Below, piece after piece: positions 1 to 64,000 of a stretch of 64,000 nucleotides of DNA. The position numbers and the translations under genes were made by a program. This DNA comes from Psammoneis japonica. Its lineage: Eukaryota. How positions within the stretch are numbered: position 1 is the stretch's first letter; each line of letters starts with the position of its first letter. The stretch covers positions 1 to 64,000 of the forward strand of contig QPGO01000085.1 in the NCBI GenBank assembly GCA_008632985.1, given 5' to 3'. Under the pieces are notes generated by a model. That model was not told the origin of the DNA and ran no database searches. It saw nothing but the letters and a program-made list of their open reading frames with translations.

Positions 1-320
1 AGGCCAGTCGCAGGGACTTCACTCTTGCAATGTTGTCCAGTGCAACCGTCGGCACACTGACATCTACACCTGTCACCCCTTGATGCGCAACTCCCTCTGT
101 TCTGGCAAGGGTTGGGATCGCACGGGTTAGTCGCAGGGACTTCACTCTTGCAATGTTGTCCAGTGCAACTGTCGGCACACTGACATCTGTGCCTGTCACC
201 CCTTGACGCGCAACTCCCTCCATTCTGGCAAGGGTTGGGATCGCACGGGTTAGTGCCTTCCATGATGGTGGAAGCACCCGCGACAAAGGCGAGGACATTC
301 AGCAGACAAAGTTTCGTCAT
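1..320 (-). CDS. Secreted EGF-like repeat protein (5' part; runs off the window; carries TpA/CpG-type damage, possibly a pseudogene)
   Basis: My translation from ATG at 320: MTKLCLLNVLAFVAGASTIMEGT (signal-like), then NPCDPNPCQNGGSCASRGDRHRCQCADSCTGQHCKSEVPAT and NPCDPNPCQNRGSCASRGDRCRCQCADGCTGQHCKSEVPAT, matching EGF C-x4-C-x5-C-x8-C-x-C-x8-C spacing. Not listed in the ORF track because it is open to the window edge. Confidence 0.8.
   Translation of the reverse strand, partial: MTKLCLLNVLAFVAGASTIMEGTNPCDPNPCQNGGSCASRGDRHRCQCADSCTGQHCKSEVPATNPCDPNPCQNRGSCASRGDRCRCQCADGCTGQHCKSEVPATG
6..251. repeat. Two tandem 123-bp units (41 codons each) encoding the EGF repeats
   Basis: 6-128 and 129-251 align; the only differences are CG/TG, TACA/TGTG, TG/CG and TG/CA. 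Confidence 0.92.
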
Positions 321-1429
321 TTGGAAAACTGATTGTGTTCTCTTGCGTTCTTTGCTTGCTTCAGTTCAAGTTCTCTGCAATGTCAAAGAAAGGACAGGTG
401 AAGCGGTTGGCAACATGCATTCTTTGAACATGAGTCTAGAGAGGAGTCAATGAGGAAAGGCCCACAAGGAAGTGCCACGGCTCATGATCCACTTGGATGT
501 TCAATTGCATCAAAGGCAAGCATGCGGTCAGCTGTGAGAACTCATGCAATCGTTTTGAACAGCACTTCTAGCAGCAGCAGATCAGTTCACACAACGCCAT
601 GTGTGTTCAAGAACAGAACGGGCAAGTCGCTTCACAAGCACAATGGGACAGACACGCTGTTATCTCGATGACCAAATGACAGTGTTCAATCGCACCGAAC
701 CTGATCAACGACAAGAACTCACACAATGATTTTGTGATTTTGATGTTGCACTCATTGAAAGTGCTTCTTTCAATTTCCGGTTTCTTCCATCCTGTGAGAA
801 AATGGGACAGTGCCTGACACCACCTGTCAATTTCCTGTTTCTTTTTCTTTTTTTTGTGGCACCCTGACACCCAAAGAACACGACCTGTGTCTTGCGAGGC
901 TGCAGCATGTGCCCAATGTACAGCAGGGCAGGTTGTGAGTTGTGAGCTGAACAGCCTGTGATGGTCATGGTGGGCCGTGCAGGTCAGTGAGCTGTCAATG
1001 TCACTGATGACATTGATGCAACATCTCAATCTCCGGGTCACCCTTGAGCAAGCTCCATCTGACCCTGCACTCTCACTGCGAATGAAGCCAAACCAATGAA
1101 GAAACATCTTTGTAAAGCCTCCAGAGCATCCAGGGTGTGACCACAATTTGTGTCAGCCAAAAGAGAAAAAAACACAACGAACGATGCACAACAAACCTTC
1201 AAAAAAAGTGGGCTCTCCCAAGTGGTTTGGTGAGCAGGTCTGTCCAACTGCAGCTGGAGTCAAGTTTTGAAACTCCAGCTCTTGCAGCCAGCACACTTTG
1301 TGTTTTGAGCCATGAAAGTGCACCCACCTGTTTGGCTGGTGCTCATCATGCCCCAGCTCTCTCTTGCTTCTGGCTGGTTTGGTGGTGCTTGTGAGGCGGC
1401 CAGTGCAAAACATCCATCATTGTTGTCTT

Positions 1430-3560
1430 CATGTGCTGCAGACAGCAGAAACTAATTTGGCAATGGACAAGCCTCCAAAAGGAGCCAGACTTGGTGTGCA
1501 CAAATGTCTGCTGGCTTGAGCTGAGTTTTTGCAAGCAGATGTTGAAAGATGAGGTGAGAAGTGTCCGTGCAAGATCAGTGCACTGGACAGGGCCAACCAC
1601 TCAGAATGAGTGGCACGCCATTGTCTCTCATCCCAAAAAAGGATCAAACAATGTGGTTTGTCAACAATTTTCACACAAGCCAAATGAGAAGATGCAAAGT
1701 GGTTGCCTTGCCCCTTGTTCCACCCCGCAGACTCAGGACACATGCTCGTAAAATTTGAGGGTTTTCAGCGGGCAATGTTGCTCAGCCTGAGTGTGAGCTG
1801 CCAGCTGCCACCACCACATGAAGCTTGGTGCTGCATTGCAAAAGCTTTGCACTTTAATTTTGGCAATGTGGACAAATTGTGAGATGCAATGCCTGCCAAC
1901 GGGCTTGCTCAACTCATCACAGAGGACGTTTTTAGGAGAAGATGTCTGGCTCATCTCAGGAGTTGTGTTTTGTGCACATGCACAAAGTCACTTGAGGTGC
2001 ACTGGACAATCATCTTGAGAAGGCAGATGCACCATGCTTGAAAAGCTGGAAGATGCTGAGCTCAAGGTCAGCACCTTAAAGCAGCTGTTCTGCCCAACAC
2101 ACTTGAAGCATGATCTCAGGCATGGGGTCACTCATGACAGCACTCAACACTTGAGGGAAAAGAGTGAGGCCACACAGCACATTGGTGAGCTGCTGCTGAG
2201 ATGTGTGGTTGCACACATGGGGAGACATTTCAGTGCCCCTTGCAAAACTTGCAGATGGGGCCTCCAAGCAGGAGCAGAAGAATTCCATTGAAAGAAAAGC
2301 TCTCCCAACCATCAAGTGAGTGACATCAGAAGATGCACTTCTTGCACATCCAGGTTTTAACAAACCATTTGAAATTTGCACACTGATGCACCTCAATGTC
2401 AACTCAGAGCAGCAGCATTTCAAGACAACAAACCTGTCACATTTTGCAGCAGAAAGCTTGTTGGTGGTGCTCAACTCAAACACACAACAATGCAATGAGA
2501 GCTGCTCACAATTTCTGAGCCTCTAAAAAATTCACATCTGGGCTGTTCTCCTTGGTCATCATGTTGTTGCTCCACACACTGATCACCAAAGCCTTGCGTG
2601 CATCACAAAGCATTCAATGCCAAGCACACCACACACCACTGGCACTTGACATGCAAAAAATGCAGCCCCAAGTTGGTCAGTCATCTCAACTTTGAACCAT
2701 CTTTGGACTTTGGGTGCAGCACAACAACTGCACAAACACTGCCTGAAGTGCATCATCCTCTGCACAAAAGGCCTTCATGAACAAAGTGAAAAAATTGTGA
2801 TGATTCCACCAGTTTGAACAAAAGCAGCAAGAGAATGAGTGCCTGTGTTGCGCACAATTTGAACTTCACACAACTGCTCTGCATGATCACTCCATGTTCT
2901 GTGGGGGAGAGAAATGTCAAACAAACAGAGTTGGCTCATTGTCGGAACAAAATTTGTGCTTCAGAGTCATTGCAGAGGCAATTGACTGAGTCGCACCATG
3001 TGCAATTGTGTTGTGCACAGGAGAGGCATGCACAGAAACTGCCATTGCCCAGCATTTCCACCACTGACACAGCGCAAGAGCTGTGGTGCACTCTGCATGC
3101 TCCAAATGCAACTGATGTCAGAGGACAAAAAGATGCAATGTCACAGATGTGGAAAGCACCCAGAAAAAGTGGCAGAAATTGTCATTTGGGAGACCATTTT
3201 TGCATGGAAATGATTGGAGAAAGTGCACCAGTCAAAAGCACAAAAAGAAGATTTGCACATTTGTGGGCAGCAGCTGTGGTTGATCCAGAGCAACTCTGGA
3301 CAGTTCAAAATCACCCAGCTGGCTGCCAAACATGCTGGCATTGCAGCAAATGTCATCATCAAGCAAACTTGGCCATGCAGATGTCCATGGCAAAGAATGG
3401 TCATCTTCAATCAAGGAACTGAGCACATGCCCCAATTTAGACAAATGGCTTCAGAACACTGTGGCCTCCAAAAGAAATCCACAAGCAAATGCAATCCACA
3501 AAGGTGGGTGCCACAGTGGAACATGCACGTCAGACAATTGGGAGTGTGATGCAGTCGTTC
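1430..3560 (+). mobile_element. Heavily decayed Ty3/gypsy pol remnant (RT-RNaseH-integrase order)
   Basis: Motif fragments across frames: LKDEV..., LIPKKDQTMWFVNNF (IIPKKDxTVRFISDF), CEMQCLPTGL (YEYQRLPMGL), LEDAELKVS (LQDAGLKVN), LLAHPGFNKPFEI (LLAYPDFNKPFEI), CGKHPEKVAEIVIWET, QTWPCRCPW..VIFNQGTE (QTWLxRYPW..IFDRGTE), RNPQANAI. Reference motifs are recalled, not searched. Confidence 0.75.
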
Positions 3561-4240
3561 TCAGCTTGAGACATTCTTGGCTCAAACAAAAACAACATGC
3601 AGAGTGGCACACTCTCCACAGTTCTTGCATTTGCCAAGCAAACTGAGGCTTGCTCATGCCGCCACATGTGCAAGCCCGATGCAAAACTGGTGCACAGCAG
3701 CAGAGATGTGTTGTTGAAAACAACATGCATCCAGCCAAGGCCCAAGTGGAAGCACACACAGGAGGACAGAAAGCTTGAGCTCATCTGTGTAAATGACAAA
3801 CAAAAAAATGACAAGAGATGAGACTGCCAATGTGCCACAGGGCAGTTGGCACTCATCAAACAAGAACAAAAACCTAAATGTGGGACTGGCTGGACAGTGG
3901 CCAGACATTGCATGTGGCCACCCTCTCGTTTTACCCAGAATCATCCTGTCATTTTGAGTGCCAGATGGGTGTCATCACGGTTCTTTGTTCGCCGTGTCGC
4001 GCACATGTGCTCTGCGGCTGTCATTCTAAATTACAGTTCAGGCTTCACACGGTCGCACCGGTTTGGTGGCAGCACCACTGCGCGGACAGAGTGGCCAAAG
4101 TAGATCAATCAACAGGAGAGACGGCATTGGGACGTGTTCTTCGCCTCTCAATGCCGCCCATGGAGCACTGACCCACCATGTAAAATTCTTTCCTCAGGAC
4201 TCTACTAGCTGATGTTCTTATTCTACCTTTAACTAAACTT

Positions 4241-5887
4241 CTAAACAAAATCATAATGCTCTCGAAATCCATCTAAATCACGTGATGCCGCCAAGGGGAT
4301 TAGATCCCACCTCTCACAACACGACAAGGCAATCCGTAGATAACTCCAACAATGCGTTGCCGACGGGTTGAGACTGAGTGTCTGTAAATAGCATCTCGCC
4401 GCATCCTCGTAATTGGACAGATTGGAGTGAGAAATGGCCATGTTAAGCCAGGCACGAGCGTAGCGTGGTTTCAGTTGTAATGCGTCGTGGTATGCATGAA
4501 GCGCATCGTTGGATTGATTACTATTGGCTAATGTTGCTCCAAGCTTGTTGTGTAGCTGATAATTGTCCGGATGCGTCTCGAGAGCCTTGCGAAAGCAATC
4601 AATCGCCTTGTCGTAGTCTCGACTGACATTGTACACGACACCCAAGGCCTCTCGGACATCGGCGGCGGTAGCGTCGTCACCTGTGCAACACGTCAAAGCG
4701 TGCTGCAGCAGGCGTTGGACTTTGTCTTGGGGATTTTCGTTTTCGATGGACGCCAGTTCCATTCCAGCGAATTGAGGATTGTGCGTAATGTACTTTTGCA
4801 AATTATCCAATGCGCGTTCATGGTTCAATTCATTAACATACGAAACGCCCAATGCCAAGAGTGCTTGTGTTGAATATGGATCTCGATCAACAGCGTTTTC
4901 CAGAGCAGCAATCGCCCTGGAATCCTCGTCGTTTTCGGCATGGCACTTTCCTAGCATGAGCCACGCGGTAGCATTGTCCTCGTCAACATGACGGAGTTCG
5001 GTCTCAAAACTAGCAACAGCCTTACGGGTGTATCCCTCTTCAAACTCCTTCATACCGCGAGCCATCCAATCAATCGATTCATCCGAGGGATGCTCTCGTG
5101 ATTCTTCGCTAAATTCATAGGCTTCTCGTTCCTGCTCAAGTACGTCTTGAGCTTGTGGTGACGTCCACAAATTAGCAGCTTCGTGATTCGCATCTGCATA
5201 TTCTTGTTTGTACTCTGCCTCCGCTTCTGCCCATGCCTTGGCCAATTCTTCAATTGTGGCACCCTGTACAATTCCTTCGTGTCCTACCGTGGCGACATCA
5301 TCATCATCCTCCAATATTCCCTCGTGCCAATTATCAATCGTGACGTTTTCTGCGTGTTCCTCGACTTGTTCCTGTACAGCATCCTGTACTGTTTGTTGTT
5401 GTTGTAGCTCTGTTTGTCTAGCTTGCAGTTGTTGCTGATGCTGATGTAAGTGATGCTGTTGTTGAATCATCATTTGCTGCTGAATGTGTTGTTGCATTCG
5501 CATATGTTGATGATGCATTTGCATCTGTTGCTGAGGATGCATGTGCATCTGATGAGCATGATGCTGCATCATCATGGGTCCTGCCGTGTTATGTTGTTGG
5601 TGGTGAATTGCAGGACGACTACTCTCATTCCACGCTCGATTCATCATTGTCGGATTCCTCTGTGTTGTATTAGTAGCAGGTGGCGGTACAGCCATGGTAG
5701 TACTTGGCATGGCCAGAGCCGTCGGTGGTGCATGAGGCATAGCGACCGCGTTGCTCATGCTGGCATGTCCCAAAAAGGAGGCCATGCTTTTCGTGACGGA
5801 ATCATTGTTGTTGCTTCCTACCGTTTGTCCAATGACGGCAGCTGCCGCACGGTCGATGGTGGAGCCGGCAGCTCCACAGTCGGCCAT
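4241..5887 (-). CDS. PEX5: Peroxisomal targeting signal 1 receptor (TPR protein) with Q/H/M-rich N-terminal region
   Basis: ATG at 5887 gives MADCGA (N-terminal Cys typical of PEX5). C-terminal TPRs AWLMLGKCHAENDED, ALGVSYVNE, LHNKLGATLANS, LQLKPRYARAWLNMAISHSNL, WSYLRIAL match PEX5. Confidence 0.9.
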   Translation of the reverse strand: MADCGAAGSTIDRAAAAVIGQTVGSNNNDSVTKSMASFLGHASMSNAVAMPHAPPTALAMPSTTMAVPPPATNTTQRNPTMMNRAWNESSRPAIHHQQHNTAGPMMMQHHAHQMHMHPQQQMQMHHQHMRMQQHIQQQMMIQQQHHLHQHQQQLQARQTELQQQQTVQDAVQEQVEEHAENVTIDNWHEGILEDDDDVATVGHEGIVQGATIEELAKAWAEAEAEYKQEYADANHEAANLWTSPQAQDVLEQEREAYEFSEESREHPSDESIDWMARGMKEFEEGYTRKAVASFETELRHVDEDNATAWLMLGKCHAENDEDSRAIAALENAVDRDPYSTQALLALGVSYVNELNHERALDNLQKYITHNPQFAGMELASIENENPQDKVQRLLQHALTCCTGDDATAADVREALGVVYNVSRDYDKAIDCFRKALETHPDNYQLHNKLGATLANSNQSNDALHAYHDALQLKPRYARAWLNMAISHSNLSNYEDAARCYLQTLSLNPSATHCWSYLRIALSCCERWDLIPLAASRDLDGFREHYDFV

Positions 5888-6383
5888 GGTCTCTGAAAAT
5901 AAAAAAAATTGTGACACATTTTTCGTGACGCGACGAGCGACGAGGGCAGACTCTGAACAAATCGCGCGATGATCACGCGACACGATTACTGTAGTGCAAG
6001 CACAAAGTTCTAAGATTGATCGGCAGCAACAACAAAGCTCACAGCTCGCTCTCGTCGTCTCGTTCTTCAGGAGGCATGCTAGAATGGCTAATTGCAGCCA
6101 ATGTTTTCGTACTTTCACTGAAAGAACCCAAGTGTGGATTATCTTGCTGTTTCATTTAGAATAGTCCAACCTCTAAGCCGACTCTACAGTCTTTCTACTA
6201 CCAGTACAGAGGCCACCACGAAGCTAAAAAAAAATCCCGAAGCATTCGTTCCTTGTCTCATTGTAGTAAAATGAAAAGAGCAACCTCTAAAACATCTGAA
6301 TCGTCATGATGACCTTATTTTGAAGGCAAAACAGTTATACTCTAGAGAATACTCTCAATTTAAACAACGAAATATTCAATTCC

Positions 6384-7042
6384 TTATGATTCAAAAAGCC
6401 CTTCTTCATCAAACTCCCACTCATCGTCGTCATCTACTTTGTCAAAATCAATTCCCTTTACCATTCCTTCCGGTACATCCACACTTTCACGTTTGTATCC
6501 CGACGCCACCTTGTCAATTAAATACATGACATCGACCGCCGCCGACACGTCGGCTTGTGCAAAGGACAAGTTTGGAATCGTCTTCATGTGACTCAACCGT
6601 TGTGCCAAGGTGTGTCGAATCGGTTTGGAGCTTCGAACCAACCACGAGTAGGCTCGGCGCTTGTCCACGGCATCATCTCCCCGAATGGAAACCGTCACTC
6701 GTGCTTGACGGAGATCGGGAGAAACATTGACGTGCACGACACTAATGCATTGTCGTACGTCCGAATCGAGATAATCCACGTCACGGCCTTTAATGTTGCC
6801 ACTGTGAATAATTTGAGATAATTCGGTACCAACGAGTCGACCGACACGTTCTTGACGTTTGGAACGTTCGGCTCCGCTGGATCTGGAAGATGAAGAAGAG
6901 TAATATGACATGCTGAGAGTTGATGTATGTTGTCTTGGTTGTGTTGGAATTGGTGCTTGGAACGAGTGAACCGCAAGGCTATTTATGAAAATCACCGCCA
7001 GAATATGAATCCATAACAAACAGTAGCTTTCAAACTTCTCAT
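6384..7042 (-). CDS. rbfA: Ribosome-binding factor A, probably plastid-targeted
   Basis: RQERVGRLVGTELSQII, VNVSPDLRQARVTVS, IRHTLAQRL..IPNLSF. Hydrophobic leader ending AVHS-F. A start at 7042 needs one frameshift near 7018, so the start is uncertain. Confidence 0.8.
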
Positions 7043-7490
7043 GATACACAAGCTTTCTTTCTACTGACAACGTCTTCACTGATGTGATGGATGATTCGGC
7101 GATTGTCGACGGCTTGCGTTCATGCTGGTTCGTTGAGCTCTGCTTGCGTTCGTTCAGTGGTCGTCGGCGAACCTCGCGCGAAATCGCGCGTTTTCTGAGT
7201 TCGCCATTGAATTGCATCCTTCATCCTTGTAGAATCGTATTTATCGAATTGCGTCACGATTTAGTACGTCAGCCACAATTATGGATCCATCTCTTGCGTG
7301 GTCCTCCGTGTTTTTTGCTCGTGCTTTCGTTCATCGTCACTCATTTTTCTTTTTGTTCTTTCGTCATTCCAATTCATCGCCAATCGCACTATCTTCCTTG
7401 TGAGAAGCGGGTGTGGTACAGCTGCTGGAGTTTTACTTGTGTATGAGAAGAAGTGTCCTTTTCTTTTCTAATCAACTAGTATTCGACAAC

Positions 7491-9534
7491 ATGAGAATTA
7501 GCAAGACCGCAGCAGTGGCTCTCTTGGGCATTTCCACAAGCACAACAACGACCAATCAGCTCCTTTGCAATGGCTTTTCATCGTTATTTACTACAGCCGT
7601 GAAACGTCGTTCGTTCTCCATTGCTTCAACATCATCATCAGTCGTCACGACACAACGTTTTGCTTCAACTCTTTCGGATCAAGCAGTTGAAACAACGAGT
7701 AGTACTACACCGCAATCCTGATCCCAACCGGTAAACCCATTGCAGAAGGAGCCATTGTTTCGTATTTCAAGGGTGGATTGGCTGCCGTTCGAATCCGCGA
7801 TGACATGACAACAACAACAACGACTCCAACAACCAAAACGACATCCTCTTCTTCACTCTTTTCGGGACCACCTGCTCCCATGGAAACCAATAAGCCCGGC
7901 AGCAGTCAGGGAGATGATTTGATGGGAAAACAAGTGGTGTTTCCCAATGGCGCCGTTGGACTCGTGGTGGCTCAACGGTTTCCTCTCGTGTTTGTCTTGA
8001 GTGATGCCGACCACGATTTGCAAGTGGATGGTACAGTGTCGGTTCTTGATAGCATGGCGTGTGTCTCGGTCGGAAAGGGAGTGGTGGATTGTTTTGGCAA
8101 TTCTCTCGTCGAAAATAGCAGCAACACGGAGAATGAATCTTCTTCTTCCAAATCAAGAGCCATTTTCTCTCCCATCCCAAAGTTTCGGATATCGGTCTCA
8201 TCAACTCACCATTACTTACGGGAACAACCATGGTGGATGCCTTGGCACCGTTGGGTAAGGGACAAAACATGCTTGTGGTTGGATCGTGTATGAATGAAAT
8301 GAGAAATTTTGCAAAGACAATGCTCGATACGCAGTTGCGGATTGGAGCGACCAATGAAAAAACGACGCGATTGGTGTATGCCTTGACAGAGCACAATCCC
8401 ATAGTTTTGGAAGAATTAAAGAACATGGGATTGATGGATCATGAGGATGTGACAACTGTGTCTGCTAGAGATTTGCATGCCGATAGTGACGAGGCGGTCC
8501 GAGCAGCCGAGGCTACCGCAGTTGCCGCGACGGCCTGCGCCATTGGCGAAGCCTACGCACTGAGTGGCGAGGGACAGGATGCTCTTGTCATTGTTGATAG
8601 TATTAACCAACACAAGATCTTGTGGGATGCCACCACTCGTGTCATGGTCGACGTGTACGGAGTAGATGCTGTGGTCAAGGCGGATCGAGAAGGTGGGGCG
8701 TCGTCAGAAATGAGAGCTTTTTATTCGAGTCTCATCCAACGCGCTGGTAAATTCAAGCCCTCTCGAGGAGACGGTAGCATGACGCTGGCCATGTTGACCT
8801 CCATTCCAAACGATGACGAGAATTCGTCTGAAGTGTATTCACCAGAAGACTTTGAAGGATGCAGTGACAAAATAAAGGCAAGACTCGATATTTTGGTAAA
8901 CAAGAATATTCCCCTCACGGCAGCCACTTTGAAAAAGATTGAAATCCCCATTCCATCGGCATCTGAAGGAAAGCGTCGACTTGTCCTGCAACATGTAGAA
9001 GATTTGATATCCATGTCGGACGGACAAATATGGTTTGATGAGACACTCAAGAATGAACATCAATTTTCCCCTCCTCTGCATCCACAGCGGAGTATCACTC
9101 GTGTTGGAATCGGCGCTGATACAGAATCTCGTGCCGACGCACCAGCTATGAGACGAGTCGTTGGAGGTCTGCGGCTGGATTTGGCTCAAGCTCTAGCCAT
9201 GGACGGTGCTGAAGCTACGGTAGCTTCGAGTCGACAAGCGCAGAAACGAAATGCTTGGCTCTTGGCAATGCATCAAACTTTGGGAGCGGGTGATGGACGA
9301 CCCTTGTCTGAATCCTGCGTGGCTCTGTTGGCGGCAGCGACTGGAGCATTGGACGAGGCTGTTCAAGAAGGAAAATTGGCTGGCACTCCAGAGGGTCAAG
9401 CTGTCATTTCGAATTTGTTGCAACACATAAAGCTCAATGCTCCAGATGCCATGAAAAAGATTGATGATTCATTAGACATGGATACCAATGTACGACAAGA
9501 GCTAGAGGACGCAATCGATTCCTTTTTTCCATGA
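7491..9534 (+). CDS. Nuclear-encoded F1 ATP synthase alpha-like protein with degenerate P-loop (frameshifts near 7710 and 8185)
   Basis: TGTTMVDALAPLGKGQNMLVVG, LISMSDGQIWF, PQRSITRVG and AMRRVVGGLRLDLAQ resemble F1-alpha motifs. The N-terminus MRISKTAAVALLG.. looks like a targeting peptide. Confidence 0.72.
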
Positions 9535-9839
9535 TACCGGGATATTTAGAAGTCAACGTTACCGTGAGTTATTGATGGCGATAGATGTCGAAGCTAGGAT
9601 TTGCCCCATAGTCCAATGTCTAAATACTCACTACTTCAGTTCATATCACAGCGTCACTAGAGTGTCATTGATCGCCAATTTTGCTTCTTGGGTGGACATT
9701 TTAATGCACTCCATTTTACCACGCATCTCGTAGCATTAGTTCACACCTGTTCCTGGAGCTTATCCCGAGGATAAACCCAGCTTCACATTTCAGTCTCAGC
9801 TTGTCTTGCTCTGCTAGAGTTGGAACAGCTCTCCACAAT

Positions 9840-10805
9840 GGTTGAGTTAATCAGCTTGGAGCTGCCCAAGACAATCCCTGCACCCTCATCTTCACAGACC
9901 AATTTGGGCATGAGCTCCCTGACCACCCTGACACCACTGAAGAAGACGACCATGACTCCCTGCATGATGACCCTGATGATGATGCATCCATGGACACTTC
10001 CTGGCCCAGCTGCACCATCAACAGCAGTGATCCCGATGGCAATGACAAGAAAGATGATGACCCCAGACTGCTGCCTCTCTCCCCCCTTGCCCCCCTGCAG
10101 AGGGGTGGATCTGCTGCCACCAGCAAACCAGCAAGCACAGGAGTGAGAGGCACCAACTGGGGCAGCATGACAAATGTGATGTGCCAGCGCAGGCATCAAG
10201 GAGGACACCAAAACATCTGTGGGCTCCAACTTCTGCATGATGCAGGCATGCAGATGCAAAACAAGACAAGAGACCAGCAGATCCAGTGCCAAGACAGCAG
10301 ACTGGTGCAAACAACAGATTGGTGCTGGACAATGACTCAAACTGTGTGTGTGAATCCCTCGCCCAACCTGAGGTCAAGCATGAGCTGGACTCCAGCAAAT
10401 GAAGATTTGGATGAAGATGAAAAAGATGACAAGGCAAAGGAGCAGATGCAGAGCTTGCCAAGCACATGGGTTGCATCTGCAGAACAAGAGACCACCACCC
10501 ACAAAAACCTTTGAAGTCAGAGAAAGGGGCACTGCAATGATCACACCACAACAAAGAGCTCCTGGGTTGGCAGCTGTGCTTCTCATTCTCAAATGCTTCA
10601 AAAACCTCATGGTGGAAATGCTGCTGCTCCTCACAGCACACATGTTGACAAAGATGAGCAGAGCCAGAAGGCACCCGGCCGGCAGAGCCAAGGCTGATGT
10701 GGTCATGAAGGAAATGATGCAACTGGACCACAGGGAAGTCACTCAACTGGCAGTCACCAATGACATCTCCAGGAAGCAAATGAAAAAAGCCAGATCCAAT
10801 TTTTA
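9840..10805 (+). mobile_element. Decayed Ty1/copia pol remnant (post-integrase linker to RT N-terminus)
   Basis: VNQLGAAQDNPCTLIFTDQFGHELPD, an acidic linker with TGV, and LTKMS...ADVVMKEMMQLDHREV...DISRKQMKKA resemble diatom copia pol as I recall it. It lies in a TpA-depleted domain. Confidence 0.5.
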
Positions 10806-11936
10806 AGTGCCGCTGCTCCTTTGCCAGCCACCAGCTAACTCACACTTCCAGCACACCAAACAAGTGTGGCAGAAAAGGGGGCAAGAACCAGCCGGGATGG
10901 GCGTCACCCAGAGAAGGCAACACTCCACCAAAACAACTGAAAGGAATGACTTGCACAAGGAATTTGTTGCATGCTTGTGGTCAGTGACAGCTGCAGAAGG
11001 CACACCACAACCACAAAGAACAATCGCACTCATCAGACTGGTTCTAAAAAAAGCCACAAAACATCTTGGAATGTGCCCTCGAAACTGGCACAAACTTGGG
11101 TCACAAGGCCACTCATTTGTGCACCAAGGAGAACTGCTGCACCACAACAAGAAGTTCGCCACTCAACACAGTTAGCTGGGACAGCTGACAAGCAAAGGAA
11201 AAATTGAACAGGACTTGTTGGATGTCTTGTGAGCTGGGAGCCTTGAAAGCAAGCAAGACTTCGTCGAAGCAAAAGCCCCACCACCTGCATGCAGAAACAA
11301 CAATGGTGCCAGATGTTGCACAGAAAAACACATTCACACTTGCAAGGGACACAACAGAGGTGGCACTTTCATCCCAAAAAGTGAAAGACTTGGCCAAACA
11401 AAGAGAAAAGATGCACTGTTGAAGACTGGGGCCGGTGGCTGACATGGACAGAAGTGGTCTGGAGATGTGTGACCAGTGGATCATTGGTGGCTGCAAGGAA
11501 ACCCATGCACAAATGAAAGAACACATGTCGTGCTTTGATTCCTGTCCCATTTGCATTCCTGTCATGTCACCAGCACAGTACAACGGTGGATTTTGTCATT
11601 GATGCACCGGGTGCGACACGCAAAACCGATGCCCCGCCCCATAACGCCGACGACCGACGACCCAATCAAATAGCTGCTTTGAAATATATTATGTTTCAAC
11701 ATACACGGTATCATGTAATGTGAATCGATGAAGTCGAGGGCACCGTGTAACCGTCGAGATCATATGATAAATATATAGATTCAATACAATAATTAAAAGT
11801 ATTTTTAAATAAATTCTGGCTAAACCTGTTTTGCATCCGGATAAGATAATACGTCACAAAAAGCTTTTAAAAGCGTGTATACAGTATTAGCAAAACCGTG
11901 GCGAGACGGGGCATCTCATTTTTGGTTTTTTTTGGT

Positions 11937-13611
11937 ATGAGCGGATGTCCGATGGAATTGTTAGCAACCATGGCGGTGGAAAAAGGCGACGAGGAACCAC
12001 CTCAGTCAAGTTCCAACACACCACGTATCTCTCTAAATCATAACGATGTCCTCTGTGGTCGAGGATTTAACGTTAATGCTCATCCAGGTAACAATTCCCA
12101 AGCTACTGTACCAGTGCCCAGTGCATCCTACCTTCTCAGGAGAATAACTTGAAACTTTGGTGCCTGTGCTTTCCCCGTTTCTACTTACATCTATCCTTTC
12201 TTCTCTTTATCAATTTCTCGAAATCGTGCTAACTAACCCGCTATTGACTTTCTCATCCAGGTAACGAAAATTTTCGAAAGACAGTGGAAAGGTACAGAGT
12301 CGTGTACTTGCATGCCCGCTTCAAGAACGAGAAAAGACTGATTGCAGATGCCATACTTAGCGAAATCCGAGCTCTTGATCCACCAGGACGTTTCCTGAAC
12401 AAAGATTCTGAACGGGCGCATATTATGAGATAGAAGATTCCAAGGCAAGAGAAAAGACGAGTCAAGCACTGAGAGAAAACGCCCCTGAGATACGAGCAGA
12501 GATTATTGGTGAGAAGAGAGCAACGCCGATACGAAAGAAAGTGTATAGAAAAAGGCCACGCACGTCACGTCAAGGAAATCCAGAGCTGGTTCCTCCAAGA
12601 TGGAGTGGGGAGGCTCCTACTGCCACACCGACCTTTTTCTATGGATCAGTTGACGGTGCACTCTATTCGCAGCACCAACCGTCTTCCGTTGCTAGTCCCT
12701 CTCTTCCGTACTACACTGCTCTATCCCCGGAACAAGAGGCGTCAAATTCAATTGCTCAGTATTACCAAACGCAGTATCCTGACATGGGCCAGCATGCCAT
12801 TTTTCAACAGCAACCGGTTCTTAATTCTAATCCTTCCCTGTACACTGCTCAGCCACTGAAGCGGCATCGGGTTGCGAGTAGCGTTTCTGAACATCCCACG
12901 GTCTTGACCGATCCAAGAGCAGCGCATGTGCTAGCACCGAACTTGGAACAAGTACAGGGATACGCCACAGATTGCAAGGCTACACCTGGTACAGAGACGG
13001 AATCAGATCAACCCCAAGCCCTTGTACCTCAGCCCCCCGTAGCAATCACAGGTACACGGAAGAACGCAACATCCAAATCAGTCGTGTAGCATGTAGCGGT
13101 ACGCGACACAATCACATTCATCGCAGGATCAAGTGTCGAGTTATTCTGGTGATGACAAGCCGTTGCTGGGAGGAACTTCATCCTCCGATTCAGAGACCAT
13201 GTCAGATCATTCTCGTCTGATTGCCAAGATGGTTTGGTTGGCTCCATCGTCGCCAGGCGCTATGACGGAACAAGTGCTCACTCCTACGCAGAGAAGCGTT
13301 GTAGAAGACAAATCTTATAGATCATCATCTTCCGGCTCAGGCACGTCTTCATTACAGTAATGCAACAACATGGTGCGGTCATGGAGCAAGCTTATGCTTT
13401 TCTTCCAGAAGCGTCGCAAGTGACAAGTCGGGAAGAACATCCTCACCTTCCTACGGTAATTCCGATGCGATGTCAGATCATGGCATTTCAGTTGTCGGAC
13501 CGATCCCGACGGTCCACGTTGGATGAACTGAAGAAGAGCAATGGACAGATTACTTTTTCTCCAATTGCAAGTCACAGATCGTGGAATTCTTGCTATGAAC
13601 TAAATCTCTAA
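11937..13611 (+). CDS. DUF6824-domain protein (diatom-expanded family); intron 12088-12260; 3' end uncertain because of frameshifts
   Basis: NDVLCGRGFNVNAHPG|NENFRKTVERYR...PPGRFL...KTSQALRE is the DUF6824 signature. The GT-AG intron has a CTAAC branch point near 12230. Confidence 0.75.
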
Positions 13612-13849
13612 AACTGTTTGAAAGTCTATAGCCATCATTTTGCATATACAAAATAATAATGAACCCACATTCGTCGAATGTGTTCGCCGCAAGCATGACG
13701 AGTGTGTTGAAGGACACGACATGGACCGAATGAGAACAGAAGATGGTCGAGATGGAGGAATGGAGCGCACAATCCCTCGAGGAAGAAAAGATCTTGGCTG
13801 TTGACCGAAGGTTGCTGCCCTCAAGAAATTATCTCAAGGCAAGAAAATT

Positions 13850-15520
13850 GAACCCAAAGGAAAAGCAAAATCCAAGGGTCAGGGCAAAAGGTGGAAAAAG
13901 AAGAAAATGTGTGGCCTAAAACCTGGGTGGGTGGAGAAGGACGAGAGGCCCATGAATGACAAGCTTCACCAGCATTGCTGCTGGAACAACAAACTGTGTT
14001 GGTGTTTTCACCATGATGCAAGTGGAAAATTTGAAAGAAAGTGGCTAATCCACCGGCCATTTGTGTGCAAAGAACAAGTGCTCATCAGTCAAAAATTGGG
14101 ACAAGGCACTGGGAAACACTAAAAACATGGAGGCACCGAACAACAAGAAGGCGGACAACTCCAACACAAAGAAGCTCAAAAAGGATTTGAAGTCCCTCAG
14201 AAACTGTCCGAAACAAAATAAAACAAAACCCAAACTCTGCACTCAAGGTGCTGCTGCACTTCTGCCCTCACATGGCTCCAGCAACACAAGCCAGCCCGCA
14301 CCCCCAGTGCACAAACTGCCCCAGGAGCATGTGACAATTGGCTGAGACAAAACCTGCTGTGTGGCAGGAGCACATGACAATTGGCTGAGAAAGGGATCAC
14401 CAACACAGGTTGTGCCACACTGCCAAAGTGGCTGGCAACAGTGTGAGTGCCCTGGCAGCCAACAGCTGAGCTTCTTGAATGCTCGACTTCTTGAGCACAC
14501 AGGTCTCTCACACCACAGCCAACCAATGCAGCCACAGCTGATGCACAGAATGAGTGAGATGTTCATCAACATCCATGTCAAACAAATGCACCTCATTCTT
14601 TGCCAGACAGTCATGTCTGCTCATGAACAAATTACCTTGATTTCAGCTTTTTAGCATCCTGGCATTGAGCCAAGGAACTTCCCAGCCTTTGATTCACAGC
14701 AATTGACATCATCACATGAATCCTGCAGTTCCTCCTGCCGCTGAGACCAAATGAAGGGGAATGATGGCCCTCATCCTGGCTGTGTGATGCAATCCACTGA
14801 CCAGCAAATGTGACATCTGAGCCTCTTTCCACAAAAGAGATGACTGAGACAGGGGCTTGCAGGGTGTTGCACCACCCTAAGTGGCCTTTGACCAAGTGCA
14901 CTGTGGCAACAGCAGCACCAGGCTTGCCAGCTGTGGAAAATTCTGAGATTTGCTAGAAAAACTGAAACATCTCACATGAAATGCCCCACTCCAGAGACAA
15001 AGCATTGGCAACATGATGCCTGTGAAAGAAGTCAGCATCCACATCAAACAATGCTCCAGCACTGGGCCAGGGAGGGACAGAGTGCAAGTTGGGAACACTC
15101 TGAACCAGGGAAAAATTGTTGCAGTGCAAACAAAAACACCTGGCAAAAACACTCAGCCACAATGTTCCAGCACCCAAAACAGGCAGAAAACAAAGGAAAC
15201 AAAGAAGGCCACACAACAAGCTGTCCAAAGCTCTCATTGCTCTTGCAGACAAGCTCAACACCTTTGGCTCTAAACAGCTGGTGGAGCAAGATGTCAAGAA
15301 GACTGGCTGTCACTGGGGGGCATCCAAGGAGCCACCATTGTTGGTGTGGTGTTCATCTTTGCAATTTGGTGCACAGCTTCACTTGTGGTCTTGCTGCTTC
15401 CACCAAAGCAATTTGTGTGGACAACTGTGGACCATTTTGCGCGGAAGATGACAGATGGAAAATCTGAAAAATGGGCGCACCAAAGATTTCTGCTGTGCTT
15501 CTCCAGTGCATTTTAACACT
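13850..15520 (+). mobile_element. Very decayed LTR-retrotransposon-like remnants (gag C-terminus / protease-like fragments)
   Basis: Basic tract followed by KLCWCFHH...KWLIHRPFVC (gag-like W-C-x-x-H...H-x-P-x-x-C), and ICVDNC...EDD (protease-like). Similarity is weak and judged by eye. Confidence 0.35.
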
Positions 15521-16458
15521 CATCAATTTCAAGTGACAGCAGGCAGACACTGCTGCAAAGTCACAAAGCACACTCATCGAAGCTGTCTGCTGTTTTGGGC
15601 AAAGATCTGGAAAAATGTTTTGCTGTGTGTTGTTTTGCTTTCAATGAGTGTGTTGTTGACCTTGTTGGACACCGCCAATCTTCTTCACAAGCACAGCATT
15701 TTCTTGTGATGCAGGAAATTGTGGAAAATGCATGGAGCAGAAGGGGTGTGTTGGAGCTCTCAGCAAACAGGCCAATGTGACATGTCAGTGGCTGGAACTT
15801 GTCTTTTGCATGTGAAAAGCATGCATGACATGTTCGCATGATTCCCTTGAATGTGTCAGAGACACTGAATTGCACACAGCTTGGGTGGGATGATCTTTCA
15901 TGCACCCAATTTCATCTGTCTGTTTTCCAAACAAAATGGACTGTTGGACCTCTGCCATCACAGTTGTTCTCAAATGCATGATCTCACAGCATCAAGAGAC
16001 AATGTTCCTTGCCCTTGTCACCAGAATCTGAGCAACTCATTGTGGCAGCACACTTTCTTGAGAGAGTGCCAGCTCACTCAGGTTGTTGTCAGGAGTCACT
16101 TGTGGAGATTGGAGAAGCCTTTGTTTTAAAATCAAGTGCACTGCCCCCCCCCCCCCTAAAAAAAAGCACTTTCACTCGGGTGGGCAAAACAAAAATTTGG
16201 AGCCACTGTGTTGTGAACAAAGGCAGACACTGCCAACATTGAAAGGGCAAATGTCTGGGCCTGGTGTTTTTCAACTTCAGTGGTGCCAGAGTTGGCCTGG
16301 TGTTCTTCAACTTCAGCAGCAGCTCCAGAGCCCTGTTGTTTGCTTGTGCACAGGATCTGGTTCCTTGGGCCAATCCTCTTGAGTTTCCTCACTTGTGTTC
16401 ATCAGGTGCAGAACTTCAGGCGCTGCAGCACAGAGGTGCTTCTGCTTGGCACTGGTGC

Positions 16459-16958
16459 AAGAGTGAATCCATGCATGTTGTTGTTGTTGCTGTTGCCTCT
16501 TGGGCAATTGTCTGACCGACGACTCTTGCACCTGATTCTGAGCGATTCATTTGAGCACTGCAGTGCACTTTCTTGTTGAGAGCACGCTGCATTCAGGGCA
16601 CACTTGTGGAGAGTGGAGATGGTTGATTCTTGTGACAATGACACATTTTTCGGGTGGATTACGCTCGTGCCATTGCGTTGTGTACTGCCAACATCGAAGG
16701 GTGAAAGAGTGAATCCATGCATGTTGTTGTTGTTGTTCTCTGGTGTGTGTCTGACTGACAACTCTTGCACCTAATTCTGAGCGATTCATTCGAGCACTGT
16801 GGTGTACTTTCTTGAGAGGACGCCGTATTCAGGGTACACTTGTGGAGAGTGGAGACGGTCGATTCCTATGATAACGATAATATTTTTCGGGTGGATTACG
16901 CTAATTTTGTGCCATTGCGTTATGTACAAGGCAAAACACTACCAACATCGAAAGGGCG
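16459..16958. repeat. Two diverged tandem ~245-bp units (16459-16703, 16705-16958)
   Basis: Both begin AAGAGTGAATCCATGCATGTTGTTG and share CACTTGTGGAGAGTGGAGA, TTTTTCGGGTGGATTACGCT and CCAACATCGAA. Confidence 0.88.
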
Positions 16959-17189
16959 CAAGTAAGGGGGCCTAGGCAGGGTTCAGCAGCACTGCTGTCT
17001 GTACTGCCTTCAGCAGCCTGAAGCTTTCGATTCTTATGATAACGATAATATTTTTCGGGTGGATTACGCTAATTTTGTGCCATTGCGTTATGTACAAGGC
17101 AAACACTACCAACATCGAAAGGGCGCAAGTAAGGGGGCCTAGGGTTCAGCAGCACTGCTGTCTGTACTGCCTTCAGCAGCCTGAAGCTT
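16859..17189. repeat. Near-identical tandem duplication (16859-17026 / 17027-17189) covering the SIT stop codon and 3' UTR
   Basis: The copies differ by about one substitution and two small indels. Confidence 0.9.
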
Positions 17190-18721
17190 CTGTTTCTGGG
17201 CGTGCAAACCTGCTTTGCGCTCTTCAAGCTCCTTCATGTGTTCATCCATCTCGTCCTCTAGTGCTTCAATTTCATCGAGAGAGAGGTCATTGTAATTGAA
17301 ATCTTCGTTCTTTGGCAACAGTGGAACAGCAGGGTACAAATGGCCAGCCTCGACGCTTTCTTCTTCGTCTTCCTTTCCGCCCTTGCGCGCGGCACGTTCC
17401 TCGGCAGTGCCAATGTAAACTTCATCGCGCTTAAAGCCTCGGACCTTCTTGTCAATCTTGGCAAGGAACCATGCTCCAGAGCAAATACCGGTAGCTTCCA
17501 AAAATAGACAAATGCGGAGGAACAGGTAGGTGATGGGGTTTGACAAAAAGGCAATGGGAAAGGCTGACGCGACAAGCTGCCACGAGATGGATCCGAGAAT
17601 GGTTGTAATGGTGGCACCTAGGAAACCAGTTTCAAATAGTTCCTGGAGTCCATCGCTAACACCCCACAGGTTACCCTTGCCCTCGTCCATCGAGACAGTG
17701 GTGACACGAGAGATGATAAAGAAGCAAGACACGACACTGAGCTGACGGCCAATCATGAAATTGGGAAGGTTGTGTCCCCTGCCCTTGTAGAGGAGATCGC
17801 AAGTCATCTTGGCACACTTGGCTTTTCCACGCTCGTCCTTGGTAAGCTTGGCGACGGCAAAGAAGCAATCTGCATACCTTCGAGCATACCAACGACAGAC
17901 ATGAGGAGGAAGAACAGAATCACGGCAACTGCCTCGGGAACACCGTCCCACATGGTGGTTTGTCCTTGGAACAGAGCAGATAGGGTGACTGCCAAGGCAA
18001 AGCCGAGGACGACAAACGAGACAAGGACACGGAACCAGAAGAAAAGATTTTGGCCGGTGCTGCGCGGAGGCTCCTTGGATTCGATGGGCTTGCCAGCAAG
18101 GTATCCAACACAAATCTGGATAAAGTAGGAGAAGTGCATGAGACCAGTGAATTCAATCGCCCTGGCAGTGTAGAGCGTGAAGAGGTTTGCATAATCGTTG
18201 AAGTAGTCAAGCATACAGAGCGATGCGTTGACCTGCGATTGCAACTGTCCAACTTGTGCCGTAAAGAGGATCATGGCAAATCCGGTGACAAGGAAGATGT
18301 CGACAATCCACTTGGGCAATCCCCAGAGTTCAGCACCTTCGATAGGGGCTCCACACTTGTTGATGAGGAAAACGATAAAGATGACCATGAACTGACGGCC
18401 CATCAGGTAGCGATCGAGGTTGTCTCCCTGTTGGGTCATGGCATTGCCCTTGTAAGCGATCGGGTGGGTGTCCTTGTAGAGCTCACGGTCAATCGGGTGA
18501 AGACCGACCAACGAAGCCTGTCCGCCCTCGACGAACGAGAGCCAAATCAACATCACCCAAAGGATAATAAAGGCAAGAGCAGGATGGTATTGCTCGGACC
18601 ACGCCGTCTGCCTCGTGAAGATCAAGCCCATCACGATCACCAACGAGAAGACCAGGAGAACGGTCGAGTAGAACATCTTGAAGATGCTGAGAGCTTTGTG
18701 CAAGTCTGATTTCTCACTCAT
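17139..18721 (-). CDS. SIT: Silicon transporter (SIT); one-base frameshift at ~17863
   Basis: Four GXQ motifs (EGGQ, MGRQ, EGMQ, IGRQ), CMLD motif, many TM segments and a C-terminal coiled coil. Adding one T restores EGMQIAFFAVAKL across ORFs 17804-18745 and 17139-18113. Confidence 0.95.
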
Positions 18722-19587
18722 GGTTGAATAGGATTTTTGAGTCAATCAGCTAAACAAGAGGCAAGAGACAGCAAAACTAGTGAGCGAATCAGCTACACAA
18801 GAGGCACGATCGCCTTCACACGAGTGGCGCCATGGTCGATACAAGAAACTTACAAGTTTGCTTTTATGTTTTGGTTGAACGACGACAACGAGTTGACCGA
18901 AACAAGGAAAAGTGAGAAGAAAAAGTGCGGGAGACGCATCGATAGCCGATCGCTCAATTTTCGGTGGCCTGTCATTTTTTCTACGCAAAACGGCGTATGT
19001 AGACTTGGTACAAGCCCTACGAGGGATTTGGACATGGCAGCGAACACCATTGACATTCTATTTAAGAGTGACGGTTAACAAGAATGAATTGTGTGTACGG
19101 TATGTCGATAGTGTGTGTACCGGTACATATACTGTAGTAAGGCCCAACAGTACAGTACAGTACCGGAGACAGTCGCAGCAAAAGAGCAAAAGAAACGTAC
19201 GAAGAAAAACAATATAAAACAAAATAATAACATATATAAACAAATAATGAAACCCCATAAAGTACTGTACCTTAAATAATGGTAACTCGATCTGGTAACG
19301 GTAAATTTTTAATATGTTTATAGGGTGATACATGCTGAAATTAAAAATCACTGTGAAAATTATGAGCTGATGTGCGACATCGTTAGCCTTCAGAAGGCTC
19401 AAACGTCAGCGTGACCATGGCGTGACCAACTTTCTCGAAATGATTTCAGTCGGACACAACACCTTGAACTGAATCGACAAGCGGACAAGCAAAGATGACA
19501 ATCTGAGAGTGCGAGATGAAAATCTCGAGCGAAGCATCTTGCTTTTTTGCTTGCTGACCCCAACCTCCCGCTCATCCCAACATCAAA

Positions 19588-19863
19588 TGACAGGATTTGA
19601 ACAGGATTTGGGTGCGCGTGAAGTGTCGCGCGCTGTTTAGTTTGCCGCGCACAGTTTTGTGTGCTTCAGTTCTGCGCGTTCGCGCGCGATGTAGTTTGCT
19701 TTCGAGCCACAAGGCTCACAAGAATGACAACAGCAGCCCGATCATGCCGACCCACACGTCTTTCGGCTCCTGCAACGGTCTCTGAGCGGAGACTCATCTG
19801 CCATTTAGACAGCAGCAAGGAGTCATTGTTTGAATTCTTGCCATTTGCCTTCAATTTCTGTCA
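19588..19863 (+). repeat. 5' LTR (276 bp)
   Basis: Aligns to 26408-26682 with 13 substitutions and 1 indel by my count. Confidence 0.95.
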
Positions 19864-20803
19864 GACCAACAGTCTTGCTCATTGTCAACCCACTGAGCAA
19901 CCGCCATCGTCGTCGTTGATTTGCCAACGACGCCATTTCAATTCTGCGTAGGACCTCCGCACACACTCTACATACATCGGCAAGTCCACGCGCATTCAAT
20001 GCCAGGGCATCGGCAGGAAGTTAACGTCACCGTCAAGTCTCCTTGCTGCTGGATGTCTGGATTGATTGTGCCACCTTTGATCGCTGAAGACACACATTCA
20101 ACGGTCATGTCCAAGTCTGTCCTTGATCCTCATCCCTTGACATGCCTGTTCATCGGTCAACGGTCAAGAACCCTGCATGTTCAAGGATCTTCGTCGCTGA
20201 AGACATGTGCATGTGTGCACATCTTCACGGCCAAGAACCTGCACCTGCTCTTCGGACTGCGGTTTTGCTGCCACTCTGCAAGCACACCGAGTCCATTGCA
20301 CCTGATCTGCCCCGGACTGCTGGTGCTCTGCAGTTCCACTGGGTCCACGAGGACGACTGTGAGAGCAAGCAGCCGTGATTGCAGCTTGCGTTGGGGCGAG
20401 GGTGCTTTCCCGCGTTTGTTCGTTCGTCCACAGCGCCCAACGCCTGCGTCAACTGGCCAGCCTGATCGGGAAATCCAACCGACATAAAACAAGAACGGTT
20501 CGGGGGTCTTGTCCACCTCTGGTCAGCTCACCTGCAGGGGTTTACAACCCGCCACTCCGCTCGTAAGCAACCCAAAGCGCCGCCAGCTGCGGGTTCGGAC
20601 GTGCCGGCACAACTCTACGGACCGGACAGGAAGTCCAGCACTTGACAACGAACGGGACAGCAAAGCCCGGCGACTTCTGATTTTAAGATAGATCAAGATT
20701 TCAAGTCAAGTCTGTTTCAAGTCAAGTCCATTCTCACCCAAGCTTCAAGCCTGCCTTCGCTTCCCAACAAGAATTGCTTGTCCTGACACCACTTTTGTCC
20801 ACC

Positions 20804-23800
20804 ATGGTTCTCACTCGTCAGCAACAAACCGATGGTTTCGAGCACGTTGTTGGAACCGTGCTTGCCCAAGGCGCTGGGAGCCCTCTTCGTTTGGCTTTGG
20901 CCCAAGACGGCACAGACTCGCATCAAGAACTGTTCACATTCATGCCGTCCCAAATCGACTCGCTTGAGTGCGACAACGGCACCAATGTGATCCCTTTGCC
21001 CCGTGGTCATAAGAACATGTCAGCAGCTCTGGTTGGTCTGTACATTGTCAAAGCACACAAAGGTCTTGACGTTGCCAATGACTCCTCGTTGTTCACGCAT
21101 GACGAGTTCCTTGCCCACTGCCTCAGCCCCGATTGCATGTCTTCTGTGTCCATCGGCAGCTCACCCCTCGCACCTCCGCATGTCACCAACCCGTCCAAGG
21201 CACGCGACCCGGTGCGGGACTTCAAGCGAGGCATCAAGCATGATCCCACCGCTTTCACGGCTCTCAAATCCGACAAGCAGTGGCACACTTGTGGCACAAG
21301 CCCGTGCCCAAGACGTCGAGTGCATTCTAGACTCGTCGTACAAACCGACCAGCCCCAAAGACAAACTGCTCTTTGCTGAACAGCAAAAGTGCATGTTCGC
21401 CATCTTCGAACGCATCCTTCTCACCGACAAGGGCAAGGCTCTCATCCGCGAAAATGTGGGGTCTTCTGACGCCCAGACCGTCTGCCGCGCCTTGTCTGAG
21501 CACGCGCTCGCCTCCACCCGCGCATCTGTCGAGTCCTCCACCTTGCCAACGCACCTTGCCACCGCACGTCTTGGTGATGGTGCTTGGAAAGGTCCAACCC
21601 ACGGGTTCATCCTTCATTGGCAAGATCAGTTGCACAAGTGCGAGGCACTCATCCCGGCCAGTGACCACTTCTCTGAAGGACAGAAGCGCGTCATGCTCGA
21701 GAATGCCGCACACCCTGTCGAGGAACTCCGTGCTGTCAAGAACCAAGCTGATCAGCATCGTACGCAGAGTGGCAAGAGCCTCACATACGATCAACACTGT
21801 GGCTTGCTCCTCTCCACGGCAGCTCAGTGCAACAGTGCGTTTCAACCCAAGACGACACCTCGCGCTCCCCGACGCGCCACACACGCACACGACGTCTGCT
21901 CCGAGGAACCCTCCGATGATGTGTTCTACGACATTGACAGCGACATTGACGTCCTTCAGGCCAATGCTGCCTGCACCCGCGGTCCCAGCCTCACCGGTGA
22001 CCAATGGAAACGTCTCCCTCCCGACCACCAACGGATCTGGGATTCGTTGCCCAATTCCTCCAAGGCGATCATCCTTGAGCATTCTCGTCCGCCTCCCCGC
22101 AACCCGCGAGCCAGCAACTGCCATGAGTCTGTTACGGCCAACCTTCACGACCAACGCCTTGGGAGTGACGGTGATGTCAACTTGTCCAACACGACTCCTG
22201 CTGACTCTGGTGACTCCGCTCCAAATGTGGACGCCACTTCGGACAATCCCATCCTGGCGCACCTCACCAAGCACAAGCCACTGCCACCCGGTGATCTGCA
22301 ACGTCTGTTGTCTCCTAACCAAGCCCCCAACGCCAGTTGACCGGGGCCATCCGCCGCTCCCTCTACCCCGCCAGCTTCTGCCGATGACATGGAACTTAAC
22401 GGCCGCACTTGCCGCCGCGTTGACAACCACAATGTCATTTGCTCTGCCTCTGCTCATCGCTCCACACGCACTGGTGCCCCAGTCGATCGTGGGGCCAACG
22501 GCGGCATTGCTGGCGACGACGTTCGCGTCATTGCACGCACCTCTCGCCAAGTCGACGTTCAGGGCATTGACGATCATCAATTGGTGGACATCCCCATTGT
22601 CACCGCTGGTGCCGTCATTGAGACCCAGCGTGGTCCCGTCATCGCCATCCTCCATCAGTGCGCATGCACGGGCAAGGGCAAGACCATCCATTCCTGCGGC
22701 CAGCTCGAATGGTACAAACAGGATGTCAACGATCGCTCTGTCAAGGTGCCCAACGGCTTGCAACGCATTGCCACTCCTGATGGCTATGTCATCCCCATTG
22801 ACATCAAGGCTGGCCTGCCTTGTGTTGCCATGCGACCTTACACTGACGCCGAATGGGACACCCTGCCCCATGTCATCCTCACCGGTGATGACACATGGGA
22901 CCCTTCCGTCCTCGATCACTCTGTCACTGACGATGACCAGTGGTGCGACGCGATCTCTGACCTGCAGGACGATCCCACTGCCAACCCATTTGACGAATGC
23001 GGCAACTACCGTCATCGTGTCGTTGTCAACGAGACCATCATGTCCGCTTCCTTGTCTGCCGATCACGCGTCCGCCCTCGATGATCACCTCATTCCGAACG
23101 ACGACGTGTTCTGCGAGTGTCATCTACACGCGATTGACCCCAAGGGCGACGACGTTCCGCCTCCGGAGCGCACTGTACAGCCCAAGGACCCCCCCTTCGA
23201 GTCTCTTCGGCCTTGCTTTGGCTTCCTGCCTGCCGATGCGGTCCGTCGTGCTTTTGACTGCACCACGCAGTGCGCCCGCATGCCCGCTGGTACACACCTT
23301 AGGAAGGCCTGCAAATCACCCAACCCCGCCCTTAATGTGCACCGCCGCAACGAGCCTGTCGCCACTGACACCGTTTGTGCCGACACCCCGGCCGTCGACT
23401 CTGGTTGCACCAGCGCCCAACTGTTTGTTGGCACCGAGTCTACCGTCACTGATGTCTGTGGCACCAAGACGGACAAAGAGTTTGTCAACACACTCGAGGA
23501 TCAGATCCGTGAACGTGGTGCCCCATCCAAACTCATTGGCGACCGTGCTCAAGTTGAGATCAGCAACAAAGTGCTCGGGATCCTACGCGCCCTCTTCATC
23601 TCCAGCTGGCAAAGTGAGCCTCACCAGCAACACCAAAACTTTGCCGAGCGTCGACACCAGACCGTGAAGCGCATGGCGAACACTGTCATGGACCGTTTTG
23701 GTTTGCCCGCCCACACATGGCTGCTGGCGCTCATGCATGTGTGCTTCATGCTCAACCATGCAGCGTCCCCACGGTCTCCACTGGCGCATGCCCCTCGAGA

Positions 23801-26386
23801 CTCTCACTGGCTCCACCCCGGACATCAGCCCATTGCTTCGCTTTCACTGGTGGGAACCCGTGTGCTTCCACCTCGATGACTCTGATTGGCCATCCGAATC
23901 CCGTGAGTTGCGTGGACACTTCGTTGGCATTGCTGAGCACGTCGGCCACCAGATGACCTTCAAGATTCTCTCTGACGAGACTCAGAAGATCCTCTGCCGG
24001 TCCAACGTCCGCTCCGCTGCCACCGATCCTGCCGTTCGAAACCTGCATCTTGATCCTCCTGATGGGGAGCCACCTGAACCCATCATCAAATCTCGCCATG
24101 ACGACAACCCCGTCGATTCTCCTGATGGGGAGATCAGGACACCCAAGATGCCAGTTTTCGATCCGCAAGACATCATTGGACGTACCTTCCTCATGCAGCC
24201 ACAAGAGGACGGACAACGCCACAGAGCTCGCATCGTCAAGGCCGTCGAAGACCACGAATGGAAAGTGAACGGCAATCCCGAGCTCACTGAGTTCGTCTGC
24301 TCTGTCAACAATGACGAATGCGAGGAAGTCCTTGCCTGCAATGACATCATGAATCACATTGAGCAAGAAGACGAAGACACCACTGTTTGGAAATTTCGAC
24401 GCATCGTGTCACACGAAGGACCTCTGAAGCCTCACGACCCAACCTGGAAAGGCTCAAGCTACAACATCATGCTTGAATGGGAAAGTGGGGAGATCACGTC
24501 CGAGCCTCTTGCCATCATCGCCAAGGACGACCCCGTCACCTGCACCATCTATGCACGAGAGAACGGACTCCTCGACACGGATGGCTGGAAGCGGTTCCGC
24601 ACCATCGCGAGGCGCCAAAAGAAGCCATTTCGCATGGCCAACCAAGCCAAGCTTCGCTCCTTCCGCACTGCACCTCGCTGCAAGTGCGGATGCGAAGTTC
24701 CCCAGAACTGCAAACACGCCATGTCACTGGGACGAACGCAACGGCAACCGCAAATGGGGAGACGCAACTAATCTCGAGATGGACCAACTCGACGAATACG
24801 AAGTCTTCCATGACTGCGGGCCCTTCGAGTCTTCCACTCCTCCTGCGGGACACAAGAAGATCCGAGTGCACCTGGTGTGCGACGTGAAGCACGACGGTCG
24901 CCACAAGGCACGACTCGTAGCCGACGGGCACCTCACGGATGTGCCTGTCGATGGTGTCTGCTCCGGAGCAGTCTCCCTCCGTGGCCTTCGGCTGATGATT
25001 TTCCTGGCCGAACTCAACGAGTTAGAGACATGGGCCACCGACATTGGCAGTGCCTGCCTTGAAGCCACCACCAAGGAGAAACTTTACATTGCAGCCGGAC
25101 CCGAATTTGGCAAACTCGAAGGACACATCCTTGCAATCCACAAGGCACTGCATGGACTGCGCAGCTCCGGTCTCCGCTGGCACGAGCGCTTCGCCGACTG
25201 CCTGCGAGCTGAAGGCTTCTTCCCCTGCCGCGCCGAACCCGACATTTGGATGCGCAGGAACGGCGACCACTGTGAATGCATTGCCATTTATGTGGATGAC
25301 CTCGCCATTGCCATGAAGGACCCTCAATCTTTCGTCGACACTCTCACGGAAAAGTGCAAGTTCAAGCTCAAGGGTGCGGGACCCATTGAGTTCCATCTGG
25401 GTTGCAACTTTTCCCGGGATCCCGACGGAACCTTGTGCCTGTCTCCGTGCAAGTACATCGAGCGCATGGTCGACAGCTGCGCCCGACTGTTTGGGGAGAA
25501 ACCTGCCACCAACGCCCTGTCACCTCTGGAGAAGGGTGACCACCCCGAACTGGACACTTCTGAACTGCTGGGACCCGATGGCATTCACAAGTTCCAGTCT
25601 CTTGTTGGTTCACTCCAATGGGCAGTGTCCCTTGGTCGAATTGACATTGCCACGGCCGTCATGTCACTCTCTAGCTTCCGAGCTGCGCCCCGGCAAGGCC
25701 ACTTGGATCGTGCCAAACGCGTCTGTGGGCACCTCTCCAAGATGCGACACGGTGCTCTCTGCGTTCGCACGGAAGAGCCCGACCATTCGGATCTCCCTGC
25801 TCCGGCCTATGAATGGATGCATTCGGTGCACGGCGAGGCAGAAGAGATGATCCCGAAGGACGCTCCACCGCCCCTTGGCAAGTGTGTCACCACCACCCAC
25901 TACGTCGATGCAAACTTGCACCATTGCATGCTCACCGGACGCTCTGTCATGGGAATGCTCCACTTCCTCAACAAATTCCCGGCTGATTGGTTCTCTAAGA
26001 AGCAAGCCACTGTGGAGACTGCGACCTGCGGGTCTGAATTTGTTGCCGCAAGGACTTGTGTTGAGCAGATTGTCGACCTGCGCATCACCCTGCGCCACCT
26101 TGGCGTCCCGATCCGCAGTGTCAGTCACATGTTCGGTGACAACAAGTCGTTGTAGACAGTGCCACCATCCCGCACTCCAAGTTACACAAACGACACACCG
26201 CACTGTCTTTCCACCGTGTGCGTGAGGCAATTGCCTCTGGTTGCCTTGAGCTCCACTTCATCGAAGGCTCCCGCAACCCTGCTGACATTCTCAGCAAGCA
26301 TTGGGGTTGCTCCCAAATCTGGGACCTTCTCTGCCCCCCCATGTTCTGGAACTTCATTCCATCCGAAGTCGAATCTGTTTCTGTGA
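20804..26386 (+). pseudogene. copia gag-pol, several frameshifts and systematic Tyr-to-Cys/His changes
   Basis: Gag FKRGIKHD; protease VDRGANGGIAG; integrase EPVATDTVCADTPA and SEPHQQHQNFAERR; RT DVKHDGRHKARLVA and YVDD; RNaseH GSEFVAAR, FGDN and NPADILSKHWG. Confidence 0.93.
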
Positions 26387-26407
26387 CTCCTCAAGCAAAC
26401 TGGGGAG

Positions 26408-26682
26408 TGACAGGATTTGAACAGGATTTGGGTGCGCGCGAAGCATCGCGTGCTGTTTAGTTTACCGCGCACAGTTTTGTGTGCTTTAGTTCCGCGCGTT
26501 CGCACGCGATGTAGTTTGCTTTCGAGCCACAAGGCTCACAAGAATGACAACAGCGGCCCGATTGTGCCGACCCACACGTCTTTCGGCTCCTGCAACGGTT
26601 CTGAGCGGAGACTCATCTGCCATTTAGACAGCAGCAAGGAGTTGTTGTTTGAATTCTTGCCATTTGCCTTCAATTTCTGTCA
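26408..26682 (+). repeat. 3' LTR (275 bp)
   Basis: Matches the 5' LTR; preceded by the PPT and followed by the TSD. Confidence 0.95.
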
Positions 26683-28127
26683 TCAAACCCAACAACTCCA
26701 TGACCCATGATGATGAGTGCAAGCAGCCAACTCAAAGTGAAGTGGCGCCAGGAGCAGCACCACAAAAAATGAACAAAAGAGGTGTTGTCCAAAAAGAAGA
26801 GCCACACCTTAACCCTTGCTGAAGAATGCAACAGCGCCAATGCATTGTCAGCTTGTGACTAAGTGCATTCTTCACACTCTTGGCAATTTTGTTTCTCCTT
26901 CTTGCACTCATCTCTTGCAGCAGCACTTCCGCCGCTCTGTTGCCTTTTTGCACTTCTGAGTTGTTTTTTTTTCTGCCAAATCACCTTTTTTTTGCTGCCG
27001 GCCCCGCCACCAAGAATGGTGGGCACACGACACATAAAGTGGCAGCCATGCTAACTTGACAAGCACAACTCAGACTCAGCACGAATTCACCGTTGGTGCA
27101 CTGCAGCCGCCGGGAACTGCGGAAACCACCTCGCCACATGGCGACTCTGTGGTTGCCATTTTCTCAATGGCGTTGCCTTCAAGAGCCACAACAATCAACA
27201 GTGTGTCACATCTCCTGAACTTGTGTGCAGCAAAATGTTGACACATGAGAGTGCAACATGCTTGTTGTTGACTCACATGTGATCAAAAAGCGATGGGCAG
27301 AAAAGTGAACAATGCAGCTGTTTTTGCTTCGATGAATCAACTTCAAAGCACAGTGAGGCACCATGTGCATTTGAAATGAATTAGGAGCTGTCGATGTGTG
27401 GCAGCATCATGGTGAGTTCATGGTTTTTGATGAAGTGCACTGCATTTGCAGTCCCCATTGTCATTGCGTTTTGACAAGTCGCGGAAAATTTGAGGTGTCA
27501 AACACACGTGTTTGTCAAAGGTGCGTCATTCTTCCAGCACACAGGTTTTTCACATTCCACATTCTGATGTGTGCAGAGCATTCACATTTTTGAGATGTTG
27601 CAACTTCATTGAATGATGTCACACAAGCATTGATTGCATGTTGCAAAATGCACGCAGGTCCAAACACACATCAGGCTTGCCGCCAGCAAAAAAAAAGAAC
27701 GTTTTAGCAAGAAAAAAGGGCGGGTTTGTGCTTTGGCACAGTCAACGCCACAAACTGGCTGCTGCTGGATTGTGTTCTTGCTGCATTGCCGTGCTCTTCA
27801 TTTGTGTTTTTTTGCAGAAAAAATGCAAAATTTTGGAAAAACCTGAGTTTTGAGAAGACCTGGTTGAACATGAGAAGAAGATGGGTGCTGGGCACAAGAT
27901 GCGTCACTGGCTCTCCTTTGCTCCTTCCTGGCTGGCTTGACTTTGCAATGCTCTCGGACATCCTTTTCAATTTTCCAGAAGCACTTGTTTCCATTGTCAC
28001 ATGCAGCCACTTGGGCACACATTTGAACATGTCATCAAGATCTGCTTGAGTTGGCTCAAAGCCTGGATTGATGAAGAGGAGCTGCTGTGGCAGGCACCAT
28101 CAGCCACCATGCGAACCCAGCACTTTT

Positions 28128-30902
28128 TGACAGACATCCGAGATGGGGAGTGCACTCCATGATCATCATCTGCCCTGGATGTCCATTAGATTGTCCCAAT
28201 GCCACCAGTCCGCAAGGTCATGAGCAGCAGTGAGCTGTTCCTCTTCCTCTGCACTCCTTTGTTGCAACACCCATTGTGCGATTTGGCGATTTTTCTTCGT
28301 TGAAATCGTCATCATTGTCACAGCTGTTTTTTCACCTCTTGATCTGTGATCAAACGACCACTGCAGAACACATGCCAGAGCTCTGCACAGGAATTTGATT
28401 TTTTTCCCACGCAACCATGGTGAACAAAGCCCCAAACGCCATCGATTTGACCAAGATCAAGTCGGCACTGGTTGAATTCAAACCGCACAATCGCCTGCCC
28501 GATGCACATCGTCACCTGAATGACCTTCATTCCGACGTGATGCCTGCTCCTGAAGATCTTCTGGACGGATTTACTCCTCAAGGCCTCAAGAGCGACGCTG
28601 TCACTGTTCTCCATCATGAGATTGTTCAGAACCTTGTCATTCCCCAAGCTGCGCTGACTGAAGATCTTGCACGAATCAGGCCAATCTTTGAAAAGGCCCC
28701 TCTCTTTGTGGCCACCCCTCAAGGCTCCCCGGTTCGTCTGAACCTCAGCACTCTTCAGAACGCTGTGGTCGAAGTGATCACAGAGAATCACAGTGCCACA
28801 AAGGCACATGTTGGTGCTTTGCGTTTTCATTTTCGTCCTGGTTTTCAATCTCATGATTGTTGGGATGATGCATCTGATGCTCCTTTCCCAGATTCCTCTT
28901 CTGCTCCAAGTTCTTCACCTCGGCCGGCTGCCACTGCAGGTGCCACTCCTGGAGACCTTGCCAAGGCCTCAGCCACTCATTCACCTGGTCCAAAACAGTT
29001 TGAGCAAGCTGTGACTAACGCGTTGAAGAGTGTTTGTCCTCCTGCTGAAGATTCAAACATGACTCTGCCTCCGACTGGTGTTCCACACAATGCCCATCCT
29101 AAAGGACTTCTTGAGGATGTGCCAGCTTGTGGCCAACAGGACACTTCCCCTTCCGGCAACACTCACGGATGCGGGAAAGCTGTTGTGCTTCCCACTGCAT
29201 CTGTGACCTGTCCTTCGCACTCTCATGGATTTAAGGCATCCAAGCTGGGCCCAGTTGCTGGGTCTACTGCATGTGACACTGATGCCACTGTTGCATCTCA
29301 TGTCACAGGTGCACTCGCTGTGGACACTCGGATGGATCCTTCGGGTGCTAATTCCTTGACCATCAAGTCTGCTGTGTCTGTTGTGGAATCCATTGGCAAG
29401 CCATCTGCAGTTTTGTTGATGCTGGATCCCTCGAACTTCCTGCCGAATCGATGGTGCTTCCTGCCGACGTCCACTCCTGCCAGCTTGGGACCCCGAAGTT
29501 TTTTGTTTCTGGCTGTTCTGCTGTTCCATGCAAAGATGGTCACATTTCGCCTCAAGGATGGACTGCCCTCTCTTGCCAAGGTTACACCCAAGCTGCTTGC
29601 CACCTGCGTGCCGCCGTCATCTGATGCTTGCGGCTGCTGCCAGTGCTCTGTTGGTTGTCAAGTTGATTTGCACTCAGATTTTTGGTTCGGCCGTCGTTGA
29701 TTTCAGATGTGCGATGCCGCCGTTCCTTCCATTGTCCAAACAAGACCAACAGAAGCAGGGCAGTTGTGAAAGAGGGCCATGGCGTCTCACTGCCTTCTGC
29801 CACTCCATCTCTTTCCTCCCTTGTCAGGACTGTTGTCGTGTCTAAAAGTGCTTTTCATGGTGCTCCGGACCCATCCACAATCGCTGATGATGATCCTTCA
29901 TTTTCTGATCAAGGGAGGGAGCAATGTTGTGCAGAGGAAGTGTGCAAGGTTGACAACCACACCAACTCTTCCAGTGTGTCGCCTCTTTCCTTTGCTGTCA
30001 AGACCGTTGTTGTGTCGAATGGCATTTTTCCTGGTGCTCCCCACCCATCGACCATCCCCGATGATGACCCTGCATTTGTTGATCAGGGGAAGGATTTCTG
30101 CAATGCAGAGGAAGCATGTCAGGCTGTTGAGCATCATGCTTTCCACCAAGACACCTTGCTTCATGATCACGTTTTGAACGCCGCGCGATTCTCACCTCCG
30201 ACACATCACTGTTCTTCCGACGTTGAGCGACTTTATGATGCATTTTGTTTGCCCAATGTGTTTTTCAGGGGTGACACAAATGGTGGTGGAAATGTTGGTT
30301 TGTCAGGTGGATTGCTGTTGCTTCATTTTCACCGCATCATTCGCCATGGTGGATTTCCATTTTTTTGGCCCCATCTCTTCCGATGATTTTTGGCGACAGG
30401 ATGACTCACCAGAATGTCCCGTTGCGGTCGATCATTTGTGGATTGACAAAATTCTTCCATGGTGCACGACTCCATTCATCCAAAAGATTTGTTGGGAACT
30501 GCCTTTGACATTTTTTGTCGAAGACCGATGCGTTGAGTGCGGGATGGATGTTTTCTTCCCGACATGCTCGACGCTTGATGGGATGTTGTCGTTGGTTGTC
30601 ATCATGTTTGCGGACCAAGTCTTGGCCATTTCTTTTGGTTCTTTCTCTTTGTTCCTGCTGTTCTGGTCCTCTCTTTTTATTTGGATCGTCTCTTTCTTTC
30701 TTGTTGAGCATTGCATTGCTCATCAGGGGAGGGCAACAGACATCCGAGATGGGGAGCACACTCCCTTGTGTTGGACAGACTGGCACAGACAGCATGGAGA
30801 CATCCGATGATCTCTCCTTTGCTCACTTTCTTTCTCATCTAGCACACGATTGTCATCTGTCCCAGACATCTGTTAGATTGTCCCGATGCCGCCAGTCTGT
30901 AA
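28128..30902 (+). mobile_element. Putative non-autonomous element: decayed direct repeats (28128-28215; 30734-30902) around unknown ORFs 28417-29700 and 29682-30386
   Basis: Shared ACAGACATCCGAGATGGGGAG..CACTCC and TTAGATTGTCCC.ATGCC.CCAGTC. A purine tract AGGGGAGGG (30725-30733) directly precedes the second copy. Confidence 0.5.
29810..30130 (+). repeat. Two in-frame ~174-bp (58 aa) coding repeats
   Basis: LSSLVRTVVVSKSAFHGAPDPSTIADDDPSFSDQGREQCCAEEVC versus LSFAVKTVVVSNGIFPGAPHPSTIPDDDPAFVDQGKDFCNAEEAC. Confidence 0.8.
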
Positions 30903-32551
30903 CTTTTCAAACTGTGCAATGATCTTGCCACAATGAGCACACATTTCTGTGCTTTTCCACACTGTTTTCCACCCACAAACCACGTTTTCTTTGTGTGGTG
31001 AGTGTTGCACTCCTCTCCAAGTGTCAATTGTTGCACAAAACACCCGTGCTGTGCCCCCAAAGCTGCCAACATGAGCCTGAGTGAGCCTCAAGCTGTCTCT
31101 TGGTGCAACGCTTTGGCAGGCAATGGATGACAGTGCTTCCACCATGTGACCACCTGCTGCAAACATTGCCTTCTGAGCAAAGCCTGTCTCTTGGCACCAC
31201 CCCAAAGAGTGCCTCCTTCATCAGGAAGAAAGGAGTGCCAGCATCAGACTCTCTCTCTGTCTGCCACACTTTTCTGGCTCATGCGCACCACACTCTGATG
31301 TGCCAAGTTGCACCTTCCAATCTGAAGTTTTGACGTGCAAAAGCTTTGTGCAAATTGTGAGCAACACTGCTGACTGGAGTGATTTGTGATGAATGTGCAC
31401 ACAGCCAAGAGAGTGATGATGACACACTCCACACAGGACAGGCAAACTGGCCTGTTCCAGCTCCAGGTGCTCCGCGTGGGTTCGACTCCCATCATTTGGA
31501 AATTTCTTGTGCACCTGGCGCAATTGACTTTTTCAAAATCCGTTTTTTGCCAAATCGAAGGGCAAGTGCACACTTTGCATGCATTTTGGGTGTGCACTCA
31601 CCTTTCAATTTTCGAAACGATCAAAATTGAAGGAGTTGTTTGCGCTGAACTGCGCAGAAAATCGGCCTCTCGCGTGATGAAAAGTGGATCACCTGGAGCT
31701 GGAGCAGGCCAACTCCAGAAAATCCAAACATGTGAGCCCTGCAACGGAGGAGCAATTTCAGCTCATGTTGCAGCATCATCAGAGTGTGGTTGAGCACCAA
31801 CATTGCTTCCATTGGGTGGGAATTTGATGTGCTGCTGTGCTTTGCCGCACATGTGTCGAAACACAGGTGGCTGGCCTGCGCGCTGGTGCCCCGAGCAAGC
31901 TTGTCCCCTGTCTGAGGGGGGCAAACCACCAAGCTTCACACTTGAGTGCCAGCTTGCCTTGCTTGGTGAGAGATGAACAGCCATCCACAACAGTCTGGCA
32001 GCTGATGTAGTTGGCAGCCTGCCTGTGGTGAGGGGACCGGCACGCAGGGATTGAAAAATTCGACCAAGCGCTGCACCACGATCATTGCATTGATTGATTG
32101 ACCTGTCTTCAACCGTGACGTCAGCCAAAAATTAAAGTTCAGATCGTCTGATACTGTCAATTGATTTTCATTTGCTGTGCATACTATATAAAAAGCATGT
32201 ATCCTCAAATTTCCTATATAAATATAATAAAAGACTTAAAGTACATATTCAAGATTTATTCTTTAATGTCGGGATGATTGAATGAAATGATATTTGTATC
32301 CAATGACACAAACAGGAATATTCCGGAACACAGCCGGATCCTGCAACCGAACGATTTCTGGCGGGCGGCCACTCCGGCTCGCTGTACATTTGTACCTGAT
32401 TTCTACGTATCTTTATCCGCCAGCGCAGATTTTTGATAATTTTTGGTCCACCAAGCATTCTAAAATGCAATGAAAGACAACGACGATGAGGGGCCCATTG
32501 AACGAACCAGAGCGCACCTCATCATTGTTGGCGTCACCTGACTGTGTGAGA

Positions 32552-34590
32552 ATGGCATCTAATTGTCATCGCGTTTTGATTTACACAACTTGCTACAATG
32601 TTTTAGACGGGTACGTAAATTGATGGCAATGTTGTATGTGTTTGCTTTTTGAGGGTGACCCGCTTTTGCCGTAGAAATCGTACTGCGGATACACGGACAC
32701 AAATACCGAAGTTTTGCTCCCGCGATAATTTGACACGACTTGAGACCTCCGTGTAAGCGACAATGGCGATTGATCTCACCGCATATTTCCCTCTTTTTGT
32801 TGCTATAGTGTGACATTAACAATACGAAAGCTTGAGCAAGAGATACTGTCATCAGGGTCGCAGTTATGCATACTCACAACGAACAGCGGTGATCCTAAAA
32901 ACACGCATTTGGACGGGATGCATCCGAATCGAAAAGTTATCTTTTTGAACAACTCTGTTCCTATTTGTTTTGTTAGAGACCCAAAAAACCTGACTTAACC
33001 TATAGAGTTGGAGCGTCGCTGTCACGTGAGACAAGGGCTGAAATCGAAGAATTTGGGCCATCCATCATCCACATTACTGTGCCAGACCTAACCGCGATTC
33101 ACCTGGCAGAGTATGCTCGTGAGAAGGAGTTGCCGCTTATGGGAACCTATCACAGTAACATGCCACAGTATCTTGATCATTATCCAGGAACCCAGTGGCT
33201 GAAACCACTTGTGAGCGGGTTTCTTCGTCATCAGTACAACTTTCTCCAGGCACTCTACGTTCCTACTCCTTATATGCATGGGCACCTGTCGGACACTTAC
33301 AAGATGGTTCGTGTGACCAACCTACGGGTTTGGGGACGAGGCATTGACTTGGAGAAGTATTCTCCACATCACCGATCAAACTTGTTTCGGAAAAAGCTCG
33401 GTATTGCAGACACTGATGTGGTCGTATGTTGGGTGGGCCGTTTAGTCCCGGAGAAGCGACCTGATATCTTTGCGCACGTGATCCGTCGATTGCATCAGGA
33501 CGGCGTCCCTTACAAGGCTCTTGTGGTTGGATCTGGACAGGTCGAATCTGAAATCAAAGAGCTCCACAACACAATTTTTCTGGGATGGCTAGATGGACAC
33601 GAACTTTCTACTGCCTACGCCTCTTCAGACATATTTGTGTTCCCATCTGCTGTGGAAACGTTCGGAAATGTAACCCTGGAAGCGGCCGCCTCTGGGCTGC
33701 CTTTAGTGGTGGAGGCTAGGTGTTCTGGGCACTTGGTGAAAGACGGCGAAAATGGTTTCACGTGCGACGCTGAAGACGAGGACGCCTTTTACAATGCGAC
33801 CCGTGCTCTCATTTTGAACCGCGACATGCGCGAGCGATTCTCCAGGGCAGGGCGAGAGTTGTCGTTGCAATATGAAAAAGGAACGGTGATGCAACGCATG
33901 GTACAAAATTACGCAGCTGTAACCGACGAGTTCTATCACGAGTATGGAGGTCACCACAAGAATCGCGATATCGCCTATGACCATGAAGATTCATTCTGGT
34001 TGGGCAACCACCCTCGCCCTCTGTCGCTGATTCTCATCCAAACTATTGCTATCAACATTTTACGCATGTCATGGTATGTCATGCTAATAGTTGAATGGGT
34101 TCGGAAGGTGTTTGAAGGTGTCCGATCGCTTCGGGCGCAGGATCAGACGTCGATGGAGTTGTATCAACGAAGCGTTGGTTCATCGAGTCCAAACAAGCAG
34201 GTTTGCAACAGCAAACTGGCTCATGTCATTGAAGGCGACATCGAAGCAAATCAGACTCCGCTTGACGAAGATGACGACACTAGCGTCACCAGCGAGGGAT
34301 CCTTTTCGTCTTTTTCTTCGAGACCGTCACATGGTGCAGTGCAATCACGAGCATCTTCCATTGCGTACGGGGCGGCTCTTGTTGTGGTGATGCTTGTTCA
34401 GTCTGTTTCCCGAATTGAGAGCCGTATCAGAAACATTTGCAGTTTTCGATCCAGGCCAACCAGGGCAGCTAAACGAAAACGAAAGACATCGTCGATGAAT
34501 CGGGTGCGATCTCTTGGTGACAACCGCAATGAATATGGTTCGTCTCCGGTTCTAGAACGGCGAATTCGACGATCAGCCACAGCTGTCTAA
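32552..34590 (+). CDS. Glycosyltransferase family 4 (GT-B; SQD2/PimC-like); intron ~32611-32807, frameshift ~32990
   Basis: Exon 1 MASNCHRVLIYTTCYNVLDG joins VTLTIRKL. Motifs GTYHS, WGRGID, VGRLVPEK and ETFGNVTLEAAASGLP (EX7E). Confidence 0.85.
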
Positions 34591-35481
34591 TTCTTGCGCT
34601 CGCTAGTAAAACACACAGTTCATCTATGCTATCAAAATTCTTAGCGTTGTAGTTCATCGAAAATGCGAATCCGTAATTATTGTTAAAAGCTGTCGCTTGG
34701 TTGAAAGACGAAGTTGCCGCGTAAATGTTTGCTAGTAGACGCTTTTCAAGTTGCCTGTGCTGCTGCGCTGGACTGCATGTCGTCAAATGGTTTGACTTTC
34801 AACGACTACCATGGAACACTGAAAATTTCAAAACAATGCAGATCCGGAAGGAAGAAAGTTCACGACGTCGCGCCCCGTTTTCTTTGCCCGTCATACTTTT
34901 CGAATGAGTTGTGTTCGCGAATCGCCGTTTGAGTCGTCAATTTTTGATATTTCATATCTTCATCCGTTCACTTATACACACATATCCGATACTACTGGGA
35001 ACGTGAAATATTGACATACTGAATCATATATGCAGAATTTATGTGCATCGGACAATACAAAATTTCAAAAAGCATACTAAATTTAGATATGTATACATCT
35101 CAATAAATATTTTTTGATAGTGAGTAGAAAGCTATGACTTTTCAATAATGCGAGGCATATGTAAACAGGGATTTGCTTGGGCTGTTAGACAACCTGATTT
35201 TCTACGCGTTTGGCAGTACAACCTCTACACGAGCTTCTCCCGGCAAATCGTGGAGTTCGTTTCATGCGCCTCATTTTGATTTTCCCTCCATTCATTTGGT
35301 GCTTCGATTGTTTTGTTGTGTGTGTTCACATGAACAATAACAGGTACAAAAAGTGGGATCTTTCATAAAAGGCGTAATATTACAATCTCTCAACGCTAGC
35401 AGTTTCTTCAAAGTTTTTCTCCCTACCACATTTTTTGTATTGCCGTTTTTCCCCGCTACTTCACATAACAACTCCCCTTGA

Positions 35482-36947
<1,466 letters not shown>

Positions 36948-37035
36948 AACGGTGGTTCATAGGTGGACTCGGAATGCATAGGTATCTGTTACAGTGTTTC
37001 ATATGGGATGAAGATTTAATGTAGTATGTTATTTG

Positions 37036-38736
<1,701 letters not shown>

Positions 38737-38973
38737 CTATACGTTTTTTTGTTTTTGTGAATTTGTGAGAAGAAAACTGATGACCAAAAGACAACGCGCG
38801 CCGTGTCGCATGGAACCCAATCGAAAGGAACGAATGAGCTCAGGCATTTATCTATTATTCTATTTATTTGATACTAAAATAAGAGTGTCCTCGTGATGCA
38901 CACGAGCCTGGGCCTCATTTTTCTGAGATCTGAGAATTCTTGTTGCCGAAGTTCTTCCCATACCGCTGCAACA

Positions 38974-40278
38974 ATGGCGATTTCCGCGTCCCTGTCGCTT
39001 AACTATCCACGATTTCTCGTCGTTTACATTACTTTCTGGCTGACTGCGGCTTTTAGCTTTTCGAATGCCTTCATCATCTCCTGCAAGAGCGATTGTCGTC
39101 GTCTCTCCAACCCCGCTCTCTTTTCGAGCAATCCCAACGACATGGAGACTCCCGAAGAACGAGAACAGCGCATGCAAATGGTACGGCAACTTCAGAAATC
39201 ATTTTACAAGGACGAGGAGGGCAGTTCAATTGGGTCGGATGGAATGATTCAAGACTTGCCGTTGTGGCGAGTGCAGTGGACCGAACTGCCGGGGTATCAA
39301 AATGTTCTCAATTGCCACGTGCCGCACTACACTCACATGTTTATGAAGATTGTTTCGGGACCCAAGCCATGGTATTTTGGTCACTTGTACTTGCCGGGTG
39401 GGAGTGAGAACTTGAGCAATCCAGTTTATAAACTCGGCGAGAAAAACTCCAAGGCAGCCACAACGGGTACCCTCATGCGTGTTGCCGACTACAAACAACA
39501 GGACGATGGACGACTCTTGCTCATTGTCCAAGCCATGGAGCGTTTTGAAGTCGTAGAAGCAACACAACATGCGCCCTATTCAATTGCGCACGTGCGAATA
39601 AAACCCGACACTGAAATAGTTCTGCGTCATGACGACAAAGCTGGGCTGAGTGCGATTGTCAAGGAAGATATGAAATGGGAGAGCTTTGAATTCCGCAATG
39701 TATCGGTAGAAGACTGCTCCATAGACAAGGGTGTGGGAGTCTCTCCTCTTATCAATTACAATGCTGATGCTATGGCAGATTTGGATATGCGAATAGAAGC
39801 AGAAGAGAAGGAGAGTTACGATAGAGCGCTTGAGTTGGAGCATGACGTATGGGTAGCTCTAGACACCATGATTCAACTTCTCGCCGCCCTCAACCCAAAT
39901 CCAGAGAAAATCCAAGTTCCAATACCAACACAGCTTTTGGGACTGCTTCCTGCTGATCAAGAGTGGCCGGATGACTTTTTTCTCGAAATGTACACCTCGG
40001 GTCTCAGCAACGACAAGAGCGCTCTTGTAGGTACCGGCTCCAAAAGCCCATTCTGTTGGGTCGACCGTGCTGTTCCTAGCTATCCCTTTATTCGGCGAGC
40101 TCGCAGGCTTAGCTATGTTATATGGGTGCTGTTGGAGGCAATCGCCCTTGACGGAGACGGGTCGCGAAACACTCGTCAAGACATGTTGGAAATGTCTGGT
40201 GTTGCGGAACGGCTTGAGGCTGCAAAGGTGCGAATACACGCCATCAACAGAGCTTTGAGACAGGCCAAGAACTTTTGA
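38974..40278 (+). CDS. LON protease N-terminal (substrate-binding) domain protein, likely organelle-targeted
   Basis: LPLWRVQWTELPG..LNCHVPHYTHMF and GTLMRV...DGRLLLIVQAMERFEV; hydrophobic leader ending SNA-F; no AAA or protease domain seen. Confidence 0.7.
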   Translation: MAISASLSLNYPRFLVVYITFWLTAAFSFSNAFIISCKSDCRRLSNPALFSSNPNDMETPEEREQRMQMVRQLQKSFYKDEEGSSIGSDGMIQDLPLWRVQWTELPGYQNVLNCHVPHYTHMFMKIVSGPKPWYFGHLYLPGGSENLSNPVYKLGEKNSKAATTGTLMRVADYKQQDDGRLLLIVQAMERFEVVEATQHAPYSIAHVRIKPDTEIVLRHDDKAGLSAIVKEDMKWESFEFRNVSVEDCSIDKGVGVSPLINYNADAMADLDMRIEAEEKESYDRALELEHDVWVALDTMIQLLAALNPNPEKIQVPIPTQLLGLLPADQEWPDDFFLEMYTSGLSNDKSALVGTGSKSPFCWVDRAVPSYPFIRRARRLSYVIWVLLEAIALDGDGSRNTRQDMLEMSGVAERLEAAKVRIHAINRALRQAKNF

Positions 40279-40633
40279 AGGCCTTTGTACGTAATACCCA
40301 AATAAGTAGAAGGTATCGTAGTTGAGAAAGGCAATGTTGGTCCCCATTCCCCTTGCAAACATACTGTACATACAATACTTACCTGTAGTAGAGTGTCATC
40401 CCAAGCCGGGAGTGGTAGAGTGTGAAAAATCGGACACCGCAATCGAGCACCGGACAAACGCACACAGCCGCGTCGACCCATTTTTTCGTTTTTTCGATTC
40501 CAGATTTTTCGAGAACCGTTCATTTTTCGAGCCGCAGCTCCAAGCTCTTGTAATAAGAAAGGATTCGTTCATGCAACAGAACTACAGTATAGACTAGATC
40601 GTCGGTGTACAGCGACGAAAAAGAGGGGTTGTG

Positions 40634-43570
40634 ATGAGTGTGAAAATATCACGAAGACTGGTTGGAAAAATAGGTGTTGGAACATACCGTCGGGTGATTG
40701 GCACGACGAATCCTACCAACTTTGCAAGCTGCATTCCCCATGACGCAGAGAATCAGTTAGAAATGCAGCGAAATGCCACTGTCCCATCTTCTGGAGTGAT
40801 TAATCAACAGATGCGCTTTCATGGATGGGCTCCGCCGGCTTATGTGAAGCAGAAAGATGAAAGGAGAAAAACGAGGAAAAAGTCCTGGCGCTCTCGAAAG
40901 AGCAAGAGCCGCAAACCCAGCGCGAGGGATAGAAAGAACCAACAACGTGATGGTGGAACAGAAAAGCCACCCGAGAAAAATCAAGGTGCACCTTATCATA
41001 GGGGACAATTCAATCGACGAAAGATCTTTCGCCTGCAATCGAACTTTTTAGACCTGTTGGAGTCTTATACGGCGGCAGTCACGGCCGTCGAAGACGAAAG
41101 CTCCAAAGTTGTGGAATCTGATACTGAAGCAGCATCTGCGGTACGAGCTGATGAGGATCAGATGGGCGACTCAACTTCCAGCAGCTCTTTTGATGCTGTG
41201 GATGATGACGAATTGTGGGATCAGGCTAAGCAAGTTCTTGCGAAGCTTAACGATTTGGAAGCAGCTCATGCTAATGGAAGTCTGAATAACACGGGTGATG
41301 CCATCCGTTCAACAGAGCAAACCTACAAAGAAATTTGTCAATCGATGCATCGTCTCATCTCGACATGGTCAAAAAGAGACGTTTTCACACCAATGGCTGA
41401 TATGAATGAGCTAAATAATCAGGATACCAACGATTCTGGGGATGCGGTTGTGTACGTCGGATTAGACAAGGAACAACCATCGCCGCCGCCGCCGGCATCT
41501 TATGATGTGGCTGAAGAATTTCTGTGGAGGCTCGTCAAAATACAAGAGGCTCGAAAGCAGTTTCTGTCCCTTGTTCAGGAACCAGAAGTAAGGAAGGTTA
41601 CCGAACAGGAAGCTCATAAACCAACTTGGAAGGAGTGGTTTACCAACACTTTCATTTTTTCCAAGGGTGAAGACGAGCCAACAGAAAAGGACATGGACGA
41701 GAGAATAGAAAGTTACGACGAAAAAACGACAAGTGAGCCTGATAAAAGCGTTTCACTCACAGGCACGACCATCACACCAGCATTGCTGTGTCGTGTGCTG
41801 CGAGCCATTATCAAGGGCTCCAATGTGCAGTACGGAGATGGGACCATCTGTTTTGATGACATTGACCAAAACCACTTTGGTTGGAGAATTTACTTTTCCG
41901 ACAAATCTCAAGAATGTCAAGAAATTTCTGCACGCCAGAAGGAACTCGCAGATCGGCTTTCCAACCTGGTGGATGCGTGCACTACTCACGGCGGCTTGGA
42001 AATGGATTTGCAAGTGTTGGAGATACTTGTCAAAGAGCACGCTAAGGTCGGTCTTATTAGTAGTGTAGCGCGAGCAGAGACGCTCTGCCGTCTCTATCAC
42101 ACAAAGCGAAAGGAACAACAAGACATTAAACGTCCATCCTTATTCAACACCGTTCTTAAAGGATATCGATTGGCGTCGTCCTTGGAACCGTCACAGTCCC
42201 AACGAGTCAACGCAGCCAAGAATGCCGAGTGGTTGCTAAGGAAGCGGCAACTTCGGGCCGTCAAAGGCAGTGGCGCACTAAAGGGCCAAAGCAGTCAACC
42301 GAAAGCTACCAACTTTGCAATTGGATCATACAAACTTGTTTTGCAGACTCTGGCTAATCCAGGAATAAGGTTTCTCCCTGATATGAGTGAAAGAGCGGAA
42401 AAACTTGTGGAGCTATTGATGGGCAAAGAGGAATTTCGTCAGTTGATAGGTGAGGATGACTTGTCACGTTCTGAGCAGGTATCTCCTTTGCCGATTGACG
42501 CGGGAATTCTGCATTATCTTCTCGTAATATATATGAACTCGCTTGAACGTGACAAGATGAAACGACTTTTGAAACTGATGGAATCGAGTCGCCACACAAA
42601 TAATGGAGCAACCGAAAGCGAAACCGAAAGTTCTTCGGTGTTCCCAAATTGTTTGACCTATAATACCGTCCTGTCGGGTGTTGCGCGAACCCCACGTCGC
42701 GAAAAAGAAGACCGCAGTACGTTGATGGAAAATGCGCTCTATGGTACATCGTTGCTGGAATCCATTGAGCAAGCTGGACGGAATACTCCCGATGAGCACA
42801 CATATTATTTTGTCTTGAGGCTTTGGGCTAAAACAAAATCCTCTCAAGCTGGGTATCATGCTCTGAGCCTCTTGTCGCGAATGGAGGTCTCCAGTGCGGC
42901 TAGTGGGTATTCGTGGACGATTGGTGCAAGGGCGTATTCGATGGCATTAAAATGTTTGATGTATGGTGCCTCAGGTCGTCAGCTTGGCGCTGCGCATCGG
43001 GCGGCTCAGCTTTTGCACAAGATGCATGCTCAGTCTCGACCTCTCACGAGCTCAAACCAGCCGTCAACCTATATTGGAGATGAGAGCGCAACGCCAACTC
43101 CGGCTAGTCAAGTGAAGGGAGGCCTACGCTACAATGACTCTCTTTCTTTTACGTCGCCTGACGTTTACAATTGTGTCATCGATACATGCAAGAACACGAA
43201 TCACCCCTCTGACATAGACGAGGCGTTTCGAATAGCCTTCGATACCTACAATCTCATGTTGGAGCGCGGTGTTGTTCCTTCGGCGGGTACGTATTTGGCG
43301 CTCTTACGCTGCTGTAAGAAATTCTTGTCACATGATGAGGAACGGCGCAATGACCTTGCTAGAATCATATTTCAGGCAGCTTGTGATCAGGGGAAGGCCA
43401 CTCGTGGTGTGTTGAGTCAATTGCGAAGTGTTGACAAAAAGCTGTATGCAGAACTTCAAAACTTCAAGTCGGTGTCGGCGTCGTCGTCGTCGCAAGACTG
43501 TTTTGAGAGTACCACAAATAACGAAGATTCAGCGGACGAAGACGAAAAAGACGAAGATCTCCTCGGGTGA
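40634..43570 (+). CDS. Pentatricopeptide-repeat-like protein, probably mitochondrial
   Basis: Uninterrupted 978-aa ORF with PNCLTYNTVL, PDEHTYYFVLRLWAK, YNCVIDTC and PSAGTYLALLRCC; basic N-terminus. Confidence 0.72.
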   Translation: MSVKISRRLVGKIGVGTYRRVIGTTNPTNFASCIPHDAENQLEMQRNATVPSSGVINQQMRFHGWAPPAYVKQKDERRKTRKKSWRSRKSKSRKPSARDRKNQQRDGGTEKPPEKNQGAPYHRGQFNRRKIFRLQSNFLDLLESYTAAVTAVEDESSKVVESDTEAASAVRADEDQMGDSTSSSSFDAVDDDELWDQAKQVLAKLNDLEAAHANGSLNNTGDAIRSTEQTYKEICQSMHRLISTWSKRDVFTPMADMNELNNQDTNDSGDAVVYVGLDKEQPSPPPPASYDVAEEFLWRLVKIQEARKQFLSLVQEPEVRKVTEQEAHKPTWKEWFTNTFIFSKGEDEPTEKDMDERIESYDEKTTSEPDKSVSLTGTTITPALLCRVLRAIIKGSNVQYGDGTICFDDIDQNHFGWRIYFSDKSQECQEISARQKELADRLSNLVDACTTHGGLEMDLQVLEILVKEHAKVGLISSVARAETLCRLYHTKRKEQQDIKRPSLFNTVLKGYRLASSLEPSQSQRVNAAKNAEWLLRKRQLRAVKGSGALKGQSSQPKATNFAIGSYKLVLQTLANPGIRFLPDMSERAEKLVELLMGKEEFRQLIGEDDLSRSEQVSPLPIDAGILHYLLVIYMNSLERDKMKRLLKLMESSRHTNNGATESETESSSVFPNCLTYNTVLSGVARTPRREKEDRSTLMENALYGTSLLESIEQAGRNTPDEHTYYFVLRLWAKTKSSQAGYHALSLLSRMEVSSAASGYSWTIGARAYSMALKCLMYGASGRQLGAAHRAAQLLHKMHAQSRPLTSSNQPSTYIGDESATPTPASQVKGGLRYNDSLSFTSPDVYNCVIDTCKNTNHPSDIDEAFRIAFDTYNLMLERGVVPSAGTYLALLRCCKKFLSHDEERRNDLARIIFQAACDQGKATRGVLSQLRSVDKKLYAELQNFKSVSASSSSQDCFESTTNNEDSADEDEKDEDLLG

Positions 43571-43734
43571 ATATTTCAGATTGTTCCGGATGTACTTAGA
43601 CGTACTTCAAACGGTGTATGCTTAGAAAGCGTGGATGTAGCTCTCTTTGATTCCAAGTAGTGATATTTCAGGTTATACGAAAAGGTAACTTAAGACTTCA
43701 AAGTTTCTATCTGTTTCGCACTAATCATTCTTAA

Positions 43735-44820
43735 TTAAAGATAACATCCTTTCGGGATTTCGTCAAATGGACAACTCTTATATTTCGATCCGTCCGTTTT
43801 GATAACACTTCGAACTTCGTGCTCCAGCTTTAGTATAGGGCCTTCCTCTACATTTTCAGGATCCACAATGTCGATGCACCGAAACATACAATCATTAAGC
43901 GCCTCTTTTAGGTTGTACGCTCTTCTTTTGAAACGAGGGTTGACGTAACACACGCCCAATTCATCTGCTCGCTCGTAGGTGGCACGAAGATTGGAAACGT
44001 ACATTGAAATATGAGGACCATAGTTGCTGAGGAAGGACGGTGTTCCTTCTGGAACCGCCACGTTTTCATCTCTCATATCATCATGAGTAACGACTTTTCT
44101 TTGACTAGGATGTTGCACAAAAGTTAGTGTTTGCCGAGGGCCAACAGACACTGAGCATTTTTCTTTTGTGCAATCAAGCACCGGTGCACCCAAGACTCTT
44201 TCGTAAAATCGCGAGATGCCAGCCATATTGCAGTCACTCGGGGTATAAATTGTCAAGTCTCGCATTGCCAGACCCTCGGACATTTCCCCTGGTTGCATTC
44301 CCCGCCCATCGCGATCGCTTTCATCACCCGAAACGATATGAAAATGTGAACCCCACGGGTCCACCACGTTTAGACTGCCCCCGCTTTCTTTGGACACCAC
44401 GAACTTGCTCCCCTTTAACGATTTTCTTGCCTCCTCGCATCGCTCCTCCAAGCCGTTCAAGTTCGGATACACCAAGGTCACCACTCCTTCCAAGACTTGG
44501 GCTGATGGCTTTCCCTCTGGCAAATGAAATTGCTGCGAGCCTATATTTGCCCAAAGCGTCTTTTTGCCAGTGTTCAAGTTGTCCGCTTTTCGAGGGTCAA
44601 CGGCGCACTTGAGGAAATCGAAATAAAACGCCTTTAACCAATCGTGCCGTCCTTGTTCGTGGTTGATGTTTAGATGATCCAGAATCAAAATATTTCCAAC
44701 CGGCTGACTTGATGGCGTTGTCGATTTTGAAACTGATGGAGTGCTTGACAGCGCGAACGACGAGGCGACCTTAAAAATACACGGAAACAAAAGCAACCAG
44801 GTGGTTTTGAAGAGCTTCAT
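43735..44820 (-). CDS. Glyoxalase/VOC-like protein with plastid-type leader
   Basis: MKLFKTTWLLL..VASS-FALS leader; LDHLNIN...AFYFDFL, QFHLP, DPWG, RFYERVLG, GPHISMYV. Confidence 0.65.
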   Translation of the reverse strand: MKLFKTTWLLLFPCIFKVASSFALSSTPSVSKSTTPSSQPVGNILILDHLNINHEQGRHDWLKAFYFDFLKCAVDPRKADNLNTGKKTLWANIGSQQFHLPEGKPSAQVLEGVVTLVYPNLNGLEERCEEARKSLKGSKFVVSKESGGSLNVVDPWGSHFHIVSGDESDRDGRGMQPGEMSEGLAMRDLTIYTPSDCNMAGISRFYERVLGAPVLDCTKEKCSVSVGPRQTLTFVQHPSQRKVVTHDDMRDENVAVPEGTPSFLSNYGPHISMYVSNLRATYERADELGVCYVNPRFKRRAYNLKEALNDCMFRCIDIVDPENVEEGPILKLEHEVRSVIKTDGSKYKSCPFDEIPKGCYL

Positions 44821-45533
44821 TGTATGCATGCAATGGCAGCTGGCAGCTATAGCGCGGTCGGGCAAAGCAGTGTCAAACTGTTTCATGTGAGAGACACGTA
44901 CGGTGCGCATAAATCCGCAACTCATACTGTACATGCCAGTCCAAGCCTGCCCTTCGACCTGAAGAGAACTAAACGACGACAAGAGTTACACAGGATCAAG
45001 TACCGGTAAGTGAATCAGATGAGACGAACCAGCCAACCACGTGGTGGCTGAAAGAGTGACGCAGCTACGAGTGTACCGTTACTGTAGTTGAAGGTGGAGG
45101 GAGTTTTTGAAAATTCGAAAAAATTATGTCAATGTCTCGATGACGTGGTTCTGACAAAAATTCTTTCTCTTCTCCTTATGTATTCAATCATGTAGTACAG
45201 TATCCTCATTACTTTTAAAAGTGAATATGTGGATAGAAAGTCGCAGGAAGAACGAACTCAAGCTGGTCGCCACGCTCACAATTTTGATTGGATCCTTTCG
45301 CGGGAATTCTCCGACACCAGGAGACGTGCCTTCCACCAATCAGCGACCCAGGCAATACGACGGTTATGTAAGCTGACCAATCAATTTGAAGCAGTGACGA
45401 CAAGAGTGTCAGGCATGCGTGACGAGGAGCCGTAAAAAACCCGCCACCTTTTCCCCGTTCATTGGATACCTTCTTTTAGCTATCACTATGCCGGTACCGG
45501 TAACTCATCTCATTCACACAGAAAGACAAGAGA

Positions 45534-46209
45534 ATGAAACCATTATGGAAACGACGTCGGCAATCTGTCGGCCACCGAAAGCCAAATAATGCAGACCTAT
45601 CACCGCAGTGTTCAACGAAAACGCTCCAAGATGAGGATGATTCGATAGAGCAGTCTCCAAACCCATCCAGATCGCCCGTGGAGATCTCTCCTCGCACTGC
45701 AATGTTAGTGATGGACTTTAATGACATGGAAAGCGATAACGAAGGCTATGGCGGTGTGATGTTGGAAGACGAGTCTCCTCAATCATCCTGTGCAAGATCT
45801 CCTTCTCTAGCGGCTCCACCCGAGGATGACCTGGATGCTTGGATGAGGCAAGCCGATGAATCTGATCTTTTCCTCCCCTATCTCCCTCCATAACTCGGTC
45901 GCTGTCGGTTCCTCTCTTCAACACCTTGGCGCCAGTAGACCATCAACCCCAAAAGTTGGAAAAGAGAGTATCCTTTTCGACGGCAGAAGTTCGAGAAATA
46001 AGTTCAGAAGTAAGGGAAGAGATTTCGCGAAAGACTGGAAAACGACTTTCGTTGGATGGGATTACGAGATGCATTCAGAAGTTTTCAGTTTGAGCGAAAG
46101 ATTCTCTTTGGCAATAAAAGATTCAGATGGACACGTAGCAACGTGCTTGCATAAAAAAAAGGGTCTTACTCATCCATCATATGAGAGGAAACTGGATTGG
46201 GGTCGTTAA
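45534..46209 (+). CDS. Hypothetical protein (two ORFs joined by a probable frameshift)
   Basis: Overlapping ORFs 45534-45893 and 45856-46209 with protein-like composition; no family recognised. Confidence 0.35.
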
Positions 46210-46484
46210 ACTCTGATTTACATCACCTATTCTCAATTCAGCAGAGAAACCGAGATTGTCTCCTTTTGTCACTTTGAACCACATTTATACAACTGGGAAA
46301 CTAAATGAGACGTTAGGGTGGTGGGATATTGATGGGATGCCGAAGAGACAGTGACTAGGGTAGTGAAAGCCATACTGTAGTTAAGTACGCTAGATTAAAG
46401 GTTTTACGTTACGATATGTTAAAGCGTTGTTACGGTATGATTGGCAGCATACTCTGCATACTGCATCTCAAAAGGCGCTGCCTC

Positions 46485-48947
46485 TCAAAAGAGTACACCG
46501 ACAACGGTAAGCATCATCGTCAACGCAACAGGAATTGTGCAGGAAAGCATGAGCCTGAAAGCACCTGAGGTTTCCAGTTCGAGTACCAACTCAAATTCGC
46601 TGTCTGTAGACCTTGAGAGATCAACAAGGATGCGCCTCGTATTGTCTCCAAAAGACAGAATAGCAACGCCACGGACAGTCACCGGAGATGGGTTGATGAA
46701 GAAGGAAGAAACCAAGCGAGTCGTGATGAGAGACTTGCTTCCATTCAGGATCGTGGTGGTGATTGAGGTAGGCGAACCATCGTCAATGGCCGAGAAGACA
46801 AGGGAGTTCTGGATAAAGTCAAGCTGCGAGACGCTTGCAAACTCAACGCCGTCGGCATCAACTGAAAGGCAAATCAACAGGTCAGAGTCTTGTTCCACTA
46901 GCTCATTGATGCAATCAAAATTGACATCGCATTGACAGGCGCCGATGCTGTATTCCGCGGTGACGTTCTTGAAGATGACGTCGGGATCGTCACGGGAGTT
47001 CTCGATACCAGACACATTGAAGCCTTCGTTCAGATCCACGTCGATGGAGAGAACGGTCTCCCGAAAGTTCACAGACGTCCTTTCGGCGTCGTCAAGCAGC
47101 AGGTCGACACGAATGCATAGGTCCAGGTGTCCGATATCTTCAGATACCATACTCCAAATGCTACTGTTGGCCACGGTATCCTGAATGACATCCAGAGCAA
47201 CCGAGAGATTGCCGTGTCTGGAAGAGATCTTCGTGAACGTAGCATTGAGGTCTACAACAGACGATGGAACAGCGGTCGTGCAGTCAATCTCAAACACAGC
47301 GACCGTGCTATTGCGGTTGCTAATGATGAAGTTGATCTCGATTTCTTCTGCGGATGCGGGCTCGCTGAACATAATACGTGCCGGTCCGTCCCTTTCAATA
47401 GTCCAAGCGACGACGACGGGGGCTTCTGAAGGAAAGAAGCTTGGTTCAGCCGTGATAGTGGCGGTAGGATAAGCCGTGGGAAAAAGGGAAGGAGCACTGC
47501 TAGGCGCAGGCGGAACCTCGGTAATGACTCGAACAAATCCATTCTCAATACCGTCGGACGTGTCCACGGCTCCGTAAGCGAACATGCCACCATCATGGGA
47601 CAAAGAAGTGCCTTGAAAGCCGTATCCAACTTGGTCGTTCTCGGCGTCTCCTACAACTTCGTTTACGAGGGCCCAAGTAACACCAATCCAGTCCCAAACA
47701 AGCACATGGCCACGATCGCCATCATGACGGGGAGATGATGCGATGACGCGGGTTCCGTTGTTTGAGATGGCAACGGTGGTGCCCAAGCGGTCATTGTCGT
47801 CCGTTCCAACCAGGTCACTACCTTTTCGTACCCAGTTTCCACCAAATAGACCAAATACGGTAACCACTCCACGAAAGGTACTGTTGACTCCTCCGTTGTT
47901 CTTGGGGGCTCCGACCACGAGCGACATGCCGTCGCCGCTCAAATCCATGGAGTATCCAAACTGATCACCTTGCGCTTCACCAATCAGGTCATCTCCATGC
48001 TGGACCCAGCTGCCGGACCCCTCATTGTAGTCAAAGACACGGACAAGTCCACGCTTAGCCATACCACCAGTATTGTAATCTGGCGCCGAAATTGCGAGAC
48101 GATCCCCAGTATCATCAAAGGCAACACGCCATCCAAACTGATCGTTCGGAGAGTCGCCTTGGAGGAATCCAGATGGCTCCCATTCGTCAGATGTAGAGTT
48201 GAAGTTCATAGTTTGAACGCAACCAGTGCTTGAGGAGTACATCTCGCTACTGACAGCCACGCGGTTGCCGTCTGGAGATAGCGCTAAGGTATCGCCATTG
48301 TCTAATCCAAAAATGGAGTTTCCAACAAGCGTCGTCATCGGCATGGAACCCATGGGAGAGATACTGTAGACTTGAACAAGCGAACTAGGCTCATGACGAC
48401 GTACTGCGATACGGCGATGGTCAGCCAAAGCCATGGAGAAGCGGTCTCCGATTTGTTCGTCGTCACTTCCAGGTAGAAAAAAGACCAAGGTCCAATCGTC
48501 GCTTGGCTGCTGCTCGTAGACAAACACAGCCCCGGCATTGACAATTTGGTAGTCAAAGCCTTGGAGAGTCACGTTCATATCGTAACCGGGAGCACCGACG
48601 GCGAGAAGAGGCGGTACTGAACCCGTACTGATCTCTACGGCCGTTCCAAACTTGGAACCCTCGGTTCCAATTAACAGCTGGCCGACCGAGAGAAACTCGG
48701 CCAAGCCCCGTTGACTACGGGTCAAAGAGTAGTCATGCTAGACGAAAAAAAGAGAAGCAACAACAACGACGCCATGGGTGAGTTTCAAACGTGAAGAATC
48801 AAATCAAAAGAAACAAGTCGCTTTCGCCATTTCGTATCGTTCAAACAACACCGATAAGTACAACACACTTACCACGACATCACGAAGACCCGATACGAGC
48901 AAAGGATTAGCAGCAAACGCCAAGAGCGTCATGAACATTGTAATCAT
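46485..48947 (-). CDS. FG-GAP/integrin-alpha-like beta-propeller membrane protein; intron 48738-48872
   Basis: Signal-peptide exon MITMFMTLLAFAANPLLVSG. Repeats FGTAV..LAVGAP, DQFGWRV..LAISAP, DQFGYSMDLSGDG..VVGAP. A P/S/T stalk precedes a C-terminal hydrophobic anchor. Confidence 0.85.
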
Positions 48948-49507
48948 GGTGATGGTTTTTCAAAAACACGTGTGTCAAGGACAAGGGCGCACGAAAAATG
49001 AGCTGTGCAAGGAGACGTCCGCGGTCCCGCCAGATTTCGAAAATTTTTGAAACTCGAAATTTTGAAAAATCATGGTCGAGCTCCACTCTCGCAAAACATG
49101 TTGAAGTATTTTTCAAAATCGGACCTAACTCCCTCCGACATGCTCATCCGCCATACGATAAACGTGCCATTGCGTTCTATCATGCTGTAATCATGAACGC
49201 ACCACAGTCAAACGGCGGAGCTTCTCACGTGTCGCGTTTCCGTGTCGATTCCGTCATTTTTCCCACATTGAGTTCTGAAGGAACATGAAATTGCTATTGC
49301 TTTCACGACGTTCAGCCTCAAGGTAATAAAGATTGCTCTCTTCAGCTCTCTCTAGCTATACCGGCATGATAAGAAGACTCTCAACTCTCGTCATCTGTCT
49401 CCCGTGCCCCGTCGTCCTTTTACGCGTGCGTCGCAAGTTTCTCAAGCTCACCGTTCTGGCATCGTTCATCGCCTCATCTCGTTCATATCGCGCCACGCAG
49501 TGAGGCG

Positions 49508-50485
49508 ATGATTGCGAGCGAGGGCCAGACGTTTTGGCGCCAAAATATTGGTCCAGGGTCCAGGTCTCCAGGAGGAAGATGCTCTATGGGGATATATTGG
49601 GATGGAGGAGAAAGCGACCTTCCTGGATTGTGTCAAGTCGCCTTGCAGTCTTGGAGAGCCCGTCATCCGGATTGGCACGTCGTCCTAGTCTCGGATGACA
49701 ACTACAAGGACTACGTCTCCATGTCTGATCTACCTTCCACATTCGACAGCCTAATTGTCCAGCTCCGTAGCGACATTATTCGTCTTGCTCTTCTTTTTCG
49801 ATACGGTGGAGTTTACATGGATGTGTCAACAATTGTTCTCAAGGGATTGGATGGTATTTGGAACGCAACAGCACCGCGGGCAATCTGCTTTTGACCGCTC
49901 CCATTCCCTTTAGCAATGGCGTGCACATGGCAAACAACGCATTGCTTCTGTCTCCCGGTCGCGACAATCCAGTGCTACGTGAGTGGTATCGACAAATCTT
50001 GGCGTACAACGAAGCTCCCGTTGCAACTCTAGAAGACATACGAGCCCATGCTGCGTTCCATCGTGTCGAGCCATTCTTTGATGACCCTGCTTTGGGTGTG
50101 TTGCAGAATGTCATTCCTTATTGCTCCAACTTATGGATACTCATGGATATCTTGTACTTCAATGACACTCTTCGCCCTTTTGTCCAAGAGAATGTATTGA
50201 CTCTCCCTATGCGACGATGGACATATGACATTTTCATCCACCAATCAAGTCATGGGCCAAGAGTGGCTTGATTCGTTCCCCGATCCGGAACCAGCTGAGC
50301 TGTTGACCGATCAAATTAATGTATTGAAATTTTCGAGTGCTGGAATTGACTATCATCGCCCCATGAGCCATCACCTCGAGCTTGACTCCACCATGGGGAG
50401 AATCTATCGTGCAGCGATTGCAGAGGGACCGACAAAACAAGCAACGTTAGAAGGAGCAACTCCTTTTCTTTCGTCGCATGAATGA
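49508..50485 (+). CDS. DXD glycosyltransferase, capsular polysaccharide synthesis/GT32-like (frameshifted; start uncertain)
   Basis: IYWDGGE..LP.LCQVALQSWR..HPDW and RSDIIRLALLFRYGGVYMD. Confidence 0.75.
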
Positions 50486-50528
50486 TTGAAGTTGAGTTGA
50501 ACGGTCCTACCGACCTATCAGCTCGTTC

Positions 50529-50603
50529 GTAGAACTCAGACCACCCTAGACACACTGAAAAAAGCTTGTTTGTAGAACCCAGACCACTCTAGACACACTG
50601 AAA
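50529..50603. repeat. Two 32-bp direct repeats, 43-bp period
   Basis: GTAGAACTCAGACCACCCTAGACACACTGAAA versus GTAGAACCCAGACCACTCTAGACACACTGAAA. Confidence 0.85.
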
Positions 50604-50964
50604 GAGACCGATGTACTGTGGCATTCTTCTTTTTGAAAAGAGTACATCGCCGTGAGCATGGAAAGACTAGGCGTGGTCCGAGGCTCTATCAATTAAGACA
50701 ACCTGCCACAAAGGACAGAAGTAAATCAGTGAAACGCTCCTCATCGGCTACCTGCTTCCATTCTGTCTGGTCATGTCAATTGGCGTCTAGTTTCTTTACC
50801 GGTATCTCATGAAATTCTTTGGATGGCATATTCATAAACGTGCAACGCGTTTTGAGCTCCCACCAGACGGACACTGCGTCATAGATATGTCTGTAACTAC
50901 TGCCGCGATACACGCAGCTGCAAACACCGGAGGCGGCTGATAACTTCGTTATAGTATAAACAAA

Positions 50965-53123
50965 TCAGAAGGACGGAGATACTGCCACTACTGCAACGAG
51001 AAGCGATGCCGTCAGAATGGCTGCTCGGAATCCACCCGCCGGGTCAACGTTGTTTCGACATGGACCATCGTTCTGGTGCGCCACAAACCCACTGACGAAC
51101 GCGTAGAGGACTAGCATCCCTGAAACCTTCCAATCACGAAAGCCTTGAACCACCAAGAAGACAGAAGCAAACGCCGTCAAAATATTGTTTTGTATCCCTG
51201 TCTTTGTGAATACAGCCTGTACCATTCGACCGCCATCAGATGTCGAACTGATGGGAAGGAGCGAGAGCGCATTCATCAGAATGCCAATGTGACCTGCGAG
51301 CACAAACGGATGAACTGCGACACCACTCTCCGATATTGGATCAAGCGACAAAAGTACATCTGTACCAATGAGGCTTTCAATTGTTGCACTCGTCAGACAA
51401 CTCAGGTTCAGAAAGTCCAAGGGGATATGCGGTAAGGAGGCAATCTGTTCAGGCTTGGCGAGGGCTGTTTGTAAAAGTCCATAGGCTAGCAGCCCCCACG
51501 ACGACACTATACCAAGCAACGGCCCACTAGCGGCGTAATCAAAGAGCGCCTTGTTGTTTCTTGGCGCACTTGTGAGCTCCGTGTGTGTGTACAGCAATCC
51601 TGTACTCGGAGACGGAAAGAAATTAGGGGGGAACGCCATCTCTATCTAATATTTGATGCCAAGAAAACGGTAATGTAAGAATAATCAAGTTGTGCATGGC
51701 GCTCTTCCAAGACACAATCTCTAAACTCGTCAGCACATACCTTGTTCAATGCCGCAACAGCAAAATGCCCCAGATCATGAACAAACGCAAGTCCCAACAA
51801 CCCCAAAAGTACATCAGGATGACTAAATCCAGCAGATACTTGGCTCATCATGCTGTCGTCTGGGATGTAGCAGCTTCCAGCAAAGTGAGCAGTGCACAAC
51901 ATTGCGAGACCAAACAATAAGGATCGATCAAGAACCGTATTTGATGGATCAGATTTGTGATCAGCCGGTATAACGAGCAACGACGTAGGTAGCATGTTGC
52001 CCATGTTTTCAATCACCTTGGCATTTCCCTCGTCGGATCCATCTAGAATCATATCCTTCAATTGATCTGTATCTAATTCGGCGATAGCTGATGGGTCCCG
52101 GATGAAGAAAAACTGAAGCTTGTCTTTCAATTCATCAGACGCCATGAGTTGTTTGTCAAGATGATCTACCAGTCTATCACTGTCTGCAACAAGCGAGTTA
52201 CATTCGAGAAGAGAATATGGCCCGATCTTGCGAGGCTTTGATTTGATTTCAAACAATCCCTCGCTTCCCTTCATTACCTGGGTCACAAACTCATCAATAT
52301 CATATGTTTGATTTGTCCTGAAAGAAAACTTCTTTTGCATTTCTTGTGGCAGAAATCCTTGAATCAATGCCACCCGCTCAAGAAAATAGGGGTCCTCCTT
52401 TTCCATTTCCTTTGCTTCGGCAGTTGCCTCGGCCACTTCAGTCGCCGCTTCGATAAATCGTTCTTTCATACCTGCAATGTTTGGCACCTTATTGACAAAA
52501 GAAGTTAGCGTCCGTAACACTGAGAGATCCTCTTGAGTAATGTTGCCAGCTAAGATATTATCAAAGTCTTGCTCGATCTCTGACATTTCTTGTGCAGTAT
52601 CAAGGTCGCCAGTGATATTTGAAAGAAAATGCTCGAGTTCAAAGTAAAGAGATTGCATCTGCCCCAACATCTCTCGATCCTCAGGGGATAGTTCTCCCAC
52701 AAATTCTTCTTCATCGACTGCAACTTCATCATCCCCGAGGTTCTGAATGACTTTTTCTACCTCTTCGGTATTATTTTTAGACTTAAGTGTCGGGTTTTGG
52801 TAATTCTTTAGTCGATCAATCTTGTCTTGCACATCTTGCTGCTCGGAAGGAGACAGCTTGGACTTTTGAATCATCTTTTCAAGAGTTTGCAGCCTCTTGT
52901 CTACAAAGGACTTTTCCATCTCTTGTGCTTCCTTGCGAGCATTCTCTGCTTTTCGTTTTAGAACTTCAACCTCGGATGTAACCGCATCGTTTTCTTCTTG
53001 GGCGTAGACTCGCGTACGCGACAACAACGACTGGCTGGGAACGCGCAGCCGACGAGTTGGAACGGTCCAACAAAACGCGGGGGCAAAAGAAAATAACAGA
53101 ACTGATAACAACAGTGTTTTCAT
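50965..53123 (-). CDS. EGY-like M50 (site-2) intramembrane metalloprotease homologue; intron ~51645-51740
   Basis: FVHDLGH, PRNNKALFDYAASGPLLG, VHPFVLAG, NALSLLP...DGGR; signal peptide at the N-terminus. Confidence 0.75.
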
Positions 53124-53672
53124 TGGAAAGGATGATACAAGACACAAAAAAGAGGACAGTAGGTTTATTGGAGTGGAGATGATCAACGACACCTACCAAA
53201 TCCACACCACCAACGGATCTCGCATCTTTCAACATTGATCCCGCGCGTGGGCGCGCGCGCGCACCTTGACATCATGTGAAGCACTCGCCCCTAAATAATA
53301 ACATTGATACACATGTCACTATCGGAGTTTATGTGCATCGCCCACGTGTGTCCGTTGCGTAGAACGACAGTATCATTCCTACAGTGACAATCCCGCCAGC
53401 GTGCTCCGTTGTGTTTCGGGCACCTTTCGGGCGATTCAGAACCGCGTTTTGGCACGAAGAAAGACTGAAGTCGCTCAAGCGGCATCACAAACATGCCACA
53501 ATCGCTCCTTCCACGATGTCGATGACTCCCGGTTCTTGACGCCATTCATAACACACACACAAAAGAGTCAAAGGCTCCATCCATAACATTCATAAGTTTC
53601 TCTCATACTAGTTTGCGAGCTACCGTTCGAAAAGGTCATTCAATCAAATTCATAAAATGAACCAACCAGTCG

Positions 53673-54734
53673 ATGAAAGCAACGGCCTGGTCTTTACCTG
53701 TCACACGTCGCGGCATTGATGCTTGTGTACTACTTTATAAATCGTCCCAGCGCGTCAAAGACTATTCAGAAATCTACATCGTCACGGCAGTTCTTTCTTC
53801 GAGAGACCGATATAAGTTATCGAGCAAAAGAATCGTCAGCTCCTGCTGCGTCCTCTTTTTCTTCTTCGTCTTCCTCAGAGTCATCGTCCTCGATGGATGA
53901 GGAGGAGGAGAGCAATGATGTCTGCCGAGAACTTTCAAAACAATTCCCAGAATCAACTCTAGAAGAACGGAAACGATTCTCGATTGCACATGGGAGCATA
54001 AAGGCAGCGTCGAGGAGATGTCACACTATTTGGAGTGGAAAGAAAAACACCGACTACTTTTCGAGGAAATCAAACACAATCCATCAGTCCACTCAAGTGA
54101 CAACAACGACGATGATGAGTCCATTTGGAATCTCTGTACAGCGGTTGCACGAATGTCATGTAATGACCAAACAGTGAAGAGTCTTGCCACGTGTTGCTCG
54201 AATGTATCAGGAACACAACGAGGACACTGGTGATGGTCAGCATGTACGAGACTTGGACGGTATGCGATTGCTGCATGTAATACCCGGCCAAGTGGATACA
54301 ACCTTGTCTCAGCCATCCACGTATGCCTTGACGCTTGCACTTTACATTGATTTTCACCTGGATCGCTCCTCCATGGAACAAATGACTGTCTTGATTGACG
54401 TTCGGGGGGAGAGGGCTGGCCCAATACCATGCCGCATCATCAGCTTCCCTTCATTAAGAACGTCACAACGTTGCTATTGGCGCTCTTCCCGGAACGTTGT
54501 CACAAGTGCATCCTGTATCCCATGCCTCTTTCGGCCTTGTGGATATGGAACATGGTCAAAGTGTGGCTTGACCGCAACACGGCATCCAAAATGATTATTC
54601 TGGTGGGACCGGCTACCATCAAGTCTCCACCTCCTACCGATCAAATGGAGCAGTATATGAAGACAGATACTGTACTGATGCTTGAGCAAGAACGACAGTT
54701 GGCATTCAAGACAGTTCAAGTGGCGACGCAATAG
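53673..54734 (+). CDS. CRAL-TRIO (Sec14-like) protein, frameshifted as assembled; start uncertain
   Basis: FPESTLEERKRF, YLEW, TVLIDVRG, LFPERCHKCILYPMP..WIWNMVKVWLDRNTASKM. Confidence 0.7.
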
Positions 54735-55346
54735 TAACTAAATCAACTAGTTACTAAACTTTATGGCTAAACTGGACAATTTATGTGCAGAAGAATTCTG
54801 GATTGTGTTCAATGTGCGTAATAATTACCAAGTAGAAAATTGTGTGAGGAAAGTAGATAGGGTGGAGTTGGAACAGGATAGATGAGATCCACTCCAGCCT
54901 CACTTTATTAGCGTACTTGGGATGTGGCTGACCTGTTGTCGGTGTAGCGGGGCGGATAGGGCGGAGGCAAAGCAGCACTAAAACAAATGCGTTTGCTTAA
55001 GCTTCTTCTAGTGCAAGAAAGTAGATGGATCTAACTTCTCTATCCAGAAACCTGCGTAATGTAGTTGAAACACTTCGACTACACATCTGAACGTTCAATG
55101 TTGATTATTATTTGTAATCGTGTGAGTCGTCGAAAAAGTAAAGCAGTTCCAGAAATGTCATACTGTACGTCCGCAGTCATAATTCGACAATTAATGCTTT
55201 TACATAAGCCCCAAAATGTGCATGTCATTTCGGACATCACCTCCAAAAACATGTGGGCATGTCTTGGACAAACGAGGGTTTTCTGACTTCCTCTCCTCAC
55301 AAAATTCACAATTCCTTGGAACCTCGTACAGTAAAAATAAAAGGCC

Positions 55347-57368
55347 ATGATGCGTCATCTCGCGACAAGCACCGTTGTTTTCCTTCTGCTGGCTCTTGCA
55401 TTCTCATCTCATCGAGCCAACGCAAAGTCCCTCGACTACATTGGTTCCACTGGCGACATTGAAGTTTTTGGAAATTGCGAAGGAGACTGCGACTACGACT
55501 CAGTTTGTGGCACAGGCTATCGATGTTTCCAACTATCGAAAAACGGAGAGAGAGGTAAGATGGCGAGTATCAATATTCACTTCCATCGCCGCCCTTTTCT
55601 CGGTGAATCTCACCACTGTACGACTGCCCTTGCCCTCATGAATGCCACCAGTTCCGGGTTGTAAAGAACGACGTAAGCGCGGGACAGAATTCTGTTATCG
55701 ACGACAATCTGATAGCAGTGGTCCATCGCCAACGCCATCCTCGAAAAATCCAACTCCCTTTCTAAAAATCAAAGGGGACAATGGGTCACCTTCCTCTGTT
55801 TACCCCCTCAAGAAATGCCATGGCGATGTGCGTAGTTATTGGATATGTTTTCGTTCGTTGCTCAGTCTCATGCTAATAATCTACTTTGTTTTCTTTAAGT
55901 GTGATCGTGATTCTGATTGCAGGGGCAGACTCAAATGCTTTGACGGATCTACCCGTAGCAATTTCCCTTCTTCAACGGAGGTGCCTGGGTGTTCAGGAAA
56001 AGTTGTTAAAGGGAAAGAGTATTGCTACGACCCCGAGGACCTCAATTTATCTCCCATTCGAGTCTCCGGAACAGTACAGAGGACAAGAGCCAAAGAACCA
56101 GTCACGTACGTACCTGGCGATGCTGCTGTAGAGGAAAATGGACTCCTCCTTTCCCGTGGTTTAACTGCTCGAGTAATTGCCACGCAGAGAGAAAAGGTGG
56201 AATATGCTAATGGTGGCGAATCGGAAGAGAAATTTCATAAAAATCCAGACGGCGGAGCTGTGTTTAACGATGAAAAGACCGGTGGCTGGATTTACGTGTC
56301 AAATGCAGAGAGTAAAAATCGAGAGTACGGTGGCGTTGGAGCAATCACGTTCAATAGAGACGGCGAAGTTGTTGACTACAAAATGGTGTTGGAACGCACA
56401 GTGAAAAACTGCGGCGGAGGCAAAACATTTTATAACACCTGGATAAGTTGTGAAGAGACAGAGGGAGGACAAATATGGGAGGTTGACCCCTGGGGCAAGA
56501 AAGAAGCCAGACAAACGTTAATGGGAGGTCGAAAAGGGAACGAGTACGAATCTGCTGCTTATGACAATCGAAATCCTGAGAAACCAAAGTTTTTCATCAC
56601 GACAGACGCGAGTGAAGGCCCCATAGTTCGTTACACGCCCGACAAGAAAGCTGTTTCTCGAGCATTGTACAAAAACGAATACAGTGAATTACTGCATTCA
56701 AATGAAACGGGTACGGCGGAGAGGCACTTTCTAGTGCTGGAGCCGCGAAATTCGGATCGCAAAGACGAAACGGGTACCTTCTTTTGGTCAGACAGTTTAT
56801 CGGATGGCGAGAGAAGCTCAAAAAGGTATTCTCAGAACTGCGAAGGAATTGATCATCGAGATGGACTCCTGTACATTACCTGCAAGGAATGGCAGGATTT
56901 ATTCATCCTAGATCTGGACAACTTGACGTACAACAGGCAATCGACAGAGTCGGGTGCCTTTGACGGTAGTCCCGATCAGGTTACCCGAGTAGTCGGTGAA
57001 GGCAACGATATTCTATATTTTGTGAAGAAGGAGGTACATCAAGTGGAGTGCACGGCAGAGACGCGAAAGGGAACTTCTATACCATTCTTGAATCGATCAG
57101 GTAAGCTGGCGTGCAATCGGAAACAGACGACGACATTGTTTTCTATCCTGACGTGGTCTCACTTTGGTTACTGTGCCTTGCTATATTCAGCTCGAAATAC
57201 GGTGAAACAACAGGGCTAGCGTTCTCCCCCGACAACAAGCATATGTATGTCTCTTTCCAAGATGTAGGGAAAATATTCGATGTGACCCGAAAGGACGGCC
57301 GTCCATTTGGAGGGAAGAAATTGGATATCAAGTACCACTCCAAACGTAACAGATTCGAAAAGCCATAA
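55347..57368 (+). CDS. Secreted PhoX (DUF839)-family alkaline phosphatase with N-terminal Cys-rich modules; about three introns
   Basis: Signal peptide; FHKNPDGGAVF, GGWIYVSNAE, NCGGGKT..TWISCEE, ETTGLAFSPDNKHMYVSFQ. Confidence 0.85.
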
Positions 57369-58204
57369 TTAGCTTCCTTCGAGTAGTTTTGGCCTGAGGA
57401 GGAGTCACTCGAGCGCTGCCTTGGTAAAATTCTGTCAGATGAAGAACGCCAACGCCACGCATGAGCTCTCGATCCAGACAAACCGCCAAGAGCGGCGAAA
57501 GAGACTACAATATCTATCTTAAAGTAGACATAAATCAATCTCTGCTGTCGCCCCTCGGATTCCAATGTGCAGCGTCACTAGAGTTTGTGTAAGGGACGAC
57601 AGAGAAAAGTGAAGGATTATGGAAACCCTTGCAATAAAGGTAACTTCCTTGTGCGAACTGAGCAGCATTTCGTTTCCTCGCTGAACGTACGAATAGTGCA
57701 GAGGACAAGTTTCGAATTCCCACTCATGGAAGAGAAAGCTGGGGCATCTCTTTGCTTGAAAAAATAATCGGTCGTCCTTTAGTTTTAGAGCGCCTCATGT
57801 GAAATTTTCATCGTCGCGAGAGGCTCCGAAAATGGAACAGATAGTTCGTCCCAGCTGCTGCAGTTGTACGTCTTCCACCCTATCGGTTGTTCCAGTTTAA
57901 CAAGCTCTTTAGAGTAGAGACAAACACCCATTCGCGTAGTCGATAGCGGAGTGCTCGCCTTCAGGCCGGTCGTACAACTCCCAATCTTGATATTGGCAAG
58001 ATTTACAGCTATCCCCGATCACGCGAACGCGTTTTAGCGCACACCAATTCAAGTTTATTAGGTGGTCAAATTCAAGTTCATACGGTGGTCGTTTGCCACT
58101 TCACGGATTAAGAAACTGGTCATTGTTCAGGGAAGATCCAAAGACCGGAGTAACTTGAGATGATCAACATCGGTTAAAAAAGATTCAGATGTTGGTTGAC
58201 GTAT

Positions 58205-59687
58205 CTACATCAGATAGTGATCCTCAATCAATGTATCAAGTAGAGGATATGGAAATGGTCTTGATACGAGTCTCCCCAATCGATCGTCTCGGAGCGATAC
58301 AATCTTGGAAACAGCTTGCTCCACATCTTGTCGATAACCATCCGCTGCCTCTCGTGTGAGAGGGATTTGTTCTCCACAATACACAATCAAGTAGACAACC
58401 ATGGTTGCATTGTCATGCTTGAGGGATGACAGGACCTGTCGTTCGGGGACCTCAACCCGTATTCCCTCGGGAACAATAGTTTTGACGAATTCGGGTATAA
58501 AGTCTCCATGAATCATTTCCTCGTGGTGTGCCTCTCTCTCGGTCGGCAAGACAATGTGCAATTCATGACGACAGCAAAGCTGAAAGTCCGGCTCTACGTA
58601 TACGTCTTTGTGTGGCTTGCCAAAAATGTACAATTCTGGTGCTGATCCAATTCGGAAAGGGCGGTCAACTCCACGGTGGGAACTCAGGGAATAAACAGGC
58701 TGCAGTCAGTATGCAAAAGAAGGCTCTGGTAAGTCAACCAAATATTCAAACACAGCAACGAGAGACTTCAAGGATATTGCAGCTGCAATCATTAACCCAC
58801 CTCGTAAGGTCGCACATGCCGAAGTAGTAGGCCATGATGTGCCGCATACTGCGCTGCCGTCCAGCTCTGTCGCCATTCTTGATTGGAGGACGCCGTTGCA
58901 CCGCCTTGCCCTTGGCATAGAGCAACGTGAATTTCTCCACTTGTTTTCAGGACCGTACTCGCACTCTGGAGAAACGCATCTAGTAACTCCCTAAACGACA
59001 GCAATCATTCGGTGTCAGCAATAAGGTTGATCGTACAAATATCTGCTTGCTCATTGCGAAATCCAAGCATAATCTACACGTACCGATTCCGTTTTGTATT
59101 GGCTTTGCCTCTCCAGTGTGGAAAATTGAACTGTATATGATCGTATCTCATGTGTGGAAAATGTTGAGACAAATTGGTAGCGTCAATACCAAATTGAACA
59201 GTGTGCATATCACCAGAAGAAGTGATTTTGTCAAGGTTGACTCTCGAGTCCTTGTAAACTATACGTGGCGATTGTCCGTCAGCGAGAATACATTGAACTA
59301 ATCAAATCATTTTCTTGGTTCAATTTCTGACTTACCTTGATGATGAGTTTGTTGGTCCTCCAATACAGTTGCAGTTAACGATATTCCAGATGCCGCCAAT
59401 TCATCCGCGATGCAAGCACTAAAGGACAAATCGCCATCTCCGCAAACCAAAAAACGTTGTTGTTGAGTACTCTTGTCTTTGAGCGCTTCGGAAGATGATA
59501 TTTCTGTCGTCACAGTATCATTTCCTTTGGAACCATGAGTTACTGATATTCTTGACGCCAAGCTACGTTGCTGTCCTTGCCGAAAGGGTAATACGTGACG
59601 TTGATGATGAGAGATAGTGACGAGAAATCCAACACCACGTCTCGTTTGCGAAAGCAAAACAACTAGATTCAGTGCACGAAAGTACAT
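58205..59687 (-). CDS. BMT5/DUF2431 rRNA methyltransferase-like protein with probable FDX-ACB C-terminus (FDXACB1-like), spliced
   Basis: [36 protein letters not shown]...[16 protein letters not shown]. Confidence 0.75.
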
Positions 59688-59929
59688 TTCCACAGCACGA
59701 AACGAGTCTTATGCCGGTGGACTGCAACAGAGGCGCACGTAAGATGAATGAGATTACAGTATTGCGACGATTGTGTTCATGGTTATCACGTTCGATGTTA
59801 CTGTATTTGGTATTTAGTGAAAGGTACCGCACTGTAGGCGCGTTAGATTTCAGTGCTCTTCGAGCTCGTAACCCGTACAATCTACGGAGTACTCGCCGTA
59901 TTGTACCGGCATGCTGAGCATGCGCGCAT

Positions 59930-62215
59930 GATGATGGTGCGACGTGCGACCATTGCGCATGCGTTGATAAAGAGGACCACCATGACGAGCACCGCGTTGG
60001 ACGCAACGCGCCTCAGGATGGCTGACAATGCACCAAATCATCGGCGGTTAAAACGCAGGAGTCATTTCAGTTGCAAGCAGTGGACGCACTGTTGTAGAAG
60101 TGTCGATGGAGGAGCGATCGGCACGAGCATCAGAACGACTGACAGCAGAGGCCGTTGCCTTCGTCTTGCCGCGTGCCATCCACCACAGCAGACCCTTTGA
60201 TTTACGTTCCATCTCCCAGTGAACACGCAAATGTTGCCTCTACTTCAGGTCCTGCTTTTCCATTTCTGCCGTCGTGGTTTGATTTGGCAAACGATGGGGG
60301 ACCAGATCAAAAGTTGGAGCCAAGACATTGTCTCCTGCCACGCGGTCATGCAGGACCTGGCTCCAGAAGTTGCAAATGTGGAACGCGCACAGAACACCAT
60401 TGCATCTGCCTTGACAAACTTGATGGATGACATTGAATGTGGTTGTGGACAACTTGTGGCTGTTTGTGGTTTCACATTGGCATCCTGCGCTTCGTCCAGC
60501 ACCGACGACGAAAGCTGTGTGCAAACTCACACCCATCCTCTTCATGTCAAGACTGCCACTCACTCAACTGGGTTGTCTCATGTCTGATGACAAGACCATT
60601 CCTTGCCACAGTGTCATCGCCAGTTCCCAAATCATTGGAACCCACGACAACACGTCGATTTTTCTCCGTCGATGGCTCTTGTCTCCACCACCTCCAAAGG
60701 TCGCGGATGCCATGTCCTCCCGTGTGGTTCATCTGGAGCTGGGTTGCCACCTCAGTTTGTCCCTCCTGCAAGAAAATGCTGGCGCTCCTTCGTGCGGGAC
60801 AGGCAAGTGCGAACGTGTGTGGAGAACTCCTTGATGCCATGGACTCGACAATGGAAGCATTAGATGCAGCTCTATTTGATCAATCCCAGGGAGTGGAAAC
60901 ACTCGTAGACCCTCTAATGATTGATGCTTTTAGAGCACGAGAGCGGACTCAAGATGAATGCTGAGTCCGTCAAGAGACATGCATCCATCCAAAAGATCGA
61001 AACGGTAAACTTCTACGGAATCGCTACACGACCACACGAGTTCAGGATGCGTTGTCGGATTATGTATCAGCCTGTGATGATGCCTGCAAGCAGGTTGCTT
61101 TGGTGTTGACCGAGCTTGGTCAGACGCTTGCGAGTCGGGTCATTTGCCTTTGGTGGTCCAAGTAGCGCACACCAATCTTATTCTTTCTTCCGCCTCCCAA
61201 CACGCAGCCAAGGCAAACAATTTAGGGTGGAACATGGCCGAGAAACTACGAAAGACCGGTAGAAAGCGACAACGAAAACAGCGCGACTGGTCGCTTCAAT
61301 GCTTTATGGCCGTACTGGATGGATCGTTCGCAGGCTAGCAAAAAACTCTTTCCATCCCGTTTTTTTTTTTTTGTTGACAGCTCCCAACATGAATGGCAAG
61401 AATGCCTTGATGAGAGCTACGGTAGCCGCGGCCTTGTTGGCGAATCGCGGTTGCCGATGTCCCTACAGAACAAAAGTGTGCCCTTGAAGCCGAAATGGAA
61501 GACAACCAGTGGAATATTTGCCATTCATTCGCATGATGTCTTTGGTCTTCCGCTGCTGGGAACAGAGGATCGCATCGTCAATAAACGAATGGTCATTCGC
61601 GAGAAAAATAACAAGAATGGAGACTATGCATGGACCTATCGGTTGGAAGATGGCATCTGCACGGAGAGCATGTCGCTAGTGACTGCAAAGCGATTTGGGT
61701 TGCCCAACGAGACTCTAGATCGTGCAAAAGACTTTGCTGGTAGTGACGTTTCCGACGCGCCAGACGTAATGGACGACAGCCTCAGAGTCGCGCTAACTCC
61801 AATGATAGAAAGAATGGCGTAGGCGTAACAGCGCTCAATGGTGAAATGGAACGATTTTCAGAAGTGATTCGAATCGCAGAAGGTGTGGCCGAGGAGAAGG
61901 CTCACGTCAAAAAACCAGGTTGGACACCGCGGGCTTCGTTGGAGGGATAGTCTTGCCTGTACCTCTTGTTGTTGATGGACGGCGGTGCACGATATTGCGT
62001 TGCGGAAACGGATTCATTACGGAATCGTCTCAAACACCATCGGTCAAAGGGTGGTGCGTGGAAGCACGCCCATGCCGCTGACATGGCTGTCTCCGGTGAC
62101 AAGACACAAGCTCGCAATGTTTAGAGAGTAGTGATCCAGACGCTGGCCAAAGAAGGCTTTGACTTGCAAATCCGTCCTTCATTGCGGATTGCTATCGACC
62201 CGGAAAATGAATGCA
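59930..62215 (+). pseudogene. MSH1: Disrupted MSH1-like gene (MutS ATPase plus C-terminal GIY-YIG)
   Basis: PLHVKTAT, FLRRWLLSPPP, KMLALLRAGQAS, FFLLTAPNMNGKNALMR (Walker A-like), IFAIH, YRLEDGICTESMSL.TAKRFGLP, CLYLL..YCVAETDSLRNRLKHHR. It has stops, frameshifts and large missing segments. Confidence 0.72.
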
Positions 62216-62397
62216 GTATTTTGGGCCGACCGCGTCTATGCCCGCAAGTACCAAAGAAAAGCACCAATTCGAAAACAGCACACAATGTAGAAAGTCAATA
62301 GCGTCTAAATCTTGCTTTTACTGGGGTTTAGAGACTGCCTTATCACCCTACAATACAAACAAACTATAGGTTGCTTTCGACAATGGCGGCCATCAAG

Positions 62398-64000
62398 CTA
62401 GTGCCGAGCCTTGACGTCTTCGTTCCTATGGTCGCTCGTTTCCGGCTGCTCTTTCAAGGCTGTCCCTTCGTGCGTGATTGAGCAACCCCAGTTCCGAGGC
62501 TCACTCTGCCCCAAGCGTGCTGCTGCTTCGTTCTCAAAGTTACAGGCATACTTAACTTGCTCTACTTGAAATCGTTCCATAATTACGTCCTGGATATGGT
62601 AGCCATATTCGTTTGACATTTTGAGGGCAATTCGAACGTCATCTTCGTTTACCTTAGCCAATCGTTCCCACCAAAACAAGCTGTCCCGATCATGTTCTTT
62701 CGCCCTTCCATTGTTATTTATAGTTCGGTTCATCGATTGGAGAACTGTCCGCAGTGTATCTAGGTTGGGGCACGGTTCCCCGCCATAAACTTCCAAACAC
62801 AAGTCCCACGTGTGGATTGGATCGCTCGACAGATCCTCGATCGAAACACGCCAAGCTGCATGCTGCGAAACAAACGAGTTGCGATTGATCCAATGTCGGA
62901 GCGCAAGGGAACCGTACATATGGCTGCTGATGTTATGATGAAAATGGTAGCTGAATTCTGATCCATCGCCAAGGAAATCTAAGTTCTCCCACCCGTCAAT
63001 CATTTTCAGCAAAAACCGCACAGATTGTGGCAGCGATTTTCGGCGCGAAAGACGAGACTTCACAGTAGATAGAGGTTCACGGACCAAGTGGACCACTTTT
63101 GCAACACTCAATGCAAAGCGATATCCTGCTTCTTCTTTGATTTTCTGTCTAAATGCGTGAACCCAAGAAGAAGCTCCGTTTGCACCTCCAAACGGCCCGC
63201 AGTCGTAGCTGTTGTCATGGCTAATGTTCCACCCAAACCGATTCAAGTAATTACAAACAAAAGTTGTGCCACTGCGCCCCACACCGGTAATCAGCAGAGG
63301 TCTATCTTTAGCATCCGTCTGGTTGACGAGACTGGAGCTCTGAAAGACAAGGTCGTCGACTAATGAAGGATCACGAAATCGGGTGCTGTTGTGGTATTCG
63401 GTCAGATTTATTTGTAAAGTTGCCGCGCCGATTGCTTGTTCGCCTCGGAGTGTATAGAACAAAGTACCTCTCAACTCATCATCTTTTTCATCTTGATCTG
63501 GAACAAAGAATGGATCGCGGAGCTCTTGTACCGGATCGCAGGGAGCGGGGCCCATCTTGCTTGGTCGCCTTGAACCAATCTCTTGAGGATTCATAATCAC
63601 GGGACCGGGAAGCAGAGTCCACGTTTCCTCCGTCAGATCCATTGTTCCAAGTAAGATTCGCTCTGGCTCGTCACCGATCAAAGTGAAGAATATGAAGAGA
63701 ATGTCTCCCTTGCGATGTATGCAGGCATGCCGAGGTCCTTTCGCAAGGATGCTTACAGTCTTGTATGGGCCTAGCGGGCTTTCGCTCCGCATCAGCGTCA
63801 TAGAACCAATGTTGTCCTCTTGGGACTTGGCGATTGCATATATGACATCCTTGTACACAACAATTTAGAATAAAAGTGGTCCCTTGATACGTATCTATCG
63901 GCTGCATCATTTGGCGCAAAATCCCAGTGAACAAGGTCGTCGCTCACCAAAGCGATGGTCGGCTGACGCTGTCCTTTGGGTACGCCCTTGCAACTGTGTT
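62398..64000 (-). CDS. Protein with N-terminal propeller/GH43-like segment and sulfotransferase-like domain (5' end outside window)
   Basis: GPRHACI..LFIFFTLIGDEPERIL, ELRDPFF; then LLITGVGRSGTT (5'PSB-like) and VVHLVREPL (3'PB-like). Confidence 0.6.

Follow-up and report, generated by a model that had tools for sequence, protein, structure and literature searches.

In ascomycete fungi, repeat-induced point mutation (RIP) changes C to T at CpA, so that TpA is enriched and GC is lowered. Both members of a duplication are mutated, and the process leaks into single-copy flanks.

The closest described system to the locus studied here is that of the chlorarachniophyte Bigelowiella natans (Mettrop et al., bioRxiv 10.64898/2026.01.13.699255). 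According to the main text of this preprint, 231 of 302 de novo mutations fell into two integrated viral regions, and 230 of these 231 were A>G or T>C changes, all on TpA. The de novo rate in these blocks, determined in mutation-accumulation lines, was about 1000-fold elevated. Genome-wide, TpA-poor windows rich in CpA and TpG form clusters enriched in reverse-transcriptase/transposase ORFs. An ADAT2-like protein was proposed as the agent, and reports that BjADAT2 (amphioxus) and TbADAT2 (Trypanosoma) deaminate DNA were cited. The main text of the preprint makes no mention of diatoms, CpG, trinucleotide, context, flanking or boundary, and in a full-text literature search neither hypermutation specific to TpA nor domains free of TA were found to be reported for diatoms. 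By analogy, the Psammoneis case described below looks like a member of the same kind of TpA hypermutation.

The analyzed stretch of Psammoneis DNA (the window, 64 kb at its full length) is probably nuclear. It contains a silicon transporter gene and several other long uninterrupted ORFs of eukaryotic housekeeping type, namely TPR, PPR, RbfA, glycosyltransferase and pyridine-nucleotide oxidoreductase.

17139..18745, minus strand: silicon transporter gene (SIT, PF03842), with normal TA content

Two ORFs cover SIT. One (18745-17804) matches PF03842 positions 4-290 with an E value of 8e-125 and the other (18113-17139) positions 281-493 with an E value of 1e-76; the reading frame is split near 17864.

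Observed/expected (o/e) dinucleotide ratios per 500 bp, combined with lists of TA and CG positions, revealed that about one third of the window consists of TA-depleted blocks, in which TA o/e is 0.05-0.17 and TG/CA 1.35-2.24. Four relic domains (13.3 kb) have a TA o/e of 0.05-0.07 and a CG o/e of 0.11-0.48, with TG and CA at 1.6-2.2. The other 42.3 kb of the window have a TA o/e of 0.58 and a CG o/e of 1.00, and genes between the blocks have a TA o/e of about 0.4-0.8.

1..4000: depleted domain D1, TA o/e 0.07, CG 0.26
9849..11578: depleted domain D2, TA o/e 0.05, CG 0.15 (statistics on 10001-11500)
13810..16690: depleted domain D3, between two convergent genes; TA o/e 0.07, CG 0.11, TG 1.94, CA 1.71 (statistics on 14000-16450)
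26687..32007: older depleted domain D5, TA o/e 0.06, CG 0.48
59969..60860: weaker depleted block D6, TA o/e 0.16, CG 0.74 (statistics on 60001-61000)

A Pfam search with 93 relic-domain ORFs (80 aa or longer) returned no real match; two chance matches, Chromo_shadow (17 bits) and EGF, were sub-threshold or Cys-rich. Likewise, no similarity between domains of the window was detected, since none of the six self-matches was domain-to-domain. The idea that D3 is a hypermutated SIT pseudogene was rejected, as tblastn searches with both SIT ORFs were empty in 14000-16450. A 126-bp tandem repeat within D1 contains a TG/CA double at 98-99.

One edge of D3 falls within a duplicated segment next to SIT.

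16454..16699: tandem unit A, the inner, converted copy (2 TA, 9 CG, 36 TG, 20 CA)
16700..16960: tandem unit B, the outer, unconverted copy (13 TA, 12 CG)
16859..17194: recent 168-bp tandem duplication (halves 16859-17026 and 17027-17194, 1 substitution and 2 indels apart)
16000..16262: an older, weakly alignable unit ("copy0") deep inside the depleted domain (2 TA, 1 CG)

Repeat finding and alignment showed that units A and B form a head-to-tail array in the non-coding 3' flank of SIT. This array was missed by Tandem Repeats Finder, whose 7 rows were all microsatellites, none with a period of ~240. The 168-bp duplication contains a partial copy, C (17027-17138), which is a 99% copy of the tail of unit B, and also a duplicate of the last ~16 SIT codons (16978-17026); residues 306-324 matched 17035-16979 by tblastn. 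Copy0 could be aligned as three blocks only (65-85% identity). Because of this and its position inside the depleted domain, it was rejected as an outgroup.

The alignment of A and B covers 234 positions, 208 identical and 26 different (1 at a ragged end). At nine clean sites (A coordinates 16534, 16566, 16590, 16599, 16632, 16636, 16644, 16680 and 16687), B has TA and A has TG or CA, and there is no site of the opposite direction (binomial 9:0, p=0.004). A tenth TA difference, in which B again has TA, lies at an indel (16642). A sequence-only reading of this locus had claimed that the inner copy has TG or CA where the outer copy keeps TA, and each difference that it quoted was found in the alignment at the coordinates it gave. 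Its further claim, that CG in the outer copy becomes TG in the inner one, was based on a selection of sites. Five sites do fit (16552, 16588, 16620, 16624 and 16639), but at three others (16517, 16521 and 16666) A has CG and B has TG or CA, so the CG differences have no direction (5:3, p=0.73). The alignment also contains one CA-versus-TG double (16561-2) and 4 transversions.

Unit A has 2 TAs, B has 13 and C has 9 in 101 nt. Thirteen TAs in 261 bp make the density of B that of normal DNA (1719 in 42.3 kb), and the density of A is that of the depleted domain. The A/B differences sit in a non-coding 3' flank, in agreement with the earlier view that protein selection is not their cause. Strict mutation of both members of the pair, which that view had also argued against, is excluded for A and B, as only the inner copy changed. 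The units are ~245 bp long, and a test for mutation of both members is weak at such a length. Fungal RIP is triggered by duplications longer than ~245 bp; thus, the untouched B is only weak evidence against homology-triggered targeting of a larger domain with short leakage.

Copy C had been cited for agreeing with the TA state. Its sequence (17027-17127) does carry that state, but as a 99% recent copy of the tail of B it is a sister of B with no outgroup value, and the comparison of A, B and C is therefore unrooted. Two metagenome sequences (L001 and L002), found by an exact scan with a 21-mer conserved in all three copies, were considered as outgroups and rejected as chance matches in unrelated DNA: they have only the 21-mer in common with the window, a GC content of 0.26-0.41, normal TA and no SIT match. 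At two sites, the loose end (24 letters) of a contig of a SIT paralogue from sequencing run X2 shares with B a TA that A lacks, although this alignment was made by eye and is weak.

Evidence on the nature of the change came from the TAs that survive in depleted DNA. Relative to normal DNA, survival was lowest in RTAY (0.006), followed by RTAR (0.041) and YTAY (0.072), and highest in YTAR (0.41). Of the 54 TAs that survive, 38 are YTAR, a context that holds 295 of the 1719 TAs of normal DNA (Fisher p=5e-17; p=5e-15 against non-ORF normal DNA alone), and the share of YTAR was biased in every relic block (12/19, 4/4, 9/11 and 13/20). All 16 tetranucleotides were fitted by a two-strand multiplicative model, in which hits on the two strands are independent and depend on the base that follows the adenine. 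The fit gave a per-strand survival of 0.80 for TAA, 0.50 for TAG, 0.12 for TAC and 0.05 for TAT. The target is thus the A in 5'-T-A-Y-3' on either strand or, equivalently, the T in R-T-A. As the target can lie on both strands, the flanking bases decide whether TG or CA results. When the A/B changes were tabulated by context, 9 of the 10 conversions, read manually, fit the T-A-Y rule, strand included; the exception is 16534, in the context C-TA-A. By this agreement, the A/B differences are linked to the process behind the domains. In unit B, 11 of the 13 TAs are of the susceptible kind (T-A-Y or R-T-A).

A rooted view of the direction was provided by a retrotransposon further along the window.

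19588..26681, plus strand: Copia-type LTR retrotransposon (LTRs 19588-19863 and 26408-26681; RVT_2 24473-26155)

The two LTRs are 95% identical, and a 5-bp target duplication, TCAAA, is present on both sides. The element has a TA o/e of 0.17, a CG o/e of 0.90 and a GC content of 57% versus 47%. Five further ORFs of the element had no Pfam match. There is no TA in the 203 bp to its left (19385-19587), and the preceding 185 bp contain 24; hence, the element inserted just inside an older depleted block made up of 19385-19587 and D5.

The RT/RNase H ORF of this element was aligned with 80 homologues (the first 80 by id of 120 listed), and 58 differences were found at 343 conserved columns. At the 21 columns with a Tyr consensus, the ORF has Cys at 6, His at 6, Tyr at 4, Phe at 2, Ala at 2 and a gap at 1, whereas none of the 22 columns with a Cys or His consensus has Tyr (12:0, p=0.0005). 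The 80 homologues have on average 0.375 Cys/His at the Tyr columns. Since Tyr codons are TAY, a Tyr-to-Cys/His replacement is a TA>TG/CA change that is rooted by the family consensus. The catalytic YVDD is intact. Loads of Cys/His at other Tyr columns are seen in two of the homologues (11 in P0080, 7 in P0043), implying that the signature recurs independently in other public assemblies. The element retains 56 TAs, many of them TAC, which may be attributed to selection on Tyr codons while it was active.

The LTR pair differs at 14 positions, all within Y-R dinucleotides (p about 1e-4), and includes 3 TG-versus-CA doubles. As LTRs are identical at insertion, the ancestor of such a double must have been TA or CG, with one hit in each of the two copies. 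For a TA ancestor, the rule would not lead one to expect doubles in YTAY context, where two of the 3 are found; these two may descend from CG. The direction from TA to TG/CA in the inner copy, which had been proposed with the help of copy C, is thus well supported on other grounds, i.e., the T-A-Y survival rule, the 12:0 ratio at Tyr columns, the TG/CA doubles and the normal TA density of B.

The earlier reading had also described a positional gradient over a few hundred bp. Instead, the domain ends in a step, which spans no more than about 160 bp, the length of roughly one nucleosome. In unit A, every TA of the B type is converted up to 16644. The stretch 16660-16687 is mixed, with 2 TAs kept and 2 converted, the last converted one being at 16687; unit A retains its first TA/CG at 16651-16666. 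From 16805, the first susceptible unconverted TA of B, conversion is absent, and 11 susceptible TAs are kept. The transition zone at the A/B junction is therefore 16645..16805. Retention of CG in unit A is non-monotonic: CG is kept at 16517, 16520 and 16543, five are lost in 16552-16639 and five are kept in 16651-16695.

The edge falls within ~100 bp of the A/B junction, and units B and C, the copies closest to the stop codon of SIT, remain unaltered. The remaining edges of domains in the window are just as sharp, e.g., the drop from 24 TAs in 19200-19384 to 0 in 19385-19587. Blocks stop ~200-450 bp past the 3' ends of flanking ORFs, and one block edge lies ~640 bp upstream of the SIT start. 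Contigs of run X2 lie on gene bodies only and end at 13584 on the left of D3. The borders are probably set by transcription units; the spreading from a chromatin domain that the earlier reading suggested is hypothetical.

Three sequencing runs (X1-X3), all from one sample and one study, were compared with the assembly; X1 may be the assembly's own sample, and X3 gave no contigs. In X1, 80% of sampled words of 13000-19000 were present, and word depth along contigs was about 60. An X1 contig over 13186-15457 showed 0 differences in 2,272 nt, and 1 difference was seen over 15476-16156. Reads thus support the interior of D3 as assembled, whereas for the copies themselves the support consists of X1 depth in the bins over the duplicate (77.5 and 127), as the contigs listed leave a gap at 16157-16889. 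Such clean contigs imply accurate reads, arguing that the D3 interior is not an artefact of the assembler or base-caller and that base-calling error at modified bases is unlikely. An X1 contig over 9500-11781 had 9 substitutions and 7 gaps relative to the assembly. Within D2, 5 of 6 events between X1 and the assembly were in the CG/TA/TG/CA set, including two TG/CA doubles, a single indirect hint of a raised de novo rate in the block. Short-sided joints in X1 (16734 to 16890 and 16734 to 17071, side 21) probably stem from repeats.

We conclude, with a probability of roughly 80%, that unit A was mutated in place after the A/B duplication, by context-specific TpA -> TpG/CpA hypermutation of silent intergenic/transposon blocks. 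The agent would be a polynucleotide adenine deaminase of the TadA/ADAT2 kind acting on DNA, with A changed to inosine and read as G. It may be directed to silenced chromatin and be stopped by the adjacent transcription unit. In the older blocks, the loss of CpG would represent a separate, slower decay of methylated CpG; that it is a second and slower process is suggested by the young LTR element, which lost TA (0.17) and kept CG (0.90).

Several other explanations were considered. In one, the chemistry is unchanged, but sequence (repeat, foreign DNA or small-RNA homology) and not a chromatin state would select the domain, with unit A caught by short-range leakage from an element on its left. 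All edges in the window are as abrupt as insertion borders, the LTR element is a bona fide repeat, and two bins of D3 (14176-14509 and 15178-15511) have X1 depths of 202 and 235 versus ~60-70, indicating relatives elsewhere in the genome. However, D3 contains no recognisable element and has no similarity to other domains in the window; the host flank at 19385-19587 is TA-free as well, but is better read as part of an older block. We regard this choice by sequence as unlikely, although it is the strongest competitor of hypermutation confined to silent blocks. Improbable in our view is a thymine-modifying enzyme (JBP/TET-like oxidation to 5-hydroxymethyl- or 5-formyl-uracil) at R-T-A, with mispairing with G leading to T>C. 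5-Formyluracil is mutagenic towards T>C. Since R-T-A is the exact complement of T-A-Y, the sequence alone cannot distinguish the two chemistries. The Bigelowiella precedent, the only experimental one, is on the other hand discussed by its authors, in the main text, as adenine deamination.

Still less probable is error-prone patch repair (polymerase-eta-like, A>G at W-A) following deamination of 5-methylcytosine, which would make TA loss a by-product of CpG methylation. Polymerase eta prefers W-A, and CG and TA were lost together in D1-D3. Against it, the LTR element lost TA (o/e 0.17) and kept CG (0.90), changes are nearly all transitions (12 Cys/His versus 2 Phe at Tyr columns), and this polymerase is not known to follow a 3'-pyrimidine rule. 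It is very improbable that the pattern reflects an assembly or base-calling artefact at modified bases, or RNA editing fixed by retro-insertion of the whole block. In some long-read data, modified bases do lead to miscalls (A>G and C>T), but the X1 k-mer contigs over 13186-15457 had 0 differences in 2,272 nt and the Tyr>Cys/His loads of P0080 and P0043 (11 and 7) are independent. Unit A is in tandem register with B and hence was not retro-inserted. ADARs prefer a 3' G, whereas the 3' preference here is Y. The 5' U preference of ADAR-type editing, given in the main text of the Bigelowiella preprint (10.64898/2026.01.13.699255), is a point in favor of editing. Least credible of all is the reverse polarity, in which B and C gained TA and CG from TG/CA, e.g., by RIP-like C>T at CpA. 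Taken with only A, B and the sister C, the comparison is unrooted and would permit it. However, the TA density of B is normal and that of A matches the depleted domain, CG cannot arise from TG by C>T, outgroup-rooted changes in the adjacent element are all TA>TG/CA (12:0), and the TG/CA doubles need a TA or CG ancestor.

In-place hypermutation of silent blocks has several implications. The A/B duplicate represents a before-and-after pair in neutral DNA, and from the window come an enzyme specificity that can be tested (T-A-Y) and a border no wider than ~160 bp. Loss of TA removes TAA and TAG, which generates long spurious ORFs on both strands that may mislead gene finders. In addition, parallel context-determined changes mask LTR divergence, so that LTR insertions are dated too young. 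A broader proposal, tentative and with the odds somewhat against it, is a diatom "anti-RIP" defence common to chlorarachniophytes and possibly ancient in SAR. A TadA/ADAT2-like deaminase would act at T-A-Y on both strands, erase TpA (Tyr codons, TAA/TAG) from silent chromatin, stop within about one nucleosome of a transcription unit and rewrite host DNA beyond the border. If the in-place hypermutation of this window holds, TpA-directed hypermutation would be no peculiarity of one chlorarachniophyte but a major shaper of diatom genomes.

Compared with known systems, the locus resembles fungal RIP as a defence-like, dinucleotide-specific transition hypermutation that inactivates transposon ORFs and may affect adjacent host DNA. 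Unlike in RIP, TpA is erased here and GC rises (57% versus 47% in the LTR element), and only one copy changed, with B and C keeping 13 and 9 TAs, although units of ~245 bp make this a weak test. Decay of methylated CpG could account for the CG o/e of 0.11-0.26 and the TG/CA excess in D1-D3 and for the five CG>TG differences in A (5:3 for A/B overall); however, it cannot remove TA, and the LTR element lost TA and kept CG. ADAR/APOBEC editing in animals is similar in producing enzymatic, context-specific transitions in selfish elements, and a 5' T/U beside the edited A is common to both. APOBEC edits C>U. The difference from ADAR-type editing is that chromosomal DNA was changed in place here, on both strands and with a preference for a 3' pyrimidine (survival 0.50 for TAG versus 0.12 for TAC and 0.05 for TAT), which does not imply a gene of ADAR type. 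The ADAT2/TadA family is a candidate enzyme class by analogy. The natural TadA substrate is U-A-C in the anticodon loop, which matches T-A-Y. As some family members can deaminate C in DNA too, the losses of TA and CG might in principle be connected.

The similarity to the Bigelowiella type includes transitions at TpA only, giving TpG or CpA by strand (9+1:0 for A/B and 12:0 at Tyr columns), discrete blocks (six here, with abrupt edges) and, as described in the main text of the preprint, TpA depletion with CpA/TpG enrichment as a long-term footprint. Targets of the Bigelowiella type are of foreign or mobile origin (integrated viruses, transposons); here, they are one Copia element, four relic blocks with no Pfam match and, in unit A, a host 3' flank. 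The two systems also differ in lineage, a chlorarachniophyte there and a SIT-bearing, probably diatom genome here, and in the kind of evidence, as a de novo rate was measured there and a footprint is seen here. Depletion is near saturation in the Psammoneis window (o/e 0.05-0.07), versus a Rho of 0.45 given in the preprint's main text for the NCLDV region of Bigelowiella. The 3'-pyrimidine rule and step-like edges were seen here, a host tandem repeat has one of its units affected, and older blocks show a G:C>A:T component (CG o/e 0.11-0.48), which we read as a separate process. Thus, what the window contributes beyond Bigelowiella is a further lineage, depletion near saturation, the T-A-Y rule, a border that was measured, an effect on host DNA and superimposed CpG loss.

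Several further details were noted in the TA-depleted domains of the window and around them. In domain D1, a short tandem repeat was found whose copies, the first bases aside, differ solely within Y-R dinucleotides:

6-254: tandem repeat, 126-bp unit, 94% identity
47: CG/TG difference between copies
66-68: TACA/TGTG difference
84: TG/CG difference
98-99: TG/CA difference

Similar detail was available for domain D2, where positions 10220-10629 were compared with a contig of sequencing run X1 (depth 61.6), the sole cover of that stretch. The differences were TG>CA, TG>CG, CG>TG, CA>TG and one CC>TC. These may represent a haplotype or strain difference, and they point to recent activity of the mutating process. 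In domain D3, one of the few surviving TA dinucleotides sits at 16145-16166 between 13 consecutive C and a stretch of 8 A, and this TA lies in the resistant context C-TA-A.

The 3′ flank of the silicon transporter gene (SIT) contains tandem units A (inner, TA-converted), B and C (partial). Each of the five CG>TG changes in unit A (16552-16639) was a plus-strand C>T, with no G>A among them; five changes are too few for calling strand bias. We also identified a 21-nt word (family D8) that is identical in all three units:

16645-16665: 21-nt word in unit A, marking the start of the transition zone
16882-16902: 21-nt word in unit B
17050-17070: 21-nt word in unit C

This identity holds even though the word contains one susceptible T-A-C and two CGs. 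It may be a constrained 3′-UTR element, or it may simply lie outside the depleted domain. Exact matches were detected in two low-GC metagenome contigs, L001 (2501-2521) and L002 (2147-2167), within an apparently conserved coding stretch common to both. These contigs were rejected as relatives of the array: in the contig comparison they had no relation to the window beyond this word, and the match was taken as chance.

In SIT itself, the reading frame is broken near 17864, giving two overlapping ORFs (overlap 17804-18113). Among the contig pieces listed, those of SIT paralogues in runs X1 and X2 have one additional G behind 17864. Either a frameshift has made the window's copy a pseudogene, or the assembly has a one-base error there.

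Loss of TA removes TAA and TAG, and long overlapping ORFs are therefore abundant on both strands throughout the Copia-type LTR element (noted over 19921-26230) and the relic blocks, for example:

21327-23123, minus strand: long ORF, 598 aa

A Pfam search of this ORF gave no match. Such stop-poor regions are a trap for gene finders.

The same footprint was observed in public homologues of the element's reverse transcriptase (RT). Two Copia RT proteins, P0080 and P0043 (64% and 67% identity to the window's ORF, respectively), had Cys or His at 11 and 7 conserved Tyr columns. The altered columns were not those altered in the window's copy, indicating that this footprint is also present in other assemblies.

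Follow-up and report, generated by a model that had tools for sequence, protein, structure and literature searches.

What has removed the dinucleotide TA from several parts of a diatom genome, and does the loss reflect a mutation process in its own right? The question is raised by a stretch of Psammoneis japonica DNA of 64,000 nucleotides (here called the window), for which the original prediction had proposed a repeat-targeted, strand-symmetric TpA to TpG/CpA hypermutation, with no description in diatoms that its author knew of. The process is no longer undescribed: a 2026 preprint reports it, though not in diatoms, from the chlorarachniophyte Bigelowiella natans (B. natans), where silent NCLDV and virophage sequences integrated in the genome are hypermutated at TpA (Mettrop et al. 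2026, bioRxiv 10.64898/2026.01.13.699255).

TA-depleted domains in the window

The near-absence of TA was confirmed. In 1-kb windows its observed/expected ratio (o/e) was 0.00-0.19 over 1-3790 (D1), 9849-11578 (D2), 13831-16659 (D3), 19385-32007 (D4), and 60242-60860 (D5), against 0.58 in the remainder of the window, and the five domains (21,591 bp in total, no strand assigned) held 108 TA where 880 would be expected at the density outside them (Poisson P ~1e-238). TG and CA were raised within the domains, the TG/CA skew was at most 0.15 in every one, and the borders were abrupt, to about 50 bp. The changes are confined, as had been proposed, to sharply delimited stretches of transposon or relic DNA. 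The window also carries a silicon transporter gene (17142-18745) and a glutathione reductase whose best named matches are from diatoms (68-74% identity); no mutator gene was found within the window, in agreement with the earlier reading.

D1 (1..3790) is an old relic low in both TA and CG (TA o/e 0.06, CG 0.25, TG 1.88, CA 1.81), whose 3 ORFs lack any Pfam match; the units of a 123-bp tandem pair inside it (6-128 and 129-251) differ by 5 events, every one at a YR step (CG, TA, TG, or CA). D2 (9849..11578) is a relic of the same composition, with 4 TA in 1730 bp (o/e 0.04) and a CG o/e of 0.15; its left edge lies between the TA at 9848 and the TA at 10804, and its right edge at 11579. D3 (13831..16659; TA o/e 0.06, CG 0.13) is again a TA- and CG-poor relic, and has about single-copy read depth. 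The depletion of CpG in these older domains (o/e 0.13-0.25 in D1-D3, 0.48 in 26683-32007, and 0.90 in the copia element described below) was absent from the original prediction, as was the 619-bp island D5 (60242..60860), which has 0 TA, a CG o/e of 0.64, TG of 1.71, and CA of 1.57.

The right border of D3 cuts through a tandem array and does not coincide with a repeat boundary. One unit, dupA (16454..16685, plus strand), straddles the edge, and its twin dupB (16700-16927) lies outside. At 7 sites dupA had TG or CA where dupB had TA, with 0 sites in the opposite direction, while CG losses in the pair numbered 5 inside the domain versus 2 outside. In the control comparison of dupB with dupC, outside the domain, there were 4 substitutions, 0 of them of TA type. 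The term "repeat-targeted" goes further than these data, as D3 has about single-copy depth and the target in B. natans is single-copy (bioRxiv 10.64898/2026.01.13.699255).

A decayed copia element nested in an older repeat

D4 holds a 7.1-kb Ty1/copia LTR retrotransposon (19588-26682), recognized by its LTRs, a 5-bp target duplication, and an RVT_2 domain (24842-25477, E = 1.1e-25), and nested in an older repeat. The 5' LTR (TG...CA; 19588..19863, plus strand) is 95% identical to the 3' LTR (26408..26682, plus strand), and the target-site duplication TCAAA, read from the sequence, lies at 19583..19587 and 26683-26687 (plus strand). Between the LTRs, the pol remnant (upstream part, RT, and RNase H; 23700..26400, plus strand) is a pseudogene in three reading frames, with tblastn matches from 120 relatives in frames 1, 2, and 1. 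The older repeat continues downstream as D4c (26683..32007; TA o/e 0.06, CG 0.48), which has a summed contig depth of 530-10,600 (single copy: about 60); none of its 11 ORFs has a significant Pfam match, 10 having nothing and one a sub-threshold DUF6247 hit (E = 0.055, 14.1 bits; cutoff 26.9 bits). The 202 bp directly upstream of copia (D4a, 19385..19586; 0 TA, CG o/e 0.94) follow 400 bp with about 43 TA and are probably a left fragment of that repeat, which the copia insertion split.

In copia and the surrounding repeat TA is down 83-94% relative to base composition. When copia was compared with 76 relatives, TA was the sole dinucleotide of 16 out of range (z = -4.3), which supports the proposed TpA specificity; AA (o/e 1.08), TT (1.11), and AT were not depleted.

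The effect on coding sequence was strongest at tyrosine. At columns with Tyr in 120 relatives, copia keeps 5 of 22, with 11 read as Cys (TGY) and 4 as His (CAY), whereas other conserved residues were kept at 331 of 358 (P = 9e-14). Most sites named in the original prediction were borne out by a codon check with 117-121 relatives per column: Tyr is found in 121/121 relatives at 25055 (TGC), 119/121 at 25151 (CAT), 110/120 at 26027 (TGC), 117/119 at 26096 (CAC), 87/117 at 26126 (CAC), and 83/118 at 24851 (CAC). At 24878 (TGC) the expected Tyr was found only in part, as 42/120 relatives have Tyr and 74/120 have Phe. Columns 24679-24730, at a frameshift with two overlapping frames, are possibly misaligned.

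Among the 44 changes at conserved columns, 20 were TA to TG/CA, 5 CG to TG/CA, 4 other transitions, 11 transversions, and 4 multi-step; the last two classes show that ordinary decay is also present. TA to TG outnumbered TA to CA by 15 to 5 in the window copia, and the symmetry between strands rests on the pooled data of four loci, in which Tyr to Cys (24) and Tyr to His (22) were balanced, as predicted.

One could suppose that this composition is native, either because active elements avoid TA or through GC-biased gene conversion among more than 1000 copies. The family is indeed very abundant (summed depth 6e4-1.4e5 against about 60 at single copy), and the GC content of copia is raised to 0.568, against 0.471 +/- 0.042 in relatives. 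However, invariant Tyr residues of RT and RNase H have been replaced, pol carries frameshifts, TA alone is affected, and the loss extends to relics of single-copy depth and to a tandem unit on the host side. Moreover, most family copies have TA at 20072 and 20093, and the relatives point to normal TA and Tyr in intact members. We therefore consider a native origin extremely improbable.

Reality of the letters and recurrence elsewhere

Another possibility is that TA is truly present and that base modification in heterochromatin led to miscalls of TG or CA. The four runs all derive from a single sample and study, no platform is on record for the assembly or for run X1, and X1 may derive from the same sample as the assembly, so that its agreement does not count as independent confirmation. 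Nevertheless, X1 contigs built from exact k-mers at a depth of 56-68 cover D3, D4a, both outer edges of D4, and parts of D4c; every piece shows 0-2 substitution differences, and two of them also have 1-2 gaps. One of these contigs (2272 nt, depth 65.7) reproduces 13186-15457 in the D3 region with 0 differences, and another crosses 18686-19614 at D4a with 1.

The signature also recurs in other assemblies, in 3 of 79 environmental diatom-type copia loci (L071, L047, and L063) and in two database proteins (P0064 and P0033). L071 is nearly saturated (TA o/e 0.02; Tyr kept 1/20, with 6 Cys and 9 His), and L047 and L063, with Tyr kept at 9/18 and 10/19, show a partial TA depletion that is gradual and uniform; across the remaining 76 loci the median of Tyr retention is 0.94. 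Contigs at single-copy depth together with the environmental loci make a basecalling artefact unlikely. In addition, copia has the frameshifts and ordinary substitutions that real decay would bring, and in B. natans the same mutations were detected in lines sequenced on Illumina NovaSeq. Taken together, we judge a basecalling or assembly artefact very improbable.

Timing, rate, and sequence preference

Of the 10 substitution events that separate the two LTRs, none lies outside a YR step, and at 3 of these one LTR has TG and the other CA at one and the same site, a difference that may also derive from CG. Changes were found at 8 of 16 TA site-copies but only at 5 of 46 CG site-copies (P = 0.002). 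Per site, TA was lost several-fold faster than CpG, the difference being at least 4.6-fold in the LTRs. At 20072, 20093, and 30458 most family copies have TA where the window copy has CA; the variants listed comprise 41 of the 798 variable places, and of the 11 that fall in the repeat part 3 are of TA type. The LTR differences and the loss of 7 TA in dupA indicate that the mutations arise in the DNA itself, on both strands, and after integration.

These data bear directly on the idea that copies arrive already mutated by editing during retrotransposition, either of genomic RNA by an ADAR-like enzyme or of cDNA by a deaminase. The main target is a retroelement, and ADAR, according to the B. natans preprint, prefers to have U on the 5' side, both of which would suit this idea. 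It is already contradicted, however, by the two LTRs of one insertion differing at TA-derived sites, TG versus CA included. Furthermore, Cys and His products occur in one copy, non-coding relics, the 202-bp flank, and the flanking tandem unit are affected as well, and the targets in B. natans are DNA viruses according to the same text. We give editing very little credence.

The flanks of TA also matter. ATAT has 0 survivors in the domains against 140 outside and was the first to go in the partly mutated L047 and L063, and among the surviving TA, TTAG/CTAA were over-represented 3.8-fold and TTAA 2.7-fold. The order of sensitivity is ATAT > ATAV > BTAV, with TTAG and TTAA most resistant, and the process prefers TA with a 5' A or a 3' T.

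The original prediction had listed error-prone Pol eta-type repair of methylated DNA among its candidates. One form of it would be patch repair by non-canonical mismatch repair, set off by 5mC deamination. Errors of Pol eta favor A to G at WA, and TA and CpG are lost in the same domains. However, Pol eta also yields many A to T and A to C changes, and the nearly pure transition spectrum is a poor fit (15 transitions against 1 clear transversion at the Tyr codons). AA and TT show no deficit, CG is lost more slowly than TA and still stands at 0.90 in copia, and CpG-poor relatives retain TA. Patch repair is accordingly hardly credible.

Possible mechanisms

We conclude that the transposon-derived domains of this diatom very probably carry the accumulated footprint of a strand-symmetric, post-integration, DNA-level TpA to TpG/CpA (A:T to G:C) process of the same kind as that in B. 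natans. Taking the phenomenon as real, we tentatively favor adenine deamination as its most likely mechanism, though with less than even confidence. An enzyme recruited to silenced chromatin may deaminate adenine in duplex 5'-TA-3' to hypoxanthine on either strand, and hypoxanthine would then be fixed as G at replication or via excision of the opposite T. As TpA is self-complementary, attack on A and attack on T look the same in the sequence.

The main alternative is a mutagenic, symmetric base modification of TpA in silenced chromatin, for example a modified adenine, or 5hmU or 5fU formed when a TET/JBP-type dioxygenase oxidizes thymine. Such a base would mispair occasionally, and TpA decay would be the by-product of an epigenetic mark, like that of CpG under 5mC. 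TpA has the palindromic form that a maintainable mark would need, 5-formyluracil mispairs with G, and 5hmU in dinoflagellates favors TpA. The sharp, position-defined edges (one of them through a tandem array), CpG decay in the same domains, and the gradual, uniform depletion in L047 and L063 also speak for a mark. On the other side, a literature search on 5-hydroxymethyluracil and diatoms gave nothing relevant, and three copia loci (L037, L049, and L073) are poor in CpG yet normal in TA, indicating that 5mC alone does not cause TA loss. In B. natans no more than 11 of 15 lines showed activity of the process (bioRxiv 10.64898/2026.01.13.699255), a pattern that looks closer to that of an enzyme under regulation than to that of a mark present constitutively. 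We regard the modification as possible but rather unlikely.

Comparison with known systems

Fungal RIP follows the same logic of genome defence, with dense two-strand transitions in transposon DNA that destroy coding capacity. RIP changes C to T, mostly at CpA, makes TpA and AT-rich DNA, and requires duplicated sequence. In the diatom, by contrast, TpA is lost, the GC content goes up, and the domains affected include one of nearly single-copy depth. The decay of CpG under 5mC, which itself operates in D1-D3 and D4c, likewise loses a palindromic YR dinucleotide to TG/CA in silenced domains, but it cannot turn TAY into TGY or CAY, and CpG-poor relatives retain TA. Similarly, ADAR and APOBEC enzymes introduce deaminase-driven clustered transitions against mobile or viral nucleic acids, but they act on RNA or single-stranded cDNA with a bias to one strand, unlike the hits on both strands of integrated DNA found here. 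Where T is paired with hypoxanthine, human TDG removes the T and C takes its place (Talhaoui et al. 2014, PMC4041421). This offers a replication-independent route by which hypoxanthine:T would be fixed as G:C; in that work, however, the enzyme is human, has a TpG/CpX context giving CpG, and is not TpA-specific, and the route is not known in diatoms.

The closest system is that of B. natans. In its mutation-accumulation lines, two silent viral regions gained 231 de novo mutations, of which 230 were A to G or T to C, all on TpA; the directly measured rate was about 6e-7, and TpA-poor coding sequences were enriched for reverse-transcriptase and DDE domains (bioRxiv 10.64898/2026.01.13.699255). 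Both systems share the near-exclusive change of TpA to TpG or CpA by strand, the limitation to foreign or silent regions, and TpA depletion with a gain of CpA and TpG in clustered 1-kb windows. A term search of that text returned neither diatoms nor trinucleotide context, and methylation in the general discussion only. The hosts differ (a chlorarachniophyte of the Rhizaria and a stramenopile), as do the targets, which are integrated viruses still at 3.3% TpA in B. natans and LTR retrotransposons and relics near saturation (TA o/e 0.00-0.17) in the diatom, and the diatom provides the footprint where B. natans provides the rate. A TA-specific mutation process is rare, with direct measurement so far in this one unrelated alga, as far as the source extends. 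To that picture the present work adds post-integration evidence from the LTRs and sharp domain edges; what is new is the diatom host, the transposon targets, the near-saturation, the flank preference with ATAT most sensitive, and the accompanying CpG decay.

Results

TA-depleted domains and their limits

TA was strongly depleted over five stretches of the window, where its observed/expected ratio (o/e) in sliding 1-kb windows was 0.00-0.19 compared with 0.45-0.75 elsewhere, and in these TA-poor stretches TG and CA rose to values of 1.4-2.3. The limits of the domains, which were set by locating each TA and CG, place D1 at 1-3790, D2 at 9849-11578, D3 at 13831-16659, D4 at 19385-32007, and D5 at 60242-60860, the last of which had not been listed in the original prediction. 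Together, the five domains contain 108 TA in 21,591 bp, whereas the TA density of the other 42,409 bp would give 880 (Poisson P ~1e-238), and TA o/e outside them is 0.58. Their edges are sharp: at the left edge of D2, TA is found at 9815 and 9848 and next only at 10804, and at the left edge of D4, 43 TA within 19000-19384 are followed by the next TA at 19638. The CpG depletion of the older domains had also been missed; CG o/e is 0.25 in D1, 0.15 in D2, 0.13 in D3, and 0.48 in the right part of D4 (D4c, 26683-32007), and the copia LTR retrotransposon inside D4 combines a CG o/e of 0.90 with a TA o/e of 0.17.

Because TAA and TAG have been lost, these domains carry long open reading frames (ORFs), which are stop-free in all six frames (over 19897-26257 and in the other domains) and reach 778 aa at 21331-23667. 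None of 22 ORFs from D1, D2, D3, D4c, and D5 gave a significant Pfam match, and gene callers would annotate such ORFs as false proteins. A search of D2, D3, and D5 found no convincing terminal repeats. D5 (619 bp, CG o/e 0.64) is an island with no TA at all between ordinary genes, perhaps a fragment of a transposon or a solo LTR. Read depth over D3 was 58-154 compared with ~60 for single copy, and D3 could be an old repeat diverged beyond 85%; short tandem units outside D3 are unmutated. That the process targets repeats is unproven.

The nested insertion in D4

D4 is a nested insertion. Its copia (19588-26682) has the direct TG...CA LTRs and the 5-bp target duplication of a Ty1/copia element: its LTRs at 19588-19863 and 26408-26682 share 95% identity, each runs from TG to CA, and TCAAA lies on both sides. 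Between the LTRs lies a pol remnant with an RVT_2 match (E = 1.1e-25) that is split over three frames; the upstream parts of its relatives align at 23700-24700, and the decayed ORFs of the copia gave no Pfam match to the integrase that precedes the reverse transcriptase in Ty1/copia elements. Its closest relatives are marine and freshwater metagenome elements with up to 73% amino-acid identity, and a Cylindrotheca copia element shares 65%.

The 202 bp before the copia (D4a) are also TA-free, and the 5.3 kb after it (D4c) are nearly so; we infer that the two are parts of one older repeat, which was split by the copia. The summed read-contig depth over the right part of this older repeat was 530-10,600 compared with ~60 for single-copy sequence, and that of the copia family was 6e4-1.4e5, in 16,160 contigs. 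A summary of read variation against the window, given without sequence context, counts 671 transitions and 118 transversions among 789 variable places. Of 798 variable places, 41 were available individually; 11 of these fall in the repeat part, and 3 of the 11 are CA in the window and TA in the family. Two very small sequencing runs of the same public sample (X3 and X4) gave, over 19003-27006, contigs for the copia family only, with 90-99% likeness; either only high-copy repeats were assembled from them, or the libraries were enriched.

Direction of the change

The polarity of the change rests on three independent comparisons, namely conserved protein columns, the LTR pair, and a tandem array at the edge of D3. 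A protein column was taken as conserved when at least 80% of 120 related database proteins agree. In such columns the window copy keeps 5 of 22 Tyr compared with 331 of 358 non-Tyr residues (P = 9e-14), and a second alignment (MAFFT, 46 relatives) gave 4 of 15 and 246 of 264, respectively. As originally predicted, the conserved Tyr of the copia mostly read as Cys or His: the 17 changed columns comprise 11 Cys (TGY), 4 His (CAY), 1 Phe, and 1 doubtful case at a frameshift that is possibly misaligned. A native composition poor in TA might also be considered for this element, but the replacement of invariant Tyr argues against it. Altogether, 20 of the 44 differences in conserved columns can be written as one TA>TG or TA>CA change, codon-junction changes included (for example, AGT to GGT after a codon ending in T), and the other 24 consist of eleven transversions, five CG>TG/CA changes, four transitions of other kinds, and four changes that need several steps.

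An LTR element integrates with two identical LTRs. Those of the copia now differ by 10 substitution events, every one of which is a transition at a pyrimidine-purine (YR) step (CG, TA, TG, or CA): three are CG/TG, two CG/CA, one TA/TG, and one TA/CA, and at three sites TG stands against CA. No LTR difference was found at non-YR positions. When ancestral sites are counted as the still-shared plus the differing sites, 8 of 16 TA site-copies had changed, compared with 5 of 46 for CG (P = 0.002); the TpA change is faster than CpG decay. Editing of RNA or cDNA would place the change before insertion, and it is argued against by these LTR differences as well as by the balance of the two products (see below).

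A tandem array with units of ~168-246 bp lies at 16045-17197, upstream of the silicon transporter gene and across the right edge of D3; its units within D3 are mutated and those beyond are not. An inverted copy of the end of the array unit is located near the left edge of D3 (14046-14066 vs 16641-16661). When a unit inside D3 (16454-16650) was compared with its outside twin (16700-16892), TG or CA was found inside at 7 sites where the twin has TA, and the reverse was found at none; CG was lost at 5 sites inside and 2 outside. Two array units outside D3 are 4 substitutions apart, none of them a TA-type change, and a tandem pair within D1 shows 5 differing events, all at YR steps.

Specificity, strand balance, and flanking bases

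In comparison with 76 unmutated relatives, TA is the sole far outlier among the 16 dinucleotides of the copia (0.17 vs 0.75 +/- 0.14, z = -4.3); AA (o/e 1.08), AT, and TT are in range, and GC is 0.568 compared with 0.471 +/- 0.042. The predicted TpA specificity is thus borne out, and likewise by the 20 TA>TG/CA changes against four other transitions in the protein columns. GC-biased gene conversion could be invoked for the raised GC, but the spectrum argues against it because only TA is affected. The original prediction had also named Pol eta as a candidate, and here the spectrum speaks against it. WA-hotspot mutagenesis by this polymerase gives A>G along with A>T and A>C, AA included, whereas the Tyr codons show 15 transitions and 1 transversion, and AA is untouched.

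Strand symmetry, which had also been predicted, holds when the window copy is pooled with three environmental loci (L071, L047, and L063), with 24 Tyr to Cys and 22 Tyr to His changes (P = 0.88); the window copy by itself has 11 and 4. The TG/CA skew was considered as a sign of a single-stranded intermediate and was dropped, since the skew per domain is at most 0.15 and tracks base composition. As for flanking bases, no ATAT survives in the domains compared with 140 outside, and relative to their expected share the surviving TA are at 0.18 in ATAC/GTAT, 3.8-fold in TTAG/CTAA, and 2.7-fold in TTAA. In the copia, TA survival relative to the related elements is 0.00 for ATAT, 0.05-0.09 for ATAV, and 0.12-0.31 for BTAV (V, not T; B, not A). 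Two partly mutated environmental loci likewise lost ATAT before the other contexts (1 and 0 remain), and in these loci TA depletion is uniform, not patchy.

Real bases and recurrence in environmental loci

Contigs of run X1 (depth 56-68), from one public sample that is possibly the assembly's own source, were compared with the window. They matched at 13186-15457 (0 differences in 2272 nt), 15476-16156 (1 difference), 18686-19614 (1 difference), 27184-27698 (2 differences), 27671-28155 (0 differences), 30873-31475 (1 difference and 2 gaps), and 31674-32999 (0 differences and 1 gap). The reads therefore reproduce the letters of D3 and D4a, of some stretches of D4c, and of the left and right outer edges of D4, although this agreement is not independent proof because of the possible common source. 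Independent support for real bases comes from the same signature in other assemblies. Among 79 related metagenome copia loci, 76 show normal TA and keep a median of 0.94 of the conserved Tyr, and three carry the signature of the window; mutated copies are under-sampled in this set, since the Tyr of DIGNAYLEA was part of one of the two search patterns. L071 (TA o/e 0.02) keeps 1 of 20 Tyr, with 6 Cys and 9 His, and 320 of 347 other residues; L047 (0.31) keeps 9 of 18 (5 Cys, 4 His); and L063 (0.33) keeps 10 of 19 (2 Cys, 5 His). The signature is also present in two of the 120 database proteins, P0064 (Tyr 4 of 16, 6 Cys, 4 His) and P0033 (Tyr 10 of 18).

Three further copia loci are CpG-poor and TA-normal, namely L037 (CG 0.10, TA 0.57), L049 (0.20, 0.51), and L073 (0.27, 0.83); therefore, the TA process is no automatic companion of CpG methylation. 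These loci are transposons of CpG-methylating lineages without the TpA process, and they could be used as negative controls.

Host and neighboring genes

The window is diatom DNA: it carries a silicon transporter gene (17142-18745), and the best named matches of its glutathione reductase are from Striatella, Leptocylindrus, Chaetoceros, Eucampia, and Nitzschia (68-74% identity). The silicon transporter gene lies on the minus strand and is divided, within 17139-18745, into two overlapping frames (17139-18152 and 17804-18745). Contigs of X1 and of a further run, X2, differ from the window by 11-48 letters over 17277-18722 and have an extra G behind 17864; therefore, a diverged paralogue or allele is present, which is probably expressed, and the copy in the window may be a pseudogene or carry an assembly indel. 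One X2 contig skips 198 nt at 32609-32808 with GT..AG ends, a spliced intron, which points to X2 being an RNA run despite its label "DNA?". X2 contigs give almost no cover of the domains, and such contig data cannot show absence of expression.

Discussion

The change consists of transitions confined to TpA, affects both strands of DNA that has already integrated, and falls within domains with positional edges, one of which cuts through a tandem array. The observation behind the original prediction is thereby confirmed and its core reading is supported, with the corrections that repeat targeting is unproven, that CpG decay runs alongside, and that there is a precedent in Bigelowiella natans. 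We propose that an enzyme recruited to silenced chromatin would deaminate the adenine of duplex TpA on either strand to hypoxanthine, which would be read as G when replicated. Fixation might also proceed without replication, if the opposite T is excised by a glycosylase and replaced by C, a route that has been demonstrated for human TDG (PMC4041421). As the main alternative, T or A at TpA might carry a mutagenic modification, which the sequence cannot separate from deamination because TpA is its own complement. As had been predicted, no candidate mutator gene was found within the window. Going further than adenine deamination itself, it is conceivable, though we consider it rather unlikely, that a TpA-directed editing or marking system for silenced foreign DNA is common to Rhizaria and stramenopiles, and so maybe old within SAR, that it is saturating on transposons in some diatoms, and that it perhaps rests on a symmetric TpA mark maintained like CpG methylation. 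If true, this would be a second heritable dinucleotide mark, and TpA decay would be its footprint.

A process that mutates the A:T pairs of a single dinucleotide, and does so only in invading DNA, goes against the usual GC-to-AT bias. The process appears to have been measured directly only once, in one chlorarachniophyte (bioRxiv 10.64898/2026.01.13.699255), and the presence of its saturated footprint in a diatom, and also in several diatom-type copia lineages from the environment, suggests a wide distribution among marine algae. Comparing lineages that have the signature with those that lack it gives a handle on the enzyme, and the flank preference, with ATAT as the most sensitive context and TTAG and TTAA as resistant ones, is a fingerprint for testing candidate deaminases or dioxygenases; genetically manipulable species exist among diatoms. 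For annotation, the loss of TAA and TAG produces long false ORFs and GC is raised, and since TpA loss makes copies diverge fast, LTR dating will overestimate ages.

Among known systems, the closest is that of B. natans. Of the 302 nuclear mutations in its mutation-accumulation lines, two integrated viral regions received 231, and 230 of these 231 were TpA mutations of the A>G or T>C type, with a rate of ~6e-7 per site per generation that is raised ~1000-fold (Mettrop et al. 2026, bioRxiv 10.64898/2026.01.13.699255). The TpA mutation was seen in 11 of 15 lines only, reverse-transcriptase and DDE domains were over-represented among TpA-poor coding sequences, and an ADAT2-like deaminase was the enzyme proposed (Mettrop et al. 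2026). For the window, the LTR pair provides an indirect measure of the rate. As in B. natans, nearly all changes described here are transitions, A>G or T>C (15 of 17 Tyr columns and all 10 LTR events), and they are restricted to TpA (AA, AT, and TT being normal in the copia), yield both TpG and CpA, and are confined, here to five sharp-edged domains that include the copia and a multi-copy repeat. Fungal RIP, in contrast, is C>T at CpA with gain of TpA and AT-rich products, whereas TA in the domains falls to an o/e of 0.00-0.17 and the GC of the copia rises. RIP also requires duplicated DNA; D3, as noted above, has a read depth of 58-154 but could be an old repeat. CpG decay driven by 5mC does occur in D1-D3 and D4c, but the altered Tyr codons call for A>G or T>C, and the copia has lost TA with CG nearly intact. 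Likewise, ADAR or APOBEC editing of RNA or cDNA has a one-strand bias and leaves LTRs identical at insertion, whereas both products occur here and the LTRs differ at TA-derived sites. The original prediction knew of no description in diatoms, and none was found in the literature available to us, including Maumus et al. 2009 and a 2025 diatom transposon preprint, but the B. natans preprint means that the process as such has been described; the main text of that preprint makes no mention of diatoms, stramenopiles, or trinucleotide context, and flank data may be in its supplement. New here are thus the diatom host, an LTR retrotransposon and relics as targets, near-saturation, the flank fingerprint, and recurrence in environmental diatom-type elements.
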